Part shown: positions 1 to 64,000 of the stretch, one piece after another
Layout of the letters: each line of letters opens with the position of its first letter
How positions within the stretch are numbered: the stretch's first letter is position 1
NCBI GenBank assembly: GCA_965219345.1
Contig: OZ244732.1
Location: 928,001-992,000, forward strand
Source: Nitrosopumilus sp.
Lineage (GTDB): Archaea > Thermoproteota > Nitrososphaeria > Nitrososphaerales > Nitrosopumilaceae
Reading direction: 5' to 3'
DNA length: 64,000 nucleotides
Translations under genes and position numbers: made by a program
The notes under the pieces: model-generated
Told to the model about the DNA's origin: nothing
Databases searched by the model: none
What the model saw: the letters and a program-made list of their open reading frames with translations, nothing else

Positions 1-1134
1 AACATTACAAAAACAAAGACATCTAGAACAACATTTGTTACACGAGAAACAGTTCCATTACTTCGAAAAAGGTTAGAGGGAATTCAAGAAAAAGAACTTG
101 TTTTTGGTAAAAATGAAAATCCAAAGAAAGCAGTTGTAAATGAAATGATGATGTTCAAGTGGTTTAGAGAAAAACTTGGTATGAATGAAAGATATGAGAG
201 TAATAATCGTCACAAAAAAAATCTTCATTCACTTAGAGCATTTACATCAACACAGATTGCAGAAGCTCATGGTGAGGAATTTGCTCATGGTTTTATTGGT
301 CATTCAAAATATCTCGGCCAATATATCAGAAGAAAAGAGAAAATTCCTGAAATGTACACGAGAACAGAAAATGAACTCATGATTTACGAACAATCAATAG
401 TAATAGAGAGTAATGAATCAGAAGTAGAATTATTGAAAAAACAAGTACAGAAATTAATCCAAGAAACAATTTTTCAAAAAGAGCAACTTGAGACAAGAAA
501 TAGATTTCTTGAATCAAAATTATCTAGTAAGTATGAATCCGTTCTCTTATGTTTTGCAACTTCACGTCTAGTTGGAAAAGCCAAGTTGTATGAAATTCTT
601 GGACAAGATTTGAAGGAGTTACCAAAACTTTCTAGAAATGTCATCCAATCTTTAGGCAATATTGAAATTATACCTACTGACTTGACCATGGAGACAAAAT
701 ATCTTTCGGATAAAACTAGTTTAAGATCACCTAGATTTAATTTCAATTTGGGAAACAAGTTTGGGGCAAAAAAATGTGCATTTTGTGAGATAGATATTCC
801 TGAAACTATAGCGGGAGCGCACATATGGCCTGTTTCAGACATAAAACAAAAACCCAACTTGTCAGATGTGGAAAAGTTAGCTTGTGCAACTGATGGGGAA
901 AATGGTATTTGGCTTTGCCATACTCATCATAAATTGTTTGACGTAAACTACATTAGAATTAGTGAAAATAAAGAATTAAAATATCTGTCAACTTTAGATG
1001 AAAAAATAATAAAATCAATTAAAAAAAACACTCCGATTACCAAAATACCAAAAGAAATAGTTACTGGAAAGTTTCTAAAATATTTGAAAGAACGGAATAA
1101 AATTATCCCAGAGATAAATTATGTATCTTTATAA
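1..1134 (+). CDS. Tyrosine recombinase/integrase (5' partial) fused to a C-terminal HNH endonuclease domain
   Basis: Frame is open from base 1 (NITKTKTSRTTF...). HSLRAF, FIGH and QY integrase motifs, then a coiled coil, then CAFC...AHIWP...NGIWLCHTHHKLFD (HNH). Confidence 0.8.
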   Translation, partial: NITKTKTSRTTFVTRETVPLLRKRLEGIQEKELVFGKNENPKKAVVNEMMMFKWFREKLGMNERYESNNRHKKNLHSLRAFTSTQIAEAHGEEFAHGFIGHSKYLGQYIRRKEKIPEMYTRTENELMIYEQSIVIESNESEVELLKKQVQKLIQETIFQKEQLETRNRFLESKLSSKYESVLLCFATSRLVGKAKLYEILGQDLKELPKLSRNVIQSLGNIEIIPTDLTMETKYLSDKTSLRSPRFNFNLGNKFGAKKCAFCEIDIPETIAGAHIWPVSDIKQKPNLSDVEKLACATDGENGIWLCHTHHKLFDVNYIRISENKELKYLSTLDEKIIKSIKKNTPITKIPKEIVTGKFLKYLKERNKIIPEINYVSL

Positions 1135-1321
1135 AGAACTCAAAACGCCTCAAAAGCCCCGGCAGTTGACACGAATAAAATTTCTAGTCAAGCTCCGTCA
1201 AGTTGACAGAACCAGATATCAAATTGGCTTAAAATATTGTTCAGTATGTGAAATATGGTTGAAAATATCTAGCTATACATGTCCATGTTGTAAGAATACT
1301 GTCAGAACAAGGCCAAGGTGA
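1121..1321 (+). CDS. Small zinc-ribbon protein
   Basis: CSVC...CPCC motif, basic C-terminus. Confidence 0.6.
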   Translation: MYLYKELKTPQKPRQLTRIKFLVKLRQVDRTRYQIGLKYCSVCEIWLKISSYTCPCCKNTVRTRPR

Positions 1322-1356
1322 ACTTGTTATATTAATTAAAAAAATACACAATCAAT

Positions 1357-1467
1357 ATGTCTGAAAGATTAGTAGAAATTCCAATTACAAAGGAATTAAG
1401 AGATAAGATAAGGACGTACAAAAAAGAACTGACATACAATGAATTTTTGAATAAGTTGATATGTTGA
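1357..1467 (+). CDS. 36-aa putative ribbon-helix-helix-like DNA-binding microprotein
   Basis: Hand translation MSERLVEIPITKELRDKIRTYKKELTYNEFLNKLIC; strand-helix-helix pattern; AT-rich upstream. Confidence 0.4.
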   Translation: MSERLVEIPITKELRDKIRTYKKELTYNEFLNKLIC

Positions 1468-1579
1468 TATGACATAGACATCCAACACTGTCCTTACTTT
1501 GAAAAAGTAGGGTTACTCCCATGTGGGATGTGGAGAACCCGGTCCAACTATTAGAATAGACATATTGCTACTCAAATCT

Positions 1580-1639
1580 TGTGTGCAATTTTATATATAA
1601 ATGGACAGATCTGTCCAAAGTATAAATACTCTGCACACA
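1580..1639. promoter_or_regulatory. Dyad-symmetric operator/promoter of the AbiE-like pair
   Basis: Perfect palindrome TGGACAGATCTGTCCA (1602-1617); TGTGTGCA/TGCACACA symmetric about the same centre; TATAAATA at 1621. Confidence 0.65.
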
Positions 1640-1650
1640 TTATTAATCAT

Positions 1651-2337
1651 ATGAATAAACAAGAAACTATTACAATACTCAATAAAGCAAAGCAAGCAAT
1701 TGCGTTTGCTCAGGAATTGCCACCTAGTCCTATCTATGATCTTAAAAATTTAGAAAAAACTGTGCAGGTATCACCCAGGACTATTAAAAGAAGAATAAAT
1801 GAATTAGTGGTGTTAGGATTAGCAGATTACAATCGTGGGAAATTTATGATAAAAAGAGAAGTTATTTCACAACCATACATTGTATTACAACACATAATTC
1901 CTTCACTCATAGCACTCAAAAAAGCTAGAAGATTTGGAAGACATTACAAATCAACAGACATTAGTTTTATGAAAAAACATCTACCAAAGGGATCCATGAT
2001 AACACTTGATCACAAAGCCCATGAATTAACAAAGTTTCAAAGTCCACGTGACTTGTACGTATATGTTGATGATGTAGAAGAGGTTTCTGAACTTTTGAAA
2101 AATCATGGATTCAGAGAGGGAAAGAGAGGGAATGTCATACTTCTTCCAAAGATTGGTTCTTTTGAAAATCAAACCGAAAGAGTTTTTCGAGATTGTGTAG
2201 CACATGGTGGACGAAGTTTTTTGGATGCAGCTGCAATTATGTTAACATATAAAGATGTGATCAAAACAAGAGCAAGATTTACCGGAGACACCATACTAAA
2301 AGTTCAAGAGGGTTTACCAGATGAACCCACTCATTAA
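1651..2337 (+). CDS. wHTH-containing AbiEi-like antitoxin/regulator (type IV TA)
   Basis: N-terminal HTH (VSPRTIKRRINELVVLGL); coupled to a downstream nucleotidyltransferase; ATG at 1651 follows a TATA box. Confidence 0.6.
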   Translation: MNKQETITILNKAKQAIAFAQELPPSPIYDLKNLEKTVQVSPRTIKRRINELVVLGLADYNRGKFMIKREVISQPYIVLQHIIPSLIALKKARRFGRHYKSTDISFMKKHLPKGSMITLDHKAHELTKFQSPRDLYVYVDDVEEVSELLKNHGFREGKRGNVILLPKIGSFENQTERVFRDCVAHGGRSFLDAAAIMLTYKDVIKTRARFTGDTILKVQEGLPDEPTH

Positions 2338-2830
2338 AGAAGATGTGCATATTACTCAAGATTTTGGGGCAGCTACATTTGTTGGTGCTATAGCTATCAT
2401 GCTACATACAAATGAACAACATCAATCTCAGGATTTAGATTTTGTTGTTGCAGAACAAATTTCTAATGATGAATATTTGGAAAAAGGGTATAAAATTGAC
2501 TTACAAAAAGACAAAAAAATAAGCCCAAGAGGCTTTAAAATTGATGTGTATGATAAGCATGATTTTAATGAGATGTCACTTGAATACATTATAGAAACCG
2601 CAGCAGTGATTCCAGTAGATAAAAAAGGGACAACAGTCAATGCCATCTCTTTGGAAGGATTGATTGTTTCAAAGTATAGAGCAGGGCGTGATCAAGACAT
2701 TGAAGACCTCCAAAGATTGGCCATTCGTTGTAATTCAAAGATTAATTGGAATGAAATCGCAAAACTTGCTAAAAATGATGTAGAGTATTCCAACATAGAG
2801 CAAGCAATTCAGTTTTATGCATCTCAATAA
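2321..2830 (+). CDS. AbiEii-like Pol-beta nucleotidyltransferase
   Basis: VGAIA...SQDLDF and LIVSKYRAGRDQDIEDL motifs. Confidence 0.7.
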   Translation: MNPLIKEDVHITQDFGAATFVGAIAIMLHTNEQHQSQDLDFVVAEQISNDEYLEKGYKIDLQKDKKISPRGFKIDVYDKHDFNEMSLEYIIETAAVIPVDKKGTTVNAISLEGLIVSKYRAGRDQDIEDLQRLAIRCNSKINWNEIAKLAKNDVEYSNIEQAIQFYASQ

Positions 2831-2890
2831 TCAAGTCCAGTTTTGAACCATCTTGGAAATAATGAGTCTCAAGTGTAGAGAATTACTACC

Positions 2891-3767
2891 AACTTATCCC
2901 AATACTCTCCAATACATCATAATTGATGCCAGGTAAACAAATGCAAGATAATTCTCTGAACGCCTTTCATATCTGATTCTGGTTCCGTGAAATCCATTTT
3001 TCAACTGCGCAAAGAATCTCTCTGCAACAGATCTTGTCTTGCTGTAATTGTTGTAACTATTATTTTGTAAAATAAATTTGGAATTACCTTTGTAGGGAAT
3101 GTAACACGTAATGTTGCTGTTTCTCGGATAATTCCCGATGTATTTTGCACCATATCCCCTGTCTGCATAAACTGAAACAATCTGATTCGTCATGGAATTA
3201 TCTGTAAAATCTGAAATTGATTCTGTGACATCCACAAATTTTGCACTATCATGTTCATTTGCGGGACTAATTACAGTTGATATTGGTAAACCGTTTTGTT
3301 CCACTGCAACATGAATCTTTGTGCCTGTAATCCTTTTGAACCCGTCATATCCAGTCACATCCCCACCCTTTTTTGGCAGAAACTGATGGGGAGTCAGCTG
3401 ATATTTTTTGTAGATTGAGTCTGTTTGATTTATGAGCGGTTCTGATTGCACATGACAGAGCCTTTTTCCAAATTCCTTTTTGTTGCCAAGAGTTTAATCT
3501 TCTATTTGCCGTTGGTCTAAAACCATATTTTTTTGGCATTTCGCTCCATCTACATCCAGTTATTGCAACAAACAAAATTCCACTGATAATTTTTCTGTCA
3601 TTACTTCTTGGACGGCCCGTATGGGATGGTTTTGGAACATGTTGTTTCATCATATCCAATTGCTTGTTAGTTAGTTCTTGAAATTGCATAAAATAGAACC
3701 AATTTTATTTCAAATGGATCTAATTGATCCTTAAAAATTCACTAAATGATCAGTTTTGGGACAAGTT
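2891..3767 (-). mobile_element. IS5-family insertion sequence (two-ORF type)
   Basis: Imperfect 16-bp terminal inverted repeats (2891-2906 and 3752-3767, 14/16 match) bracketing a split transposase. Confidence 0.8.
2894..3689 (-). CDS. IS5 transposase (orfA 3345-3689 + orfB 2894-3451) joined by a frameshift; possibly degenerate
   Basis: GRPR...TGCRW in orfA; GTKIH...ADRGY...ERFF...RYER in orfB; AAAAAAGGG in the overlap. Confidence 0.8.
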
Positions 3768-3945
3768 ACTAATTGAAGGAGGTCTCATTATCATTCCTAT
3801 TACAGAACGTAGTTCAGTCCAAGAACAACAAATTCCTTATTGGATCAGAAATAATGCCAAATGGTGGGCTGATGATCTCATTTCTGATGAGGACTTTATT
3901 CAATCAATCCAATACTTAGTCGAAAAAGGTATAATTCTAATATAA
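3768..3945 (+). pseudogene. C-terminal remnant of a thaumarchaeal surface protein truncated by the IS
   Basis: IPYWIRNNAKWWADDLISDEDFIQSIQYLVEKGII domain begins right at the IS end. Confidence 0.65.
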
Positions 3946-3999
3946 TCTGGTCAATTTTTGTTTCATTGAATATATAAATAGTCTCAACTCAGATTCAAA

Positions 4000-5055
4000 A
4001 TGAAAATGAGGTTTATAGGGTTCCTAGCATTTGCGTTGTTATCCATCTCTATTCTATCTTATGGTGTAAATGGTTCTGTCTTTGCAGATAGTCATAACAT
4101 TCCTCCATTATCTGTATCAACTGAATTGCTAACATATGCAAATGGTGGAGAAGTTGTAGTTTCTGGAAGTATAAAAAATTATGATTCTACATCTACAGCT
4201 GACCTTACTTTTCTTGTTAAATCCCCTAATGGTAATATGGTCTATATTGGGCAACTAACTCCAAGTTCTGATGGTTCGTTTGAACATACTTTCACTGCTG
4301 GTGGTCCTCAATGGACATCAAGCGGCGATTATATTATTAAATTTCATTTTGGTGCCATGACAGGTGAAACTACACTTATTTACACTGGTGGAGAAGCACC
4401 AGCATCCACAATAACTTGTGGTTCTAATGAAACTCTAATAGACGGAGTATGTGTTGAAAACGAACCAGAAGAAGTAACTTGTGGTTCTAATGAAACTCTA
4501 ATAAACGGAGTATGTGTTGAAAACGAACCAGAAGAAGTAACTTGTGGTTCTAATGAAACTCTAATAAACGGAGTATGTGTTGAAAACGAACCAGATCTTA
4601 CGTGTGGGGCTGGAACTGAATTAGTAAATGGAATTTGCCAAGTAATTAAAACTGATGAACCTGAAGCAAAAGGTGGAGGTTGTTTAATTGCAACAGCTGC
4701 ATATGGAACTGAATTAGCACCACAAGTACAATTCCTCAGAGAAATTAGAGATAATACCGTAATGAGTACTGAATCTGGTGCAGCATTCATGACTGGATTT
4801 AACCAATTGTATTATTCATTCTCACCAACAATTGCTGACATGGAAAGAGAAAACCCAATGTTCCAAGAAGTAGTGAGAGCCTTTATCACTCCAATGGTAT
4901 CAACACTATCAATTATGACATTGGCTGAAGATGGTTCAGAAGTTGAAGTTCTGGGACTCGGAATTTCTGTAATTGTACTTAACTTGGGAATGTATATTGC
5001 AGCACCAGCATTAATTGGATTCAAAATTCATAACCATTTCAAATCTAGAAAATAA
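4000..5055 (+). CDS. Secreted CFI-box-CTERM domain protein
   Basis: Signal peptide, Ig-like domain, Cys repeats, GGGCLIATAAYG motif, C-terminal TM helix. Confidence 0.85.
   Translation: MKMRFIGFLAFALLSISILSYGVNGSVFADSHNIPPLSVSTELLTYANGGEVVVSGSIKNYDSTSTADLTFLVKSPNGNMVYIGQLTPSSDGSFEHTFTAGGPQWTSSGDYIIKFHFGAMTGETTLIYTGGEAPASTITCGSNETLIDGVCVENEPEEVTCGSNETLINGVCVENEPEEVTCGSNETLINGVCVENEPDLTCGAGTELVNGICQVIKTDEPEAKGGGCLIATAAYGTELAPQVQFLREIRDNTVMSTESGAAFMTGFNQLYYSFSPTIADMERENPMFQEVVRAFITPMVSTLSIMTLAEDGSEVEVLGLGISVIVLNLGMYIAAPALIGFKIHNHFKSRK
4413..4595 (+). repeat. 63-bp tandem repeat, about 3 copies (TCGSNETLINGVCVENEPEEV)
   Basis: Near-identical DNA units. Confidence 0.9.
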
Positions 5056-5110
5056 TTCTATCTAATTTCATTTTAGTAGGTTATTATACTGAGACACATC
5101 ACGTAACCTT

Positions 5111-5434
5111 ATGCATATTGAATACGAAGAATTTGATGCAATTGAAGATATCTTCATGTATATGGCGTCTGCAGCTCCTCCAATGAAAAATACAATGCCA
5201 ATTAATTCTTACAAAGGATATGTAATGTCATTTATTCCACTCAGTCCAACAACCGGTGAGTCTTATCTGATGATTTATGCCAAGGGTTCACTTGAACCGG
5301 GAATCTATGAATTTGATGTTGCATTAAATTCTTACAAAAAAGTTGAAAGTATTGAAAGAGCAGACAAAGTTTACTTTATCTCTCTAACACCAAAAAGAAA
5401 TACTATAGCAGACACTGCTATTGAAAACCTATAA
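5111..5434 (+). CDS. Hypothetical protein
   Basis: Clean 107-aa ORF. Confidence 0.7.
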   Translation: MHIEYEEFDAIEDIFMYMASAAPPMKNTMPINSYKGYVMSFIPLSPTTGESYLMIYAKGSLEPGIYEFDVALNSYKKVESIERADKVYFISLTPKRNTIADTAIENL

Positions 5435-7009
5435 TTTCTTTGTTTGAATCTTAGGTGCAGATACCGACAAACTTCTTGCATATTTGTCCATGATCTCATC
5501 TGGAGTTCTTCCATTAAAGAGATCTTTACACAATCCTCTAAGATACCTCATAATTGCCCAAGTCCCTGCTTTGAGAATTCCGTACATGAAGATCTTCATT
5601 GGTGGACCATAAGTTTTGTTTCTGAGAATAATTGGAATAATGTCATTAATTACACGTAGATTATTTTCCCAACATTTCCAAAACAGAGTAAATTGTGCCT
5701 CATTCAAGTTTCCAAAATGCATTGAATTCTTTTCACTAAAGTCCTGATAAAGTAATGGTGCTATTAATCCTCTAAAGTTCATCTGTCTAAAGTCTCTAAT
5801 CATATCAATTGTATACTGATTGTCCTCTGGAGTTTCGTCAGGCCAACCAATGATAATAGTTGCAGCTGGGAACCAGTGGTTTTCATTTAGAATCTTTGCA
5901 CCCTCTCTTACAACACTTCCCCATTCTTCAGGAGAAAATGGTTTTGTTTTAACGCCGAGATGTTTCTTTACCAATGCTGGTGCTACTGTTTCAATTCCCA
6001 AATTTGTTGCAAGCCATCTTCCTGTTTCATCTTGTTTATTGATATGTGAAATTTGTTGCATTAATGTAGGATCTGCTGCAACTGCTGAGAATGTCATATG
6101 TGTAGTTCCAATAAAGTTTGCCCCTAATCCTTTGAGTCCCTTCCACAAGTCAGTGATAACGTCTCTGTTTGGAATAAAGTCTCTATTATCACATCCATAA
6201 AGTAACATTTCATCTGAATGCAACCAAATTGAATCAAATCCATAATCTAAGTTAATTTTTGCTTCATGTTGTAATCTGTCTAATGGAAGATCTTTCTTTG
6301 ATCTTTTATTTACGTCACAAAAGTCACATCCTCTTCCACAACCTCTCATTGCCTCAATCAAGGAATTGATTGTAGGACCTTCAATAACTGGAATGTTTTC
6401 AAGGTTTCTAACAAAACAATGCATCAGTTCTGGTGCATCCCCTTTCTCTAAATCTTGGAACAAGTCTATTGCTAACTCATCGGCTTCACCAACCACCACT
6501 GTATCTATTCCATGAATCTTCATTCTGTCTGATTTAGCTAATTCCCATGCGCCGTTACCTCCAACTACAACTTTAAAATCATATTTCTTTTTGAGTTGAA
6601 TAATACTGGCACACATTTTTTTGAATTTCATTGCAACATAAGATAATTTTTCTGGTGACATTGTTGTTGTAACTGGAGCCATTCCTAGTGGATCCATTAC
6701 ATTAATTCCTACAACTTTGGTATCTGGCCCAATTGATTTGTGTAGCATTTCAGGATGTGCAAGAAATACATCTTCTCTTTTGTATCCTCCTTGAAGTAAT
6801 GAACTCTCTACTCTTCTTAATCCAACTTGAGCAACTTTAACTTCACCTGTTATTTTGTCTGTTTCAACTGAAGGACAGAACACTTTGTCAAAAACCCATT
6901 CAGGGAGAACCTCATATGGTCCACATGCTATAAATCCATACAGAAAATTTCCTCTATAATTTGTCATTAAGCTACGATCAGCAGTAAGTACAACACGTTT
7001 GCCAGCCAA
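5429..7009 (-). CDS. B12-binding-domain radical SAM protein
   Basis: RGCGRGCDFC motif; VVGG and VGEAD upstream. Confidence 0.9.
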   Translation of the reverse strand: MAGKRVVLTADRSLMTNYRGNFLYGFIACGPYEVLPEWVFDKVFCPSVETDKITGEVKVAQVGLRRVESSLLQGGYKREDVFLAHPEMLHKSIGPDTKVVGINVMDPLGMAPVTTTMSPEKLSYVAMKFKKMCASIIQLKKKYDFKVVVGGNGAWELAKSDRMKIHGIDTVVVGEADELAIDLFQDLEKGDAPELMHCFVRNLENIPVIEGPTINSLIEAMRGCGRGCDFCDVNKRSKKDLPLDRLQHEAKINLDYGFDSIWLHSDEMLLYGCDNRDFIPNRDVITDLWKGLKGLGANFIGTTHMTFSAVAADPTLMQQISHINKQDETGRWLATNLGIETVAPALVKKHLGVKTKPFSPEEWGSVVREGAKILNENHWFPAATIIIGWPDETPEDNQYTIDMIRDFRQMNFRGLIAPLLYQDFSEKNSMHFGNLNEAQFTLFWKCWENNLRVINDIIPIILRNKTYGPPMKIFMYGILKAGTWAIMRYLRGLCKDLFNGRTPDEIMDKYARSLSVSAPKIQTKKL

Positions 7010-7096
7010 TTATAAAACTTCGTTTAAGTATGTTATATATCATTTACGAGGATGACTTGGCTGATTCGTCTGTAAATTTTAATTAGAATTGTTTTT

Positions 7097-7870
7097 TCAT
7101 TTTTTTCTGATAGCTCTGTTTGCAATATTTGCTGCAATTCCACCTGCTGCAATTCCATTATCTATATTCACTACCGATAATCCTAATGAACAGCTTTGAA
7201 GCATTGATGCAAGGGCTGCTATGCCTTTTTCTCCGTATCCATATCCTACAGATGTTGGAATTCCTATTATTGGGATATCAACCATGGTAGAAACAAGTGT
7301 GGCTAAAGCACCTTCCATTCCTGCAGCCACTATAATACAATCCACATCTTCTTCTATCATTTTTTTTAAAATTGGGAAAATTCTATGAATGCCTGCAACC
7401 CCTACATCATAACTTGTAATGCATTTACAGTTCATTGACTCACACATTAATCTAGATTCTTCTGCTACTCCAATATCTGATGTACCAGCAGTAAGTATAC
7501 CTACTTTCCCCCCATGAAATTTTATAGGTTTTTTAAATAACAATAATGTTGATGATTTTTTTCCAGTCTTTATTTTGACTTTTAGTGTCTTTGCAAATGC
7601 CTGAATTTTTGGATAGTCTTTTTTCTTAATCCTTGAGATCATTACCGAGTTAGCTTTTTCTAGAATTTTCTTAATAATTTTTTTGATTTCATCTAGTTCT
7701 TTTGTTTCTGCAAAAATTATTTCTGGAATTCCTCTTCTTTTTCTCCTATTGATGTCAATTTTGGCAAATCCCTCTACTTCTTCAATAGAATATAATGAAA
7801 GAAGCTTTTTTGCATTATTAACTGAAATTTTACCTTCTTTCAATGATTCCAAAATCTCATGAATTTCCAA
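7097..7870 (-). CDS. larB: Nickel-pincer cofactor biosynthesis protein LarB
   Basis: AGTSD, DVGVAG, AGMEGAL, PTSVGYG, VVNIDNG. Confidence 0.92.
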   Translation of the reverse strand: MEIHEILESLKEGKISVNNAKKLLSLYSIEEVEGFAKIDINRRKRRGIPEIIFAETKELDEIKKIIKKILEKANSVMISRIKKKDYPKIQAFAKTLKVKIKTGKKSSTLLLFKKPIKFHGGKVGILTAGTSDIGVAEESRLMCESMNCKCITSYDVGVAGIHRIFPILKKMIEEDVDCIIVAAGMEGALATLVSTMVDIPIIGIPTSVGYGYGEKGIAALASMLQSCSLGLSVVNIDNGIAAGGIAANIANRAIRKK

Positions 7871-7903
7871 TGATGATTTTTCTTTGTTTGGATAAAAAAA
7901 GGC

Positions 7904-8818
7904 TTAGATCTCAATACCTGAAATGGCACCTTTTACACTCTCTACTCCTTTTTCAAATACTTGTTTTTCCTCATCATTAAGGTCTAATTCTATAATTTTT
8001 TCTACTCCATTCTTCCCAATAACTGCCGGAACTCCTATTGTAACGTCTGAATGACCGTATTCTCCATCAAGATATGTTGCAACTGGCATGACTTGTTTTC
8101 TATCTCTAGCAACTGATTCAACAATTGCAGAAATTGCATTTCCTGGAGCGTGTACTGTTGCGCCTTTTAATTCAATGACTTTGGCTGCAACTTGTTTTGT
8201 GTTTTGAACTAATTCATCTAATTTTTCTTTTGGAAGAAAAGATGATAATGGGATTCCTGAAACCGATGAAAATCTTGGTAATGGTAACATATTTTCTCCA
8301 TGTTCACCAATTACTAATGCTCTGATAGAATCACGAGAATGTCCTGTCGCTTCATGAATAAATTGTTTGAATCTTGACAAGTCAAGCATTCCCCCCATTC
8401 CAAATATTCTACCCCTGTCAAATCCTGAGACTTTGTATGTGACATATGCCATTGGATCAAGTGGATTTGTTACTGGAATTATCATAGAGTTATCAGCATG
8501 TTTTTTGATATTACCAACAACACTATTCACTACAGAAGCATTAATTTTTAAAAGATCCATTCTAGTCATTCCTGGTTTTCTTCCAGAACCTGCAACAACT
8601 ACAACAATGTTTGAACCTTTCATATCTGCATAATCATTAGAACCTTTTACCTCTACATCAATTCCTTGTTCTGATAACATGTGATTGATATCCATTGCTT
8701 CTCCTTGTGGAAGCCCTTCAACAACATCTAATAACAAAATTTGATCATCTAATAGCTTTAATGCAGAGAATAATGCTGCATCACCACCTACTTTACCTGA
8801 GCCAATTATAGTAATCAT
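7904..8818 (-). CDS. mdh: LDH-like malate dehydrogenase
   Basis: [26 protein letters not shown]. Confidence 0.95.
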
Positions 8819-8908
8819 GAAAAATATTGATGATTTTCAATAATTAAATCTAATGAAATTTGTTTACTATTAGACGAATTTATAAGCATTTTTGATAATT
8901 TTTAATCA

Positions 8909-10135
8909 ATGGTTATTGTAATTGATCCACAGGTAGCTGGAATATCAGGAGATATGCTTCTTTGCTCTTTGGTAGATCTAGGTGCTGACAAAAATAAGAT
9001 AATTGATGGAGTCAAACAATCAGAAAAATTTTTTCCAAATTCATCCATTAAAAAAATCGATTTTCAAAAAATTACTAAACACGGTATTCAATCTATTCAC
9101 TTAATTTTAGAAATCGAAGAAAATATTCACGAAAGAAAAGGTTCAGAAATCAAAAAGGCAATTACTGATTCGATCCAAGCTATTGAACTTTCAGAAAAAG
9201 CAAAAATATTTTCAAAATCTTGTATTGATACTCTTATTTCTTCCGAATCTATAATCCATGGAATTCCTGAAGACTCTGTTCATTTTCATGAGGCGTCTAG
9301 TATAGATACTCTTGTAGATGTTGTTGGCACTGCAATTGCTTTGGAAGATTTAGGATTATTTGATGAAAAAATTCTTTGTTTGCCTATCTCAGTTGGCGGA
9401 GGCAATGTAACTTTTTCACATGGGACCATGTCGAATCCGGCCAGTGCAATACTTGAGATTTTTAAAAATTCAAATTTAACAATTAAAGGAAATACTGCAA
9501 ATAAAGAACTCACCACTCCCACAGGTGCTTGCATTCTAGTAAATTTGACAAATAATGCTGTGGAATATTATCCTTCCATGAAAATTAATTCAATTGGTTA
9601 TGGTGCTGGACAAAAAGATTCTGAAACTTTTTCAAATGTTTTAAAAATTGTTAGAGGCTCTGAAAATAATTTTGATATTGATTCAGTTAAGATTCTTGAA
9701 ACAAATGTGGATGATGTTTCAGGAGAAATTCTGGGAAATCTAATTGAAAAAATCATGGAAAAAGGTGCGAAAGATGCTTCAATTTATCACGGAATTACCA
9801 AGAAAGGAAGACCTACAAATCTTGTATCTGTAATTTGTAGTGACGAAAATGTTGATACAATAGTTGATACCTTGGTACTTGAAACTGGTACTTTGGGAAT
9901 TCGAATTTCTGAGTCTAATCGATTCACTGTTCCTAGAACAATTCATACTGTTTCTCTAACCCTAAATGGGAAATCTTTTCAAATAAATTACAAAAAATCC
10001 TTCTTTAAAGGGAAAACTGATTTTAAAATAGAATTTGATGACCTTAAGAATGTCTCTAACACAATTAAGAAATCAATTAAAGCAACCGAGTCATTACTAA
10101 GAAAAGAGATTGAAAAACTAGAGGATTTACAATGA
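8909..10135 (+). CDS. larC: Nickel insertion protein LarC
   Basis: GISGDM, VHFHE, TPTGA, ETNVDD, KKGRP. Confidence 0.92.
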   Translation: MVIVIDPQVAGISGDMLLCSLVDLGADKNKIIDGVKQSEKFFPNSSIKKIDFQKITKHGIQSIHLILEIEENIHERKGSEIKKAITDSIQAIELSEKAKIFSKSCIDTLISSESIIHGIPEDSVHFHEASSIDTLVDVVGTAIALEDLGLFDEKILCLPISVGGGNVTFSHGTMSNPASAILEIFKNSNLTIKGNTANKELTTPTGACILVNLTNNAVEYYPSMKINSIGYGAGQKDSETFSNVLKIVRGSENNFDIDSVKILETNVDDVSGEILGNLIEKIMEKGAKDASIYHGITKKGRPTNLVSVICSDENVDTIVDTLVLETGTLGIRISESNRFTVPRTIHTVSLTLNGKSFQINYKKSFFKGKTDFKIEFDDLKNVSNTIKKSIKATESLLRKEIEKLEDLQ

Positions 10136-10929
10136 CCAAGCTGGATGAATTAATTAATTGGTTTGAATCTAAAAACAAAGTAATAGTTGCACTTTCCGGT
10201 GGTGTTGATAGTGCACTTGTTGCTTATGCTGCCTTTCAAAAATTAGGAAATTCTGCAATTGCAGTTACTGCTGATTACAAAACTCTATCTGAGGAAGAAC
10301 TTCATTCTTCTAAACAAATATGCAGAGAGATAGGAATAAGACAACTTTTTTTGAACTATAATGAACTTGAAAATGAAGAATTTATCAAAAATGATTCAAA
10401 TCGCTGTTTTCATTGTAGAATGGAATTAGGAGATCATTTGATTGTATTGGCCAAAGAGCATAATGTTCGAGTAATAGTTGATGGAACCAATCTTGATGAT
10501 TTAGGTGAGTATAGGCCTGGGATTGAAGCTTTAAAACAACATGAAATCAGGAGCCCACTTGTAGAGACCAACTTTTCAAAATCAGAAGTTAGAGAATCTG
10601 CTAAATCTGTAGGACTATCTGTTTGTGACAAACCATCAAACTCTTGTTTGGCTTCCAGAATACCTTGGGGACAAAGAGTCACAGCGGAGAAATTAACTAG
10701 GATAGAATTTGGAGAAACAATTGTTAAGCAACTTACAAATGTAAAACAAGTTAGAGTTAGAGATCTTAACGGTAGTGCAAAAATTGAAGTTGACAAGGTT
10801 ATGATATCATTATTTGATGATGCTATTTTGAAAAAAATTACTAAAAAGTTGAAGATGATTGGATTTTCTGCAGTTGAAATTGATCGGGATGGATATAAAC
10901 CAGGAAAAATTAATGTGATTGTGGATTGA
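10132..10929 (+). CDS. larE: ATP-dependent sulfur transferase LarE
   Basis: SGGVDS PP-loop, RCFHC, DGTN, RPG, SCLASRIP. Confidence 0.92.
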   Translation: MTKLDELINWFESKNKVIVALSGGVDSALVAYAAFQKLGNSAIAVTADYKTLSEEELHSSKQICREIGIRQLFLNYNELENEEFIKNDSNRCFHCRMELGDHLIVLAKEHNVRVIVDGTNLDDLGEYRPGIEALKQHEIRSPLVETNFSKSEVRESAKSVGLSVCDKPSNSCLASRIPWGQRVTAEKLTRIEFGETIVKQLTNVKQVRVRDLNGSAKIEVDKVMISLFDDAILKKITKKLKMIGFSAVEIDRDGYKPGKINVIVD

Positions 10930-12095
10930 TTTATCTAGATAATGCAGCATCAACCCAAATTCATGAAGATGTTTTGAATTCAATGCTACCATACCTCAAA
11001 GAACAATATGGAAATCCATCATCTCTACATCGTTCTGGTAGATTAGCTCACAAGGCAATTGAAAAAGCTAGAAAACAGATTGCATCTCTAATTAATGCAG
11101 AACCTTCTGAAATTTTACTCACGTCAGGTGGTACTGAATCAAACAATACTGCATTAAGAGGAATTGCTATGAAAAATCCCTCCGGACAAATCATCACGTC
11201 TTCTATTGAACATGATGCAATTTTAGAACCATGTGAAAAATTGGCCCAAAATGGATTTTATATTGATTATCTTCCAGTAAATCGGCATGGTATGATAGAA
11301 TTCTCAGATCTAAAAAACCTTATTTCTGAAAAAACCAGTCTTGTCTCCATAATGTTTGGAAATAATGAAGTTGGCACTATCCAACCAATCTCTGAAATTT
11401 CTAAAATATGCAAAGAGCACAAAGTTCCTTTTCACACTGATGCCATACAAGCAGTTGGGAAAATTCCAATTGATGTCAAAGAATTAGGTATAGATTTACT
11501 GTCTATTTCCTCTCATAAACTCTATGGCCCTAAGGGAATAGGTGCATTATACATCAAAAATGATATCGATATTGTTCCTGTAATTTTAGGTGGAGGTCAA
11601 GAACATGGATTGCGTTCTGGAACAGAAAATGTTGCAAGCATTGCTGGATTTGGAAAGGCATGTGAAATTGCAAAAAATAATTTAAATGAAAATATCTCAC
11701 AAATGAAAAAACTACGGGACACTCTAGTTGAAAAAGTATTAAATGAAATTCCTGAAGTGATTTTGAATGGTCACTCTCAATCTAGATTGCCAAACAATGC
11801 TCATTTTACATTTCTTGGTGTTAATGGTGAGGATCTAATAATCAAACTTGATGAAAATGAAATTGCGGCATCCACAGGTTCTGCATGTTCTGTGAATACA
11901 CAAAAAGCCTCACATGTTTTACAAGCAATGGGATTTTCACATGAACAAATCACTGGTTCCTTGCGATTGACAATTGGAATTTTCAATAATCAAAAAGAAA
12001 TTGAACAAACAGTTAGTGTTCTCAAAAAAGCAGTCAAAGAACTTCGTTCAGTTTCTCCATACAAAGAAAAATATTCATTTGTTTCTAAAAGTTAA
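10926..12095 (+). CDS. iscS: Cysteine desulfurase
   Basis: YLDNAAST, SSHKLYGPKG, STGSAC. Confidence 0.93.
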   Translation: MIYLDNAASTQIHEDVLNSMLPYLKEQYGNPSSLHRSGRLAHKAIEKARKQIASLINAEPSEILLTSGGTESNNTALRGIAMKNPSGQIITSSIEHDAILEPCEKLAQNGFYIDYLPVNRHGMIEFSDLKNLISEKTSLVSIMFGNNEVGTIQPISEISKICKEHKVPFHTDAIQAVGKIPIDVKELGIDLLSISSHKLYGPKGIGALYIKNDIDIVPVILGGGQEHGLRSGTENVASIAGFGKACEIAKNNLNENISQMKKLRDTLVEKVLNEIPEVILNGHSQSRLPNNAHFTFLGVNGEDLIIKLDENEIAASTGSACSVNTQKASHVLQAMGFSHEQITGSLRLTIGIFNNQKEIEQTVSVLKKAVKELRSVSPYKEKYSFVSKS

Positions 12096-12895
12096 ATTTT
12101 AATTTGGAATTTATTTCTGGATGCCAGAATTATTGTTATGATACCTACAATCAGAATCATCATTGCAATAGTGCCAAATTCGGGAACTATGTAAGTTCCA
12201 ATAATTTCAATATCTGAATCTCCTTCTTCAAAATTAATTGTTATTACTCTGGAATCTGAATTTACTACTGACTCTTGATATGCAACTTCGATTCCGTCAA
12301 TGAGAATTATGAAAGTATCATCTTTACCATTTTGTTTTTCAGCACCTATGAATTCTCTAGGTAAATCTAACGAAATGGTTCCCTCATTTGTTGACTCTAT
12401 TTGTACTATTATTGCAAAAGTTTCAGGATCCACAGTCATGTCTTTAATGGTACCTCCTTTGACGGTATACTCTACATCAAATGTTCCCTGATTTCCTGCA
12501 TTAATTTCAAAAATGGTTGTGGTTTCAACTGACTCTGATTTTGGTGTATAATTAAATTCAGCTTCTGCAGTATTTCCTTCTCCATATGAAACCCTAATTA
12601 AATAATCACCAGAATTTTTCCATAATGGGCCTTCTGCAATTACTGTGTGTGAATAACTCCCATCTTGTGCTACTGTAATTTGTGCAATTTCTACTAGATT
12701 TTCTTCCAGAAAGAGCTGAAATGTAACAGGCGTACTTCCTATAACAATGGATATATTTCCTGAAACTACAATTATGTCTCCTTCAACATAGATATTATTG
12801 TCTGTTTGAACATCAATTAGAGATTCTTGTGCAAAAACTGTTCCAGTAGAAATAATTAGTAAAGCTACTATGCTATAAAATATTCTGATTTCCAC
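12092..12895 (-). CDS. PEFG-CTERM surface protein
   Basis: Signal peptide; VPEFG + TM + basic tail. Confidence 0.9.
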   Translation of the reverse strand: MEIRIFYSIVALLIISTGTVFAQESLIDVQTDNNIYVEGDIIVVSGNISIVIGSTPVTFQLFLEENLVEIAQITVAQDGSYSHTVIAEGPLWKNSGDYLIRVSYGEGNTAEAEFNYTPKSESVETTTIFEINAGNQGTFDVEYTVKGGTIKDMTVDPETFAIIVQIESTNEGTISLDLPREFIGAEKQNGKDDTFIILIDGIEVAYQESVVNSDSRVITINFEEGDSDIEIIGTYIVPEFGTIAMMILIVGIITIILASRNKFQIKI

Positions 12896-12964
12896 AAGTT
12901 TTCAAATACATGTTTGTATATTTCCTTTACTATCAAAAACAAAAAAATAAAAAAAGTTGTGATT

Positions 12965-13819
12965 TTAGTATCTTGGTATGATGCTAAGTCTTGATTTTGC
13001 AGAAATTGCAATTATTGAGATAATTGCTACTGCTAGAATCATGGCTGCAATTGTACCAAATTCTGGAATCACAAATGTACCAACAATTTCAATTTGCTCA
13101 GTGCCTGCTGGGAACATTACTGTTACTTTATTTGCAACAATTTCAACATCATCCCATTCTTCTCCATCAACCAGTACCATGAAGATACCTTTTTGGACTG
13201 TTTTAGATGGGGTTACAGTTAATGTCCCATCATCTTCAGAATTGATGCTAATGACAATTGAATTATCATTAGTATTGAGCATTGCACCAGTTACCATTCC
13301 ATCTGAAATACTGTATGGTATACATTGACCGCTAGCAGATATATCATTAACACCACATTGTTTGGGCGTTGGTTGTGATTTCTGTGGAATTCCACCAATT
13401 AATTCAACTTTTACTTTGTTACTTTTTTCAGCACTGCCATAGTTTACTTTAATGATATAGGTACCATCATATTTCCACAGCGCACCTGCTGTGTTTAAAG
13501 TAGTCTCAAAACTACCATCTTCTGCTACAGTGAGTTGATCAATTGTAACAATGGAGTTTAGTGGATTCACAACGGTAACTGTAATTGGAAATCCCGATAC
13601 ATGTGCTACTTGACCTTTTACCATAATCATGTCATTATGTCCATAAGCAGTTTCATCTGTCCAAACAGATACTGGTAGATCTTCTAGCAGCATCTCATGT
13701 GCTAGTGTTTTAGCATCTTCAGGATACATAGTGTGTCCATCTGCATATGCTGATGACATGGTTAAAGTAGCGACTGTAGTCAAAATGGCTAGTATCGCAA
13801 ACGACGTACGGCTGTTCAT
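12965..13819 (-). CDS. PEFG-CTERM surface protein
   Basis: Signal peptide; IPEFG + TM + basic tail. Confidence 0.9.
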   Translation of the reverse strand: MNSRTSFAILAILTTVATLTMSSAYADGHTMYPEDAKTLAHEMLLEDLPVSVWTDETAYGHNDMIMVKGQVAHVSGFPITVTVVNPLNSIVTIDQLTVAEDGSFETTLNTAGALWKYDGTYIIKVNYGSAEKSNKVKVELIGGIPQKSQPTPKQCGVNDISASGQCIPYSISDGMVTGAMLNTNDNSIVISINSEDDGTLTVTPSKTVQKGIFMVLVDGEEWDDVEIVANKVTVMFPAGTEQIEIVGTFVIPEFGTIAAMILAVAIISIIAISAKSRLSIIPRY

Positions 13820-13881
13820 CTTGTTGCGATTTACACCTGTCTCTATTTATGTATATTTAAAAAGAGAAAAAAGTTGTGATT

Positions 13882-14739
13882 TTAGTATCTTGGTATGATG
13901 CTAAGTCTTGATTTTGCAGAAATTGCAATTATTGAGATAATTGCTACTGCTAGAATCATGGCTGCAATTGTACCAAATTCTGGTATTACAGTACCATCTA
14001 TGACCTCTACTGTAACAGAAGCATTATATCTGTTATTGTCATTTTGGTATGCAGTTATAGTGTAGTCACCATCTTGTTTCCATAATGGCCCACCTGTGGT
14101 AAACACAGAAGTGAATTCTCCATTAGTATTTGGTACTACTTGATCAATAGATACTACATTTCCATTTGGTGAAGTCACAGTCAATGTAATAGCTTCATTC
14201 GTTCTGTCAGTAGATCCTGTAATCTCAATCGTTGTGGATCCTTCAACAGCATCTGCAGAAATTGTAAGTCCTGCATCTCTAGTATCCGTTGATGTGGTTG
14301 TTAGAATACCTCCTGTCTCTAAATTAGATTCAGTTACAGAAGTTTCTGCGGTCATTCCGCCGTTTACTTCAACAAGTATTGTTAAAGTATACAATGAATT
14401 TGCAACTACAGCTTGCATTGCTTTAATTTCATATACTCCATCTGCGGACCATCCTGAACCAACTTTGATTTCAGTTGAAAAGTCACCATTAACGTCTGGT
14501 GATATTTGATCGATAGCTACTATATTTCCATTTGGTGCAGTTACAGTCAATGTTACATCTGTAACATCTGAAGCTGTTGTTCCTGTAACCATAATAGTGT
14601 CAGAACCTTCATCCGCCATAGCTGTCAGGGACATTCCTAGACTTTGAGCAAAAACGTCTTGCTGAACTGAGGCCATTGATATTAATGACAGCGCCATAAT
14701 GGCTATTGCCATTGATGTTGTAGAACGTTTAAAATTCAT
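13882..14739 (-). CDS. PEFG-CTERM surface protein with two Ig-like repeats
   Basis: Signal peptide; internal domain duplication; IPEFG tail. Confidence 0.9.
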   Translation of the reverse strand: MNFKRSTTSMAIAIMALSLISMASVQQDVFAQSLGMSLTAMADEGSDTIMVTGTTASDVTDVTLTVTAPNGNIVAIDQISPDVNGDFSTEIKVGSGWSADGVYEIKAMQAVVANSLYTLTILVEVNGGMTAETSVTESNLETGGILTTTSTDTRDAGLTISADAVEGSTTIEITGSTDRTNEAITLTVTSPNGNVVSIDQVVPNTNGEFTSVFTTGGPLWKQDGDYTITAYQNDNNRYNASVTVEVIDGTVIPEFGTIAAMILAVAIISIIAISAKSRLSIIPRY

Positions 14740-14801
14740 CCTAATTCAATCCAGCTATCTTTGGTATTTATGTATATTTAAAAAGAGAAAAAAGATGAAA
14801 T

Positions 14802-15659
14802 TTAGTATTTTGGTATGATGCTAAGTCTTGATTTTGCAGAAATTGCAATTATTGAGATAATTGCTACTGCTAGAATCATGGCTGCAATTGTACCAAATTC
14901 TGGTATTACAAATGTACCGATTATTTCGATTTGTTCAGCACCTGCAGAGAATTCTATGGTAAGTGTTCTATCTGTTGATGAGGCAATTTCATCAAAGTCT
15001 ACCTCTTCGCCGTCAACTAAGACAAAGAAATCGTCATCTTCACCATTGAATGTTGCATCCAACACAGATCTAGGTATTGTGATAGTCAGTGAGCCATCGT
15101 CTGTAGCATCAATAGAAATGATCAGTGAATTCGCATCCACATCAGTCATGATACTTATGAGTTTTCCACCTGTAATCTCATATCCTATCAAATCAACAGA
15201 ACCTTGGACTGAAACTGTAGTATCAGTAACTATGGATTCTTCCATCACGGTTCCTCCGTCCATAGTTCCATCCATAGATCCGTCCATTAAACCGCCAAAT
15301 TCAAATGATGTTTCTGCTGATCGATTTGCATTTCCATATTGAGCTGTTATTATGTACGAGCCCTCTACTTTCATTAATGCTCCTCCAGCAGTAATTTCAG
15401 TGCTGAACTTCTTATCCGCACCAACATCAACTTGTGCTATTGATACCAAGTTCCCATTAGGAGCTTTAACAATAATACTTACTGGAACACCATACAGATC
15501 TTGAACTTCTCCTGTTACTAGAATCGTTTCACCCTCTGAATAGGATGCTTTGTCTGTAGTAACAACAATCGAGTTTTGTATTTGTCCAAATACTGGCGTC
15601 ATACCAATACTTACAATCAAAATTGCAGATAAGGCAAACACCGATAGATGAGTTTTCAT
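14802..15659 (-). CDS. PEFG-CTERM surface protein
   Basis: Likely start MKTHLS (15659); IPEFG tail. Confidence 0.9.
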   Translation of the reverse strand: MKTHLSVFALSAILIVSIGMTPVFGQIQNSIVVTTDKASYSEGETILVTGEVQDLYGVPVSIIVKAPNGNLVSIAQVDVGADKKFSTEITAGGALMKVEGSYIITAQYGNANRSAETSFEFGGLMDGSMDGTMDGGTVMEESIVTDTTVSVQGSVDLIGYEITGGKLISIMTDVDANSLIISIDATDDGSLTITIPRSVLDATFNGEDDDFFVLVDGEEVDFDEIASSTDRTLTIEFSAGAEQIEIIGTFVIPEFGTIAAMILAVAIISIIAISAKSRLSIIPKY

Positions 15660-15830
15660 CAATTTTACGCCTAAATTTACACTATTTAATGTTGTGAAAA
15701 AATTTATTGACAAAAAAGACTCTTTATGCCGAATTTCAGACTAGATATATATTAACCCGAACGTGAATTTTTGACAGTTTGTGTGTATTCTTTATTGTTA
15801 CATTTAATGTTCTTTGTGGAGGTGTTGTAG

Positions 15831-16082
15831 ATGGCAACTAAGAAAAATCAGGTTTTAGTCCCTGATCATATCTATGTGCCAAAACATGAAATTATTACCA
15901 AACAGGAAGCTGAAAAAGTTATAAAAAAATACAATTGTAAACCAACTGAATTACCTTTAATCTTTGTAAATGATCCTGCAATTTTGGGACTTGGTGTAAA
16001 ACCTGGTGATATGATTAAGATTACTAGGAAAAGTCCAACTGCTGGTGAGAGTCTCTATTACAGATATGTGGTGGAAGTATAG
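15831..16082 (+). CDS. rpoH: RNA polymerase subunit H
   Basis: VPKHEI, LP.I...DP, RKSPTAG...YRYV; GGAGGTG SD upstream. Confidence 0.96.
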   Translation: MATKKNQVLVPDHIYVPKHEIITKQEAEKVIKKYNCKPTELPLIFVNDPAILGLGVKPGDMIKITRKSPTAGESLYYRYVVEV

Positions 16083-19000
16083 ATGGTACATCCTTCTACA
16101 AAACGCTGGCCAGTAATTCAAGATATCTTAAAACGTGAAGGCATTGCACGTCAACATCTTAATTCTTTTGATGAATTTTTAGAACGAGGCCTTCAAAGTA
16201 TTATCAACGAAGTTAGCCAAATCGACATTGAAAACGCTGAATACCCTTACAAAATTCAACTAGGTAAAGTCAAACTGCAACAACCAAGAATGATGGAACT
16301 TGATGGTTCTATTACTCATATCACACCAGCTGAAGCAAGACTGAGAAATGTTTCATATTCTGCACCCGTAATGATGGAAGCTAGTGTTGTAGAAGATGGC
16401 AAAATTTTGGAATCTAGATTTGTTCATATTGGAGATGTTCCGGTTATGGCAAAATCAAACGCATGTATCTTACATAATTTCTCCACTCAAAAATTAGTTG
16501 AACACGGAGAAGATCCAAATGATCCAGGTGGTTATTTTATCATCAATGGTTCTGAGAGAGTCATTGTAGGATTAGAAGATCTTTCTTACAACAAAATTAT
16601 TGTTGATAGAGAAACTGTAGGTGGAAACATTGTTTTCAAGGCTAAAGTCTATTCATCAATTGTTGGTTATCGTGCAAAATTAGAACTTGTCATGAAAAAC
16701 GATGGATTAATTGTTGCTAGAATTCCTGGCTCCCCAGTTGATATCCCAGTTGTTACATTGATGCGAGCACTTGGATTAGAATCTGATAGAGAAATTGCTG
16801 CAGTAGTTTCATTGGTAGACGAAATTCAAGATGAATTGGAAGGTTCATTTGAAAAAGCAGGTGATGTTCCAACATCAAAAGATGCAATTGTTTACATCAG
16901 TAAAAGAATTGCACCTGGAATGTTAGAAGAATTCCAGATAAAACGTGCAGAGACTTTACTGGATTGGGGACTGTTACCACACTTGGGCAAACATCCTGAA
17001 AATAGAAAAGAAAAAGCCCAATTCCTAGGTGAAGCAGCTTGTAAACTATTAGAATTAAAACTTGGATGGATTTCTCCTGATGACAAAGACCACTATGGAA
17101 ACAAAGTCATAAAGTTTGCAGGACAAATGTTGGCAGACCTGTTTAGAACTGCGTTTAGAAATCTTGTTAGAGACATGAAATATCAATTAGAAAGATCAGG
17201 TCAAAAACGTGGAATTAATGCAGTTGCTGCAGCAATTCGTCCAGGAATAATTACTGATAAACTAAACAACGCTATTGCAACTGGAAATTGGGGAAGAGGA
17301 CGTGTTGGCGTTACCCAACTACTTGATAGAACCAATTACCTTTCAACAATTAGTCACCTTAGAAGAATTCAATCACCTCTAAGTAGAACTCAACCTAACT
17401 TTCAGGCTAGAGACTTGCATGCAACTCACTTTGGAAGAATCTGTCCAAGTGAAACCCCAGAAGGCTCGAATTGTGGTTTAGTGAAAAACTTGGCACTATC
17501 TGGAATTATTTCAGTTAATGTTCCCTCTGAAGAAATTGTAGAAAAACTCTATGAACTTGGAACAGTACATTTCTTTGATGCCAAAGAAGACTTGAAAAAA
17601 GATGGAACCAGAATATTTGTTGATGGTCGTCTAATTGGATATTATAAAGATGGTGAAGAACTATCCGAATCACTTAGAGATCTTCGAAGAAACTCAAAAA
17701 TTCATCCTCACGTAGGAATCTCATTTCATAAATCTGACGTTGATGTAGCCACAAGAAGACTTTATGTTAATTGTAATGCAGGACGTGTCTTACGACCGTT
17801 AATCATTATCAAAGATAACAAATCATTGCTAACACAAGAATTATTGGATAAAATTTCAAAGAAATTACTTTCTTGGACTGATCTTTTGAGAATGGGAGTC
17901 TTGGAAATGATTGATGCAAATGAAGAAGAAAACTGTTATGTTACTTTAGATGAAAAAGATACAAAAAAACACACTCACCTTGAAGTATTCCCACCAGCAA
18001 TTCTTGGTGCGGGTGCTTCAATCATTCCATACCCTGAACATAATCAGTCTCCAAGAAATACATATGAATCTGCAATGGCAAAACAAAGTTTAGGATTCTC
18101 TACACCAATGATGAATACAAGTACCTATGTTAGACAACACTTTATGCTATATCCACAAACCCCAATTGTTAACACTAAAGCAATGAAGCTTTTAGGATTA
18201 GAAGAGAGACCAGCTGGTCAGAATTGTGTTGTTGCAGTATTGCCATTTGATGGTTATAATATTGAAGATGCCATTGTACTTAGTAAAGCATCGGTTGATA
18301 GAGGCTTAGGAAGATCTTTCTTCTTTAGAATCTATGATGCTGAAGCAAAACAATACCCAGGTGGAATGCGTGATAACTTTGAGATTCCAAATGCTGAAGA
18401 TAACATTAGAGGTTACAAGGGAGAACGCGCATACAGACTGCTAGAAGAAGATGGAGTTGTTGCATCAGAGGCTCCAATCAAAGGAGGGGATATTTTGATT
18501 GGCAAAACTAGCCCACCACGATTTATGGAGGAATACCGAGAGTTTGAATCAATTGGTCCATACAGACGAGATACCTCTATTGGTGTAAGACCCTCTGAAA
18601 CAGGAGTTGTAGATACTATTGTTATGACACAATCAAACGAAGGTGGAAAAATGTACAAGATTAGAGCAAGAGACATGAGAATTCCTGAGATTGGTGATAA
18701 GTTTGCATCAAGACACGGACAAAAAGGTGTACTTGGAATTCTAGCTAAAGCAGAAGATTTACCATATACTGCAAATGGAATGTCCCCTGATGTTTTGATT
18801 AATCCTCATGCATTCCCCTCAAGAATGACAGTTGGAATGATGATGGAATCAATTTGTGGAAAAGCTGCAGCATTACGCGGAAAGCGATTTGATGGCTCTG
18901 CATTTGTAGGGGAAAAAATGGATGACGTTAAACCAATAATGGATGCACATGGTTTCAAATATTCTGGTAAAGAAATTATGTATGACGGAAGAACTGGAAA

Positions 19001-19430
19001 ATCATTCCCAGTTGAAGTCTTTATTGGGGTTGTATATTACCAAAAACTTCATCACATGGTTGCAGATAAAATCCACGCTAGAGCACGTGGACAAGTTCAG
19101 ATGTTAACCAAACAACCAACAGAAGGAAGAGCAAGAGGTGGTGGATTGAGATTTGGTGAAATGGAAAGAGACTGTTTGATTGCTTATGGTGCTTCAATGA
19201 TCCTAAAAGATAGATTGCTTGATGAGTCTGACAAATCTGATATCTTTGTCTGTGAAAGATGTGGTTTGGTAGCTTATCATGATGTTAAACAAAGAAAATA
19301 TGTTTGTAGAGTTTGTGGCGATAAAGCCAAAGTATCATCTGTATCAGTAGCATATGCGTTCAAATTACTCTTACAAGAAATGCAGAGTCTTAATGTTGCA
19401 CCACGATTACTAATCAAGGAGAAGGTCTAA
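16083..19430 (+). CDS. rpoB: RNA polymerase subunit B
   Basis: GDKFASRHGQKG, GGLRFGEMERD. Confidence 0.99.
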   Translation: MVHPSTKRWPVIQDILKREGIARQHLNSFDEFLERGLQSIINEVSQIDIENAEYPYKIQLGKVKLQQPRMMELDGSITHITPAEARLRNVSYSAPVMMEASVVEDGKILESRFVHIGDVPVMAKSNACILHNFSTQKLVEHGEDPNDPGGYFIINGSERVIVGLEDLSYNKIIVDRETVGGNIVFKAKVYSSIVGYRAKLELVMKNDGLIVARIPGSPVDIPVVTLMRALGLESDREIAAVVSLVDEIQDELEGSFEKAGDVPTSKDAIVYISKRIAPGMLEEFQIKRAETLLDWGLLPHLGKHPENRKEKAQFLGEAACKLLELKLGWISPDDKDHYGNKVIKFAGQMLADLFRTAFRNLVRDMKYQLERSGQKRGINAVAAAIRPGIITDKLNNAIATGNWGRGRVGVTQLLDRTNYLSTISHLRRIQSPLSRTQPNFQARDLHATHFGRICPSETPEGSNCGLVKNLALSGIISVNVPSEEIVEKLYELGTVHFFDAKEDLKKDGTRIFVDGRLIGYYKDGEELSESLRDLRRNSKIHPHVGISFHKSDVDVATRRLYVNCNAGRVLRPLIIIKDNKSLLTQELLDKISKKLLSWTDLLRMGVLEMIDANEEENCYVTLDEKDTKKHTHLEVFPPAILGAGASIIPYPEHNQSPRNTYESAMAKQSLGFSTPMMNTSTYVRQHFMLYPQTPIVNTKAMKLLGLEERPAGQNCVVAVLPFDGYNIEDAIVLSKASVDRGLGRSFFFRIYDAEAKQYPGGMRDNFEIPNAEDNIRGYKGERAYRLLEEDGVVASEAPIKGGDILIGKTSPPRFMEEYREFESIGPYRRDTSIGVRPSETGVVDTIVMTQSNEGGKMYKIRARDMRIPEIGDKFASRHGQKGVLGILAKAEDLPYTANGMSPDVLINPHAFPSRMTVGMMMESICGKAAALRGKRFDGSAFVGEKMDDVKPIMDAHGFKYSGKEIMYDGRTGKSFPVEVFIGVVYYQKLHHMVADKIHARARGQVQMLTKQPTEGRARGGGLRFGEMERDCLIAYGASMILKDRLLDESDKSDIFVCERCGLVAYHDVKQRKYVCRVCGDKAKVSSVSVAYAFKLLLQEMQSLNVAPRLLIKEKV

Positions 19431-22400
19431 TGTCTATTCAAGCAATAAAATCAATTGATGGAATTCGATTTTCAGTATGGTCTCCAACTGAAATTAGAAA
19501 ATATTCTGTTGCTGAAATTACTGCTCCTGAAACATATGATGAAGATGGAATGGCTGTTCAAGGAGGTCTTATGGATGGTAGACTTGGTACTCTTGAGCCT
19601 GGACAAAAATGTCTAACATGTGGAAACACAGCTGCAAGATGTCCTGGGCATTTTGGACATCTTGAGCTTGCTGAACCTGTCTTACATATTGCATTCATTG
19701 ATAACATCTACAAACTACTACAATCAACATGTCGTTCTTGTGCAAGACTTAAAGTTCCTCAAGAAGATTTAGATGCATTCAAAAAAATTAAAATCAAAAA
19801 ATCTTCTTACACTGTAATTTCTCAAAAACGTATTCCAGAACAAATTATAGAGAAAGCAAAAAAAGCAAAAGAGTGCCCTCATTGTGGAAAAACACAATAC
19901 GAGTTAATCTTCACCAAGCCAACCATCTTTGTTGAGAAAACTGAAATTGGTGAGCATAGATTACTTCCAATTACCATTAGAGAAAGATTTTCACAAATAC
20001 TTGATGAAGATTTAGAACTATTATCATATGATCCTGTTACTGCTAGACCAGAATGGTTTATTCTTCAAGCATTTCCTGTTCCGCCAGTAACTGTCAGACC
20101 ATCAATTATTCTTGAAACAGGAATAAGATCAGAAGATGATTTAACCCACAAAATGGTTGATATCATCAGAGTTAATCAAAGACTAAAAGAAAGTAAAGAT
20201 GCAGGAACTCCTCCACTTATTGTTCAAGACTTGGTTGACTTGTTACAATATCACACTACAACATATTTTGATAATGAGGTTTCTGGAATTCCACAAGCAC
20301 ACCATCGTTCTGGACGTCCTCTCAAAACATTAACTCAACGACTGAAAGGAAAAGAAGGAAGATTCAGAGGTTCATTATCTGGAAAGAGAGTTGACTTTTC
20401 AAGCAGAACTGTAATCTCCCCAGATCCTAACTTGGATTTATCTGAAGTTGGAGTTCCAACTGCAGTTGCCATGAAACTAACGATTCCTGAAATTGTTACA
20501 GAATGGAATATTGAAAGAATGAAAAAACTTGTGATTAATGGACCTGAAACTTTTCCAGGCGTAAATTATATCGTTAGACCTGATGGTGTAAAGATTAGAT
20601 TAGATTTTGTAGAAGATCGTTCTACAATTGCTGAAACACTTGAGATTGGGTATCTAATTGAAAGACATCTTTCAGATGGTGATATTGTGATGTTTAACCG
20701 GCAACCATCACTCCATCAAATGTCTATTATGGCTCATTATGTTAAAGTACTTCCAGGTAAGACTTTCAGACTACATCCTTCTGTATGTCCTCCATACAAC
20801 GCAGACTTTGATGGTGATGAGATGAATCTTCACGTTCCTCAAAGTGAAGAAGCAAGAGCAGAAGCAATTCTTTTGATGAGAGTTCAAGATCAATTAATCT
20901 CTCCAAGATATGGTGGTCCAATTATTGGAGCATTAAGAGACTTTGTTACTGGCGCATATCTCCTTACTAAAGATGACACAACTTTAACCGTCCAAGAATT
21001 TTCAAACCTTGCAATGCTTGGTGGTTATACTGATACACTTCCAAAACCTGCTACCAAAACAAAAGATGGACCAGCATACACTGGAAAACAATTATTCTCA
21101 TTATTCCTTCCAAAAGACTTCAACTATGTTATCACATCAAAATGGTCAAAGGGAACGCAAGGTGCATCAAAAGATGTTGTAATTAAAAATGGTGAACTAA
21201 TCAGTGGTGTTATTGATAAAGCTTCTATTGGTGCAGAAGAACCAGAAAGTGTGTTACACAGAATTGCAAAAGACTATGGCAATCAAGTTGGAAAAGACTT
21301 TCTCAACTCTATTCTAATTATGGTTAAACAATTCATCACATCTTATGGTTTTAGTTATGGTTATGGTGATCTTGAAGTTCCAGAAAAAGATGTTCAGAAA
21401 ATTCTAGATGATATTGGATCAACTTATGATATTGTCTCTGACCTGACTCATCAATATGAGAAAGGAACTCTCAAACTCACACGAGGTATGAAACCAGAAG
21501 AGGCCTTGGAAGCCTATATTGTCAACGAATTAGGTAAAGCAAGAGACAAAGCAGGATCTACTGCAGACCAATCTCTTGATGAGACTAATTCCGGAAGAAT
21601 TATGGCAACAACTGGTGCCAGAGGTTCATCACTAAACATCGGTCAGATGGCAGGTGCCTTGGGCCAGCAATCAAGAAGAGGAAACAGACTCCATGATGGT
21701 TATCATAATCGAGCCTTGACACATTTCCAAGAACATGACGCTAATCCTGATGCACATGGATTTGTGAAATCCAATTATAGAACAGGTCTCTCTACGTTAG
21801 AATTCTTTTTCCATGCAATGGGAGGTCGTGAGGGACTTGTAGACACTGCAGTTAGAACACAACAAAGTGGTTACATGCAACGCAGATTAATTAATGCTTT
21901 AGAACACATTAGATTAGAATATGATGGAACTGTAAGAGATCCACACGGTCACATTGTTCAATTCCTTTATGGTGAAGATGGAATAGATGTAGCAAAAAGT
22001 GATCATGGTGAAGCATTTAACGCTAGTAGATTAGTTGAATCTCAAACCATTATTGATTCTGGAAAGAAAGCCACAAAAGATGAAATTGACACTCTTGCTA
22101 AGAAATACACAAAAACATTCAATCCAAGATTAACTTCACTTGTAACTGATGCCTTACATGACTCTAACCTAAGTAAAGAAGGTGCAGAAATTGTGTGTAA
22201 GAAAGGACTTTCACTTTATAATAAAGCTAAAGTGGAACCTGGACAAGCAGTGGGAATTATTACTGCTCAATCAATTGGTGAACCTGGTACTCAGATGACT
22301 TTGAGAACCTTCCACTTTGCAGGAATTAAAGAAAGAAATGTCACATTGGGTCTTCCAAGACTAATTGAATTAGTTGATGCAAGAAAGAAACCCGTTACCC

Positions 22401-23221
22401 CAACTATGGATATCTACCTTGATAAAGAAATAAAGAAATCACGAGAAAAGGCAATTGAGGTTGCAAGAAATGTATTACAAACTAAAGTAAGTGCATTAAT
22501 TGCTGATACTGAAACTGATTATTCTACTGAAATCAAATTAATTTTGAGCGAAAAGAGACTTGGAGAGAGAGGATGTTCCATTGCAGAGGTGGAAACATCA
22601 CTTTCATCAAATAAAAAATTTAAGATGGAAACAACTGGAGAATTAATTACCCTAAAATTAGTTGAAGAATCTGATACTGCAACAGTAATTGCAATTAGAA
22701 ATAAAATTCTTAATACCACAGTTAAAGGAGTCCCAGATATTGAACGTGTCACATTAGTTCAAAAAGATGATGAATGGGTAATCCAAACAACTGGCTCTAA
22801 CATTGCAAAAGTACTTGAAGTCAAAGGTATTGACAAACAGAATGTTAGAACAAACAATGTCTTTGAAATTGCAGGAACTTTGGGTATTGAAGCTGCAAGA
22901 AATTCATTAATTAACGAACTAAATCATACTTTAGAGGATCAAGGATTGGAGGTTGATAATAGATACATTATGTTGGTCTCTGACTTGATGTGTTCAAGAG
23001 GATATATGCAACAAATTGGCAGACATGGAATTGCTGGTACCAAAGATAGTGTTCTTGCAAGAGCTGCATTTGAAATTACAGTGCCAACAATTGCACATGC
23101 TGCACTTGCTGGAGATGTAGAACAACTCAAAGGAATTACTGAAAACGTAATTGTTGGAAGCAATATTCCAATTGGAAGTGGCACTGTTGATTTATACATG
23201 CAAGTCTCCAAAAAGAAGTAG
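19430..23221 (+). CDS. rpoA1: RNA polymerase largest subunit (A'+A'' fused)
   Basis: YNADFDGDEMN and GEPGTQMTLRTFH in one ORF. Confidence 0.99.
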   Translation: MSIQAIKSIDGIRFSVWSPTEIRKYSVAEITAPETYDEDGMAVQGGLMDGRLGTLEPGQKCLTCGNTAARCPGHFGHLELAEPVLHIAFIDNIYKLLQSTCRSCARLKVPQEDLDAFKKIKIKKSSYTVISQKRIPEQIIEKAKKAKECPHCGKTQYELIFTKPTIFVEKTEIGEHRLLPITIRERFSQILDEDLELLSYDPVTARPEWFILQAFPVPPVTVRPSIILETGIRSEDDLTHKMVDIIRVNQRLKESKDAGTPPLIVQDLVDLLQYHTTTYFDNEVSGIPQAHHRSGRPLKTLTQRLKGKEGRFRGSLSGKRVDFSSRTVISPDPNLDLSEVGVPTAVAMKLTIPEIVTEWNIERMKKLVINGPETFPGVNYIVRPDGVKIRLDFVEDRSTIAETLEIGYLIERHLSDGDIVMFNRQPSLHQMSIMAHYVKVLPGKTFRLHPSVCPPYNADFDGDEMNLHVPQSEEARAEAILLMRVQDQLISPRYGGPIIGALRDFVTGAYLLTKDDTTLTVQEFSNLAMLGGYTDTLPKPATKTKDGPAYTGKQLFSLFLPKDFNYVITSKWSKGTQGASKDVVIKNGELISGVIDKASIGAEEPESVLHRIAKDYGNQVGKDFLNSILIMVKQFITSYGFSYGYGDLEVPEKDVQKILDDIGSTYDIVSDLTHQYEKGTLKLTRGMKPEEALEAYIVNELGKARDKAGSTADQSLDETNSGRIMATTGARGSSLNIGQMAGALGQQSRRGNRLHDGYHNRALTHFQEHDANPDAHGFVKSNYRTGLSTLEFFFHAMGGREGLVDTAVRTQQSGYMQRRLINALEHIRLEYDGTVRDPHGHIVQFLYGEDGIDVAKSDHGEAFNASRLVESQTIIDSGKKATKDEIDTLAKKYTKTFNPRLTSLVTDALHDSNLSKEGAEIVCKKGLSLYNKAKVEPGQAVGIITAQSIGEPGTQMTLRTFHFAGIKERNVTLGLPRLIELVDARKKPVTPTMDIYLDKEIKKSREKAIEVARNVLQTKVSALIADTETDYSTEIKLILSEKRLGERGCSIAEVETSLSSNKKFKMETTGELITLKLVEESDTATVIAIRNKILNTTVKGVPDIERVTLVQKDDEWVIQTTGSNIAKVLEVKGIDKQNVRTNNVFEIAGTLGIEAARNSLINELNHTLEDQGLEVDNRYIMLVSDLMCSRGYMQQIGRHGIAGTKDSVLARAAFEITVPTIAHAALAGDVEQLKGITENVIVGSNIPIGSGTVDLYMQVSKKK

Positions 23222-23264
23222 CCTATAACCACTTTTTTAAGCAAGTTTTTCCCTGAAACCTCCT

Positions 23265-23387
23265 ATGTTCAAGGCAAATCCACAGATCCAGAAAAAAGTC
23301 ATTGAGATTCTAAAAGATCCTGATACGAAAGAGTGGATAGACACTATTAGATCTGATAGTGCAAGAAGAAACTATCGGTTCTGGTAA
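23265..23387 (+). pseudogene. Possible N-terminal remnant of an integrase
   Basis: 40-aa ORF ...KEWIDTIRSDSARRNYRFW* resembling an integrase core-binding N-terminus; ends at a repeat. Confidence 0.3.
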
Positions 23388-23658
23388 ATTCTGGTGATCT
23401 GCACCATAAATCATCAGACATAGTTCTTCTCCGAATCGCTCTTTGAAATCCTCGGATAACTAGTACTTGATAATTTTCTCGAAATTATCTATCATAACCA
23501 TGCTGTTAAATTCTGGTGATCTTGATCACCATTTTTTACCAGAACTGGTTTGATCTATTCTTGTAATTTGATCTTGTTTTTCAACAATTTGTTTTCCACG
23601 TGTTTGTCTTTGATTTATACGATAGACACCTCAAAAATTATAAAGTAGTAAAAACAAA

Positions 23659-23747
23659 CGGTGAGTGTGGGAATTGAACCCACGATGTCCTTCTCAGAGA
23701 CAATCGCCTCATCAAGGCGACATCTTACCATACTAGATAAACTCACC
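23659..23747 (-). tRNA. Atypical tRNA: anticodon GAT (Ile), long variable arm, G73
   Basis: GGTGAGT/ACTCACC acceptor, ATCT/AGAT D-stem, TCGCC-TTGATGA-GGCGA, 20-nt variable region, GTGGG-TTCAATT-CCCAC; TATAAATA about 25 bp upstream. Confidence 0.85.
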
Positions 23748-23839
23748 ATGTGTTATTATTAACACTAGGGTTATTTATAGATTTAGTTAACAATATGGTT
23801 AACAATAAATTTATAATGACATGGATATTATTTCATACT

Positions 23840-24019
23840 ATGACAAGATGGAAGAAAGATAAAACAGAGTTTAGCGTTTCAATAAACACACTTTCAAATA
23901 GAAATGGTTCAACATCTCAAGTTTGTACAATTCCAAAACCAATAATAGAATTTTTGGGAGAACCTGAAAATCTAAAGTTTGTTATTCGTGGTAAGGGAAT
24001 TGTTGTAACATCAAACTAA
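23840..24019 (+). CDS. AbrB/MazE-like small DNA-binding protein
   Basis: TIPKPI..LG....LKF swapped-hairpin pattern; GTTAACAAT direct repeats upstream. Confidence 0.65.
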   Translation: MTRWKKDKTEFSVSINTLSNRNGSTSQVCTIPKPIIEFLGEPENLKFVIRGKGIVVTSN

Positions 24020-24050
24020 CAAGATTGAATAAAAACAAAGAAAAAGAATA

Positions 24051-24240
24051 TTATGTAAACTGTTGAGATTCTTTTTTCATATAGTTTGAAACGAGTTTTT
24101 TACCATTTTCATTTATGAAATATTTTTTACAAAACCCATTTTCTGCTTTGACTTTCTCAGATCTTAAAAGACCTACTTTTTCCAGTTTACTCAATCGGGA
24201 AATTACTGCTCCTTTATCTGCGTTTAGTTTGGTTATCGGT
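24051..24240 (-). pseudogene. 5'-truncated winged-helix regulator
   Basis: KLNADKGAVISRLSKLEKVGLL...KKYFINENGKK is a wHTH C-terminal half. Confidence 0.6.
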
Positions 24241-25059
24241 ATTACCCCTGATGCTATTTTCCAGTGTGACGATGACAAACAAGGAATCGCATGTGAAATT
24301 AAAACATCTCTTCCAGCATCTGAGAAATATTTACTCAATGATATGAAAAATCTAATTGAGAAATATTCTGATATTAAAAAAGGTTGGAAAACAAAAAATG
24401 GAACCATTAAAGATCATTCTATTTTATTATTATTACATAGAACTGATTCTAAAAAATTTAATTCCCTTTTATCTAAATGGATTGACGCTAAAGATATTGT
24501 AACTGATAAAAATATCTGTATTGCAGACTGGCAATCAATTCGTCCGTTTAAAGTAGGTTCCAAAGATACTACTTTACTTAGCCATCGTTCTGGAACTACT
24601 GGTTGTGATTATTTTGATAAAAAATTAACAGATGATATTGAATTAGATACTGATGCACTTTTTTTGGGATATGAAACAAGAAAATTTGTAAAATCTGCTC
24701 CCCCTAATCTCTATATTATGACTATGCTATATCAGGACATATTTCCAACATTTGCCAACAATGAAGATGAATTTACTGTTACTGTTAAACAACTGATGAA
24801 AATCTTGACGGATTATTATGCAAGTTGGTCTGGTTTAGAGGGAGAACAAACTCAAATTAGAACAAGATGGGTAGTTTGGGCTATGGATAAGTTTACGGAA
24901 ATAAAAATTGCCGAAAAAATACCTGAAAAATCCTACGCATACCGTGTTAAATGGTCTAAAAATTTGCCTAAAGATATTAAAGAATATCTCTTGGTCAAAT
25001 TATGTGGCAAAGAAGAAGATGCTATAGTTGATCCCAAACAAACTAAATTAAACACCTGA
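24115..25059 (+). CDS. Putative PD-(D/E)XK nuclease-fold protein, probably 5'-truncated
   Basis: TPDAIFQ...ACEIK; the first ~40 codons are antisense to the wHTH remnant. Confidence 0.55.
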   Translation: MKYFLQNPFSALTFSDLKRPTFSSLLNREITAPLSAFSLVIGITPDAIFQCDDDKQGIACEIKTSLPASEKYLLNDMKNLIEKYSDIKKGWKTKNGTIKDHSILLLLHRTDSKKFNSLLSKWIDAKDIVTDKNICIADWQSIRPFKVGSKDTTLLSHRSGTTGCDYFDKKLTDDIELDTDALFLGYETRKFVKSAPPNLYIMTMLYQDIFPTFANNEDEFTVTVKQLMKILTDYYASWSGLEGEQTQIRTRWVVWAMDKFTEIKIAEKIPEKSYAYRVKWSKNLPKDIKEYLLVKLCGKEEDAIVDPKQTKLNT

Positions 25060-25163
25060 TTTTTTACTTAATTTTATTTTTCAAAAACTACCAAAATATT
25101 GAAAATCGTTCATGTAAACTGTTTATTTTAAATGGTTAAATTCTAGAGCAGAAAACTTACTTC

Positions 25164-25649
25164 ATGGATTTTGAACTAATCGAAAAAATTCTTAAAAATG
25201 CATTAAAGAAATTGAAAGAATTTGATTTCAAATTATTAGAAGTTAATGTAAATGAAAGAACGATTTCTCATAAACTGGCAGAATATCTTCAGCAAAACAT
25301 TCACGATTTATCTGTTGATTGTGAATACAATAGACGTCAGGGATCAATAAAGAAATCAAATATTCCATGTGATGATACTGACAGAGAGGATTCAGATGCT
25401 AAGGCCATTCTTCCAGATATTGTTATTCATAAGAGAAATACTAATGATGAGAATCTTCTAATCATAGAAATAAAAAAATCCACCAATAACCAAAGCCATG
25501 ATTCTGATATATCTAAAATTAAGGCATTAACTAATGAACCATATAATTACAAATTTGGTTTATTTTTAGAAATTAATGTTGCTGAAGGAAGTGATTCTTT
25601 AAAGTGGTTCAAGGAAGGCAAATTATTCAAACAAGTAGACTTGAATTAA
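25164..25649 (+). CDS. PD-(D/E)XK nuclease family protein
   Basis: NERTISHKLA, VDCEYNR, PDIVIH, IIEIKK. Confidence 0.7.
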   Translation: MDFELIEKILKNALKKLKEFDFKLLEVNVNERTISHKLAEYLQQNIHDLSVDCEYNRRQGSIKKSNIPCDDTDREDSDAKAILPDIVIHKRNTNDENLLIIEIKKSTNNQSHDSDISKIKALTNEPYNYKFGLFLEINVAEGSDSLKWFKEGKLFKQVDLN

Positions 25650-25707
25650 GTATTTGAATAGATATTATGCAGAAGAAATTCTAAGAATTACTTTTAAAGG
25701 ACTTTGA

Positions 25708-26131
25708 TTGAAGGAAACTACGTTTTTTTACCAAAAAATTCCTATTACTCCAAAAAAGAAATCTGGATTATTATCCAAAGATGTTTTGAATCAAAAAATT
25801 AAACCTCAGCCAAATCTTAAGGATGCAAAAAAATTGCTAGATATGAAAATCAAAAAATCAAATGTTGTGTTTTTAATCGATGAAAATATTCTAGGAATTG
25901 ATCGATATCTCTCATCTTTTGAAATAAAATACAGAAAAGTAGGTGATATTAACTGCCCTCCCAGAGGTTCAGATGATCCTACTGTGGCAAAATTCGCTCA
26001 GAAACATAATCTTGTGGTTGTGACAAATGATGAAACTCCAAAAACAATGTGAACCATTAGATGTCCCTTGTATTGTTCCAACTCTTAGTGATTTGGCAAA
26101 AAAAGTAAGAGCATATTCAAATTCACGCTAA
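25708..26131 (+). pseudogene. PIN-like (Mut7-C/DUF5615-type) protein, frameshifted near 26030
   Basis: FLIDEN...GSDD...VVVTND; continues as KLQKQCEPLDVPCI in another frame. Confidence 0.55.
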
Positions 26132-26309
26132 TCACCTTTCAAAACCCCATTTGAAAATGTCTAAATATGGTTGAATAAGTTCAAAATTGAACAATAATTG
26201 CTTAATTTTTTACATATTACATCCTACAAATCTACAAAAACTGACAACTTGTACATGCAAGTAAGTAAGAAAAAATGAGGAACAAAAATTAAACTACAAG
26301 TGAATAATT

Positions 26310-26540
26310 ATGTCTTATGAAATCTCAACATTAATGAATAACACTAAAAACAAAGTTGTTACACTTAGACTGCGAAACAACAAAACTATTCAAGGCATAC
26401 TCAAAGAATTTGATATTCATATGAATTTGACCTTGGAAGATGCAGAAGATGTATCTGTTGAAAAAACTGAAAAAATTGGAACTGTTTTGGTACGTGGCGA
26501 TAATATTTTAGCAGTATCAATGCCTAAAGAAGAATCTTAG
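26310..26540 (+). CDS. Sm-like (LSm) RNA-binding protein
   Basis: G.LKEFDIHMNLTLED...VRGDNI. Confidence 0.93.
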   Translation: MSYEISTLMNNTKNKVVTLRLRNNKTIQGILKEFDIHMNLTLEDAEDVSVEKTEKIGTVLVRGDNILAVSMPKEES

Positions 26541-26571
26541 AAATTCATTCATCAAACATTAAATTCAATCT

Positions 26572-27768
26572 TTGACAAATTTTATCATGTATCTGCTTTT
26601 TGTATTTTTTCCATTGATTCTTTTTCCTGCATTTGGAGAATCAATACCTGATTATAATGATCCATATGCTCCAATTTTTACTGATAAGACTACATACACT
26701 TGGACTGACAAAATAAAAATTACAATAATAGCACCAAGTTGGAATACTGGCAAATACCTAATTGACTCAATTGGAGGTAGTGAAGATCATCCAATTAAAA
26801 TTTCTACAAGGGAAAATTCTCTAGAACCATATCGATTTACTGAAACAGACGTCAATTCAGGAATTTTCACAGCTGAGGTTATTCTTACAGGCTTTTCACA
26901 TGATGCTGATGGCGATGGAGATGTTGATACAACGCCTAGAACCATTGGTAATGGACCCACTAATGGATTTTTGGAAGTTGACAGGAATTCATCCATTACA
27001 ATCTCATTTGAATTTGCAGATGGTGTGGTATTAACTGAGTCTGTTCCTGTAAGTTGGAATCTTGGAACAATTCAATTTTCCAAAGAGACTTTTTTTTCAG
27101 ATGATTCTGTAATAATACGTGTCATTGATCTTGATATGAATCTAAATCCTGAAGCGCTTGATCATATTCCTATACAACTTTTTTCAGACTCTGATATTGC
27201 AGGAATTGAGGTTAATGCTATAGAGACATCTAAAAGTTCTGGTTTATTTATTGCCACAGTCTCTTTGTCTCAAACTTTGCCTTCTAGTGGAAATAGACTT
27301 TATTCTTCACTTGGAGATGAAATTTTTGCTAAATATGATGACCATACATTGCCAAAACCATATTCTACGTTAGATAATTTAGAAATTATAACTACTGCTA
27401 GAACTGATTCACCAATTCCTCCAATTGAAAGACTAGATAATTCTCGAATTGTTTTGTCTGATAGTCTTGGCAATCAATTAGAGTCATTTTTACCAAATAA
27501 TCAAATACAGATAGTTGGAACTATAATAAATGATCATAACTTTAAGCAGAAATTTGTTTATCTATTTCAAGTAAAAAATATCACTGATTCTGTAGAATCA
27601 ATTTCATGGATTCAAGGTGAACTATCTCCTAAACAAAGTCTAGATGTTTCTCAATCTTGGATCCCTAAAAAATCTGGAATATATCAAATTGAAACATTTG
27701 TTTGGAGTTCTCTAAATGATCCAATAGCATTAGCTCCAGAAATGTCAACTTCGATCGTAGTTGAATGA
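26572..27768 (+). CDS. Secreted S-layer-like protein
   Basis: Signal peptide; ETDVNSGIF and D.DMNLNP motifs; C-terminal SW.P..SG.Y..E.FVW Ig-like domain. Confidence 0.7.
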   Translation: MTNFIMYLLFVFFPLILFPAFGESIPDYNDPYAPIFTDKTTYTWTDKIKITIIAPSWNTGKYLIDSIGGSEDHPIKISTRENSLEPYRFTETDVNSGIFTAEVILTGFSHDADGDGDVDTTPRTIGNGPTNGFLEVDRNSSITISFEFADGVVLTESVPVSWNLGTIQFSKETFFSDDSVIIRVIDLDMNLNPEALDHIPIQLFSDSDIAGIEVNAIETSKSSGLFIATVSLSQTLPSSGNRLYSSLGDEIFAKYDDHTLPKPYSTLDNLEIITTARTDSPIPPIERLDNSRIVLSDSLGNQLESFLPNNQIQIVGTIINDHNFKQKFVYLFQVKNITDSVESISWIQGELSPKQSLDVSQSWIPKKSGIYQIETFVWSSLNDPIALAPEMSTSIVVE

Positions 27769-27820
27769 AAAAGTATGATTGCTACGTTACCATTAAATAG
27801 AAAATTACGTTTTTCCCCGT

Positions 27821-29182
27821 GTGTTAGGACGCTTTATGGGAATAATGCTGGTGTTGATCGCATTATCTTCTTTAATTCTTACTGAAGTTTTTGCTGATTC
27901 CTACGTTGAGGATTTTGTTGAGCCTGAAATTACCTTACTTTATACTGACAAAAAACATTACACTGACAAAGACCTGATCAAAATTACTGGTCTTGTTTCC
28001 GCACTAGATTCTCCTACAGTGTTAATCGGAGTTTATGATCCCTCTGGAATGCCTGCAGGATTTTATATTGTCCCAATTGATTCTGATTTAGAATTTTCAA
28101 CAAGTTTTCCTGTAAAAGCTGGAGTCAATTTTAGAACAGATGGAACTTATTCAATAAAAGCACATTATGTAGAAACAGAAGCAACATCTTTTTTTGATTA
28201 CAATGAAATTTTACAACCAACCATTGAGAAACCTGTAGAAACCATTGAGAAACCTGTAGAAACCATTGAGAAACCTGTAGAAACCATTGAGAAACCTGTA
28301 GAAACCATTGAGAAACCTGTAGAAACCATTGAGAAACCTGTAGAAACCATTGAGAAACCTGTAGAAACCATTGAGAAACCTGTAGAAACCATTGAGAAAC
28401 CTGTAGAAACCATTGAGAAACCTGTAGAAACCATTGAGAAACCTGTAGAAACCATTGAAGAAAAAATTATTTCTGATGTTACGAACATTTCAATCGATGT
28501 GCAAATAATTAAAGAAGAATCTAATGATAATTACGAATCTGTTGATAAAAATTCTATAATTAGTAACACAAAAAAAATTACACCAACAACTGAACTCAAA
28601 AAACATGATAATCTAACTGTAGAAGACATAGAATTAGGAAAACTACTAAATCAAATTAATCTAAAATGTGATTCAAGTACTTTTACTGATACAATTTCAT
28701 ATTATGATGGAATGGGTCCTGCGTTGTATCGTTTATGTAAATTTGATAGTTCTTTGAATTTTTTTAATGACTCTTTGATCAATAATCCCAATGATGTGGA
28801 AATTCTTGTAAACAAAGGTTCTACCTTAGGTAAATTGGGATATTTTTCAGAGGCAATAGTATACTATGATCAAGCAATCAATGTTGATCCTGATTTCCTA
28901 CCTGCTAAAAATAACAAGGCTAATGCCCTTGCAAATCTAGGAAATTTTGATGAGGCCATTTCATTGTATACTGAAATTCTAGAGGAAAACTCCGATTATA
29001 TCACTGCCAGAAATAATCTTGAAATTGCATTATCAGAAACTGAAAATGTTGTTAATCAACAACCCACTATATCTGAAAAAACTATTTCATTTGAATCTAA
29101 AAAACAAAAACCAACTAACTTTTTTGAAGAACTAAGTCATGTATTTTCTTCTTTAGGTTCTCTATTTGATTTTCTAAACTAA
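27821..29182 (+). CDS. Secreted TPR-repeat protein with tandem-repeat linker
   Basis: Signal peptide; (TIEKPVE)n; TPR motifs (NKG..L.KLG...EA). Confidence 0.85.
   Translation: MLGRFMGIMLVLIALSSLILTEVFADSYVEDFVEPEITLLYTDKKHYTDKDLIKITGLVSALDSPTVLIGVYDPSGMPAGFYIVPIDSDLEFSTSFPVKAGVNFRTDGTYSIKAHYVETEATSFFDYNEILQPTIEKPVETIEKPVETIEKPVETIEKPVETIEKPVETIEKPVETIEKPVETIEKPVETIEKPVETIEKPVETIEKPVETIEEKIISDVTNISIDVQIIKEESNDNYESVDKNSIISNTKKITPTTELKKHDNLTVEDIELGKLLNQINLKCDSSTFTDTISYYDGMGPALYRLCKFDSSLNFFNDSLINNPNDVEILVNKGSTLGKLGYFSEAIVYYDQAINVDPDFLPAKNNKANALANLGNFDEAISLYTEILEENSDYITARNNLEIALSETENVVNQQPTISEKTISFESKKQKPTNFFEELSHVFSSLGSLFDFLN
28220..28458 (+). repeat. 21-bp perfect tandem repeat, 11 copies plus a partial
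   Basis: ACCATTGAGAAACCTGTAGAA repeated without spacers. Confidence 0.97.
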
Positions 29183-29260
29183 GTTTTTACGCTTTTAACT
29201 GTGCTTAATTTTTCAATAAACCTATAAAGCCCGACAAGACGATCGTCAATAGGTAAACAC

Positions 29261-29584
29261 ATGAGTAAGATACTTGAAAAATCATTGAAAGATGCCCTCA
29301 AAGAGGATAAGTTAACGATGGGCGCTAAACAAGTTTTAAACTCTGTAAAAAATTCCAAGCTAGTTGTATTGTCTCAATCAGTTGAAAAAGAAATGTTTGA
29401 GAAAATTGAATCAGATGCAAAAAAAGAAAAAGTACCGTTAGTGAACTTCCAAGGAACATCAGTCGCATTGGGTAGATTATGTGGCTTACAATTTAGAATT
29501 TCAACAATTTCATTTACATCAATAACTGATGGTAACATCAAGTCAATTCTAAAAGATACAGAAGCTGAGGAAAAAAATGAATAG
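29261..29584 (+). CDS. rpl30e: Ribosomal protein L30e
   Basis: L7Ae/L30e fold (GTSVALGRLCG); upstream of nusA. Confidence 0.88.
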   Translation: MSKILEKSLKDALKEDKLTMGAKQVLNSVKNSKLVVLSQSVEKEMFEKIESDAKKEKVPLVNFQGTSVALGRLCGLQFRISTISFTSITDGNIKSILKDTEAEEKNE

Positions 29585-29650
29585 TTGTATTTCATTTTAT
29601 GAAAGTTTAAATGAGACATTTCTGTTCGGTGATAATTAGGAATTTTTTTT

Positions 29651-30115
29651 ATGACACAAGCAATTAAAATCTCAACTGAACAGATGCGTATGATATCTCT
29701 TTTCCAAAATGTTACAGGCGCAACTGCACGTGATTGTATTGAAGATGAAAAACAAGATAGAGTAATTTTTGTAGTCAATTCTGATAAAATGGGTTTAGCA
29801 ATTGGCAAAGGCGGTGTTCATATCAAATCATTACACAATATTCTCAAAAGGAATGTTGAACTAGTCGAATTTGATGAAGATCCAGCAAAATTTTTGACTA
29901 ATTTACTTAATTCAAAACTAGTTTCTGAAGTAAAAATAAATACACGACCAGATGGGTCAAAACAGGCAATTGTTATGGTAGACCCCAGAAAGAAAGGAAT
30001 TGTTGTTGGAAGAGAAGGTAGGAATGCTGAGAAAGCAAGGCTACTTGCAAAACGATATTTTAACATTACAAACGTACTGATTAACAGTCCAGAACGGACA
30101 ACATTGGAGATGTAA
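29651..30115 (+). CDS. nusA: Archaeal NusA
   Basis: KH motifs AIGKGG and VGREGRN; synteny. Confidence 0.93.
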   Translation: MTQAIKISTEQMRMISLFQNVTGATARDCIEDEKQDRVIFVVNSDKMGLAIGKGGVHIKSLHNILKRNVELVEFDEDPAKFLTNLLNSKLVSEVKINTRPDGSKQAIVMVDPRKKGIVVGREGRNAEKARLLAKRYFNITNVLINSPERTTLEM

Positions 30116-30118
30116 TAT

Positions 30119-30556
30119 ATGAGAAAATCACCTCTTGGATTATTTGCTGGTAGAGTTTTGACCGCTAAGAAAAAGAAACAGAGATGGGCAATATCCACTT
30201 ACAAAAGAAGAAAACTTGGCATTGATAAAAAATCTGATCCTCTTGGAGGTGCACCTCAAGCAAGAGGCATTGTTTTAGAAAAAGTAGGTATTGCAGCAAA
30301 ACAACCAAACTCTGCTATAAGAAAATGTGTTAGAGTTCAATTAATTAAAAATGGTAAGACAGTTACAGCATTTTTGCCACGAGATGGTGCAATGAACTTC
30401 ATTGATGAACACGATGAGGTACACATTCAAGGCATGGGTGCAACACAAGGTGGTGCGATGGGAGATATTCCTGGCGTTAGATTCAAAGTTTTCAAAGTTA
30501 ATGATACATCACTTCACGAGTTAGTAATTGGCAAGAAAGAGAAACCAAGGAGATAG
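30119..30556 (+). CDS. rps12: Ribosomal protein S12
   Basis: [20 protein letters not shown]. Confidence 0.98.
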
Positions 30557-30558
30557 AA

Positions 30559-31158
30559 ATGGCACAAACAAAGAACTTGTTATTATTTAGAAAATGGAAT
30601 TTGTCAGATATTGAGGTAAAAGATCCTGGATTAAAGACTGCAATCTCATTGAGAAAACAAATTTTACCATATACATTTGGTCGTTCTGCACTAAAGAGAT
30701 TCAACAAAGCTGAGGTTAATCTTGTTGAACGATTAATCAACAAGACAATGCACTTTGGAAAGAAATATGCAAAGAACACAGGAAGAATGACTGGAAAAAA
30801 GACCAAAGTTCTCAATACTGTAAAGACTGCATTTGAAATTATTTCCCTAAAGACTGGACAAAACCCAGTTGAAGTTTTAGTTAGGGCAGTAGAGTTTTCT
30901 GCTCCAAACGAAGACACTACTAGAATTGTTTACGGTGGAACTGTATATCACGTATCAGTTGATGTTGCTCCAATTAGAAGAGTTGACTTGGCTCTAAAAT
31001 TCATCTCAGATGCAATTAAAGAGGCAACATTTTCCAATCCAAAACCAATTGAGGAACACATGGCTGAGCAACTAATCCTTGCAGCTAATAATGACCCAAA
31101 TGCTCCTTCTGTAAAGAAGAAGAATGAGTTAGAACGTATAGCGCAAGCATCAAGATAG
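30559..31158 (+). CDS. rps7: Ribosomal protein S7
   Basis: VDVAPIRRVD, ELERIAQASR. Confidence 0.97.
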   Translation: MAQTKNLLLFRKWNLSDIEVKDPGLKTAISLRKQILPYTFGRSALKRFNKAEVNLVERLINKTMHFGKKYAKNTGRMTGKKTKVLNTVKTAFEIISLKTGQNPVEVLVRAVEFSAPNEDTTRIVYGGTVYHVSVDVAPIRRVDLALKFISDAIKEATFSNPKPIEEHMAEQLILAANNDPNAPSVKKKNELERIAQASR

Positions 31159-31171
31159 AAAATTTTTACAG

Positions 31172-31260
31172 TAGCCCGAGGAAGATTCGAACTCCCGTCT
31201 CCGCCTATCCACTCTTTGAGATCCAGAGGGCAGAATCCTTGACCGCTAGACTATCGGGCT
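31172..31260 (-). tRNA. tRNA-Gln(CTG) with a 16-nt intron at 37/38 (about 31207-31222)
   Basis: AGCCCGA/TCGGGCT acceptor, CT-CTG-G anticodon loop, GGGAG-TTCGAAT-CTTCC T arm. Confidence 0.9.
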
Positions 31261-31349
31261 ACCAAAACAAATTCTGGTGTTTTAGAATATAATCATTTAC
31301 TGAAATTCTAACTACATTAATAAAATCTGTAAAATGTGTTATAACTTGA

Positions 31350-32054
31350 TTGTCACAAAAAGAAATTGAAGAATCATTAAATTTGTTAGAAAAAGATTGG
31401 GATATTGATCCAATATTAAGAGAATTTACATTAGGTAAAGTTACTGATGTCTCTGATTATCCCATAAAAGTTAAAGATGTAATCTTTCATGTACCATTTC
31501 TTAATTCTCAAAAGAAATACATCTTATGGAAATGCTATTGGCCTGACTGTCACAACTGCTGTGATAGACAAGGAAGGCTTCCGTTAACTTCGGATGATTT
31601 GATTACTATTGGAAAGGGTTTGAAATATCAAAAAACTTCGGATTTTATTAAAAATGAAACTCTTACTGTAACTTATCAAGAACCAGGACCATCAGGACAG
31701 ATGACAACAATGACTACAATTAATCTAAAAAGAAAGAAAGATGAGACTGAAGCTGATGATGGAACACACATCTCATGTAGATTTTTAGATGAAGAGGGAG
31801 GTTGTGGCATGCATCCTGATAGACCTGGAGTATGCTATCTCTATCCATTTAGTACTTGGCTTGAAAATGAGAAAGGAACTCCCCGTGTACATGCAACTTT
31901 TCAGTTTACTGGTGATTGTCCAGGATTTTATCTTGCAGATAGTTTAGATCCTATGAAGGAAGAATTCAAAGAATATTCAAAAATTATTTATGATTACAAT
32001 ATGGCTTCTAACCGCACCAATAGAGAAGGAGCTGGTTTGGTTAGTCTTGGATAG
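31350..32054 (+). CDS. YkgJ-family cysteine-cluster protein
   Basis: C...CHNCC, CRFL....C..H..RP..C..YPF. Confidence 0.85.
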   Translation: MSQKEIEESLNLLEKDWDIDPILREFTLGKVTDVSDYPIKVKDVIFHVPFLNSQKKYILWKCYWPDCHNCCDRQGRLPLTSDDLITIGKGLKYQKTSDFIKNETLTVTYQEPGPSGQMTTMTTINLKRKKDETEADDGTHISCRFLDEEGGCGMHPDRPGVCYLYPFSTWLENEKGTPRVHATFQFTGDCPGFYLADSLDPMKEEFKEYSKIIYDYNMASNRTNREGAGLVSLG

Positions 32055-32281
32055 TAGAAATACAATAAATTGATCTGAATTAGAAAAGATTATGAATATT
32101 TGGAAAAAATTACAAAATTATAGTTTCAAGAAGATGGGAATAATTTTTCTAATCGTAGTTGCACTAGTTTTTCTTGGAATTTATGCCACATGCGGAAGTC
32201 TCTACAAAGTGGATTGTCATGAGGTAATATTACGTAAATTCCCGAGAGGTTTTTAACATGCCTTCTTTTCCTTAATTTTCG

Positions 32282-32826
32282 ATGATGAAAAAAACATTGT
32301 TTGGAATAATCATAGCAACTGTTATGATTTTTGGCGTATTTACAATAAGCCAGAATTAAGCATTAAGCGAAGAAATGGAAGACACGTCAGAACATGAACA
32401 AGAAATGGAAGGCATGTCAGAACTGGAAGAAGAATCCGGCATACAATTTGTTGACACTGAAACAATTCCTTTGAAAGGAAAGTTAGCAAGTGGTGACTTT
32501 ATCCTGTTAATGGATATTACTGGATTTGTTTCTGAGAGTAGACACGTTGCAATGAAGGTTCCATGCGGACCAGATGGTGAACAACTTTTGACAATTGTTT
32601 CAGGAGCAGCACCTAATGCAGTTCCAATGAATATGGATTATGTTGCACTGTTGTCTGGCCCACCAAATTCGTGCGTGTTCCATGGTGAAATACCAGAGGG
32701 AATAACCGATATTGCTTTGATGAATACATCGGACGACGATGTATGGTTCGTTGATCAAGGTAGTGCTGCTATACTATCATAATAACCATTGTTGGAGAAG
32801 AAGCCGAACACGAAGAGCACATGTAA
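32282..32826 (+). pseudogene. Degraded secreted protein
   Basis: Signal peptide in frame with ORF 32375-32782 but separated by a TAA; apparent frameshift near the C-terminus. Confidence 0.6.
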
Positions 32827-32878
32827 ATTCATTCTTTTTTATTTTTTTTACATTTGATAGAACTGTAAACTAGAGTTA

Positions 32879-33892
32879 CTATGCTTTAGCTACTTTCATT
32901 AGATTGGATATTTTGATATCCATTCCAAATCGCTTTTCGTGCTTTTTCATGTATAGGAATATTGCCATAAAGTCTGGTAATGCCTTGAAGAAGTTAAAGT
33001 CCTTGTGGATTTTTTTTCTAACGAAATTAAACACCTTAGCATATACCTTGAAGTGCTTATCAACTGCCTTTTCATATGCTGCAAAGTCATGCATATTTTC
33101 TAGGAATATATCCACACATTGCATAGATGGAATGATTCCTTCACCTAACATTGCAAAGACCGTACCAATTGATTCGCCAACACCAACTACCTTACCTGAA
33201 TAGAATGGTTTGCATCTATCTGGGGTTGCCAATCTAATTGGACGTCCTTTAGTTGCAAGTACTTTTCCTCCATATTTTTCCAAGAAATCATCAGTGGCTT
33301 TGATGTGATTCTTTTTGTAATCACCAGCTCCAATATGTGCCCATTTCTCCCCTAATGGAAAGTACCAAAAGTATCCAGACATTCCAGGGAATGGTTCCAA
33401 GTAAAAGTCATCAAATGGTACGCCATTCTCATATTCCACCTTGTACTCATATGTTGGCAAGAAGAAATCTTCTTTTAATTTTGGTAGATAAATTCTATGA
33501 AATCCTGTGCAATCAACTATCATGTCGTACTCTTTTTCTAGCTCTTCCAGCTTTGGTGCTGTTCCATAAAGTACCTTAGAATCTTTGATAAAATCTTTGA
33601 TTAGTCCTAATTTGTTATATGTACATAATCCATGCAGTCCGATATCAAATCTTACACCACTTCCCATCTTTACTTTCATGGTTTTTCCGTCATGAATCAT
33701 AAAGTCATCAAAATTTCTGCCAGTCTTTTCGCAGAACTTGTCTAGCTCTGACTTTATTGTCCCCCAAGCGCAGATAGAGTCGTGTCTCTCTTCCACCATT
33801 CTTTCATATCCTACAACTTCATGTTCAGAGTCTTTTAGTCTGGCCATCAGATAAGATCCTGCTACTCCCATACCCATTACTGCTATCTTCAA
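32879..33892 (-). CDS. FAD-dependent oxidoreductase (geranylgeranyl-reductase-like)
   Basis: GMGVAG, GYFWYFP, VGES.G...GEGI. Confidence 0.85.
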   Translation of the reverse strand: MKIAVMGMGVAGSYLMARLKDSEHEVVGYERMVEERHDSICAWGTIKSELDKFCEKTGRNFDDFMIHDGKTMKVKMGSGVRFDIGLHGLCTYNKLGLIKDFIKDSKVLYGTAPKLEELEKEYDMIVDCTGFHRIYLPKLKEDFFLPTYEYKVEYENGVPFDDFYLEPFPGMSGYFWYFPLGEKWAHIGAGDYKKNHIKATDDFLEKYGGKVLATKGRPIRLATPDRCKPFYSGKVVGVGESIGTVFAMLGEGIIPSMQCVDIFLENMHDFAAYEKAVDKHFKVYAKVFNFVRKKIHKDFNFFKALPDFMAIFLYMKKHEKRFGMDIKISNLMKVAKA

Positions 33893-33959
33893 GGTATTTT
33901 GCGATTAATCACACCTAATAAAAATACATTTAGTGAGTAAACCAAAAGTTTAGTTACCT

Positions 33960-34694
33960 ATGAGGAAAAATGACAAAATGTTGATTAATAGATTTAATAA
34001 AATTTTCATTATTACTGCGATGTCATTATTTGTCGTATCTTCATTAGCTTCTGAAGCTTTAGGTTATGGTGGCCCTCCAGAACAAAGCAGTACTAACAAT
34101 TTCACTGTAGCGATATACTCTGATAAAGAATCATACAATCTTGGAGAAACAGTAACATTTTCTGGAAGTGTTAACAAGTATGATGAGGACAGAAATTTAC
34201 GGATCTCAATCTTTGATTCTAGTAACAAGTTTATTGCAACTCAGAAAACTCCAGTCAACGTTGATGGCACATTCTCTCACAGTGTAATACTAAATGAGAA
34301 ATTTTCTGATGGAAACTACATAGTTAAAGCTCAGTATGGAAGTTCAAAGACAACAGTAGAAAAAATGTCATTTGTGATAAATTCCAATGGTGCATCTATG
34401 GAAGAACAATTATCTGCTGGTCAAGTCCCTGATTGGATTAAATTTACTGCAGGTGTTTGGGTCGATGGAAACTCTTCAGATGGTGAATTTATTAGCGCAA
34501 TTAAGTTCCTTATTGAAGATAAAATTATTGTAATTCCACCAACTACACAAGGTTCAAACGGAGAATCTAATCAAGTTCCATCATGGATTAAATTCACTAC
34601 GGGTGTTTGGGTCGATGGAACATCTTCAGATGGTGAATTTATTAGCGCAATTCAATTCTTGATCAAAGAAGGAATTATGAAAATATCAAATTAA
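33960..34694 (+). CDS. Secreted thaumarchaeal protein with two VP.WIK...W...DGEF repeats
   Basis: Signal peptide, Ig-like domain, duplicated C-terminal domain. Confidence 0.8.
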   Translation: MRKNDKMLINRFNKIFIITAMSLFVVSSLASEALGYGGPPEQSSTNNFTVAIYSDKESYNLGETVTFSGSVNKYDEDRNLRISIFDSSNKFIATQKTPVNVDGTFSHSVILNEKFSDGNYIVKAQYGSSKTTVEKMSFVINSNGASMEEQLSAGQVPDWIKFTAGVWVDGNSSDGEFISAIKFLIEDKIIVIPPTTQGSNGESNQVPSWIKFTTGVWVDGTSSDGEFISAIQFLIKEGIMKISN

Positions 34695-34838
34695 CTTAAA
34701 ATTTTAATTTAATTACAAACATATCTGGAAAAAAGAATTTGAGCCTGATTATTTGCGCTCAGAATCATATTTCTTGTGACATTTAGAAGAATAAAACAAA
34801 TGGTTCTAATAGTGACTAAAAAGACCTAGGAATCTGAT

Positions 34839-34988
34839 ATGAAATATCTATGCAGAACCTGTAAAACGAAATGTGATGATATTCCAATACATATGATTGA
34901 GGTACACAAATTTTCAAAATCAATTGTGGACTCACAACTCAAATCAAACCCAAATTCTTTTAAAAATGCCTTTGAAAAATTAGCATAA
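34839..34988 (+). CDS. 49-aa C2H2-type zinc-finger microprotein
   Basis: Hand translation MKYLCRTCKTKCDDIPIHMIEVHKF... Confidence 0.55.
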   Translation: MKYLCRTCKTKCDDIPIHMIEVHKFSKSIVDSQLKSNPNSFKNAFEKLA

Positions 34989-35001
34989 TTATAGACCTAC
35001 A

Positions 35002-36075
35002 ATGCAAGCAAAACTTATGAAAAACAATCTGAAATCTTTAGAGATCTCCTCAGCAGAGTGGTATTCTCTAAATCAGTTTCTATATCAGATAAAACAGATT
35101 GACTCTCCATGTGTGTCGGTATACTATCCATATGGTAAGGGGAAAGAGACCATCTCTTTACTCCAAGAGACAAACAGGAAAGAGTCATTTGAAAGAATTG
35201 AATCAGCAATTGAGAAAAGAATCATACATCTTAGGAAGAATCCTTCGTCAGTAGGCAAGTTTGCAAAGACTCTATGTATTTTTGGATGGATAAAGAATGG
35301 CAAAGTACACACCAAAGAAATTGGAACCTCCAAGAGACTTCCCTACATCTACATGGCAAGCAAAAAACCATACATCAAACCATTCCGTGATATTCTCAAA
35401 ACCAATCATGATGTTTTACTAGTAACTCTTGATCAAAAATCTGCAAGAATACAGAAATTTCACGGGAGTCAGATAATTCAAGAAGCTAAACTTGGAATTG
35501 ATCTCCGAAGTAGACATAGAAAAGGAGGACAGAGTCAGGGAAGATTTCTAAGGGCAAGACAAACAAAGATTCATGTCTTCTTTAAGAAAGTTGCAACCAA
35601 AGTCAGAAACATGGATTCTAATTCTGAGTTGATACTGTTAGGTGGAATAGGTCCTGCAAAGACAGAATTTTACGGAGAACTAGACTCGGAACTGGTAAAA
35701 AAATGTCGATTTGTACAAGACTTGTCTTTCTCTACTCCTATTCATGATATTCACAAGAAGATAATTCATCACTTGTACCAGTATAGAAGACGATATGTCG
35801 CACAAATAATTGAAAAATACGAGAAACTATTCAAAGATGGACTAACTGCGAAAAGAAATGATGTTATCTACAAGGCATTAGAGATTGGAGCCGTAGATAC
35901 GCTTATTGTTTCTGTAGACTATCACACCAACTCCCAATTCAAAAGTATAATGAAGATGCTAGAGATTGCTAGAAATAATTCCACTAGAATAGAGTTTGCA
36001 GTATCTCCAAAAATTATTGAAAAACTAGATCTTCATAATTCTGTTCTAGCTATACTTCGATACAGAATAAAATAA
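35002..36075 (+). CDS. aRF1/eRF1-superfamily paralog
   Basis: HRKGGQSQGRF, LGG.G..K.EF, GAVDTL. Confidence 0.8.
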   Translation: MQAKLMKNNLKSLEISSAEWYSLNQFLYQIKQIDSPCVSVYYPYGKGKETISLLQETNRKESFERIESAIEKRIIHLRKNPSSVGKFAKTLCIFGWIKNGKVHTKEIGTSKRLPYIYMASKKPYIKPFRDILKTNHDVLLVTLDQKSARIQKFHGSQIIQEAKLGIDLRSRHRKGGQSQGRFLRARQTKIHVFFKKVATKVRNMDSNSELILLGGIGPAKTEFYGELDSELVKKCRFVQDLSFSTPIHDIHKKIIHHLYQYRRRYVAQIIEKYEKLFKDGLTAKRNDVIYKALEIGAVDTLIVSVDYHTNSQFKSIMKMLEIARNNSTRIEFAVSPKIIEKLDLHNSVLAILRYRIK

Positions 36076-36107
36076 TCATTTTTAACCATTGAATTATATA
36101 TTTTTCC

Positions 36108-36359
36108 ATGGATTTCATGTTGGAAGAAGAATTGATAGACTTGATGACATTTTGCCTGCAAAATCCAGATTCTGCAGAAATTAATGATAAACATTCAAGA
36201 ATCACTGAGATTGGTCATGAACTTTATGCTGATGGTGGAGTTGATGCTTTGGAGAACTTTGCTTTTGTTTTAAAAAATCGAATTACACAAGAAATAGATA
36301 AAGATCCATCCTCGATGCGTTCGCTATGGAATGGTCTAACTGATGAATGGAAATACTAG
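36108..36359 (+). CDS. Hypothetical protein
   Basis: Clean 83-aa ORF with TATA upstream. Confidence 0.65.
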   Translation: MDFMLEEELIDLMTFCLQNPDSAEINDKHSRITEIGHELYADGGVDALENFAFVLKNRITQEIDKDPSSMRSLWNGLTDEWKY

Positions 36360-36361
36360 TT

Positions 36362-36715
36362 TCATAAATCGAATGTAACGTCCAAGAATTCTCCAATTTC
36401 CTTGAATGTGAAATTATGTGAATCATTGAGTGTTTTGATAATTAGTGATATCTCTGCATTATAATCCCAAGAAAAATCATCTCCCATAAGATATGGGTAC
36501 ACTTTTTCTTCCCTTATTCCGTATGATTGCAATATTTCATAATGACTTGCAAACAATTTTTCTCTACTCAAATGAACAGCTGGATCATCACTCTCACACG
36601 CTAATACACCAAGCGCAGACTTGCCAACTACTTCATCTGTGTTGTCTTTGAATTTAATTAAATGGTTAGTAATTTGTGGAATGGTTGTCTCCTTTAGTAT
36701 CTGGCTAATCTTCAT
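36362..36715 (-). CDS. Hypothetical protein
   Basis: Clean 117-aa ORF. Confidence 0.65.
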   Translation of the reverse strand: MKISQILKETTIPQITNHLIKFKDNTDEVVGKSALGVLACESDDPAVHLSREKLFASHYEILQSYGIREEKVYPYLMGDDFSWDYNAEISLIIKTLNDSHNFTFKEIGEFLDVTFDL

Positions 36716-37088
36716 TATTTTGCGATTCGTTTAATGTCTAATAAAAATAATGTCAGTTAATCTTTAAATTCATCAATTCTAAGAGTATTTTTTCATGATC
36801 AACTTCTAGTTCTGTACTAAGCAAGACAAAAGACCCGTCTCTTAACTCTCTAGTTATTCGTTTTACCTTTTCATATATTGTAACTGAATATATTGATCTG
36901 CCTATTGATGAGAAAAGGAGTTCTTTTCACTTTGTAATAGGCGCTGCCTTAATACTACCTAAACTTCAATCAAACCCACAAATTAGGAACAAATTAATTC
37001 TATACTATTTATTGCCCATATTTCTTGGATTAGTGATTCTATTTGGTTGATTCACCAATTTTTAATATTGGGAAGTGCTACCAAAAAC

Positions 37089-37253
37089 ATGGCTGACACA
37101 TCTAAAAAAAAACAGGATGTGTTAGAAGAAAAACGTGTTCTAGATCTGTATAATTGTAAAGATATTCCACTACAATACGAAATTAAACCTAGAGGTACTA
37201 TCGAATTCGTCGAATCTGATGAAATAAAAAAAGAAGATTTTTTAGATGATTAG
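37089..37253 (+). CDS. Small hypothetical protein
   Basis: ATG at 37089 after a TTTTTAATA box. Confidence 0.4.
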   Translation: MADTSKKKQDVLEEKRVLDLYNCKDIPLQYEIKPRGTIEFVESDEIKKEDFLDD

Positions 37254-37300
37254 TAAATATTTATTAAAATTGACAATTATTATAAATTTACAAGCAGTAA

Positions 37301-37573
37301 TCAAAAAAATTTGGTAAAACCGCCAGTTATTATGATGGTGAGATTTGCAAATTTGATTTGAACATTCTTAGCTGTGTCATTTCCTATATTAAACAAGTTA
37401 AAATTAATTGTTGCATCATTGTCATCATGATAAATAATTCCCGTATCTTTAGTTAAAATGATCTTTTCTAATGAAGATACTAATTTTGGTCCTCCTTCTG
37501 CAGCATATATGGGATTTGACAAGGTGATTGATACTAGTAATAATAAGATTATTGATACGACCATTCTTTTCAA
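37301..37573 (-). CDS. Short secreted protein, probably truncated
   Basis: Signal peptide; N.G...A.NV Ig-like strand, then an abrupt end. Confidence 0.45.
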   Translation of the reverse strand: MKRMVVSIILLLLVSITLSNPIYAAEGGPKLVSSLEKIILTKDTGIIYHDDNDATINFNLFNIGNDTAKNVQIKFANLTIIITGGFTKFF

Positions 37574-37583
37574 TTTTTTTCAC

Positions 37584-38648
37584 TTATTTTGGTATATTAA
37601 ATAATGACCATATCACACGATGATCAGATATTGCCCATTTTGTATATGCTCTAAATTGTGATTTTCTTTTAGTATTGTATAATTTCTGAAAACATACAGT
37701 ATCAAAAGCAAAAATTTGTGCTTTGTGTTCCTTTGTTACTTTAATTTTCTTAGAAAATGGTTCTGAGACAACAAGTTGATCATAATATGCATTATTATTG
37801 ATGTTAGAACCCTTTTTGATTTGTTTGTCTTTGAGTTTGTTTGAATCATCATTAATTGTAGAATCTGATTTAATTACACTTCCTTTTCCAATATGCTCAT
37901 GGTAGCGTAGTGGAGCTAGATGTTTTCTCTTTAGTCTTTTGTATACTGCATCTGTTTTTTCCATTCTTGGTACATTAAAATCTCCTAAAAGTAAAATATT
38001 ATGAGAAAATAATTCATTCTTATCTTTTTTTAATAATTTTTCAATCCAACTTGTAAGTGAATATATTTCTAATACTCTTTGTTGAAATTGACGTGTCTTT
38101 TCACTCTTTTTTCCATAATAGATATGTGAATTATATGTAGTAAAAGTTGTTGAATTAAATTTCCAAGATGCCAAGTATGACGGTCTATCATACCCTCTGA
38201 ATTTTACTGATTTTCCATTAAACTTTAATGATTTTCTTTGAGATGGTGGAATTGTTAATTCTCCAATATGATTTAACAATTCTAATCGTTTGGGTTTGTA
38301 GATGTATGTCATCCGTTCCTTGTTTCCTCCCGTATCGCTGAATAAGCATACATGAGTTCTTTTTAATATATTCATGATTTTGTTCAAACCAGTCATATTA
38401 GCATTAACTTCTTGTATGGCGATTAGATCAAATGGTTTTATGATTTCTGCAATCAAATTATAACAAGAATTTGTTCTTTCTTGGACATCAAAATTTGCTA
38501 TATTCCAACTTCCTATCAACAATTGATTTTTCTTTGGTTTTGAAATTCCTTCAGGGATTGCCTTGCGTTGTAATTTACGAATGGCTTTGATCTCTACTTT
38601 TTTATTAAAATTATATGTAAATGTTTTAGGTCTACAAAAAGGAGGCAC
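37584..38648 (-). CDS. Endonuclease/exonuclease/phosphatase (EEP, DNase I-like) protein
   Basis: SWNI, AIQEV, GDFN, YDQ, SDH. Confidence 0.9.
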   Translation of the reverse strand: MPPFCRPKTFTYNFNKKVEIKAIRKLQRKAIPEGISKPKKNQLLIGSWNIANFDVQERTNSCYNLIAEIIKPFDLIAIQEVNANMTGLNKIMNILKRTHVCLFSDTGGNKERMTYIYKPKRLELLNHIGELTIPPSQRKSLKFNGKSVKFRGYDRPSYLASWKFNSTTFTTYNSHIYYGKKSEKTRQFQQRVLEIYSLTSWIEKLLKKDKNELFSHNILLLGDFNVPRMEKTDAVYKRLKRKHLAPLRYHEHIGKGSVIKSDSTINDDSNKLKDKQIKKGSNINNNAYYDQLVVSEPFSKKIKVTKEHKAQIFAFDTVCFQKLYNTKRKSQFRAYTKWAISDHRVIWSLFNIPK

Positions 38649-38842
38649 ATTATAGTTAATTTTGTACTAGTACTAAACTCTTCAGGTATTACTTACTTGA
38701 AGTATTATTTCATGAAATTACTTTATCGTTTATTAAAACAGAAGATTCACTCTTTGAATTTATTTGATCGATGTTAATCCATTTTGGTGGAAATGGATGG
38801 ATTGAATAAAGTTCTTTTAATTGTTTAACATCCTGTAAGAAC

Positions 38843-39252
38843 CATGCTTGGAAAAAACAATACAAAGCCAAGAATTTACTGCACAAGGAAACAGAACACC
38901 ATAGACACATTCACCTTTCAGGGGATATGAACAACAACCAGATGGAATCCTTTAACGGAAACACACTAAGAATGAGAGAGAAAATTGTTAGGGGAATAAA
39001 GAAAGACGATTCTGCAATACTCAAGTTTTTCAGGATCTATGTAGATTGGATTCCAGTCCTAGGGGAATAAAGAAAGACGATTCTGCAATACTCAAGGGTA
39101 TGCAGCTTCACCACAACTACATTAGACCACACTAAGGATTGGATGGTGATACACCCACTGACGGGGCAGGAATCAGGGTTATGGGTGATAATAAATGGAA
39201 GACGATAATTCAGAATGCGGTAAAATCTGATCTACCGAGCTGTCCCAAGTAG
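38843..39252 (+). pseudogene. C-terminal remnant of an archaeal IS6-like DDE transposase
   Basis: NNNQMESFNG...REKIVRGIKK...HNYIRPH*GL.G.TP...AGI; internal stop and a 71-bp insertion. Confidence 0.7.
38989..39096. repeat. 37-bp perfect direct repeat flanking a 34-bp unique insert
   Basis: TAGGGGAATAAAGAAAGACGATTCTGCAATACTCAAG at 38989-39025 and 39060-39096. Confidence 0.95.
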
Positions 39253-39474
39253 AATTATCTACCACTGATGTACCAGTTCAGGTTTTTGTGATATAACTGG
39301 GTTTTGAACATAATAGTTACTAAGATATAATTTGAGAGACTATAAAAGATGATTTAATGTGAATGTGTTGTTCATACTCCTGAAAATCTACCTAAATATT
39401 TTTTCAGATCCTATCTTATGTCTTCATAAAACATCAAATAAGATAAATCATATTTAGTATCGGTTTTATTTTGT

Positions 39475-40263
39475 TTATGAATCCAGTAATTCGGATTTTT
39501 TCTTTTCAAAGTCTGTTTCGGTGATAACATCCATTATCATCATATCATACCATTCCCTGATTTGGATTCGTTTATCTTCATCACTCATCTGGGTTGATTT
39601 TAGATTGTCTGCAGTCTGTTTGATTTTTTTAGTAGCATCCATACTTTTCATTTTGATTTTTTCAGTAGAGATTTTCTCACTTGTTTTTTTACCAATATCT
39701 ATCACACTTGAAGCAGTTTTGTTAGAATATTGTTTTAATTTATCAGTAATGTTTCGTTGTGGTAGTATGGCTTTTTTCCATTCTCTTTTTGATTTGTAAC
39801 CACAGGCCTTTAGATTGTATTGTGTCGTCCACTTGAACATAAAATAAACTACAATAAAGATAGAGCCAAGAAAGATAACTGTATGATACAAAACAATTAA
39901 CGAAAATGAAATTAAAAATATAAAATCATCCAAATTTCCACTGTGAGGAAAGTAATCATAAATCAACTCACTAAGAAAAATCTCTAGATGATAGTGGGGT
40001 TCAATGTAAAGTGAATACCCAATACTTTCAGTTATGGTCATATCTTGATCAATTTCAAGAGGATATAAAATATAATCAAGAATAAACCAGACAGTTAGAA
40101 AAACTACAAATAATGGTATCCATTTTCTTGTCTTATGCATTTTGCTTGTCCAAAGTAGTGCAAATATTGAACATGAGAAAAAACAAGCCCAAAACCTAGA
40201 TAGTGGTTGTTGTGGTTTGGCTTGATCTTCTGTGATTTTTGGATCAGCCATATATTTGAGCAA
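39475..40263 (-). CDS. Membrane protein with a C-terminal SHOCT-like domain
   Basis: Several TM segments; ITETDFEKKKSELL. Confidence 0.7.
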   Translation of the reverse strand: MLKYMADPKITEDQAKPQQPLSRFWACFFSCSIFALLWTSKMHKTRKWIPLFVVFLTVWFILDYILYPLEIDQDMTITESIGYSLYIEPHYHLEIFLSELIYDYFPHSGNLDDFIFLISFSLIVLYHTVIFLGSIFIVVYFMFKWTTQYNLKACGYKSKREWKKAILPQRNITDKLKQYSNKTASSVIDIGKKTSEKISTEKIKMKSMDATKKIKQTADNLKSTQMSDEDKRIQIREWYDMMIMDVITETDFEKKKSELLDS

Positions 40264-40413
40264 AAATTAGAGAATAAAAACAATACTACACTTAAATTAT
40301 TTTTATTCCTGTTAAAAAATAGGAAAATTGAGGGTTAATTGTATCTATGACAACCCTAATACGACTTGCGATCTAATATCTAATCGATTTTTGATCGTCA
40401 TGTTTTTAATTAA

Positions 40414-41482
40414 TAGAGATTATGCGTAATCGATCATAATATCCGCACAATACGTGGTTTTACGATACACACGCACGTCAGCGGCAGAACGGCTTGCAGC
40501 CAGATAATCCGCACAACACATGAACAAAAACGCCAGAATCCAAAATGCAATGCGCAGCCCTGCAGCACCGCCACGTGCTCCGAAATCACATCGTCAATCC
40601 GGTGGCACTTGCTGCCACCCGCGGCGCTAACCAAGAAATCTTCTGCGTAGCTTGGGACTTCCCCTGTGAAGCGTCTTCATCAGGTGCAGGTTTACCAGGC
40701 CCGCAACGACATTCATCTCGCAGTTGAGCTCGTCCTCGGTGCCGCCGTACGGCTCTGTCATCCTGGCATACTGCTTTATCCTGCCTATGCTGTTCTCCAC
40801 TGTCACCTTGATGCCGCCTACCTTCTTGTTGCGCTTCTTTTGCTCATCTGTCAGATTTCGGGCCTCCCCCTCCTTTCCCTTTCTTCTTCTTGGTCTTTTG
40901 TACGGCATGATTACGTTTGCGCCCAGAAGATCCTTTTGCATTCCCTGATACCCAAGATCCATGTATGCGGTAAACCTCTCGCTTTTTGGATTGGACCCGT
41001 CGTGCATTTTTTCAGCCCACCTGCCAAACGGAATCGGATCTTCCCTGAGCAGTGTTATGTCATGGGTCTTTCCAACGACGGTGCTGCCGATTCCCAGGAT
41101 GATGTTGTTTGTAGCGGACACTGGTTGTGTTGAACGTATGCCTCTTTTTCTTGCCTGAATACATCTCCTTTCTTCTGTCCTTCTTGCCGGAACGGCGCAC
41201 GGGTATGTGGGTGCCGTCGACCAGCAGCGTTCCTGCGCCCCTGCATTCACTGGGATGTTGATGCCATGTCTGGTCTTCCACAGGCCGCGCTCAAGATCCA
41301 GCTCCTCGTTTTTCTGCTCCAGCTCCTTGCCTTTCTGCCCCAGGGTCTTCTTTAGTTTTTTGATCTCCTGTTGCAGCCTGCGTATGGTTTGATCAGATGA
41401 ATCTGGCATTTGATGTGTGGCATGATCGTGTCTGATCTAAACTTATCGGCGTGGGGTTTGGAGGGATTACGCATAATCTCTA
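40414..41482 (-). mobile_element. GC-rich IS5-family (DDE_Tnp_4-type) element
   Basis: Perfect inverted repeats TAGAGATTATGCGTAATC / GATTACGCATAATCTCTA; composition shift. Confidence 0.85.
40627..41409 (-). pseudogene. IS5-family transposase, frameshifted
   Basis: LVDGT...YSGKKKRH in one frame; HD...DLGYQG...VENSIGRIK in another. Confidence 0.8.
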
Positions 41483-41549
41483 TTATTGGAGAATATATAA
41501 AATCACATAATAAGAGAGTAGAATCCAAAGAAATAAGTCCGAATTCTGT

Positions 41550-41611
41550 ATCAAATTATAACAAGAATTTGTTCTTTCTTGGACATCAAAATTTGCTATA
41601 TTCCAACTTCC
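41550..41611. repeat. 62-bp exact copy of 38452-38513 (internal to the EEP gene)
   Basis: ATCAAATTATAACAAG...CCAACTTCC identical at both sites, same orientation. Confidence 0.92.
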
Positions 41612-41887
41612 CAGATATTATGTAATTTCTGATTTAGAATCAGGTGATGCTGCTGATATATCACTACAGGTATCTGCTGCTCTAATTGATGACTTGTATA
41701 GAGGACCAGCAACACAAACAATTACATCAATTGTTGAATGTAATAGTTAATCTTTTTTTCTTTTTATTAATTTAAATTAAACATGAAACAATATTTTAGA
41801 TTGTATTGTTTTATTTAATATCAGAAATACTACTCTATCAAAATAAAAAACTAATAACTTTATAATTTGGATAAAATAATAAAACCT

Positions 41888-41976
41888 GTTGGCGTCGCCA
41901 AGCATGGTATGGCGTGAGTCTGATAAACTCAAATCTGATACCTTCGGATTCGCCGGTTCAAATCCGGCCGCCAACG
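41888..41976 (+). tRNA. Atypical tRNA: anticodon GAT (Ile), long variable arm, G73
   Basis: GTTGGCG/CGCCAAC acceptor, GCCA/TGGC D-stem, TGAGT-CTGATAA-ACTCA, AATCTGA/TCGGATT variable stem, GCCGG-TTCAAAT-CCGGC; TTTATAA at 41859. Confidence 0.88.
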
Positions 41977-42030
41977 GGTTTATGCTAAATGTAATATTCA
42001 CTATTATAAAAGATCATAGTATCAATTAAT

Positions 42031-43221
42031 TGTGGGATCCTGAAAGTAGTATACCCCCTATCTGACATCGTATTCCTCTCCCGTTTGTTCGTCAATAACT
42101 GTTTGTCCTGGGGATGGCATCTTTCTGGTGAATGCCCGCGCCGGTGTCTCTAGGTTGTCCAGATCAAGTGACATGTGTGGCCGGTCGTGGTTGAACCATT
42201 CCACAAACCGCTCCACGGGATCCGTCTTTGGTTTCGTGTTGAACGGTCCGCCCACACGGTCCGTCTCGGATCCTGCTGAACGCACCGTTCTGTAGGCCGA
42301 CTCCTCCTCGAAGAGGTGCAGTTTGCGCTGGAGTTCACCGTGAACCCTCTCGAGCTTGCCGTTTGTCTGCGGGTGTCTTACACGCGCCAGGATCTGCCTG
42401 ATGCCCAGCGACACCAGCTCCAGCTCAAATTCGGAGGCGCCTTTCTTCTTGTACTGCCCCTCGTTGGCGTAGAACTGGCTGCCGCGGTCAGTCAGAATGG
42501 ACGCGGGTTTGCCGTGCGCCTCCATTGCTGCCCTGAGAACCTCGATTGCGTGCCTGGAGGTGGCCTGATCAAAGACGCCGTATCCGACAATAAACCTGGA
42601 GGCGTCATCCAGATAGGCGATAAACCACCTTCCGTCATCCAGCTGCTTGTAGTCTGTGTGCCACATCGAGTTGGAGTAGGTGCGCTCAAAGCGGATCCAT
42701 TTGCGCCTCTTGCTCTTCTTGGGCTGCCTTGCCGACAGGTTGTTGTCCCTCATTATGCCGTGTACGGCATTGTGAGGGATATGTATTCCCTCTTCCTCCT
42801 CGATCAGTCGCTCCGTGCGGACGGCCCCCTGGCGGTGCCTGCAGTGTGCAGAGAGGACCGCAGTGTTCCCTGCGACCCGGAAGACCATTCTCGGGCCTGC
42901 CCATGCTAGCCGGGTAGACTATCCTGTCAGGTTCCACACCCTTGTACCTGGCCCACAGTTTCTTTACCCAGATCTCGGAGATGCCCATGGTATCTGCAAT
43001 CTGCCTGTTGGTCGTTTTGCCGGCCTTCTTCTGCAGGATTATCCACTTTACCTTTGACTCGTCAAGTTTTCTCATGACCCTGATGCGGCGCCTTCCGATA
43101 TGTCTCCACCTCTGTGTGCGCTTTAGGAACCCACGTACCATCATCTCAATTCTGCGTCTTGCTTCAGTCAGTATGCGTCCCTCCTATTTTGAGGGGGGTA
43201 TACTACTTTCTGGACTATACA
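42031..43221 (-). mobile_element. GC-rich IS481-family element with a 15-bp target duplication
   Basis: TGT...ACA ends; imperfect IR containing GAAAGTAGTATACCCCC; ATAGTATCAATTAAT at 42016-42030 and 43222-43236. Confidence 0.92.
42058..43076 (-). pseudogene. IS481 transposase, frameshifted near 42870
   Basis: HTH N-terminus (MRKLDESK...) in one frame; WHTD, DDASR, TDRGSQF, PQTNGKLER in another. Confidence 0.85.
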
Positions 43222-43248
43222 ATAGTATCAATTAATGATTTAACCATA

Positions 43249-43532
43249 ATGAATATATTAATTCGTAAAGCAACACAAAAAGACATACAGACTATATTGG
43301 AACTATTATACGAGTTAGGATGTCCAATGCAAAACTCATTAATGTGAATCTCACTGATGCAAATCTCCATAATGCAAATCTTACTAATACAGATCTAACC
43401 AATACAAAATTCCATAAGCAAACCTCTCTTATGCAGACCTTAGTGGTGCAAACCTCTATAGATCAAACCTCTCTTATGCAAACCTCATGGGTGCAAAACT
43501 CACTGGTGCAGGCCTTAAGGATACAGCATTAA
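43249..43532 (+). pseudogene. GNAT N-terminal fragment joined to a pentapeptide-repeat remnant
   Basis: MNILIRKATQKDIQTILELLYELG, then ANL/ADL pentapeptides across frameshifts. Confidence 0.55.
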
Positions 43533-43634
43533 ATAAGAAATTTTACTAATTCGACAAAACTTCATTGGTCATTTAAATTACAAAGAAAATTTCAAAATAG
43601 TTTCTTTAAATAACAAAATCGATGTCCATTATTA

Positions 43635-44291
43635 TTGGGTCTAAGAGAAATTGAACTTCAAGAAGAATATCGTTCAGATAGAAATGATATTGCATCGGAA
43701 TTTTTCTTTCCTTGCCTAAGTAATTGTATCGAGTATGATAGATGTGTTGACTTTTTGTCGATTCAGACGTTAGCCACAATCTCTATGGCATTTGATAATT
43801 TTGTTGCGGGTAAAGCAAAATTAAGAATTGTTACAGGCCACAGATTTAGAGCAGCAGATCTTGATCTATTTACAAAACTCTTTGATGCGAAATACACGAA
43901 ATCGTTTGAAGGAAAACAAATCAAAAACACCAAAATTGAAAAAATTGCAAGATTTTTTGACAATGGCCAAATTGAATTAAAGATTGCAATCCCAAACTCA
44001 GAAGAAGTTGCAGATTCATTCTCAGAGAGAATTGGGATATTTAGAGATGAGCATGATCAGATTGTTGCATTTACTGGTACCTCTAGTGAATCATTCTCTA
44101 CTCAGACAATAGATTTTGAATCCGTAGATGTGTTTACGTCATGGAATGACAAATCACGGGTTGAAAGAAAGATGAAAGATTTTGAGGATCTGTGGGAGAA
44201 CAAGACGAAATATGTGCAAGTTTATGATTTTATGTATGCAATAAAAAACAATCTTTTAAGATATTCATCTGAATGGGTATTACAAGATTAA
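43635..44291 (+). CDS. Stand-alone PLD-like domain related to N-termini of SF2/restriction helicases
   Basis: YRSD.ND....FF.PCL, IELKIA, GIFRD....VAFTG...FE..DVF.SW...FEDLW. Confidence 0.65.
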   Translation: MGLREIELQEEYRSDRNDIASEFFFPCLSNCIEYDRCVDFLSIQTLATISMAFDNFVAGKAKLRIVTGHRFRAADLDLFTKLFDAKYTKSFEGKQIKNTKIEKIARFFDNGQIELKIAIPNSEEVADSFSERIGIFRDEHDQIVAFTGTSSESFSTQTIDFESVDVFTSWNDKSRVERKMKDFEDLWENKTKYVQVYDFMYAIKNNLLRYSSEWVLQD

Positions 44292-44851
44292 AGCTGAAAT
44301 GACTCTTCTAATCTAGCTTTGTTTTCATAGAAATTCATTCTATTGATTTTATAGTAGATAACTTCACCACGACGTTCAATGACTGCAATAATTGGTTCTT
44401 TTCCCATCTGAGTGATCTCTTCAATCTTTTTCTGTAGATTGCCCATCTTTTCTTGTTGGCCCTCATTAAGGCCGAAGATTAGAAATTTTGCACCCTTTTC
44501 GCCAAAGTGTCCTCTTTCATAAACTCTAAAGTCCGAACCAAACCCAAAACCGTCCTTTACAACATAACCGCGATTTCGAAGATCTCGGTATATCAAAAAT
44601 TTGGTTAGAATTTCAGGATTTATTTTTTGACAAAGACTCATGAAAGAGTTAAAATCAATCTGTTTTTTTCCTTTCTTTAGGGTTAGTCTTTTAGCGTATA
44701 ACAGGTAAAGAGTTTCAAATTGTTTTAGGAGTAATTTTCCTTTTTCAATTTCCCCATATCCCTTTTGCTCAAGTTCATGAATCATATTCTTATCAGAGAT
44801 GTAAGTCTGACTTGAAATCATCTCACCCTTGACCAAAGGAGTTTCTTCCAT
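44288..44851 (-). CDS. endA: tRNA splicing endonuclease catalytic subunit
   Basis: YRDLRNRGYVVK.GFGFGSDFRVY. Confidence 0.9.
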   Translation of the reverse strand: MEETPLVKGEMISSQTYISDKNMIHELEQKGYGEIEKGKLLLKQFETLYLLYAKRLTLKKGKKQIDFNSFMSLCQKINPEILTKFLIYRDLRNRGYVVKDGFGFGSDFRVYERGHFGEKGAKFLIFGLNEGQQEKMGNLQKKIEEITQMGKEPIIAVIERRGEVIYYKINRMNFYENKARLEESFQL

Positions 44852-44950
44852 GATGAAGAGAAAGCCAAAGGATTTCCATATAAGCATTGGATAACATGAA
44901 TAAATGCTGGGTTAACCGTTAAAATATGGGCATTCTTGTTTTAGGATGTC

Positions 44951-45460
44951 ATGCATGGTGCAAATTATAGAAGAGGAGTTGGGCAAGCTTTTACTAGAAA
45001 GGAGTACATCAAAGGTAAACCACAGATAAAAATTGCAAAATTTCAAGGTGGTAAAAGAGGAACATACCAATATCGTGTTCAATTAAGTCTAAACGAAAAG
45101 ATTCAGATCAGACATATGGCAATCGAGTCAACCAGATTAGCAGCAAACAAGACATTGGAGAAAACAACTGGAGAAACAGGTTATTATTCCAGACTAAGAA
45201 TTTATCCACATATTCTTCTAAGAGAAAACAAACAGATTGCAACTGCAGGTGCAGACAGAATTTCAGAAGGAATGAGAAGATCATGGGGTAAAGCCACAAG
45301 TTTAGGTGCTAGAGTCAAACAAGGTCAATGTATAATGGAGTTATACGTAAATGGTAATGATCATTTAGAGGCAGCAAAGAAAGCTCTCAAAGGCGCATGT
45401 GTAAAATTACCTGGCACACCAACAATCTCAATGCTTGAATGGAACAAACCATCACCATAA
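44951..45460 (+). CDS. rpl10e: Ribosomal protein L10e/L16
   Basis: LRENK...AGADRISEGMR. Confidence 0.96.
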   Translation: MHGANYRRGVGQAFTRKEYIKGKPQIKIAKFQGGKRGTYQYRVQLSLNEKIQIRHMAIESTRLAANKTLEKTTGETGYYSRLRIYPHILLRENKQIATAGADRISEGMRRSWGKATSLGARVKQGQCIMELYVNGNDHLEAAKKALKGACVKLPGTPTISMLEWNKPSP

Positions 45461-45715
45461 ATTTTCTAAATTAGATTTCTTGGTTTTGATAAATTCTAAA
45501 AACTCTTCAAATTCTTCTTTAGTTGGCTCTCGATTAAGAATTCTTTTGGATTGATAGTAAAAGGAGTTGTAAATTCTACCCACTACAATACCTAAAGCAA
45601 ATGATTTTGAACCGTCAATGTTTGATAGAAATTGAATTAATTGTTTGATTTCATCCTTATTCGAAACTGTATCTTGAATTTTTTCCTCCATCTTCTTTAG
45701 AAGAATTTTATCCAT
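45452..45715 (-). CDS. Hypothetical protein
   Basis: Clean 87-aa ORF. Confidence 0.7.
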   Translation of the reverse strand: MDKILLKKMEEKIQDTVSNKDEIKQLIQFLSNIDGSKSFALGIVVGRIYNSFYYQSKRILNREPTKEEFEEFLEFIKTKKSNLENLW

Positions 45716-45778
45716 ATTGTATCTTAATTGAAATAGTTAAAAACAGTTTAATATCCAAATTTAGCCTCTAGGATTGTT

Positions 45779-45855
45779 GCAGTTATAGTACAGTTTGGTT
45801 AATATTCTAGCTTGCCAAGTTAGTGACCCGGGTTCAAATCCCGGTAACTGCACCA
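45779..45855 (+). tRNA. tRNA-Gly(GCC), encoded CCA
   Basis: GCAGTTA/TAACTGC, CTAGC-TTGCCAA-GTTAG, CCGGG-TTCAAAT-CCCGG, ACCA end. Confidence 0.93.
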
Positions 45856-46286
45856 TCTATCTTTGATTTCTTTGCTAGCCCATTATGAATAATTTCCAGT
45901 GCATCATGAGCTTTTTCTGGACGAGGCAATTGAATCATAAACACATTGTCCTTTCCGTAATGAGAATGTGGAGAAGAGAGAGCAAGCATGGATGTTTTTG
46001 CAAGAGATTCAAAAAATGAAAGATCAGATTTTGCGTTAACTAGAAATTTTTCAACAATATTTCCTCTTGAAAATGTTAAAACAACTTCAACAAAAACATT
46101 TCCTTGCCCATCGTGGAGAATTTTTAGATCAGTATTAATCGATAAAGGTTGTCCAGCAACTTTTGAGAGCATATCATCGTATTTTTCTTCTTCAATTACA
46201 ATACATGGGGTGTTCTTACCATCAAAATCAAAAGTGGTAATTCCATCATGGACTTGGTCTAACAGTCTCTTTAATTCATCAGACAT
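45834..46286 (-). CDS. Hypothetical protein (3' end overlaps tRNA-Gly)
   Basis: 150-aa ORF coupled to the antiporter gene. Confidence 0.7.
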   Translation of the reverse strand: MSDELKRLLDQVHDGITTFDFDGKNTPCIVIEEEKYDDMLSKVAGQPLSINTDLKILHDGQGNVFVEVVLTFSRGNIVEKFLVNAKSDLSFFESLAKTSMLALSSPHSHYGKDNVFMIQLPRPEKAHDALEIIHNGLAKKSKIDGAVTGI

Positions 46287-47625
46287 TTTCTTTCTTTTCT
46301 ACTACAGGTATTATTCTATCACCAGCTTTCATCAAAAAGGGAGTAAGAATTGCGGTAATTATGGAAATCATACCTATCAAAGGGAATAAGAAAGCACTAA
46401 CTGCACCCATATCTACTCCAACCTTTACAATTACAATCGAGAATTCGCCTCTTGGAGCTGCTAAGGAAAATGCAGAACGGAGTGCTTTGCCACGTTTTTG
46501 TCTAAATATGATATTCCCAATCATATTACCTCCAAACTTCATGCCAGTGGCAACTGCAATCAAAACAATGGCTATAACAATATAATTTTCAAGCTGGGAA
46601 GCATCCATCAGTGCACCAACTGAGATAAAGAATATGGCTACAAACATGTCTTTTATTGGACTTGAAAGAAGTTTTGAAACTTCGGCTGATCTGGATTCGG
46701 CAACAAGTACACCTGCTAAAAATGCTCCAATTGCTACAGATAATCCCACAATGTTTGCAAATAAGGCATATCCAAAACAGAGACCAAGAACACTGAGCAG
46801 TAAAATTTCACGATGTTCTGTAGCTGCAACTCTATCGATTAGTGGAGGAATTACACGGGTTCCAACAGTAAACGTTCCAACAATAAGAGCAATTGCAACT
46901 GTCACTACTGCAATAATGGATTCTATAGATACAGTTCCAACTAAAGCAATAGATTGCAATGAAGAAATTAGAATAACCGCAATCACATCTTCAACAATTA
47001 AAATACCTAGGACAAGTAAAGAGGACTCTTTTTTGATTTGCCCCGTATCCTCAAAAATTTTAACAATAATTGCAGTACTTGATATTGATAGTGCCGCTGA
47101 AATAAATAATGCATCCATAAATTGAAGCCCAAGCACACTAGCAACGTAAAATATGACGCCCATTGTTGAAAACAACCCTACAGTCCCAATTCCAACTGCT
47201 TTACGACCAATGCTTTTGATTTTTGAATATGGGAATTCAATACCTATTACAAAAAGAAGCAAGATGACACCAATTTCAGCAAAAAGATTCAATGCCTCAG
47301 TATCAGATAAAATTCCTACAGCTCCTAAAACTTCAGAATTAGGGCCGCCTTCGGGTAAAAGCCACGACCAAAATGGTGACAGAGGACCAAGCAACATTCC
47401 TGCAAAAAGATAGCCAATGATCAAAGGTTGTTTTATTTTAAAAAATGCAAGTGTAACTACAGCACCAATAATCATGATAAAAGCTAAATCAGTAACAAAA
47501 CTCGTGTGAGGAAGTTCAGGAGTAATCTGTTCAATTAAACTGGTGACAGTGTTATTTAGAGTGCTTTGAATCCCACTTGAATCTAGTTGAAGTGGAATAT
47601 TTTGCATAATATTATTTTTAAGCAA
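46279..47625 (-). CDS. CPA2 cation:proton antiporter
   Basis: Many TMs; LLFVIG.E, SSTAI, EDV, GAFLAG, PRGEFS. Confidence 0.92.
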   Translation of the reverse strand: MLKNNIMQNIPLQLDSSGIQSTLNNTVTSLIEQITPELPHTSFVTDLAFIMIIGAVVTLAFFKIKQPLIIGYLFAGMLLGPLSPFWSWLLPEGGPNSEVLGAVGILSDTEALNLFAEIGVILLLFVIGIEFPYSKIKSIGRKAVGIGTVGLFSTMGVIFYVASVLGLQFMDALFISAALSISSTAIIVKIFEDTGQIKKESSLLVLGILIVEDVIAVILISSLQSIALVGTVSIESIIAVVTVAIALIVGTFTVGTRVIPPLIDRVAATEHREILLLSVLGLCFGYALFANIVGLSVAIGAFLAGVLVAESRSAEVSKLLSSPIKDMFVAIFFISVGALMDASQLENYIVIAIVLIAVATGMKFGGNMIGNIIFRQKRGKALRSAFSLAAPRGEFSIVIVKVGVDMGAVSAFLFPLIGMISIITAILTPFLMKAGDRIIPVVEKKENV

Positions 47626-47753
47626 ATTTGTTTAAAAATGATTATTCGCTTAAAATTTAGAAATTAAATGATAGAATATTAAATAATTGAAGACAGGCTC
47701 AATATTATGATCATCATGTTTAATCCCTTTATTCCAAGTTAATCATAATCCAA

Positions 47754-47819
47754 ATGCAGAGTGATGATTAGGTCATCTGAATAAAATGTAGAGATATGAC
47801 CTGGGGTATCTGACTGCAT
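47754..47819 (+). ncRNA. Candidate box C/D sRNA
   Basis: Terminal stem ATGCAG/CTGCAT, box C GTGATGA (47761), D' CTGA (47777), D CTGA (47810). Confidence 0.7.
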
Positions 47820-47850
47820 AATTGGTTACGTTGTAATTACCCAATTATTA

Positions 47851-47875
47851 ATAGTACGGTATCATACCGTACTAT
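47851..47875. promoter_or_regulatory. Perfect 12-bp inverted repeat (operator-like)
   Basis: ATAGTACGGTAT-C-ATACCGTACTAT directly before an ATG. Confidence 0.6.
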
Positions 47876-47983
47876 ATGATTCAATGCGAATTTTGCACGA
47901 GAGGATTTATTGAAACAGCAAATGGTTTGGCTGAAAAGACCTTTCATGAACTACTTCATGAACCACAAGTTGTAAACAAGTAA
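47876..47983 (+). CDS. 35-aa C2H2 zinc-finger microprotein
   Basis: MIQCEFCTRGFIETANGLAEKTFHELLHEPQVVNK. Confidence 0.6.
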   Translation: MIQCEFCTRGFIETANGLAEKTFHELLHEPQVVNK

Positions 47984-48044
47984 CTCTTTACATTTTTTAT
48001 TTTAGAGCTAACTTTTTTATCATTAAATTTTTAATTTAATTCAT

Positions 48045-49433
48045 ATGGCTAAAAAGACTGTAAAGAGAAAAACAACCAAAGTAGCAAGCCAAACAAGAAA
48101 AATTACAAAAAGGGAGCCAAGTCAGTCTGTATTACTTAAGAATGTTGCATCATTTTCGGATTCTAACAAGGCTTTGCAAAAAGAGATCAAAGTTATGTCA
48201 AAAATTTTTGGTGAAAATCAAAAGGTCCTAGTATCAATGAAAGGAATGATAGATTCTCTATCATCTACATTAGAACACATTCAAAAACAATCTAAACAAA
48301 TCAACATCATAGAAGCAGATACACAAAAACTATACTCTGGATTAAGTCAAGTAAGAACACAATCTAACCTGGTCAATAAGATCAATGATCAAACTGCTAA
48401 ATTACAAGGAGAGGTAAACAGAATCTCTGATTTTCAAAAATCATCAAAGTCAGTATCTCAACAAGTAACAGATAGTATGGATTCAATTAAAAATAATTCT
48501 CAAATGATTATCAAAATTGCTCAGAGGATTGATGATGTTAGAGATGATCTCAGGAAGGTTTCTGGAAAAACAGACTCATTTTTAGAAATTAGTTCTGAAA
48601 TGAGTAAACTGAAAAACAGCATAGAAGGGATTTCAGGAAAAACCGGAGGAACAGGAACTCAAATTATTGAAAGTCTCAAACAAGAACTTGGAAAAATTGT
48701 TGATGGTACATCCTTTACATCAAATCTTAATGCCGAATTAGAGGCAATTAAGATCACAATTGATGCAATATCTTCCAAAGCCTCAAAAATTGATTCATTG
48801 GGAGGTGTAATTGATGGCCTCAAACAACAATTTGATACTATTGCATTAAAGGCAAATTCTGTAGAGGGTTTGAGCCTAGAATCTATCAAAGAACTTGAAG
48901 GTAAAATAAATAGAATCGAACAAAAAATGGCGTCGGTTTCAGACATTGTAAAAAGACAGGATGCATCGACTGTAGAATTTCATAAAAAATCTGAAAAATT
49001 ATTTGAAGAGATGCAAGCAGTCAAAAATGTTACAAGCAAAGCAACAAGTGATTCATCACAGGAGATGATGGCATTGTTGAAGCTTTCAGAATATCAATCA
49101 AACATCAGAATGAATGCAGAATCAAAGTATGGGGATTCAAAAGATCTTGAAAAGATGGCATCACAAACTGCGGATATTGTTAATCTTTTTGATAGAATTT
49201 CAATAGAATCGGGTGATAAGATTCCACTCCCTCACGAAGTGAGACAATGGGCTATTAGTAAAATTTTTGATTGTGCAGATAAATGGGAGATTCGATTTAG
49301 TGATATCTATTCAATTTTAACAAATGCAATTGGAAGAGACATGTTTAAAGAAACTGTGAGAATTCAGCAAGTTAGAGACATTTATGGAATTAGAGCAGTA
49401 GATGAAATTAGAAATGATCTAAATATTTCTTAA
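48045..49433 (+). CDS. Long coiled-coil protein
   Basis: Heptad-rich 462-aa ORF with a basic N-terminus. Confidence 0.75.
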   Translation: MAKKTVKRKTTKVASQTRKITKREPSQSVLLKNVASFSDSNKALQKEIKVMSKIFGENQKVLVSMKGMIDSLSSTLEHIQKQSKQINIIEADTQKLYSGLSQVRTQSNLVNKINDQTAKLQGEVNRISDFQKSSKSVSQQVTDSMDSIKNNSQMIIKIAQRIDDVRDDLRKVSGKTDSFLEISSEMSKLKNSIEGISGKTGGTGTQIIESLKQELGKIVDGTSFTSNLNAELEAIKITIDAISSKASKIDSLGGVIDGLKQQFDTIALKANSVEGLSLESIKELEGKINRIEQKMASVSDIVKRQDASTVEFHKKSEKLFEEMQAVKNVTSKATSDSSQEMMALLKLSEYQSNIRMNAESKYGDSKDLEKMASQTADIVNLFDRISIESGDKIPLPHEVRQWAISKIFDCADKWEIRFSDIYSILTNAIGRDMFKETVRIQQVRDIYGIRAVDEIRNDLNIS

Positions 49434-51502
49434 ACTCCTAGTTCATCAGCTTCTTTGAGTTGTTCTTTCTTTCTTTTTAATGCAGAAAATATTGCCATAA
49501 TTGCAACAATCCAGATTACACTATACAATACGTTTGGAGCACTAACATACATGTACGGAGTTGCATCCATAATGTTGATCCTTAACTGTAAAGCCCTATC
49601 ACTAACATCTATCATTCCTGTATGATATGCAGAGCTATCCTTTGGAACAGCTGAGATTTTCTCAACACCTGCAAGCATAAAGTTCACATCATTTTGTATT
49701 CTAAGGAAGTTTGTAGAGTCTGTAGGAAACATCCAAACGGGATTTTTGGAGATGACTTCCCCATTTGCATTTGTTGTTTCAAGTAAATTGGGATTTTCCA
49801 TAACAATATCCAGATCTGCTTGAATTGCCACCAAATGGGCACGAATTGCAACAGGATCAGACGAACCAATAATTCCATCAAGATGTCCTCTCATTCTATC
49901 AAGAGGGTAAATGTCTGTGTTGTAGCCAGTGATTGCCATAAATCCTCCAAAAACAATAATTCCAATTATTCCAATTATGGAAAGTTTGTAAACAATTTTT
50001 GCCATTTTCTCGTTCTTGGTCATAACATGGTTATCACTTGATTTATTTCTTTGAAATCGCGTATGAGATAGGCTCATGTAGGCAATGTAAAAAAATCCAA
50101 CAGTTTGCAATCCAATAATCGGTACAAATATGGGATTGTTTGAAAATATTGAGATAAAGATTGCTATTATTCCATATACGCCAAAAAATATTTCCAAAAG
50201 AGTAGTCTGGGAAAAAGGTAAATTATATGCCTTGTCTCGCCAATCATCATCTTTTGTTATGATTCCATATTTTGGAGTTCTAAGAAATTCATTTTTCTTT
50301 CCAAGTACTGCATCAAAGACTGCAACAGTATTATTTACTGACAGTCCAGCATTGTAAACCAGTAATGCAGGTAGTATCTTTGCTTTTGATTTCCATGACT
50401 TGTGATACATACTCTGTATAATCACGAGGTATGCACCTGGCCCCATTGCAAGATATGCTGCAATTGTTATGGCAGGAAGAAAACTAACCACATAAAGATT
50501 AACTTGTCCTGCTAACAAAATTGGCAATGCCAAAAATTGTATCAGCATTAATGGATAAACTATATGACGAGTCAGTTGTATGAATGCTTGAATCTTTGCT
50601 TCAACTGCAACCTTTCGTTTAATGGCAATATCAAAAAGTAGCTTTATTGCACATTGAACAGAGCCTTTTGCCCATCGGAATTGTTGTCTTTTAGCTGCAT
50701 TCATCTGAGCAGGGAGTTCCGCATCAACTACAATGTCAGGCAAGAATACACATTTCCATCCTTTCATTTGTGCTCTGTAACTAAGATCAAGGTCTTCAAC
50801 TAGCGTGGCAGTATGCCAACCTCCGGCATCTTCAATACATTCACGTTTCCAAATTCCAGCAGTACCATTGAAATTCATGAAGAGATGCGAATTGCTTTTT
50901 GCTTTTTGTTCAATGAGAAAATGAAAGTCGAGAGCAAGTGCTTGGGCTTGAGTAATCGCAGAATAGTTTTCATTTACATGCCCCCAACGGCATTGAACAA
51001 GACCAATGTTTGATTTTGAAAAGTAAGGAATTGCTCGTTTGAGAAACCATGTTGGAGGAATAAAGTCAGCATCAAATATGGCGACAAATTCGGAATCTGT
51101 TGTCTGCATAGCGTGTTTCAGAGCACCTGCTTTGTACCCATTTCTTGTTCCGCGTCTTACATGTTCAATTAGGAATCCTTGCTTTTTGTAACCACTGACC
51201 ACATTTCTAACCAATTCAACAGTATCATCATCAGAATCATCTAACACCATAATTCTCATTTTCGCTTTTGGATAATCCAAGTTGCATACTGAATCGACGA
51301 GTCTCTTTGCAACATACTTTTCATTGTATATTGGAAGTTGAATTGTAATTGACGGGGTTCCCACATCAATAGTAGGCAAAACATCTTTTCTTTTTCGAGA
51401 AAGAAATGCCAGATAGTAAAAATTGCAAGTATATGCAATAATTATGATGGCTGCTACAATAAACAGATCAAAAATAATTTGGGTGAAAGGATTGATTGCC
51501 AT
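49430..51502 (-). CDS. GT2 glycosyltransferase (cellulose-synthase-like)
   Basis: QLPIYNE, KAGAL, FDADF, VEDLD, QQFRW; multiple TMs. Confidence 0.92.
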   Translation of the reverse strand: MAINPFTQIIFDLFIVAAIIIIAYTCNFYYLAFLSRKRKDVLPTIDVGTPSITIQLPIYNEKYVAKRLVDSVCNLDYPKAKMRIMVLDDSDDDTVELVRNVVSGYKKQGFLIEHVRRGTRNGYKAGALKHAMQTTDSEFVAIFDADFIPPTWFLKRAIPYFSKSNIGLVQCRWGHVNENYSAITQAQALALDFHFLIEQKAKSNSHLFMNFNGTAGIWKRECIEDAGGWHTATLVEDLDLSYRAQMKGWKCVFLPDIVVDAELPAQMNAAKRQQFRWAKGSVQCAIKLLFDIAIKRKVAVEAKIQAFIQLTRHIVYPLMLIQFLALPILLAGQVNLYVVSFLPAITIAAYLAMGPGAYLVIIQSMYHKSWKSKAKILPALLVYNAGLSVNNTVAVFDAVLGKKNEFLRTPKYGIITKDDDWRDKAYNLPFSQTTLLEIFFGVYGIIAIFISIFSNNPIFVPIIGLQTVGFFYIAYMSLSHTRFQRNKSSDNHVMTKNEKMAKIVYKLSIIGIIGIIVFGGFMAITGYNTDIYPLDRMRGHLDGIIGSSDPVAIRAHLVAIQADLDIVMENPNLLETTNANGEVISKNPVWMFPTDSTNFLRIQNDVNFMLAGVEKISAVPKDSSAYHTGMIDVSDRALQLRINIMDATPYMYVSAPNVLYSVIWIVAIMAIFSALKRKKEQLKEADELGV

Positions 51503-51556
51503 ATGCCTAATTTCTCAGAATTACTATTTGCTATTTATACTTGCAAAAAATTGAAA

Positions 51557-52504
51557 CTATTTTGCTTCAAAGATTTTGATTGCTTGTGGTGGACAAACAC
51601 CTTCACAAGCAAGACAAAAGATACAATCTGGTTCTTTTGACATCAATGGTTTTTGGTCAGATCCAGGATTTCCTGGAGTGTCAAACCACTCATAAACTCC
51701 TACAGGGCATGCTTCAATACATCCACCATCTGCAATACAGATATCATAATCTACTGAAACAAATTCTCCCCAAATGCCCATAATTCCATTACTTGTACCT
51801 CTTCGTCCCCAAGTTTTGATTGAATATCCGGCTGCATCGTATGATGCAGATTTTTTCAGTTTTGATTTGTATTCAACATCAATTGGACCTGGTTTGGCAC
51901 CATCTGGAATTTCCATAACTCCTTCATCTTCTTCACCTTCTTCTTCTGTTACTTCAACAGCTTTGGCTTTTGCGCCAAGGACAATTTTTGCCAAAGGAGT
52001 AAGTTCTTCAAGTTTTTGAATGGCAGCAATCTCAGAGATCTTTTCAGTTCTAACATAGTAAGAAATCATCTTGTCGGCTAAGATAGTATTACGTAAAATA
52101 GTATCAATTATCATTTTTGCAAAATGATCAGCTTTCTTTCTATAATCCAGAACCCAGTTTGGGTCACCAAATTTTTCAATTGGAAAAATTTGATAGATAA
52201 TATCAACTACTTCACCAGTTACAATTTCAACTGTAATAGATAACTCAACTTGTTCGTATCCTTTTGCATCAGGATCTTTCATGTTTTGTTCTTGCCAGCG
52301 ATATGTTGCAAAAATTCTGTCAGCATACATATCCATTTCAAATGCCTTTTTGAGACCATCATGGATTGATTTTATTTCTGCTGGATCTTCGAGTTTAACT
52401 GGTAGTCTGTAAAGTCCAATTTTGTATCCATGTAATGGATAAACACCACGTTTTGCAGTTGGGGCTTCCATTGACCACACTCGATCTTTTAATAGTAATG
52501 ACAT
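51557..52504 (-). CDS. Protein with a C-terminal dicluster ferredoxin domain
   Basis: CIADGGCIEACP and CIFCLACEGVCP. Confidence 0.85.
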   Translation of the reverse strand: MSLLLKDRVWSMEAPTAKRGVYPLHGYKIGLYRLPVKLEDPAEIKSIHDGLKKAFEMDMYADRIFATYRWQEQNMKDPDAKGYEQVELSITVEIVTGEVVDIIYQIFPIEKFGDPNWVLDYRKKADHFAKMIIDTILRNTILADKMISYYVRTEKISEIAAIQKLEELTPLAKIVLGAKAKAVEVTEEEGEEDEGVMEIPDGAKPGPIDVEYKSKLKKSASYDAAGYSIKTWGRRGTSNGIMGIWGEFVSVDYDICIADGGCIEACPVGVYEWFDTPGNPGSDQKPLMSKEPDCIFCLACEGVCPPQAIKIFEAK

Positions 52505-52540
52505 CCGATTTTTGTACCTCGAATTTAGTTAAAAAGGTTA

Positions 52541-52852
52541 TCAGTCATCATCTTCAGGACAAGTGAGTTCTCTAAGTTCAATGTATTTTTTTTCCATTGC
52601 TTCTGCATGCGTCATTACTTGTGATAAATCATAAGAATTCTTGGAAAAATACCATCTTATAGGAACCCAATGCCCAATACCATCCATATCATGAATCATT
52701 CCCTTATCAGCTTTGACGTTTAGTTTTTCGTCTATGGATGTCTCTTTTACAGTAAGACCTCTTTTTGTTTTGTCTTCCATGACAAGATCTGTTTCACCAT
52801 CTTTGATAAAATAAAAAGTGCCTTTCTTTAGAACAGGAAGGTCTAAAAGCAA
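52541..52852 (-). CDS. Hypothetical protein
   Basis: ORF in an operon with the rhodanese and ferredoxin genes. Confidence 0.7.
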   Translation of the reverse strand: MLLDLPVLKKGTFYFIKDGETDLVMEDKTKRGLTVKETSIDEKLNVKADKGMIHDMDGIGHWVPIRWYFSKNSYDLSQVMTHAEAMEKKYIELRELTCPEDDD

Positions 52853-52853
52853 T

Positions 52854-53699
52854 TTATTTTTCCACAGGATTTCCTATCATGTTACCCCATTCAGTCCAAG
52901 AACCATCATAGTTCCGAACCATTGGATATCCTAACAGATATTTTAGAACAAACCAACTATGTGATGATCTTTCTCCAATTCTACAATAACATATTACATC
53001 TTTGTCTGGAGTCACACCTTTTGGTTCATAATTTTGTTTTAATTCTTCAACTGCTTTGAATGTTCCATCAGCATCATTAACTGCAGTTGCCCATGGAATG
53101 TTATTTGCACCAGGGATATGTCCGCCTCTTTGCGCATGTTCCGTTGGGTATTCTGGAGGAGCAGTAATTTCGCCAGAAAATTCAGCAGGTGATCTTACAT
53201 CAACCATAACAGAATCTTCTTTTCCTAATGCTCTACTAACATCAAACAGATAAGCACGTAATCCTTCATCTGGAGGTTGTGCATTGTATGTCGTTGATGT
53301 CATTTGTGGTTCGTCAGTAGTGTAATCTTTACTTTCTAATTCCCATTTTTTTCTTCCACCATTCATAATCTTTAGATTTTCATGTCCATAGTATTTGAAA
53401 ACCCAGAAAACAAATGCTGCAAACCAATTGTTAAAGTCACCATAAAGAATTACTTCACTATCTGAAGTAATTCCATTTTTTGACATTAATGCTTCAAATT
53501 GTTTTTTGTCAATGATATCTCTTGTAACTGGATCATTAATGTCACGTTTCCACCAGATGAGACTGGCACCATTAATATGACCTTTTTGATATCCATTTAC
53601 TGGATCATAATCAACTTCTACTAATTTCCTATTTTCATTAGGAGGATTTTTTGATACCCATTCAGTATCTACCAAAACTTCTGGATATGCGTAACTCAT
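52854..53699 (-). CDS. Thiosulfate sulfurtransferase (tandem rhodanese)
   Basis: GHIPGA, YCRIGERS, YDGSWTEW. Confidence 0.95.
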   Translation of the reverse strand: MSYAYPEVLVDTEWVSKNPPNENRKLVEVDYDPVNGYQKGHINGASLIWWKRDINDPVTRDIIDKKQFEALMSKNGITSDSEVILYGDFNNWFAAFVFWVFKYYGHENLKIMNGGRKKWELESKDYTTDEPQMTSTTYNAQPPDEGLRAYLFDVSRALGKEDSVMVDVRSPAEFSGEITAPPEYPTEHAQRGGHIPGANNIPWATAVNDADGTFKAVEELKQNYEPKGVTPDKDVICYCRIGERSSHSWFVLKYLLGYPMVRNYDGSWTEWGNMIGNPVEK

Positions 53700-53787
53700 A
53701 ATTTGTACGGATGTGTTTCCATACTTAATTGTTTTTCAAATACGTAAAAAATATCATTTTTATGTAAACAGAATTCAGAAGAACTGC

Positions 53788-54603
53788 TTGAAACTTGGAA
53801 ACGTTGCAGTGGTAAGTAAAGTAGGTTCGAAAGAATCTGAACAAGCTGCAAAAGATGTTGTAAAAAAGCTTTTGGCAAAAAAATCCACAGTCTATACAAT
53901 TTCACCAATTGAAGTAAAGGGAGCAAAAAAAATTGATACGTTAGAAGAATTAAAAAAGATGAAACTAGACCTTGTAATTACTCTTGGTGGAGATGGCACA
54001 ACTCTTCGGGTTTTTAGAAACTTAGAAAATGAAATACCAATTCTAACAATCAATGTTGGAGGAAATAGGGGAATTTTATCAGAGATAACAATTGATAAAG
54101 TGGATGAAACAATAAATCAAATTTTAAAAGACAAGTTCTTCCTAGACAAAAGAACAAGGGTAGTTGCATCTTGTGGAGGAAAAGAATTTCCACCAGCATT
54201 GAATGAGATCTACATTAGTAGAACAAACTTGACTAAAACTGCAGAAATTAAAATAAAATTTCAAAATGATATCGTAAAACAAAAAATGGATGGAGTAATT
54301 ATTGCAACTCCCAGTGGATCTACAGGTCACTCATTTTCATTAGGAGGACCAATTTTGCATGAAAGTTTGGATGTTCTAATTATCACTCCTGTTGCACCAG
54401 TATACAGATTAGAGTCAATTGTAGTTCCAGATGAAAAGATTGAGATTACATGTTCTCATGACTGCAATATTGTGATGGATGCACAAGTGATTAAAGCTGC
54501 AGAATATGAAGAACCAATAATTATTAAGAAATACAAAAAACCAGCAGTCTTTGTGAGACTAAAAAAACGAGGACTGAGACAAATGAGTAAACTTGGATTT
54601 TAG
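53788..54603 (+). CDS. NAD kinase
   Basis: GGDGT, LNE, DG...ATPSGST; start placed at TTG 53788. Confidence 0.92.
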   Translation: MKLGNVAVVSKVGSKESEQAAKDVVKKLLAKKSTVYTISPIEVKGAKKIDTLEELKKMKLDLVITLGGDGTTLRVFRNLENEIPILTINVGGNRGILSEITIDKVDETINQILKDKFFLDKRTRVVASCGGKEFPPALNEIYISRTNLTKTAEIKIKFQNDIVKQKMDGVIIATPSGSTGHSFSLGGPILHESLDVLIITPVAPVYRLESIVVPDEKIEITCSHDCNIVMDAQVIKAAEYEEPIIIKKYKKPAVFVRLKKRGLRQMSKLGF

Positions 54604-55072
54604 GATTTTAGATGCTAGTGCATTTTATGCAGGAGTTCCATTTAGATCATATAATGATTATTACACCACATCTCTTGCTTATGATGAAATCAAACACATA
54701 AAGAAAAATTATGACGCTCTAGGAACTTTGCTTGAAACTAATAGGCTAAAAATTAGAGAGCCTGACAAAGAATCAACAGAGGCCGCAATAAAGGCATCAA
54801 AAGATACTGGAGATTTTCCTCAGTTATCAAAACAAGACATTTCAATTATTGCATTATGCATTGAAATGAATGGTGAAATAATTAGTGATGATTTTGCAAT
54901 TTCAAATGTAGCAAAGAATCTAGGTTTGAAGATATCGCCAATTATGACTCGGGGAATAAAAGATGTGGGAAAATGGGTTCACTATTGTCCAGCATGTAGA
55001 ACTAATCATACTAATAAAACAGAGTGTCCAATGTGTGGAACGCCATTAAAAAGAAAATTACTCAGGGAATAA
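54593..55072 (+). CDS. nob1: Nob1-family PIN endonuclease
   Basis: ILDASAF, LS..D, SDDF, C-terminal zinc ribbon. Confidence 0.88.
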   Translation: MDFRILDASAFYAGVPFRSYNDYYTTSLAYDEIKHIKKNYDALGTLLETNRLKIREPDKESTEAAIKASKDTGDFPQLSKQDISIIALCIEMNGEIISDDFAISNVAKNLGLKISPIMTRGIKDVGKWVHYCPACRTNHTNKTECPMCGTPLKRKLLRE

Positions 55073-55103
55073 CTGCTCTTTACACCATTCAACAAACGAA
55101 CTA

Positions 55104-55790
55104 TCATGTATCATGCAAAGTTTTTTGGTTAGACTTTCTGAGAAATTTACTTTTGGATTCTAACATTTTTTTAATTTTCTTTGCTCTTGCCTCACCTAAT
55201 CCTTCAACTTTTGCCAGGTCAGTGGTTGTTGCAGTAAAAACTCTGAAGGGAGTTCCAAATTTCTCAAGCATTCTAACTGCAAATTTCTCCCCTATTCCGG
55301 GCAAACTGCAAAGAACTGAAAGTTGTTGTTTTTGTAAATCGGAAGATTTTTTGATCTTCTTCAGGTAAGGTCCACTAGGAGAATCTTTTCTTGAACACAA
55401 TGAAACTAGTAATTTTGCTGTATGAACTGCGTTAGGAGTAGGAATCACTGGGATTTTAAAATCAAGAACAACAGTAGAAATAGCCCCATAGAATATCAGT
55501 GGATTCTCAGTGATTTCTTCAATTTCATCAACATTTCCCTCTACCAATACAATAGGGTGTTGAAAATGTTCTTTGAGTCTGGAACACTGATCAAAGAGTC
55601 TTCCATCAAAAACAGATGACATTAGATCACGAATACTTTTTCGCTCTACAACAGTTTCTGGTGCAACAATGTAATCGCCTATCGGAAGTGTTTTCATCTC
55701 AACGTTCAAACCAACTGATTTTAGAAGTTCGGGAATTCCACTTTTTCGCTCCCGTTCATCTACAATTATCCGAAGATTTTCTAATTTCAC
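55104..55790 (-). CDS. xpf: XPF/ERCC4 endonuclease
   Basis: VDERE, GDY, VERKS..D, two HhH motifs. Confidence 0.92.
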   Translation of the reverse strand: MKLENLRIIVDERERKSGIPELLKSVGLNVEMKTLPIGDYIVAPETVVERKSIRDLMSSVFDGRLFDQCSRLKEHFQHPIVLVEGNVDEIEEITENPLIFYGAISTVVLDFKIPVIPTPNAVHTAKLLVSLCSRKDSPSGPYLKKIKKSSDLQKQQLSVLCSLPGIGEKFAVRMLEKFGTPFRVFTATTTDLAKVEGLGEARAKKIKKMLESKSKFLRKSNQKTLHDT

Positions 55791-55842
55791 CTATACTGTT
55801 TGTAAGGATTTGTTAATATCTATTTGAAATTGGTGTCAGAGA

Positions 55843-56232
55843 TTACTTTCTAGGATTATTTTCTGCTGGTGGAGAATTTGTAGAGCCAGTTTTCATCATT
55901 TCAGTAATTTTTGATTCTTGTTCTTTGAGAGCTTCTTTGACACGAGCTTCCTGCTTTTCAAGAACTGTCACACGTGTTTTTGCCATTTCTTGTTTTTCTT
56001 CTAATTCATCAATCAATTCTTTTTTTGTTGATTTAATCAAGACAGTACCAGCGTGTTTGAAGACAGCATCACCATCTGCTACTTTCTTTAATTCCTCAAG
56101 GGCTTTTTCTGTTTCTGCTTTTTCCATTTCAAGATGTTGTTTTTGAGTCATGATGGATTGAAGATTTTGTTGAGATTGTTGTAATTTCATTAGTTGTTCT
56201 TGAAGCCATGGAGGCATTTGTCCAGTAGACAT
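55843..56232 (-). CDS. pfdB: Prefoldin beta subunit
   Basis: Coiled coil with VFK..G.VLIK hairpin; synteny. Confidence 0.92.
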   Translation of the reverse strand: MSTGQMPPWLQEQLMKLQQSQQNLQSIMTQKQHLEMEKAETEKALEELKKVADGDAVFKHAGTVLIKSTKKELIDELEEKQEMAKTRVTVLEKQEARVKEALKEQESKITEMMKTGSTNSPPAENNPRK

Positions 56233-56255
56233 TATTAATCAAAAATTTTATTTCA

Positions 56256-56501
56256 TTATATCTTTACCGATTCAATTGAATCATAACTGACTTGGATTAG
56301 TCTAAGTGTAGAGTTAAGATTTGCTCGCAAGTGAGGCAAGTGTTCGGATTCTACTGAAATGCTTATCTTTTCATTGAATTTTATCTCAGTCTTTACAGGG
56401 TTTTCTGGATAAAATTCGTTATCAGTATTTACAGAATCATAAATTGCCTTTGTTTTGTCTTTTGCATCAATTATGATTTTTGCACTAAAGTTTAATGTCA
56501 T
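56256..56501 (-). CDS. pcc1: KEOPS subunit Pcc1
   Basis: LRANLNSTLRLI; located between rpl37ae and pfdB. Confidence 0.8.
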   Translation of the reverse strand: MTLNFSAKIIIDAKDKTKAIYDSVNTDNEFYPENPVKTEIKFNEKISISVESEHLPHLRANLNSTLRLIQVSYDSIESVKI

Positions 56502-56697
56502 ATGCTGTTCCAGCTACTTTGAAGCTGCATTTTTTACAAGACCAAATTCCTACAGCATCTCTACCAAATGTCTTTGAGCTACATTCAGGACAGGTTCTCT
56601 TTTCTTTTAATTGAAAATGGATTTTTGTATACTGCTTCCTAATCTTAATTCCATATCTTGCGCCTAATCCTTTAAGAGATTTTTTTGCTTTTGCCAT
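56485..56697 (-). CDS. rpl37ae: Ribosomal protein L37ae
   Basis: GARYG, CPEC...GIWSCKKC. Confidence 0.95.
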   Translation of the reverse strand: MAKAKKSLKGLGARYGIKIRKQYTKIHFQLKEKRTCPECSSKTFGRDAVGIWSCKKCSFKVAGTAYDIKL

Positions 56698-56698
56698 T

Positions 56699-57517
56699 TT
56701 ATTGACTTTCCTGCTGAACTTCTTTTAGTTTTTCCCTTATTTTTGCGCCAACTCTAACAGAAATTTCTCCACACTGAACAATTTCATCTTGTGTGAATCC
56801 ATCAAAACCACCTTTTTGCAAGGCGCAAATATTTCCATCAGAATCACTAGTAATTGTAATTCTTGCATCCATACTATCCCATTCATCCCCATTTGGATCA
56901 ACCACAATATGACTGCCAATCTTTGCCATAGTTACAGATACTGGAATTGTTGAAATTGGCAATGGAGAATCTTCACCATCAACTAGTGTTGCTTTATCAT
57001 CAACCCAATTCCATTTTGGAGTTTTTGATGTAAGTAATGCAGCAGTAGAAGCATAAGAGCATGCATCAAAAAGATTTCCATCATAATCAACAACTACATT
57101 ATCTGCAAATACACCAATGACAGATTTGTCTTGTTCAATAACTAATTGGGCAACATCAATCATGTGACTTTCTCTAATTCCTCTATCCACAACTCTTGCC
57201 AATTCAATAACATGGGGTTGTGGAGGTCCGGTTTCAACAGTAGGATGTGAAAGTGGTAATAATTCAGCAGTACAAATGAGAAGACCTTTGTCGCCAGAAT
57301 CCGGGAATGGTCTATCTGGTTGAATTTTTACTCCGCATATGGTTTCAGTATCACCAAGTCGTACTCGTGCAGAACCATTTGCTTTAGGAATTGCATTAGT
57401 TTCAATAGACAATTCTCTTGCCTCATCTAACGCTCGCCCATCTACTCTTTTTCCCTGTTCCAATAATTCAAGAATTTGTGTTCTCTTTAATTCATCTAAA
57501 ACAGATTTTGATGCTAT
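56699..57517 (-). CDS. rrp42: Exosome subunit Rrp42
   Basis: RVDGR, ANGSA, ELARVVDRGIRES, DGNLFDA; frame extends to an ATA at 57517. Confidence 0.92.
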   Translation of the reverse strand: MASKSVLDELKRTQILELLEQGKRVDGRALDEARELSIETNAIPKANGSARVRLGDTETICGVKIQPDRPFPDSGDKGLLICTAELLPLSHPTVETGPPQPHVIELARVVDRGIRESHMIDVAQLVIEQDKSVIGVFADNVVVDYDGNLFDACSYASTAALLTSKTPKWNWVDDKATLVDGEDSPLPISTIPVSVTMAKIGSHIVVDPNGDEWDSMDARITITSDSDGNICALQKGGFDGFTQDEIVQCGEISVRVGAKIREKLKEVQQESQ

Positions 57518-57519
57518 TT

Positions 57520-58254
57520 CTAATCGCCTCTATTTCCAAAGTATTTGTCGTTAAGTGCTTTCTTTTGTAAATCATAAACAATTTTACAGCCTTCAACTCC
57601 AACGGACACACATTTCTTGTATTCTTCAGGAGTTAGAACACCATCTAATTGCAATAACGTGATTTTTTCAAGACTTGGCATGTAGCCTATTGGCATATCT
57701 GCTTGACCTGCTTGATCTTCTTCGTTATTAACATCCAAAACAATAGTATCTGCAACCTTTCCAGAAGCGCATGCTGCAACCATATCCCTCATTGGGATTC
57801 CAGCATCTGCTAATGCAACAGAAGCTGCAGAAAGTGCAGCACAACGGGTTCCACCATCTGCTTGCAAAACTTCGATAAATACATCAACTGCAGTTCTTGG
57901 GAATTTTTCTAACATTACTGCAGGCTCTAATGCTTCTTTGATTACTTTGGAAATTTCAATCTCTCTTCTTGAAGGGGCTGGATTTTTTCTTTCACCAACA
58001 GAAAATGGTTCCATATGATATCTAACTCGTAAAATTCCAGTATCAGTGTCAGACATGTGTTTTGGATGAACATCTCTTGGACCAAATATACCAACTAGTA
58101 TTTTGTTATCACCAAATTCAATGTAAGCAGAACCATCCGCGTTTTTTAGTCCACCAGCTCTAATCGTAATTTTTCTTGTTTCGTCGACTTTTCTTCCATC
58201 ACAACGAATTCCATTTTCGTCCAATAGGACCATTGTTGCTTCTCTTCCACCCAT
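57520..58254 (-). CDS. rrp41: Exosome subunit Rrp41
   Basis: ADGSAYIE.G, RREIEISKV, QADGGTR. Confidence 0.96.
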   Translation of the reverse strand: MGGREATMVLLDENGIRCDGRKVDETRKITIRAGGLKNADGSAYIEFGDNKILVGIFGPRDVHPKHMSDTDTGILRVRYHMEPFSVGERKNPAPSRREIEISKVIKEALEPAVMLEKFPRTAVDVFIEVLQADGGTRCAALSAASVALADAGIPMRDMVAACASGKVADTIVLDVNNEEDQAGQADMPIGYMPSLEKITLLQLDGVLTPEEYKKCVSVGVEGCKIVYDLQKKALNDKYFGNRGD

Positions 58255-58934
58255 TATGATTCACTCTTTGATTCTAACATTTCTTTTACCTGATCAATCA
58301 AATTAGCAACGTGTGCTTTTTCATCTACCATTTTAATAGCTTTTTTAACCTTTAATAATCCCTCGGGGGATTCACAGGAAACCACTACCCAACCGTTTTG
58401 TCCAATTGTTACTGCAGCATTAGTTGCCTGTTCTATCATCTGAATCATGCTACCTCTCTTTCCTATTAGGCGTGGAACCTTACTTGGGGAAATTTTAACC
58501 AATGCTCCAGAGTCTATTTTACCTAAATCTCTATCAGAAATTGTGATAAGTGGATCTCGTGTTCTATCAAAATTAGCAATTCTTGCAGCAACAAGATCTC
58601 CTGATTTTAGTTTTGATGTAAGTTCATCAGCATGAGCAGAAAAGTCTCGTCCAAAGACATCTTGTGCAGGTAAGAAACCAACATAACAAGAATTGATATC
58701 TAATTCCCAGGATAGTGATGTATGAGAAATGACTTTACCAATGACCAAGTCATCAATTTTTGGAATATATTTTCCAGTTAGTGGAATTACTCTAACAGAA
58801 TCATCATAAATTTCAGAAATTCCAATAGTTGTCGAAATTATCTTATTTCCTTCTAGTACAACATTTTGTTCAGGTCTAAAAGGTCCTGTAGTTACTAAAT
58901 CACCTGGAATAACGTATTTTCTTTTATTTTCCAT
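58254..58934 (-). CDS. rrp4: Exosome RNA-binding subunit Rrp4
   Basis: YIP...D.VIG S1 domain; VPRLIGKRGSM KH; GQNG. Confidence 0.95.
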   Translation of the reverse strand: MENKRKYVIPGDLVTTGPFRPEQNVVLEGNKIISTTIGISEIYDDSVRVIPLTGKYIPKIDDLVIGKVISHTSLSWELDINSCYVGFLPAQDVFGRDFSAHADELTSKLKSGDLVAARIANFDRTRDPLITISDRDLGKIDSGALVKISPSKVPRLIGKRGSMIQMIEQATNAAVTIGQNGWVVVSCESPEGLLKVKKAIKMVDEKAHVANLIDQVKEMLESKSES

Positions 58935-59620
58935 TATTGAATTACCTCAACTGAAGCAGAGCCTTTGGTAATAGAACCCAATCTATCGATCACGTTTGGC
59001 CTTGCTGCAGCAGGTATTTCTAGTATTGCTTTTAGAGAACCGTTATTTTGCCATTCTTCTTTTTTCAGAGAACCTACTGATTTGAGAACAGAGTAAGACT
59101 GAGATGCATATTGTGCAGGAACTATAATTTCTAATTGTAGATTCTCAGATTTTAGTGCAATGATAGAACGCAATTTTTCAACAATATCTTGTACTTGTTC
59201 ATCCACACTTTTTTGAGGATCAACTGAAGCTCGGGCATCTTTCATAGCTTGTTCTACTCTCAATGGAGGATGAGGTAAGTGAGTTTTAGGATCCACATAT
59301 GTTTTGGCAATAAATTCAACAATCTGTTTTCTCTTTTCATCAATCATTTTTCGTCTTTGATCAGTTGTAAGGTTCAGAACACCTTTCTGAAGGATTATCT
59401 GAGCAATTTCAGTCTGGTCTTCAGTTTTGAAAGCCTTGAGTAATTTTTCATTTCCAGGTTTTGTGCCTTTTCCAGAATCAGTATAAATTTCATCTGAAAT
59501 CAAGACTGCAGAAACGTCTTTTTTCTTGCCCAACTTGTAATCCAATGCTGGATCAGGCTTTACCAAAATCTCAAATTTTTCACCCTCAAAGGAAAATCTT
59601 ACTACTGTAACATCTGCCAT
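58934..59620 (-). CDS. Ribosome maturation factor SBDS/Sdo1
   Basis: KFEILV.PD, DP.T..PHPP.R. Confidence 0.95.
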   Translation of the reverse strand: MADVTVVRFSFEGEKFEILVKPDPALDYKLGKKKDVSAVLISDEIYTDSGKGTKPGNEKLLKAFKTEDQTEIAQIILQKGVLNLTTDQRRKMIDEKRKQIVEFIAKTYVDPKTHLPHPPLRVEQAMKDARASVDPQKSVDEQVQDIVEKLRSIIALKSENLQLEIIVPAQYASQSYSVLKSVGSLKKEEWQNNGSLKAILEIPAAARPNVIDRLGSITKGSASVEVIQ

Positions 59621-59707
59621 TTCTAAAACATGTATGATAATTTGGTATTTATCTATACATAAAACTAGCTAGATATTTATGTGGACTTTGAAGATTTTCT
59701 TCAAGAT

Positions 59708-60346
59708 TTGTCATCCCTAGAAATAATCAGTAAAGATAGTCAAAAAATTTCTGTAAAGCTAAAAGGAGTTCCCATGCAATACGCAAATGCCCTTAGACGT
59801 ATCTGTCTAAACGGTGTTCCGGTCTTTGCAATTGATACAGTAGACATTATAGAAAATTCTTCCGTATTACCAGATGAAGGTTTAGCACACAGATTAGGAC
59901 TAATTCCAATAACAACTGACTTGTCTAGATTTAATGAACCATCCAAATGTGATTGTGATAGTGAATCTGGTTGTTCAAACTGTAAAGTCATGTTAGTTTT
60001 AGACTCAGGAGAATCAGATATGACAAGAACCGTTCTTTCAAATGAATTATCCTCTGAAGATGATTCAATAAAACCAATTTCAGATAAAATCTCAATTGTT
60101 CAACTAGCTCCAGGTCAACGAGTTAAAGTTGAATGTTACGCTAGACTGGGACGCGGAACAAATCATGCTAAATGGAACTCTGCAAATGTTTCAACTCTTA
60201 TTGAGACAGACAAAAAAGATGAAAGCGTTCTCACTGTAGAATCAACTGGTGCTCTCAGTCCAGAGCAAATTATTCTTGCAGGGGCTGATGAAGTTAGTAA
60301 TAGATTAGGTGAATTCAAAGATATGATCAGTCAAATCGAAGAATAA
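59708..60346 (+). CDS. rpoD: RNA polymerase subunit D
   Basis: ANALRR, LAHRLGLIP, HAKW. Confidence 0.95.
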   Translation: MSSLEIISKDSQKISVKLKGVPMQYANALRRICLNGVPVFAIDTVDIIENSSVLPDEGLAHRLGLIPITTDLSRFNEPSKCDCDSESGCSNCKVMLVLDSGESDMTRTVLSNELSSEDDSIKPISDKISIVQLAPGQRVKVECYARLGRGTNHAKWNSANVSTLIETDKKDESVLTVESTGALSPEQIILAGADEVSNRLGEFKDMISQIEE

Positions 60347-60389
60347 TTAAGCATACACATTATATTTGGGTTTTAAACGCATTATTCAC

Positions 60390-60737
60390 ATGACAAATCA
60401 AGTAGTTATGCGCATGGCAAGGGATCTAAAAAAGGCATCAATCAAAAATGATGCTCCGATTTGGGCAAAATTGGCAGAATATGCACTCAAGCCATCCATT
60501 GCAAGAAGAGATATCAACTTGAAGAGAATTGGTCAACTAACAAAAGAAAACGATATGGTAGTTTGTCCCGGAAAAGTTCTTGGAACAGGTAATGTTCCTC
60601 ATAAAATCACATTATGCTCATTTTCAATTTCAAATTCTGCTGCAAGTAAAATCATTGATAACGGTGGAAAACTAATTAGTTTTTCAGATCTGATTGAGCA
60701 AAATCCTACTGGAAAAGGAGTGATGTTACTTGGCTAG
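60390..60737 (+). CDS. rpl18e: Ribosomal protein L18e
   Basis: A.IW, PGKVLG.G. Confidence 0.95.
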   Translation: MTNQVVMRMARDLKKASIKNDAPIWAKLAEYALKPSIARRDINLKRIGQLTKENDMVVCPGKVLGTGNVPHKITLCSFSISNSAASKIIDNGGKLISFSDLIEQNPTGKGVMLLG

Positions 60738-61194
60738 TCAAGAGACAGTTGTCAGAACAGATAGACCAATAGTTGTTGATGCAACGGACCATATTGCTGG
60801 AAGATTATCATCAAATGTCGCAAAATTACTAATCCAAGGAAACAGGGTTTCAGTTGTAAATTGTGATAAAATTATGATGAGTGGAACAAGAAGTAATCAA
60901 ATTAAAGAATATAGGGAATTTTTGGAAATTAACAGTATTATTAATCCAAAACATGGGCCTGTCCACTACCGAAGACCTGATACAATTATGGCAAAAATGA
61001 TTCGTGGAATGTTACCATATGATAGAAAACCATCAGGTAAAGAATCACATCAAAGACTGAGAACTTACATTGGTTCGCCAAAAGAATTAAAATCGTTAGA
61101 AAAAATTCAATTCGAAAAAGCAAAAATTAGAAAATCTGCATCAAATTACACTGCGATGGCAGAATTATGCAGAGTAATAGGATGGACTGAATGA
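60730..61194 (+). CDS. rpl13: Ribosomal protein L13
   Basis: VDA....GRLSS, IRGMLP. Confidence 0.95.
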   Translation: MASQETVVRTDRPIVVDATDHIAGRLSSNVAKLLIQGNRVSVVNCDKIMMSGTRSNQIKEYREFLEINSIINPKHGPVHYRRPDTIMAKMIRGMLPYDRKPSGKESHQRLRTYIGSPKELKSLEKIQFEKAKIRKSASNYTAMAELCRVIGWTE

Positions 61195-61640
61195 CAACTC
61201 CAAAAACTGAAATTTATTTTGCAACTAGAAAAACATCTAGTGCACACGTATACATAACAAAAGGACAAGGTAAAGTTAGAATTAACAATGTTCCAGTTGA
61301 GATGATTCCACAAGAAACTGCTCGTGAAGTAATTTTAGCACCATTAGAAATCACAGGTGATTTGAGAGATAAAGTAGACATTTCTGTTAGAGTTAGAGGA
61401 GGAGGTTTTATGGGACAAGCCAGTGCTGTTGCAACTGGAATCTCAAGAGCACTTACAGGATGGACAAAATCCAAAAAAGATCCAAAGGAGCATCCATTCC
61501 CAAAATCTACTAGAGAAGATCTTAGAAAACGAATCACAGAATTTGATAAATATCTAATAAGTGGAGATGCCAGACGAAAAGAACCAAAGAAATTTGGCGG
61601 ACCTGGTGCCAGAAGAAGAAAACAAAAATCATACCGTTAG
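61191..61640 (+). CDS. rps9: Ribosomal protein S9
   Basis: GGGFMGQA, EPKKFGGPGAR...QKSYR. Confidence 0.97.
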   Translation: MTTPKTEIYFATRKTSSAHVYITKGQGKVRINNVPVEMIPQETAREVILAPLEITGDLRDKVDISVRVRGGGFMGQASAVATGISRALTGWTKSKKDPKEHPFPKSTREDLRKRITEFDKYLISGDARRKEPKKFGGPGARRRKQKSYR

Positions 61641-61643
61641 ACT

Positions 61644-62363
61644 GTGAAGGCTATAATTTTGGCAGGCGGCAAGGGAACTAGAGGCAAACCTTACACTGAA
61701 TATTTCCCAAAAGCAATGACTCCCATTAACGGTAAGCCATTGATTGATTATGTGATAAAATACCTAAAATCATTCAGTTTTGTAAGGGAGATTATAATAA
61801 TTTCAGATTTTAGTGGGTTAGGAGGACAAATCAAAAACTATTACGGAAATCAAAAAAATATCACGTTTGTCCAAGATTCACAAAGTGGTACAGGAGGAGA
61901 TCTATTACACATTGAGAAAAAACTCAAAGGTGAATCAGAATTTTTGTTATGGTTTGTAGATAACTTGTGTGCAATAGATCTAAAAAAGATGAAAGAATTT
62001 TTCAGAGAAAAAAATAGTTCTGCATGTGTTGCAACTAGAACAAAAAGAAGCGAAGAGACAGGATTTGCAATTGTAGAAGACGGAATCATAAAAGAGTTCA
62101 AAGAAAAACCAGTTATGAAATTACAGTTATCTGAATGTTTGGGCATTTACATTATTGGAAAAGACATCATTAAACGAATCAAGGCAAAACAAAAACAAAA
62201 TGAGATTAATTTGTCATATGATATTTTACAACAGCTATCAAAAGAAGGAAAAATTAGCGCTTATGACATTGGAGACAAAGAATGGATTGATGTAGAATCG
62301 CCTATGGTTTTAGAAAGAAATGAAAAAATGGTAAAGAAAATCATAAAACAGATGGGACTTTAG
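61644..62363 (+). CDS. Sugar-phosphate nucleotidyltransferase
   Basis: ILAGGKGTR...PK, GTGG, EKP. Confidence 0.9.
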   Translation: MKAIILAGGKGTRGKPYTEYFPKAMTPINGKPLIDYVIKYLKSFSFVREIIIISDFSGLGGQIKNYYGNQKNITFVQDSQSGTGGDLLHIEKKLKGESEFLLWFVDNLCAIDLKKMKEFFREKNSSACVATRTKRSEETGFAIVEDGIIKEFKEKPVMKLQLSECLGIYIIGKDIIKRIKAKQKQNEINLSYDILQQLSKEGKISAYDIGDKEWIDVESPMVLERNEKMVKKIIKQMGL

Positions 62364-62925
62364 ACTCTCTTTCAAATTCAGATATTTTATCTTCAAATTG
62401 TAAAGTTTGTGAAATATCATCCAAACCTTCCAAGAGAATTTTTTTCTTATAAGGATCTATCTCAAATGATATCTCATCAGAAGGAGTTTTGATGATTTGT
62501 TTTTCAAGATCTACACTAATGGTGTCTAATTCTTGTTGTAGTTTCCCAACTGTTTTTTGATCTAATAAAATTGGCAAGAGTCCATTTTTGAAGCAGTTGC
62601 TAAAGAAAATATCTGCAAAAGAAGGGGCAATAACTACCGTAAAACCATAGTCTAAAAGTGCCCAAACTGCATGTTCACGGCTAGAACCACACCCAAAATT
62701 GTCTCCTGTGACTAGAATTTTAGAATCATCATATTTGGAATCATTTAAGATAAAATCAGATTTGGGCATCTCTTTTTCATCATATCTCCAATTATAAAAT
62801 AAAAATTTGCCAAATCCAGATTTTTGAACTAATTTCAAGAACTGTTTTGGAACAAGTTGATCAGTATCTACATTTACTTTATCAAGTGGAGTGACGATAC
62901 TTGTTACTTTTTTAAAAGATTCCAT
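62341..62925 (-). CDS. leuD: 3-isopropylmalate dehydratase small subunit
   Basis: NVDTDQ, NFGCGSSREHA. Confidence 0.97.
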   Translation of the reverse strand: MESFKKVTSIVTPLDKVNVDTDQLVPKQFLKLVQKSGFGKFLFYNWRYDEKEMPKSDFILNDSKYDDSKILVTGDNFGCGSSREHAVWALLDYGFTVVIAPSFADIFFSNCFKNGLLPILLDQKTVGKLQQELDTISVDLEKQIIKTPSDEISFEIDPYKKKILLEGLDDISQTLQFEDKISEFERESKVPSVL

Positions 62926-62926
62926 T

Positions 62927-64000
62927 TTATTTCAAATCCAATTCCCTAACATCTACAAAATGTCCTTTAATTGCAGCAGCAGCTGCCATCACTGGACTAA
63001 CTAAATGAGTTCTTCCACCAGTTCCCTGTCTACCTTCAAAATTTCTGTTGGATGTACTAGCACATCTTTCACCAGGAGATAAAATATCAGGATTCATTCC
63101 AAGACACATACTACATCCAGCTTCTCTCCATTCAAAATTGGCATTAATGAAAATTTTATCAAGACCCATTTCTTCAGCTTGTTTTTTTACCATCTGAGAA
63201 CCTGGAACAACCATAGCTCGAACGTTTGTTGAAATTTTTTGGTCTTTGATTACTTTGGATGCTTCAATAAGATCTTCTATTCTTGCATTGGTACATGAAC
63301 CAATAAACACCCTATCAATTTTGATATCAGTAATTGGAGTTCCTGGTTTAAGGTCCATATAATCAAGTGCTTTTTCAGCTCCTTTCTTTTGATTAGGATC
63401 ACCATTTGAGAATTCATCAGGAGATGGAACTGATTCAGTTACATCACAAGTCATTCCAGGATTTGTACCCCAACTAACTTGAGGTGCAATATTATCTATA
63501 TGCAAAGTAAATTGTTTTTCAAATTTTGCATCACTATCTGTGTTTAGATGTTCCTTCCAATAATCTACAAGAGATTCATAGTTTTTTGGGGTGTATTGCT
63601 TCCCTCTAAGATAATCAAAAGTATGCTCATCAGGTGCAATTAGTCCTGCACGTGCTCCAGCCTCAATTGACATGTTGCAAATAGTCATTCTTTGCTCCAT
63701 GGATAAATCAGTGATTCCTTGACCACGATATTCAATTACAGTGCCAGTTCCGCCTCCAGTTCCTATATTTTTGATAATTGAGAGTACGATATCCTTGGCA
63801 GTAACTGAATGAGGATTCTTTCTTTTTCCTTCTATTCTAATTTCAAATGGTTTTGGTTTTTCTAGCCATAGAGTTTGAGATGCCAATACATGCTCAACAT
63901 CACTAGTTCCAATTCCAAAAGCTAATGCTCCAAAAGCACCATGAGTTGATGTATGACTATCGCCACAAACAATTGTAGAGCCAGGTAAAGTGATTCCTAA
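62927..64000 (-). CDS. leuC: 3-isopropylmalate dehydratase large subunit (5' partial)
   Basis: [28 protein letters not shown]; open to the window edge. Confidence 0.98.

Follow-up and report, generated by a model that had tools for sequence, protein, structure and literature searches.

An extra tRNA gene inside rpoA-LSm

The window, a stretch of 64,000 nucleotides from a Nitrosopumilus genome, carries between rpoA and LSm an insertion that holds a tRNA gene with a long variable arm and an isoleucine anticodon, together with the remains of an insertion sequence (IS). A second tRNA gene of this kind lies further along the window. The features are the following.

23195..23205, plus strand: left 11-nt direct repeat, within the rpoA 3′ end (junction comparison with G006 and G007)
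23206..26251, no strand: strain-specific insertion between rpoA and LSm, about 3.05-3.06 kb (comparison with G006 and G007)
23377..23545, no strand: 169-nt MITE-like repeat with 22-nt terminal inverted repeats (inverted arms found)
23547..23618, minus strand: remnant of an IS6-like transposase, first 24 codons (blastx)
23650..23658, minus strand: T-run immediately after G73, putative terminator (read from the sequence)
23659..23747, minus strand: class-II tRNA with long variable arm, anticodon GAU, G37, G73 and a 7/5 cloverleaf (ARAGORN, Rfam, structure, covariation)
23772..23779, minus strand: TATA box of the tRNA, TATAAATA (read from the sequence)
23840..24019, plus strand: 59-aa ORF divergent from the tRNA, IS accessory gene (paralogues, relatives, open frame)
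26252..26262, plus strand: right 11-nt direct repeat (junction comparison)
41888..41976, plus strand: second class-II tRNA with G73, anticodon GAU, A37 and a 7-bp variable-arm stem (ARAGORN, Rfam, structure)

The gene at 23659-23747 is intact and 89 nt long. ARAGORN called a tRNA-Ile(gat) at 23658-23748 (minus strand), and the Rfam family RF00005 matched 23659-23747 over the full model (positions 1-71 of 71) with 54.5 bits, for a gathering score of 29, and an E value of 5.7e-09. All 21 pairs in the four canonical arms are Watson-Crick (acceptor 7/7, D 4/4, anticodon 5/5, T 5/5), and the anticodon loop reads TTGATGA. U33, a purine at position 37, GG in the D-loop and TTC in the T-loop are universal tRNA nucleotides; the gene has all of them, and its anticodon loop has the usual 7 nt. 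The variable region of 20 nt folds into a 5-bp stem of four Watson-Crick pairs and one U-G pair, and CCA is not encoded. An intron had also been considered because the genome is rich in intron-containing tRNAs, but it was ruled out since the extra 20 nt take the place of the variable region, where they fold into a stem that co-varies.

Twenty-four nucleotides separate TATAAATA from the tRNA +1, the TATA box lying about 30 nt upstream, and repeated GTTAAC-type motifs are found on either side of it (around 23748-23839). Oligo-T acts as an archaeal terminator, which makes the T-run after the discriminator a candidate for this role. An earlier note on this DNA had described an 89-nt minus-strand cloverleaf with four Watson-Crick stems, the loop TTGATGA, G73, a stemmed variable region of 20 nt and a sequence motif about 25 bp upstream; ARAGORN, Rfam and the structure agree with it on the cloverleaf, and a variable-arm stem and an upstream TATA box were likewise found. 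These data confirm that 23659-23747 is a real, well-folded extra tRNA gene.

The earlier note had also singled out the rpoA-LSm locus of related genomes for comparison. In G006 and G007, which belong to the same genus, rpoA and LSm are contiguous, and the insertion with its tRNA is absent. The right direct repeat is followed by the displaced original end of rpoA and then by LSm, while the new end of rpoA is supplied by the insert and is synonymous (VSKKK-stop). The 3-kb element has integrated at a specific site, the 3′ end of rpoA. Besides the tRNA and the IS remnant, it contains ORFs at 24115-25059, 25164-25649 and 25708-26052. The idea of a nuclease/TA-like island holds in part: the 161-aa ORF matches the defence protein PD-Lambda-3_A (E 1.1e-28), whereas a DUF5615 match in the island scores below its cut-off. 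The 314-aa ORF has no match in Pfam, PHROGs, NCBIfam or PADLOC, and retrieves only unnamed clusters from the ESM Atlas.

The IS6-like carrier and its small ORF

The transposase remnant matches, by blastx at 67% identity (E 9.4e-06), residues 1-24 of the enzyme encoded by the tRNA-bearing copy in G081. The MITE-like repeat truncates the frame after these 24 codons, and the IS is dead in this window. Four more full-length copies of the repeat and about nine partial matches are present elsewhere in the genome, and G007 has copies at 95% identity. The intact relatives run from the small AbrB-like ORF through a divergent promoter, the tRNA, its T-run and a linker of about 50-70 nt containing a second TATA box to the transposase. 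Three transposases of the carrier scored 120.8, 114.2 and 97.5 bits with NF033587, the best-scoring family for all three, below its cut-off of 125.

In IS copies without a tRNA, the same promoter abuts the transposase ATG. The tRNA starts at the exact site of this leaderless ATG, and it would therefore be transcribed from the IS promoter. Other members of the family have the TATA box at the same place, with flanking repeats. Four tRNA-less copies in G002 have terminal inverted repeats of about 85 nt enclosing a 1.71-kb unit; such repeats were looked for around the tRNA-bearing copies and none were found. Comparison of these arrangements indicates that an IS6-like insertion sequence carries the tRNA as cargo. 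The mobile tRNA family proposed in the earlier note thereby gains a carrier, and its distribution across the genus is patchy: relatives of the first copy were found in at least 9 of 150 other genomes. The family counts come from BLAST with the two query tRNAs and from loci found via the small ORF, and are lower bounds.

The frame of the 59-aa ORF at 23840-24019 is open. The genome has four paralogues, of which three directly adjoin odd tRNAs, and 163 relatives were found, the named ones all from Nitrososphaeria; one UniRef homologue is named as a SpoVT-AbrB domain protein. The tally of matches includes the unpublished G267, G339 and G379, with one match each, and these three genomes enter into no other statement. 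Pfam gave no match at E values up to 10, and sequence comparison with solved structures gave nothing below E 0.26. The AlphaFold2 model (pLDDT 77.8) has AbrB, MazE and MraZ as its top Foldseek matches, which are weak (E 1.5-9, TM 0.42-0.50). The ORF probably encodes an AbrB/MazE-like DNA binder. A tRNA is present at only a few of the genome loci that have the small ORF, and none was found at the 80 metagenome and the two viral loci.

A second copy on a different scaffold

The tRNA at 41888-41976 scores 56.1 bits with RF00005. It lies 18.1 kb from the first, is 47% identical to it and has a different scaffold; its surroundings have no synteny in G006, G007 or G017. As the earlier note had it, the window thus holds two dissimilar copies about 18 kb apart in separate accessory regions, both strain-specific. 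Relatives of the second copy occur in at least 11 of 150 other genomes and mostly have the anticodon GAA. This family stands alone: no small ORF was found near its members, no transposase adjoins them, and no conserved protein partner was found within 1.5 kb in 14 loci.

Selection on the fold and the anticodon pattern

Nine relatives of the first tRNA, from seven species, retain pairing in 97.9% of their 234 stem cells. Changes on both sides are seen in eight of the 26 pairs (three in the anticodon stem, two in the variable arm), a value reached by none of 500 shuffles. This covariation shows that selection acts on the cloverleaf as a whole, anticodon and variable arms included. Between G000 and G052, the tRNA is conserved at 86 of 89 positions, with the three differences all in loops, as compared to 57% for the promoter, 58% for the small ORF and down to 57-68% for the flanks. 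Likewise, the two CAG copies of G000 share 85 of 86 tRNA nucleotides and 75% of the transposase.

The choice of anticodon is not random. A35 is present in 28 of 29 members of three scaffolds, whose anticodons are GAT, TAT, GAA, CAG, GAG and TAG. Switches from GAT to GAA appear on two different anticodon stems, and a single scaffold has an Ile anticodon in some species and a Phe or Leu anticodon in others. The 7-nt loop, U33 and the purine at 37 are kept in eight of the nine relatives, one having C33. The third scaffold (CAG/GAG) combines Leu anticodons with a Leu-type D-loop, and the relative in G070 (TAG) has A73. According to the earlier note, relatives with a Ser or Leu anticodon would speak against its reading. 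Such relatives do exist (CAG and TAG, and the serine anticodon GGA in one relative of the second copy), but they are members of the same mobile, anticodon-switching family and not host tRNAs, so that the objection applies in its wording and not in its substance.

Several members have degenerated. The sister Arg(tct) 334078 has a broken T stem, Ile(tat) 903933 has mismatches in the acceptor and anticodon stems, and truncated and chimeric copies occur in G163, G164 and G098. Another sister, Ile(tat) 1038939, is 75% identical to the host Ser(UGA), has the same acceptor stem and may be host-derived. Val(cac) 1280474, with A73 and no stem, was dropped from the family; it probably has a non-canonical intron. 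ARAGORN at low stringency (1670 calls) was uninformative except for a candidate intron-bearing tRNA-Arg(CCU) at C1:638710-638803.

Comparison with the host tRNAs

A standard tRNA-Ile(GAU) is kept by the host at C1:871289-871363, which settles a point raised in the earlier note. This gene is 75 nt long and class I, with A73 and A37, in contrast to the long arm, G73 and G37 of the tRNA at 23659-23747; G37 is atypical for a reader of ANN codons. The latter shares no more than 57% identity with any Ser or Leu tRNA of the host. This rules out a near-identical mutant of a host tRNA, in line with the earlier claim that the gene is not a point mutant of the host tRNA-Ser.

The acceptor GGTGAGT had been taken as Ser-like, but its sequence is unlike the host Ser acceptors. 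The likeness to serine tRNAs rests on G73, the long stemmed variable arm and the D-loop, which has 9 nt and is of the Ser type. G73 is found in all four host Ser tRNAs and A73 in the host Leu tRNAs, and all nine odd class-II tRNAs of this genome, the one covered by the whole-genome tRNA survey, have G73. The geometry of the variable arm deviates, with one unpaired nucleotide before the stem and two after it, as against none and one in the host Ser tRNAs, a pattern that is matched by the second copy and the CAG scaffold. The anticodon GAU is also not a serine anticodon. The host has a single SerRS, with a Seryl_tRNA_N arm, and SerRS does not use the anticodon (PMC6125640). We tentatively class the tRNA at 23659-23747 as a class-II tRNA of the serine-identity type, the identity rules being those of other organisms and perhaps not those of this lineage.

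A possible mobile mistranslator

The reading that we favour, with slightly less than even confidence, is that of an IS-borne tRNA which is charged with serine by an anticodon-blind SerRS and places serine at AUY codons. The single SerRS of the host would bind the long variable arm via its N-terminal arm, ignore the anticodon and charge the tRNA with serine. On the ribosome, the product would compete with the normal tRNA-Ile(GAU), and serine would appear at AUC and AUU because an anticodon-blind enzyme had charged a GAU tRNA. The sister copies would do likewise at Phe and Leu codons. Such a gene would be a natural mobile mistranslator, its dose set by the regulated IS promoter. Against this reading count G37 and the deviating geometry of the variable arm, the rarity of tRNAs beside the small ORF, and the decay and the C33 seen within the family. 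In the second-copy family, which has no small ORF nearby, a strongly toxic tRNA would moreover go unrepressed.

The IS genes themselves do not appear to use such decoding. The four tRNA-bearing IS copies contain 7 and 4 CTG, 25 ATY and 18 TTY cognate codons, and these fall on columns where the other 14-17 transposases have hydrophobic residues; Ser or Thr occurs in some other transposases at only one column each (311 and 327). The transposase of G052 has 25 AUY codons, invariant Ile positions among them. A code change or programmed recoding of the IS genes was rejected on this ground. Since these codons occupy conserved Ile, Leu and Phe columns, a tRNA that misread them would harm its own IS, which also counts against the favoured reading.

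Should the tRNA accept serine and take part in translation, some mobile genes of ammonia-oxidising archaea would be there to make the genetic code deliberately ambiguous, with substitutions at the most damaging positions, a polar residue replacing a hydrophobic one. The fixed position at an IS promoter beside a small putative repressor makes this a testable system. Automatic annotation would label such genes tRNA-Ile, tRNA-Phe or tRNA-Leu and miscount tRNA sets.

A more specific version, which we consider distinctly unlikely, would make these genes 'poison tRNAs', that is, mobile Ser-charged decoders of Ile, Phe and Leu codons fired from the transposase promoter under an AbrB-like repressor, as a conditional toxin serving addiction, abortive infection or stress-induced proteome scrambling. 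The divergent layout of small ORF and tRNA, and the repeats on either side of the TATA box, would suit a toxin-antitoxin module with the tRNA as toxin and the small ORF as repressor, but are indirect indications. Against this count the 82 metagenome and viral small-ORF loci, none of which holds a tRNA. If true, this would be the first tRNA-based toxin module, and would provide the first natural mistranslator tRNAs described in Archaea.

Alternative explanations

The tRNA-shaped RNA might instead serve the IS and not translation, as a processing signal, an insulator or roadblock, or a stabilising 5′ structure; a processing signal could be RNase P or tRNase Z 'punctuation' by which a defined mRNA of the transposase is set free. 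The tRNA lies precisely between the promoter of the IS and the start of the transposase, the tRNA and linker form one cassette that is 94-99% conserved between two IS copies otherwise 60-75% identical, the IS genes are without recoding, and allo-tRNA(UAU) species found near transposons did not translate in E. coli (PMC5389517). A processing signal, however, needs only the acceptor and T domain, whereas the anticodon stem and variable arm also co-vary. The anticodon-loop features retained in eight of nine relatives, G73 kept throughout and anticodons confined to NAN argue in the same direction, as does the second-copy family without an adjoining transposase. Furthermore, the second TATA box between tRNA and transposase means that co-transcription of the two is not required. 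We regard this explanation as unlikely, although it retains an appreciable share of the probability.

To a relic, once-functional cargo in a dead IS that is too recent to have decayed, we give only a small chance. The transposase is truncated by the MITE, the two sisters at 334078 and 903933 are visibly decaying, and the family includes truncated and chimeric copies. Yet the canonical arms of this tRNA are fully Watson-Crick paired, its promoter and terminator are intact, its differences from the G052 orthologue are confined to loops amid diverged flanks, and the adjoining small ORF is still open.

Mobile elements and viruses often carry tRNAs, and the gene could be an innocuous additional isoacceptor that takes Ile, as its anticodon specifies, or Leu, and boosts translation of the mobile element. 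The CAG/GAG scaffold with its Leu-type features and the A73 of the G070 relative would suit this explanation. It is nevertheless improbable, given that the class-I tRNA-Ile of the host has A73 and A37 and all its Leu tRNAs have A73, while the present gene combines G73 and G37 with a long arm, and that Ile, Phe and Leu anticodons on one scaffold fit an anticodon-blind synthetase and not IleRS or PheRS. Reassignment of AUY (or other codons) to serine throughout the organism, suggested solely by Ser-type tRNAs with non-Ser anticodons, is hardly credible in view of the canonical tRNA-Ile(GAU), the AUY codons at invariant Ile columns of transposases and the strain-specific occurrence of the odd tRNAs.

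Comparison with known systems

The closest known kind is that of the bacterial allo-tRNAs of Clostridia, Proteobacteria and Acidobacteria (Mukai et al. 2017, NAR, PMC5389517; PMC7609411). The body of allo-tRNAs has Ser identity and a long variable arm, and their anticodons are mostly not those of Ser, Ile being among the commonest; they adjoin transposon and toxin-antitoxin genes, some members have decayed, and some insert serine at Leu codons in E. coli. The tRNA at 23659-23747 likewise joins a Ser-type body to a non-Ser anticodon near transposon genes. It differs in being archaeal and in its 7/5 geometry, since allo-tRNAs are defined by a 12-bp acceptor branch arranged as 8/4 or 9/3 (PMC5389517). 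The archaeal anticodons are NAN only, as compared to 35 different ones in allo-tRNAs, and, in a further difference, the archaeal family has a defined place, as cargo at an IS6-like promoter.

The nematode V-arm tRNAs of Hamashima et al. (nev-tRNAs) are said to be class II with the anticodons of class-I amino acids (Ile, Gly). Mistranslators of the tRNAProX type are accompanied by a dedicated synthetase. The tRNAProX of Streptomyces and Kitasatospora resemble the archaeal tRNAs in that identity elements and anticodon disagree, but they are bacterial, class I and of Pro identity (PMC11415595). The yeast CUG-Ser tRNA reads a Leu codon as Ser (PMC6041473). It and the nev-tRNAs are eukaryotic chromosomal genes and not IS cargo, unlike the archaeal family.

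Natural mistranslators are known in a few bacteria and eukaryotes (PMC5389517, PMC7609411, PMC11415595, PMC6041473). No report of natural mistranslator tRNAs from archaea was found in full-text searches of the literature, nor one of a tRNA as insertion-sequence cargo, the supplementary tables of PMC5389517 and PMC6563490, which may bear on novelty, lying outside the search. As SerRS takes no account of the anticodon, yeast tRNASer with GAU or GAA places serine at Ile or Phe codons, and its accumulation is lethal (Zimmerman et al. 2018, PMC6125640). The chemistry predicted for the tRNA at 23659-23747 is the same; the yeast variants described there are laboratory constructs, whereas the archaeal ones are natural genes in wild genomes, known from their sequence.

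The tRNA gene and the tRNA set of the host

ARAGORN detected three tRNAs in the window, two of which were called tRNA-Ile(gat), with a length of 91 nt each:

23658-23748 (-), tRNA-Ile(gat), copy 1
41887-41977 (+), tRNA-Ile(gat), copy 2

Their Rfam RF00005 scores were 54.5 and 56.1 bits, respectively (gathering score 29). The cloverleaf drawn for copy 1 in the earlier note was borne out in its stems, loop, variable region and G73. The acceptor is GGTGAGT/ACTCACC and all four canonical stems are entirely Watson-Crick; the anticodon loop TTGATGA contains U33, GAU and G37, the variable region of 20 nt forms a stem of 5 bp, and a T-run follows immediately 3′ of the discriminator G73. Upstream lies TATAAATA, its end 24 nt from +1. 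A tRNA-Gln(CUG) with an intron of 16 nt was found at 31172-31260 (-) (Rfam 45.7 bits), by ARAGORN only in intron mode.

The IS-rich host genome (G000) consists of a 1.87-Mb chromosome, of which the window spans C1:928001-992000, and a 41.6-kb contig, with a G+C content of 36%. Whole-genome ARAGORN gave 52 tRNA genes, many with introns. Among them is a normal tRNA-Ile(GAU) near tRNA-Ala(UGC) (C1:871289-871363, 65.9 bits, loop CTGATAA, A73), and the genome encodes a single SerRS, bearing the N-terminal tRNA-binding arm. Nine of the 52 are class-II tRNAs with G73 and a non-Ser anticodon (GAT, TAT, CAG and CCT twice each, TCT once), eight of them above the Rfam threshold. A tenth long gene, Val(cac), was left out because it has A73 and is a probable intron-bearing normal tRNA. 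Copy 1 is 47% identical to copy 2, 42-60% to the other eight odd tRNAs, and 48-57% to the Ser and Leu tRNAs of the host, so it did not arise recently by mutation of a host gene.

The three of these odd tRNAs that have Arg anticodons (two CCT, one TCT) lie at C1:1235416-1235499, 1718374-1718456 and 334078-334164; a normal-looking tRNA-Arg(CCU) is represented solely by one ARAGORN candidate, called at low stringency and containing an intron (C1:638710-638803). Neither ARAGORN nor Rfam found tRNAs for Trp, Glu(UUC), Leu(UAA) or Pro(CGG) in this genome, which are probably hidden by introns. At another locus (L006, G000:C1:1274474-1286567), an ORF of 467 aa that weakly matches tyrosine recombinases (4692-6095, -) overlaps the 5′ end of tRNA-Val(CAC), resembling integrase genes that span their own att site.

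Relatives of the tRNA and their anticodons

BLAST against 150 other genomes of the genus found relatives of the copy 1 scaffold in nine; a separate draw of 40 relatives gave just one partial match of 26 nt.

Anticodons on the copy 1 scaffold in the compared genomes
GAT: G052 (86/89 identical, the three differences all in loops), G098 (two), G123
TAT: G163
GAA: G123, G164, G081
CAG: G082
TAG: G070

The copy 2 scaffold, with relatives in 11 of the 150 (BLAST), carries GAA ten times and GAT and GGA once each. A third type, the CAG scaffold of the two host CAG copies, also occurs in G081 (CAG), and with GAG in two other genera (G231, G257). Taken together, 28 of the 29 members of the three scaffolds have A35 and so would read codons with a middle U (Ile, Phe, Leu). 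GAT and GAA were each seen on two different anticodon stems.

In G163 (L045, G163:C1:2193790-2196862), the T-arm of a GAA-tRNA is fused to a copy-1-type tRNA from the D-loop onward, with 99% identity to copy 1 over positions 17-89. An array in G098 (L065, G098:C1:1690000-1706000) contains two intact GAT tRNAs plus 3′ fragments and additional tRNA-like copies, among which small ORFs recur. As judged from sequence, both are signs of recombination between these tRNAs.

Constraint on the fold

Covariation was analyzed in nine relatives from seven species. Of 234 stem cells, 97.9% were paired, and both sides had changed in 8 of the 26 pairs (acceptor 2, D stem 1, anticodon stem 3, variable arm 2). 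None of 500 shuffles matched this value, and sliding the partners lowered pairing to 32-48%.

Identity of the tRNA and of its neighboring segments
G000 and G052: tRNA 97%; promoter 57%, small ORF 58%, downstream 68%
Two G000 CAG copies: tRNA 99%; linker 94%, transposase 75%, promoter 60%, small ORF 61%
G000 and G123: tRNA 88%; flanks 85-88%

In the first two comparisons the tRNA is much more conserved than its flanks, a contrast compatible with purifying selection on it or, alternatively, with a cassette of tRNA plus linker having moved recently from one diverged IS copy to another.

Insertion at the 3′ end of rpoA

The host RpoA is unsplit (1263 aa, Rpb1 domains 1-5), as is typical of the thaumarchaeal (Nitrososphaeria) lineage. 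This, the many intron-bearing tRNA genes and the taxonomy of the named relatives of a small ORF treated below mark the host as an archaeon of that lineage. In two genomes of the same genus (G006, G007) the end of rpoA is directly contiguous with the LSm gene; here the two are separated by about 3.05 kb. This insertion is flanked by an 11-nt direct repeat (23195-23205 and 26252-26262) and provides rpoA with new synonymous last five codons and a stop, together a sequence signature of site-specific integration into a gene 3′ end. One survey (PMC6563490) reports such integration, with short att sites, in 14 of its 68 integrated elements from thaumarchaea. The same spot in G017 holds a different, unrelated insert of 5.6 kb without a tRNA (L011, G017:C1:1247800-1254000), so that the rpoA 3′ end (23195-26262 in the window) is a recurrent integration spot. 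Three further ORFs lie in the insertion:

24115-25059, 314-aa ORF, no match in Pfam, PHROGs, NCBIfam or PADLOC
25164-25649 (+), 161-aa ORF, PADLOC PD-Lambda-3_A (anti-phage defence protein, E 1.1e-28), no Pfam or NCBIfam match
25708-26052, 114-aa ORF, just a sub-threshold DUF5615 match

Around copy 2 (about 34000-43570), synteny is absent in G006, G007 and G017 and returns at about 43570. An IS481-like element of 1.2 kb (42000-43200) begins ~50 nt 3′ of copy 2, with at least five further genome copies at 99% identity (C1:439788, 463519, 1319875, 1462723, 1361811).

An IS6-like carrier

Directly upstream of copy 1, and divergent from it, is a small ORF of 59 aa (23840-24019). It has three paralogues in the host, two of which adjoin the CAG tRNAs in the same arrangement; there, a transposase of about 370 aa adjoins the tRNA in the same orientation, with IS6 as its best family (120.8 bits, cut-off 125). 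The predicted model of the small protein (pLDDT 77.8) has a strand, a helix and two strands; its top Foldseek matches, none significant, were AbrB, MazE and MraZ, and Pfam gave no match. All named relatives come from Nitrosopumilus, Nitrosocosmicus, Nitrososphaera or Cenarchaeum.

The small ORF is present in 27 of 100 other genomes of the genus and in 72 of 301 genomes of the class (23 of 67 genera). A tRNA adjoins it at 4 of 30 loci in one set, 4 of 28 in another (two being the same places), and none of 80 metagenome and 2 viral loci. The common small ORF therefore belongs to the IS independently of any tRNA, and the tRNA is carried only occasionally as cargo. A 1.71-kb repeat in G002, with inverted ends of ~85 nt, encloses small ORF and transposase without a tRNA. 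When loci were collected with either the small ORF or the tRNA as the starting point (47 in all), 36 had the small ORF and 25 the IS6-like transposase. The small ORF is divergent from the tRNA in 6 of 16 copy-1-scaffold loci and in the GAG-bearing CAG-scaffold loci of the other genera, and was found at none of the copy 2 scaffold relatives. In G021 (L018/L084, C1:~1618100-1618200), a class-I tRNA-like call of 72-77 nt directly downstream of the small ORF (CAG anticodon, several stem mismatches, Rfam 50.4 bits) is of a different kind from the class-II G73 family.

Alignment of tRNA-bearing IS copies (two in G000, one in G052) with tRNA-less copies (G017, G103, G021) revealed a common TATA-containing promoter. 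In the tRNA-less copies the promoter continues into ...CATG, the transposase start codon; this ATG lies ~25-30 nt downstream of the TATA (L021, L034, L018), giving an apparently leaderless mRNA. Where a tRNA is present, it starts at the same G, followed by the T-run, a linker of about 50-70 nt with a second TATA, and the transposase ATG. A TATA-like element precedes +1 by ~25-32 nt in all 12 small-ORF-paired tRNAs examined, surrounded by short direct or inverted repeats that vary by subfamily and are plausible, putative operator sites. Seated in this way at the transposase promoter, the gene might encode a tRNA-shaped RNA serving the IS, an unlikely but serious alternative.

In the window, 23547-23618 (-) (72 nt) encodes transposase residues 1-24 (67% identity to the G081 copy, E 9e-06), and the frame is then cut by a 169-nt MITE (23377-23545). 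Copy 1 therefore lies in a dead IS copy. That it is an inert relic at this locus specifically is nevertheless rather doubtful, set beside the paired stems of the tRNA. The MITE-like repeat has 22-nt inverted ends, four more full-length and about nine partial matches in the host, and copies at 95% identity in G007.

A candidate mistranslating tRNA

Copy 1 is a genuine, mobile gene whose structure is under constraint. We tentatively favor, at somewhat under an even chance, a natural Ile-to-Ser mistranslator whose dose would be tied to the IS promoter. By a rule applied from other organisms, an anticodon-blind SerRS would charge copy 1 with serine, as its G73, long arm and Ser-type D-loop suggest. 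The same chemistry was demonstrated in E. coli for allo-tRNAs (PMC7609411, PMC5389517) and in yeast for engineered tRNASer(GAU/GAA), where it is lethal at high dose (PMC6125640); these precedents, with the Ser-type features, are why mistranslation is favored. Caution comes from the transposases of the tRNA-bearing IS copies, which place cognate codons at conserved hydrophobic positions, and from the rarity of a tRNA beside the small ORF. An extra tRNA charged cognately is improbable given the Ser-type features, and a change of the genetic code can practically be dismissed.

Full-text literature searches turned up no account of tRNAs of this kind from archaea or carried by an IS, and tRNA cargo goes unmentioned in the accessible part of the thaumarchaeal mobile-element survey (PMC6563490). 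Among known tRNAs, the allo-tRNA family comes closest. Allo-tRNAs are defined by an 8/4 or 9/3 geometry, whereas copy 1 is 7/5 and archaeal; we therefore propose an allo-tRNA-like function for a tRNA that lies outside that family.

Follow-up and report, generated by a model that had tools for sequence, protein, structure and literature searches.

The DNA analysed here, hereafter the window, is a stretch of 64,000 nucleotides from the genome of a Nitrosopumilus sp. On its forward (+) strand, at 41888..41976, lies an 89-nt class II tRNA gene, that is, one with a long variable arm, which carries the anticodon GAT and the discriminator G73 and does not encode CCA (copy 2). Another class II gene with the same anticodon and discriminator (copy 1) is located at 23659..23747 on the (-) strand. 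ARAGORN calls both tRNA-Ile(gat), and the Rfam model RF00005, with a gathering score of 29, scores copy 2 at 56.1 bits and copy 1 at 54.5. Copy 2 consists of a 7-bp acceptor stem (GTTGGCG/CGCCAAC), a D arm in which GCCA/TGGC encloses the loop AGCATGGTA, an anticodon arm (TGAGT-CTGATAA-ACTCA), a 20-nt variable region (AATCTGA-TACCT-TCGGATT-C) whose 7-bp stem contains a single G.U pair, a 5-bp T arm (GCCGG-TTCAAAT-CCGGC) and the discriminator G. All the nucleotides of the conserved loop and tertiary positions, namely U8, A14, G18, G19, U33, T54-T55-C56 and A58, are present. Thus, the preliminary description of this gene, made from the letters alone, is borne out with respect to its coordinates, length and arm lengths, the canonical 7/5 fold, the anticodon loop CT-GAT-AA, the long, stem-forming variable region and the discriminator.

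The thermodynamic fold of copy 2 has a z-score of -5.04 and was equalled in 0 of 200 shuffles; for copy 1, the z-score is -4.30, with one of 200 shuffles folding as well. The cloverleaf of copy 2 had been described as fully paired, and this stands for the centroid structure, which shows all five arms, but not for the minimum free energy structure, in which the 5' strand of the anticodon stem pairs with the 3' strand of the variable arm. A TATA-like box, TTTATAA, is indeed found upstream, at 41859..41865 (+), 22 nt before the mature 5' end and thus at an appropriate spacing, whereas the T-run reported downstream amounts only to TTT. We conclude that 41888-41976 is a real, well-folded tRNA gene with a promoter-like box.

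Copy 1 belongs to another subfamily, with the acceptor strand GGTGAGT and C30:G40 in place of G30:C40, and is 61% identical to copy 2. Among the 21 stem pairs, 13 differ between the copies on both sides, none differs on one side only and eight are the same, such that every pair is retained in both genes. The compensatory character of the differences that had been noticed at the outset is therefore genuine, but the notion of a conserved pair of genes is not: the two copies represent separate subfamilies of a much larger family, with nine members in this genome and 48 retrieved from the genus. Copy 1 itself has a near-identical homologue in one other genome of the genus (G150, locus L090) and close ones in another (G145, locus L053).

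A serine-type body

Copy 2 carries G73, G1:C72 and G30:C40, the last of which is a weaker serine determinant in M. barkeri. It shares with the tRNA-Ser of the host the discriminator, the first pair, the type of the D arm and the geometry of the variable arm, which has no unpaired base on the 5' side and one on the 3' side; the arm is longer in copy 2, at 20 nt compared to 14-15 nt in the host tRNA-Ser. The same D-arm motif occurs in ordinary tRNA-Ser (CGA, GCT, TGA) in records of Thermoplasmata and Hydrothermarchaeales. The anticodon GAU is not among the serine anticodons GCU, UGA, CGA and GGA, all four of which are found elsewhere in the genome. Instead, the loop CUGAUAA, including A37 and A38, is identical in all seven positions to the loop of the host tRNA-Ile (C1:871289-871363), which, however, has A73 and a 5-nt variable loop as opposed to the G73 and 20-nt arm of copy 2.

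Raw pairwise identity, tried as an isotype test, failed to separate tRNA-Ser from tRNA-Leu, and for this reason we used covariance models. On models that we built from the genus for Ser and Leu only, using a small set of similar sequences (effective numbers 1.23 and 1.01), copy 2 scores 75.9 with Ser and 56.6 with Leu and copy 1 scores 64.2 and 46.4, and the Ser model is ahead for all 48 family members. Held-out sequences behave as they should on the same models: two real tRNA-Ser reach 86.1 and 84.9 with Ser and 52.2 and 44.7 with Leu, and a tRNA-Leu reaches 48.6 with Ser and 78.8 with Leu. Canonical tRNA-Ile gives 44.5 on the Ser model, with 43.3 also scored. Copy 2 likewise departs from archaeal tRNA-Leu, both in having G73 rather than A73 and in its Leu score, given that real tRNA-Leu span 78.8-114.7 bits on that model. 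Taken together, these comparisons support the original description of the body of copy 2 as Ser-like and not Ile-like.

The genome encodes one seryl-tRNA synthetase (SerRS), of the common type with a Seryl_tRNA_N domain, and we found no second SerRS in it. In enzymes of the common type, the N-terminal arm reads the variable arm of the tRNA, not the anticodon. In the literature on identity elements, serine identity is attributed to the variable arm and G73, not to the anticodon, and G73 is reported to block archaeal LeuRS (PMC9976931). According to the same source, A73 is a conserved mark of Phe identity, and Ile identity depends strongly on the discriminator. IleRS and PheRS rely heavily on the anticodon, and a yeast tRNA-Tyr provided with the GAA anticodon is charged by PheRS (PMC9976931).

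A family of tRNAs in Nitrosopumilus

The 48 Ser-bodied tRNAs with a non-Ser anticodon that we retrieved come from 17 genomes of the genus; 22 have the anticodon GAA, eight GAT, five TAT, five CAG, three TAA and five others. A tRNA(cct) (L006/L072, C1:1235417-1235498) that is below the Rfam gathering score but scores 67.9 with model R1 was kept in the family, and a 94-nt tRNA-Val(cac) (C1:1280475-1280566) was excluded from it in view of its A73, of an insert that does not pair and of its neighbours, which are ordinary metabolic genes. G73 is present in all 48 members, G1:C72 in 47 and A35 in 43; U8, A14, G18, G26, A38, T54, T55 and A58 are invariant, U33 is kept in 47 of the 48 and C56 in 46, and G19 is among the tertiary nucleotides retained in 46-48 members. 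In an alignment of 50 rows (the 48 members and two other tRNAs), which was fitted to the model and so favours pairing, 97.6% of the 1049 stem cells are paired, with two-sided changes at 18 of the 21 pairs (322 cells), a level of covariation that was reached by none of 500 shuffles; when the 3' partner is slid by 1-3 columns, only 35-51% of the cells pair. G30:C40 is found in 40 of these 50 rows, that of copy 2 included. A TATA-like hexamer lies at -38..-22 in 21 of the 48 members, compared to 13 of 43 canonical tRNAs (at -40..-20) and 2.9% of 2000 random positions. The family is thus under structural selection on its stems and under a constraint on A35 while the stems change freely, and the early suggestion of an accessory tRNA family is upheld on a far larger sample.

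The isoleucine anticodon fares differently: it is present in both copies in the window but is not a fixed property, given that 16 of the 17 retrieved members of the copy 2 subfamily carry GAA (Phe). Among these is the closest homologue of copy 2, locus L086 of G150, which resides between the same flanks in another genome, and near-identical bodies with near-identical flanks can carry GAA, GAT or TAT. The G+C content of the family is 52%, compared to 58% in canonical tRNAs; a genomic CCA is encoded by none of nine family genes and five of 37 canonical ones, which is uninformative as a distinguishing mark. The distribution is patchy and strain-specific, with only about four or fewer Ser-type matches in 121 of the 151 genomes of the genus. 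Since decayed copies adjoin intact members in the same arrays, part of the family is dying.

Genomic setting

Copy 2 resides in a single-copy piece of 554 bp (41476..42029) that is wedged between two multicopy insertion sequences (IS). To the left is an IS of approximately 40410..41475 (-), with a DDE_Tnp_4 transposase ORF at 40627-41409 (PF13359, E = 5.5e-6) and loose contig ends at 40410-40444 and 41475; to the right is one at 42030..43090 (-; the right limit is approximate), with an integrase-core (rve) transposase ORF at 42058-42888 (PF00665, E = 9.3e-14) and a loose end at 42030. Part of the region 36000-45999 of the window occurs in 23 sequencing runs, none of them on record as RNA; of the four examined, all of them contigs, two give an even, DNA-like depth, and in these the contig piece 41582-42030 is chromosome-like (156.5 in X1 and 70.7 in X2), as against about 1100-2000 (X1) and 500-540 (X2) for the contig pieces that flank it. 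The 3' trailer of copy 2 (41977..42029, +) is shared with its closest homologue, with four mismatches in 53 nt (alignment A6), and ends at the next IS; upstream, the homology extends only to about -17.

Copy 1 belongs to a strain-specific insertion of about 3.06 kb (23206..26262) at the 3' end of rpoA, together with three ORFs. G007, at about 89% identity the closest relative that we examined, has neither of the two tRNA loci; in it, the end of rpoA (window position 23205) abuts a match to window positions 26249-26575. Two imperfect direct repeats, one at 23183-23205 and the other at 26240-26262, have TACATGCAAGT in common. The tRNA sits 453 nt within the insertion, not at its edge. One of the ORFs (25164..25649, +) resembles the anti-phage defence protein PD-Lambda-3_A (PADLOC PDLC03986, E = 1.1e-28), and the next one (25708-26052) has a weak match to DUF5615, a PIN-like domain, under the Pfam cut-off (E = 2.6e-4).

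This setting recurs. A homologue of a transposase or a restriction-modification gene lies within 5 kb of eight of the nine family tRNAs in this genome and of eight of 43 canonical tRNAs (Fisher p = 1.3e-4), the markers being drawn from the family's own loci with own-locus queries excluded, and four of the eight positive canonical tRNAs being themselves neighbours of family members. The repeated neighbours of family genes are transposases and HNH or methylase genes; an all-vs-all BLASTP comparison of the 394 ORFs located up to 2.5 kb away from 49 family genes revealed no recurrent partner other than transposases, at seven loci, and a group that contains HNH proteins, at five. Family genes thus ride on IS and on defence or restriction-modification islands.

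The junctions between tRNA and IS are close: at several loci, an IS begins within about 50 nt of the tRNA 3' end, and the 3' trailers, which are conserved within subfamilies, resemble promoters of the next gene. Twice in this genome, a tRNA(CAG) with a 49-nt trailer leads directly into a transposase gene; these two tRNAs are identical at 85 of 86 positions, compared to 77.8% identity over the 1275 nt of the whole homologous unit. The possibility that the tRNA is cargo within an IS bounded by terminal inverted repeats was considered and abandoned, given that none of the three tRNA-transposase units is enclosed by such repeats. Palindromes cover the promoters of some members (arms of 21 nt at L071, 12 nt at L070 and 11 nt at L090), and arms of at least 10 nt occur in seven of 48 family members, as against three among 43 canonical tRNAs and 17 among 400 random stretches; as a general promoter feature, operator-like palindromes had to be dismissed, the mean longest arm being 8.1 nt in the family, 7.4 nt in canonical tRNAs and 6.9 nt in random stretches, a slight excess. 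A weak search of IMG/VR with four narrow, exact patterns of the D arm and anticodon arm yielded 5' tRNA fragments of G+C-rich organisms, short-armed tRNAs or nothing.

What could the mismatched tRNAs do?

So which function, if any, could account for a gene that combines a body with serine identity and the anticodon loop of tRNA-Ile? The scenario that seems to accommodate the observations best, to which we assign a probability of about one half, is that copy 2 is a tRNA borne by mobile elements that would be charged by SerRS and could read isoleucine codons as serine. Under this scenario, the family, which belongs to Nitrosopumilus and its relatives, would duplicate, decay and travel with IS as well as with small cassettes of defence or restriction-modification genes, its anticodons being held to the NAN form (GAA, GAU, UAU, CAG and UAA) and hence directed at Phe, Ile and Leu codons. 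Copy 2 would be transcribed from its own promoter-like box and serylated by the single SerRS of the host and, in competition with the ordinary tRNA-Ile, would deliver serine at AUC and AUU. Given that SerRS recognizes the variable arm rather than the anticodon, serylation and insertion of serine at these codons would be the most likely outcome; conversely, because the anticodon loop is that of the host tRNA-Ile and IleRS and PheRS lean on the anticodon, charging with Ile, or dual charging, is possible. Steady insertion of serine at AUY and UUY should be costly because these codons are very common in a genome of 36% G+C, and in the proposed scenario misreading would be held low or conditional. 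The benefit could lie in genetic conflict, the tRNA being carried by mobile and defence islands for its toxic or addictive effect, as has been proposed for the bacterial allo-tRNAs that lie by toxin-antitoxin genes.

The same facts can be read in other ways. An accessory tRNA might be charged according to its anticodon, with Ile in the case of copy 2 and with Phe in the case of the GAA members, so that mobile elements would boost the decoding of A+T-rich codons and the serine body would be a historical accident. This reading does away with the cost of misreading common codons, it agrees with the loop shared with the host tRNA-Ile, with the reliance of IleRS and PheRS on the anticodon and with the charging of the GAA-bearing yeast tRNA-Tyr by PheRS (PMC9976931), and the codons that correspond to the family anticodons (UUY, AUY, AUA, UUA, AGA) are A+T-rich and abundant. 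We nevertheless deem it rather unlikely: G73 is maintained in 48 of 48 members even though Phe identity has A73 as a conserved determinant and Ile identity depends strongly on the discriminator; the body is independent of the anticodon, as the near-identical genes with GAA, GAT or TAT illustrate; the CAG and TAA members should not be chargeable by archaeal LeuRS because G73 is its antideterminant; and the anticodons for Lys, Asn, Glu(UUC) and Tyr are, apart from a single CTT, absent among the 48. Alternatively, the genes might have no role in translation at all and instead act as a decoy or sponge that draws off toxins or nucleases directed against tRNAs in a defence island, as a processing or promoter module for transposases, or as a landing site for IS. 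The tRNA(CAG)-trailer-transposase units, in which the tRNA is so much better conserved than the unit as a whole, the promoter-like trailers, the proximity of IS to the tRNA 3' ends and the long palindromes over the promoters of L071, L070 and L090 are all compatible with such a role. Yet a decoy or a site has no need of U33, A38, T54-T55-C56, G18-G19 and a constrained A35; the tRNA and transposase lack enclosing terminal repeats, copy 1 lies well inside its insertion, the recurrent neighbours are just transposases, HNH or methylase genes and long palindromes are confined to a minority of the loci, so that we give this family of explanations, too, a low probability.

Still less probable, in our view, is that these are functionless, recently duplicated and slowly decaying copies of tRNA-Ser with mutated anticodons. 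The patchy distribution, the absence of both loci from the closest relative examined, the broken copies in the arrays and the lowered G+C content are in keeping with neutrality. The 13 compensated and no broken pairs between the two copies in the window, the near-complete pairing with 322 two-sided changes across the alignment, the retention of tertiary nucleotides, G73, A35 and TATA-like boxes and the preservation of tRNA(CAG) within a diverged unit speak against it. Finally, the extra arm could be a non-canonical intron whose splicing yields an ordinary short-armed tRNA-Ile. Such introns are frequent in tRNA genes of thaumarchaea (PMC8450103), other tRNAs in this genome contain introns, and a splicing endonuclease gene is located 2.3 kb away (44288-44887). 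However, the arm forms a continuous helix of 7 bp that is capped by a loop of 5 nt; inspection reveals no 3-nt bulges and hence no bulge-helix-bulge motif, for which reason we do not regard it as an intron; it matches the variable-arm pairs of the Ser model and recurs in members with GAA, TAT, CAG and TAA; and the body deprived of it would retain both G73 and the D arm of Ser type and bears little resemblance to the host tRNA-Ile, with 60% identity before the removal. This possibility is accordingly very unlikely.

If the SerRS-charging scenario is taken further, one could imagine that ammonia-oxidizing archaea possess a mobile arsenal of "poison" tRNAs, charged with serine and selected for A35, that would insert a polar residue at positions meant for Phe, Ile or Leu. 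Their own promoters, sometimes guarded by palindromes, would be switched on by virus attack or by loss of the element, the tRNAs would do the killing in modules for abortive infection or addiction on IS and defence islands, and the fast turnover of stems by compensated changes and the swapping of anticodons would reflect an arms race. This extension is speculative and we consider it doubtful; should it be true, it would amount to deliberate, weaponised mistranslation in Archaea.

Relation to known mismatched tRNAs

Transfer RNAs in which body and anticodon disagree are natural and direct tests of how strictly the genetic code is enforced. Examples are known in nematodes, some other eukaryotes, the CUG-clade yeasts and, as allo-tRNAs, in bacteria; a search of the full-text literature retrieved no report of archaeal ones. 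On our best reading, the Nitrosopumilus family would be the archaeal counterpart of both the allo-tRNAs and the nematode nev-tRNAs.

The likeness to allo-tRNAs is considerable. As described by Mukai et al. (2017, PMC5389517), these combine serine marks (a long arm and G73) with varied non-Ser anticodons, UAU being common, are patchily distributed near toxin-antitoxin or transposon-related ORFs, and include pseudogenes and irregular arrays; some of them insert serine in E. coli. By contrast, they are bacterial and have an 8/4 or 9/3 organization of acceptor and T stems, compared to 7/5 in the archaeal family, their anticodons span 35 of the 64 codons, whereas A35 is present in 43 of the 48 Nitrosopumilus members, and they often lie beside toxin-antitoxin genes (PMC5389517), whereas the family genes of Nitrosopumilus are flanked for the most part by restriction-modification genes and IS. 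The nev-tRNAs and other eukaryotic V-arm tRNAs likewise join a class II body to a class I anticodon, including Ile(UAU), and show lineage-specific expansions; in vitro, nev-tRNAs are charged according to the body, not the anticodon, and their expression is low (PMC4033280). They are, however, Leu-type and Leu-charged tRNAs of nematodes and other eukaryotes, as opposed to Ser-type archaeal ones with G73, they mostly read rare codons, whereas the GAA and GAU members of the present family read very common ones, and they are not known to be tied to mobile or defence DNA; the table of non-canonical V-arm tRNAs in a 2014 review lists none in Archaea or Bacteria (PMC4033280).

What distinguishes the present case is the existence of dozens of variants with a canonical fold, selection on both the structure and the middle base of the anticodon, a single, ordinary SerRS and a repeatable setting among IS and restriction-modification or defence genes. 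A further parallel comes from the CUG-clade yeasts, in which a tRNA-Ser(CAG) reportedly has a Ser body that reads a leucine codon, and from Ascoidea, where Ser and Leu tRNAs with CAG are said to compete: the Nitrosopumilus genome similarly harbours a tRNA-Leu(CAG) with A73 and two long-arm tRNA(CAG) with G73. In the yeasts, however, the reassignment or ambiguity is fixed, chromosome-wide and concerns one rare codon, as opposed to many anticodons, strain-specific copies and mobile contexts here, and nothing that we examined in this genome indicates codon reassignment. The family raises the questions whether archaeal SerRS is blind to the anticodon, whether serine is tolerated or even used at Phe, Ile and Leu codons, and whether mismatched tRNAs are tools of mobile elements and defence in both prokaryotic domains. 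On a practical note, callers that rely on the anticodon, such as ARAGORN in this work, label members of the family as tRNA-Ile, tRNA-Phe, tRNA-Leu or tRNA-Arg, such that tRNA sets are inflated and distorted.

A tRNA with a serine body and an isoleucine anticodon

Judged from its sequence, copy 2, the class II gene at 41888-41976 (+), is a working-looking tRNA that combines serine marks with an isoleucine anticodon and appears to be cargo of mobile and defence DNA. It reads GTTGGCG-TC-GCCA-AGCATGGTA-TGGC-G-TGAGT-CTGATAA-ACTCA-AATCTGATACCTTCGGATTC-GCCGG-TTCAAAT-CCGGC-CGCCAAC-G and scores 56.1 bits with the general Rfam tRNA model (gathering score 29); copy 1, the class II gene of another subfamily at 23659-23747 (-), scores 54.5 bits, and ARAGORN labels both tRNA-Ile(gat). 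Folded in isolation, copy 2 has z = -5.04, with 0 of 200 shuffles equally good (copy 1: z = -4.30, 1 of 200), and the five-arm cloverleaf is its centroid structure. In the minimum-energy fold the 5' strand of the anticodon stem pairs with the 3' strand of the variable arm, because the 5' strand of that arm (AUCUGAUA) repeats the sequence of the anticodon stem and loop (GUCUGAUA); the repeat is absent from the homologues and is probably due to chance. The two copies differ on both sides at 13 of the 21 pairs of the acceptor, D, anticodon and T stems and on one side at none, all being paired in both, and TTTATAA lies 22 nt upstream of copy 2. By these results the preliminary description was correct as to the cloverleaf, the anticodon, the TTTATAA element and the compensatory changes, save that the T-run it reported downstream is TTT only.

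The body of the molecule is of the serine type. Two isotype covariance models were built here, a Ser model that takes in the variable-arm pairs and is based on 28 different tRNA-Ser sequences from the genus, and a Leu model based on 12 tRNA-Leu; with these self-built, shallow models, which compare serine with leucine only, copy 2 scores 75.9 against 56.6 bits (Ser and Leu model, respectively) and copy 1 64.2 against 46.4. The corresponding values are 86.1 and 52.2 for a held-out tRNA-Ser (GGA), 84.9 and 44.7 for another (CGA), 48.6 and 78.8 for a held-out tRNA-Leu (CAA), and 44.5 and 43.3 for the host tRNA-Ile. Copy 2 carries G73, G1:C72 and G30:C40, and its variable arm is preceded by no unpaired base and followed by one, the same as in host tRNA-Ser. 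The D-arm motif of copy 2 is also that of ordinary tRNA-Ser in records of Thermoplasmata and Hydrothermarchaeales.

A family of mismatched tRNAs

Copy 2 belongs to a family of long-armed G73 tRNAs with serine bodies and non-serine anticodons. The preliminary description spoke of a pair; both genes are real, but they are not a pair only, as the genome holds 7 more (UCU, two UAU, two CAG, two CCU) and a genus sample yielded 48 members. The 1.91-Mb genome has 52 tRNA genes (ARAGORN, introns allowed), including all four tRNA-Ser (GGA with an intron, UGA, GCU and CGA), an ordinary tRNA-Ile(GAU) of 75 nt with A73 (Rfam 65.9 bits) and a normal tRNA-Leu(CAG) with A73.

A covariance model of the family, R1, trained on 7 of the mismatched long-armed tRNAs of the genome and 3 tRNA-Ser, gives at E <= 1e-15 about four matches per genome, which are the four tRNA-Ser genes, for the majority of 151 genus genomes and 10 matches in this one; by our count of the table, at least 6 matches are found in 10 of the 151 genomes and at least 5 in 30. 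The 48 members, a selected and partial set of the matches drawn from 17 genomes with raised counts, carry the anticodons GAA (22), GAT (8), TAT (5), CAG (5), TAA (3), CCT (2), ACG (1), CTT (1) and TCT (1), and in 48 of 48 the Ser model outscores the Leu model. Member-bearing public contigs are titled Nitrosopumilus, with one Nitrosotalea record (GAA) and one Nitrosopumilaceae record (TTC) besides.

The anticodon is not fixed within subfamilies. Among the 17 fetched members of the subfamily of copy 2, which has the D arm GCCAAG..GGTATGGC, GAT is found in copy 2 alone and GAA in all others, including the closest relative, L086 of genome G150, which matches copy 2 over the 17 nt directly upstream and at 49 of the 53 nt directly downstream, differs by compensated changes at acceptor 6:67, anticodon-stem 29:41 and T-stem 50:64 and 51:63, and has a variable arm 6 nt shorter. 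The subfamily of copy 1 includes GAT, GAA and TAT, and a single change to A35 separates several members from serine anticodons (GGA to GAA, UGA to UAA, GCU to GAU).

Association with insertion sequences and defence genes

Copy 2 lies on a single-copy piece of 554 bp (its contig has a depth of 156.5 in one run and 70.7 in another), bounded on both sides by multicopy insertion sequences that encode DDE_Tnp_4 and rve transposases and assemble into pieces about 1100-2000 and 500-540 deep in the same runs. No counterpart of 33928-43569 was found at the matching places of G007, the closest relative examined (~89% identity). Within this stretch, 6 kb from copy 2, is an eRF1-like paralogue (35002-36075 (+); Pfam eRF1_2 and baeRF_family10, NCBIfam aRF-1 sub-threshold); that a release-factor-like gene lies so near a mismatched tRNA could be coincidental or meaningful. 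A 218-aa ORF at 43635-44291 (+), directly preceding a tRNA-splicing endonuclease gene, aligns with no more than the first third of the PADLOC PbeA profiles (E = 4e-45; 626-722 positions) and is a fragment or else a free-standing domain.

At its 3' end the RNA polymerase A gene carries an insertion of 3.06 kb that contains copy 1 and is bordered by imperfect direct repeats (23183-23205 and 26240-26262) ending in TACATGCAAGT; in G007 the rpoA end adjoins sequence corresponding to position 26249. The insertion, which replaces the last codons of the gene, holds a PD-Lambda-3_A-like ORF (E = 1.1e-28), and no integrase was found inside it; it resembles a small cassette that has integrated into the 3' end of a protein gene.

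Other members in this genome adjoin IS240-type and rve transposases, N6/N4 and EcoRI-type methylases, and GmrSD-HNH, Eco57I-like, AIPR and Fic genes. In a tblastn search with transposase, restriction-modification and defence proteins from member loci (own-locus queries excluded), a marker lies within 5 kb of 8 of 9 family genes and of 8 of 43 canonical tRNAs (Fisher p = 1.3e-4), a test that is biased upward because the markers come from the surroundings of the family itself; four of the eight marker-positive canonical tRNAs are mere neighbours of family genes. In G124, eight members (CAG, GAT, GAA, GAA, GAT, GAA, GAA, GAA) all on one strand, are interspersed over 34 kb (L051 and L052, C2:186001-226000) with six methylases and with restriction genes of the HaeIII, MmeI, Eco57I-like and BglII-like types. 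The 3' halves of these tRNAs (T arm and acceptor 3' strand) are nearly alike and the 5' halves differ, which would fit repeated recombination inside the tRNA.

Two loci of this genome, L070:3834-5087 (-) at ~1.220 Mb and L071:5001-6257 (+) at ~1.730 Mb of its contig C1, have the same arrangement of a G73 long-arm tRNA(CAG), a conserved 49-nt trailer with a TATA-like box and an IS240-type transposase; the tRNAs are identical at 85 of 86 positions and the whole units are 77.8% identical over 1275 nt. No terminal inverted repeats enclosing these units were found. Palindromes that look like operators cover the TATA region at L071:4942-4993 (arms of 21 nt), L070:5093-5116 (12 nt) and a third locus, L090, upstream of 1589 (11 nt); they differ in sequence and are not general among members.

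Selection and possible function

Neutral decay seems quite improbable for copy 2. Decayed copies do occur in the family, in arrays of G155, G145 and G124, and have lost the 5' strand, a stem or an intact T-loop. In an alignment of 50 rows (48 members and 2 other tRNAs) fitted to R1, standard pairs fill 97.6% of 1049 cells and two-sided changes occur in 322 cells at 18 of 21 pairs, figures that are generous because related sequences were aligned by fitting them to the model; the effect is large despite this. None of 500 shuffles matches these values, and sliding the 3' partner by 1-3 columns lowers pairing to 35-51% of cells. Against this free turnover of stems stands the constancy of tertiary nucleotides, discriminator and middle anticodon base: G1, U8, A14, G18, G26, A38, T54, T55, A58 and G73 are invariant in 48 of 48 members, with U33 and C72 in 47 each and A35 in 43. 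A role outside translation is a possible, if less likely, alternative to decoding, and the reading of the extra arm of copy 2 as an intron is the least probable explanation of all.

The anticodon loop of copy 2 is identical to that of host tRNA-Ile and the marks of its body are those of serine, so that one molecule holds two conflicting sets. Charging by IleRS through the anticodon is a possible alternative, albeit a less likely one than serylation. According to a tRNA identity review, discriminator and anticodon are both strong determinants of isoleucine identity, phenylalanine identity has A73 and the anticodon as its conserved determinants (the archaeon A. pernix included), and archaeal LeuRS takes G73 as an antideterminant. 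Under the reading that we prefer, to which we assign as a whole a probability of about 0.5, copy 2 would be serylated by the single SerRS of the genome, which has an N-terminal arm domain, and would read AUC and AUU as serine, the misreading being held low or conditional and its benefit lying in genetic conflict.

The closest known systems, by analogy, are the allo-tRNAs of bacteria and the nev-tRNAs of nematodes. Allo-tRNAs likewise join serine marks to varied non-serine anticodons and have toxin-antitoxin and transposon genes as neighbours, but their folds are 8/4 or 9/3 (PMC5389517, PMC7609411), whereas that of the present family is the canonical 7/5; nev-tRNAs are class II with glycine or isoleucine anticodons, but on leucine-type bodies (PMC4033280). 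The table of the 2014 review lists no such tRNAs for Archaea (PMC4033280), searches of article full texts found no published report of them there, and a study of thaumarchaeal integrated elements names tRNA genes as integration targets. What is new in this otherwise known type of tRNA is the archaeal host, the 7/5 fold, the A35-restricted anticodons and the tie to insertion sequences and restriction-modification or defence islands.

Other tRNA genes and tRNA-like sequences

In G155 (L118:1207-2039) four tRNA units, each ~293 bp long and with conserved flanks, form a tandem array. One unit is intact (GAA), one has a deletion in the T-loop, one has a deletion in the anticodon stem, and one, which has lost the 5' strand of its acceptor, has a TGAGT-CTGATAA anticodon arm identical to that of copy 2.

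In the window, an ordinary tRNA-Gln(CUG) at 31172-31260 (-) (Rfam 45.7 bits) has a 16-nt anticodon-loop intron and is missed by ARAGORN without intron mode. A 92-nt tRNA with anticodon CAC at C1:1280475-1280566 (-), set among ordinary metabolic genes, was rejected as a family member: its discriminator is A73, its variable region has an unpaired insert of ~20 nt, and it is probably a tRNA-Val with a non-canonical intron. The four-base anticodons that ARAGORN reports in this genome, tcgt and tccg (C1:787949-788026 and 1438222-1438294), may stem from wrongly called genes whose introns are short or non-canonical. Trp, Glu(UUC), Leu(UAA) and Pro(CGG) are uncalled by ARAGORN, and R1 has three additional tRNA-like matches, at 869754-869875, 638711-638802 and 72288-72362.
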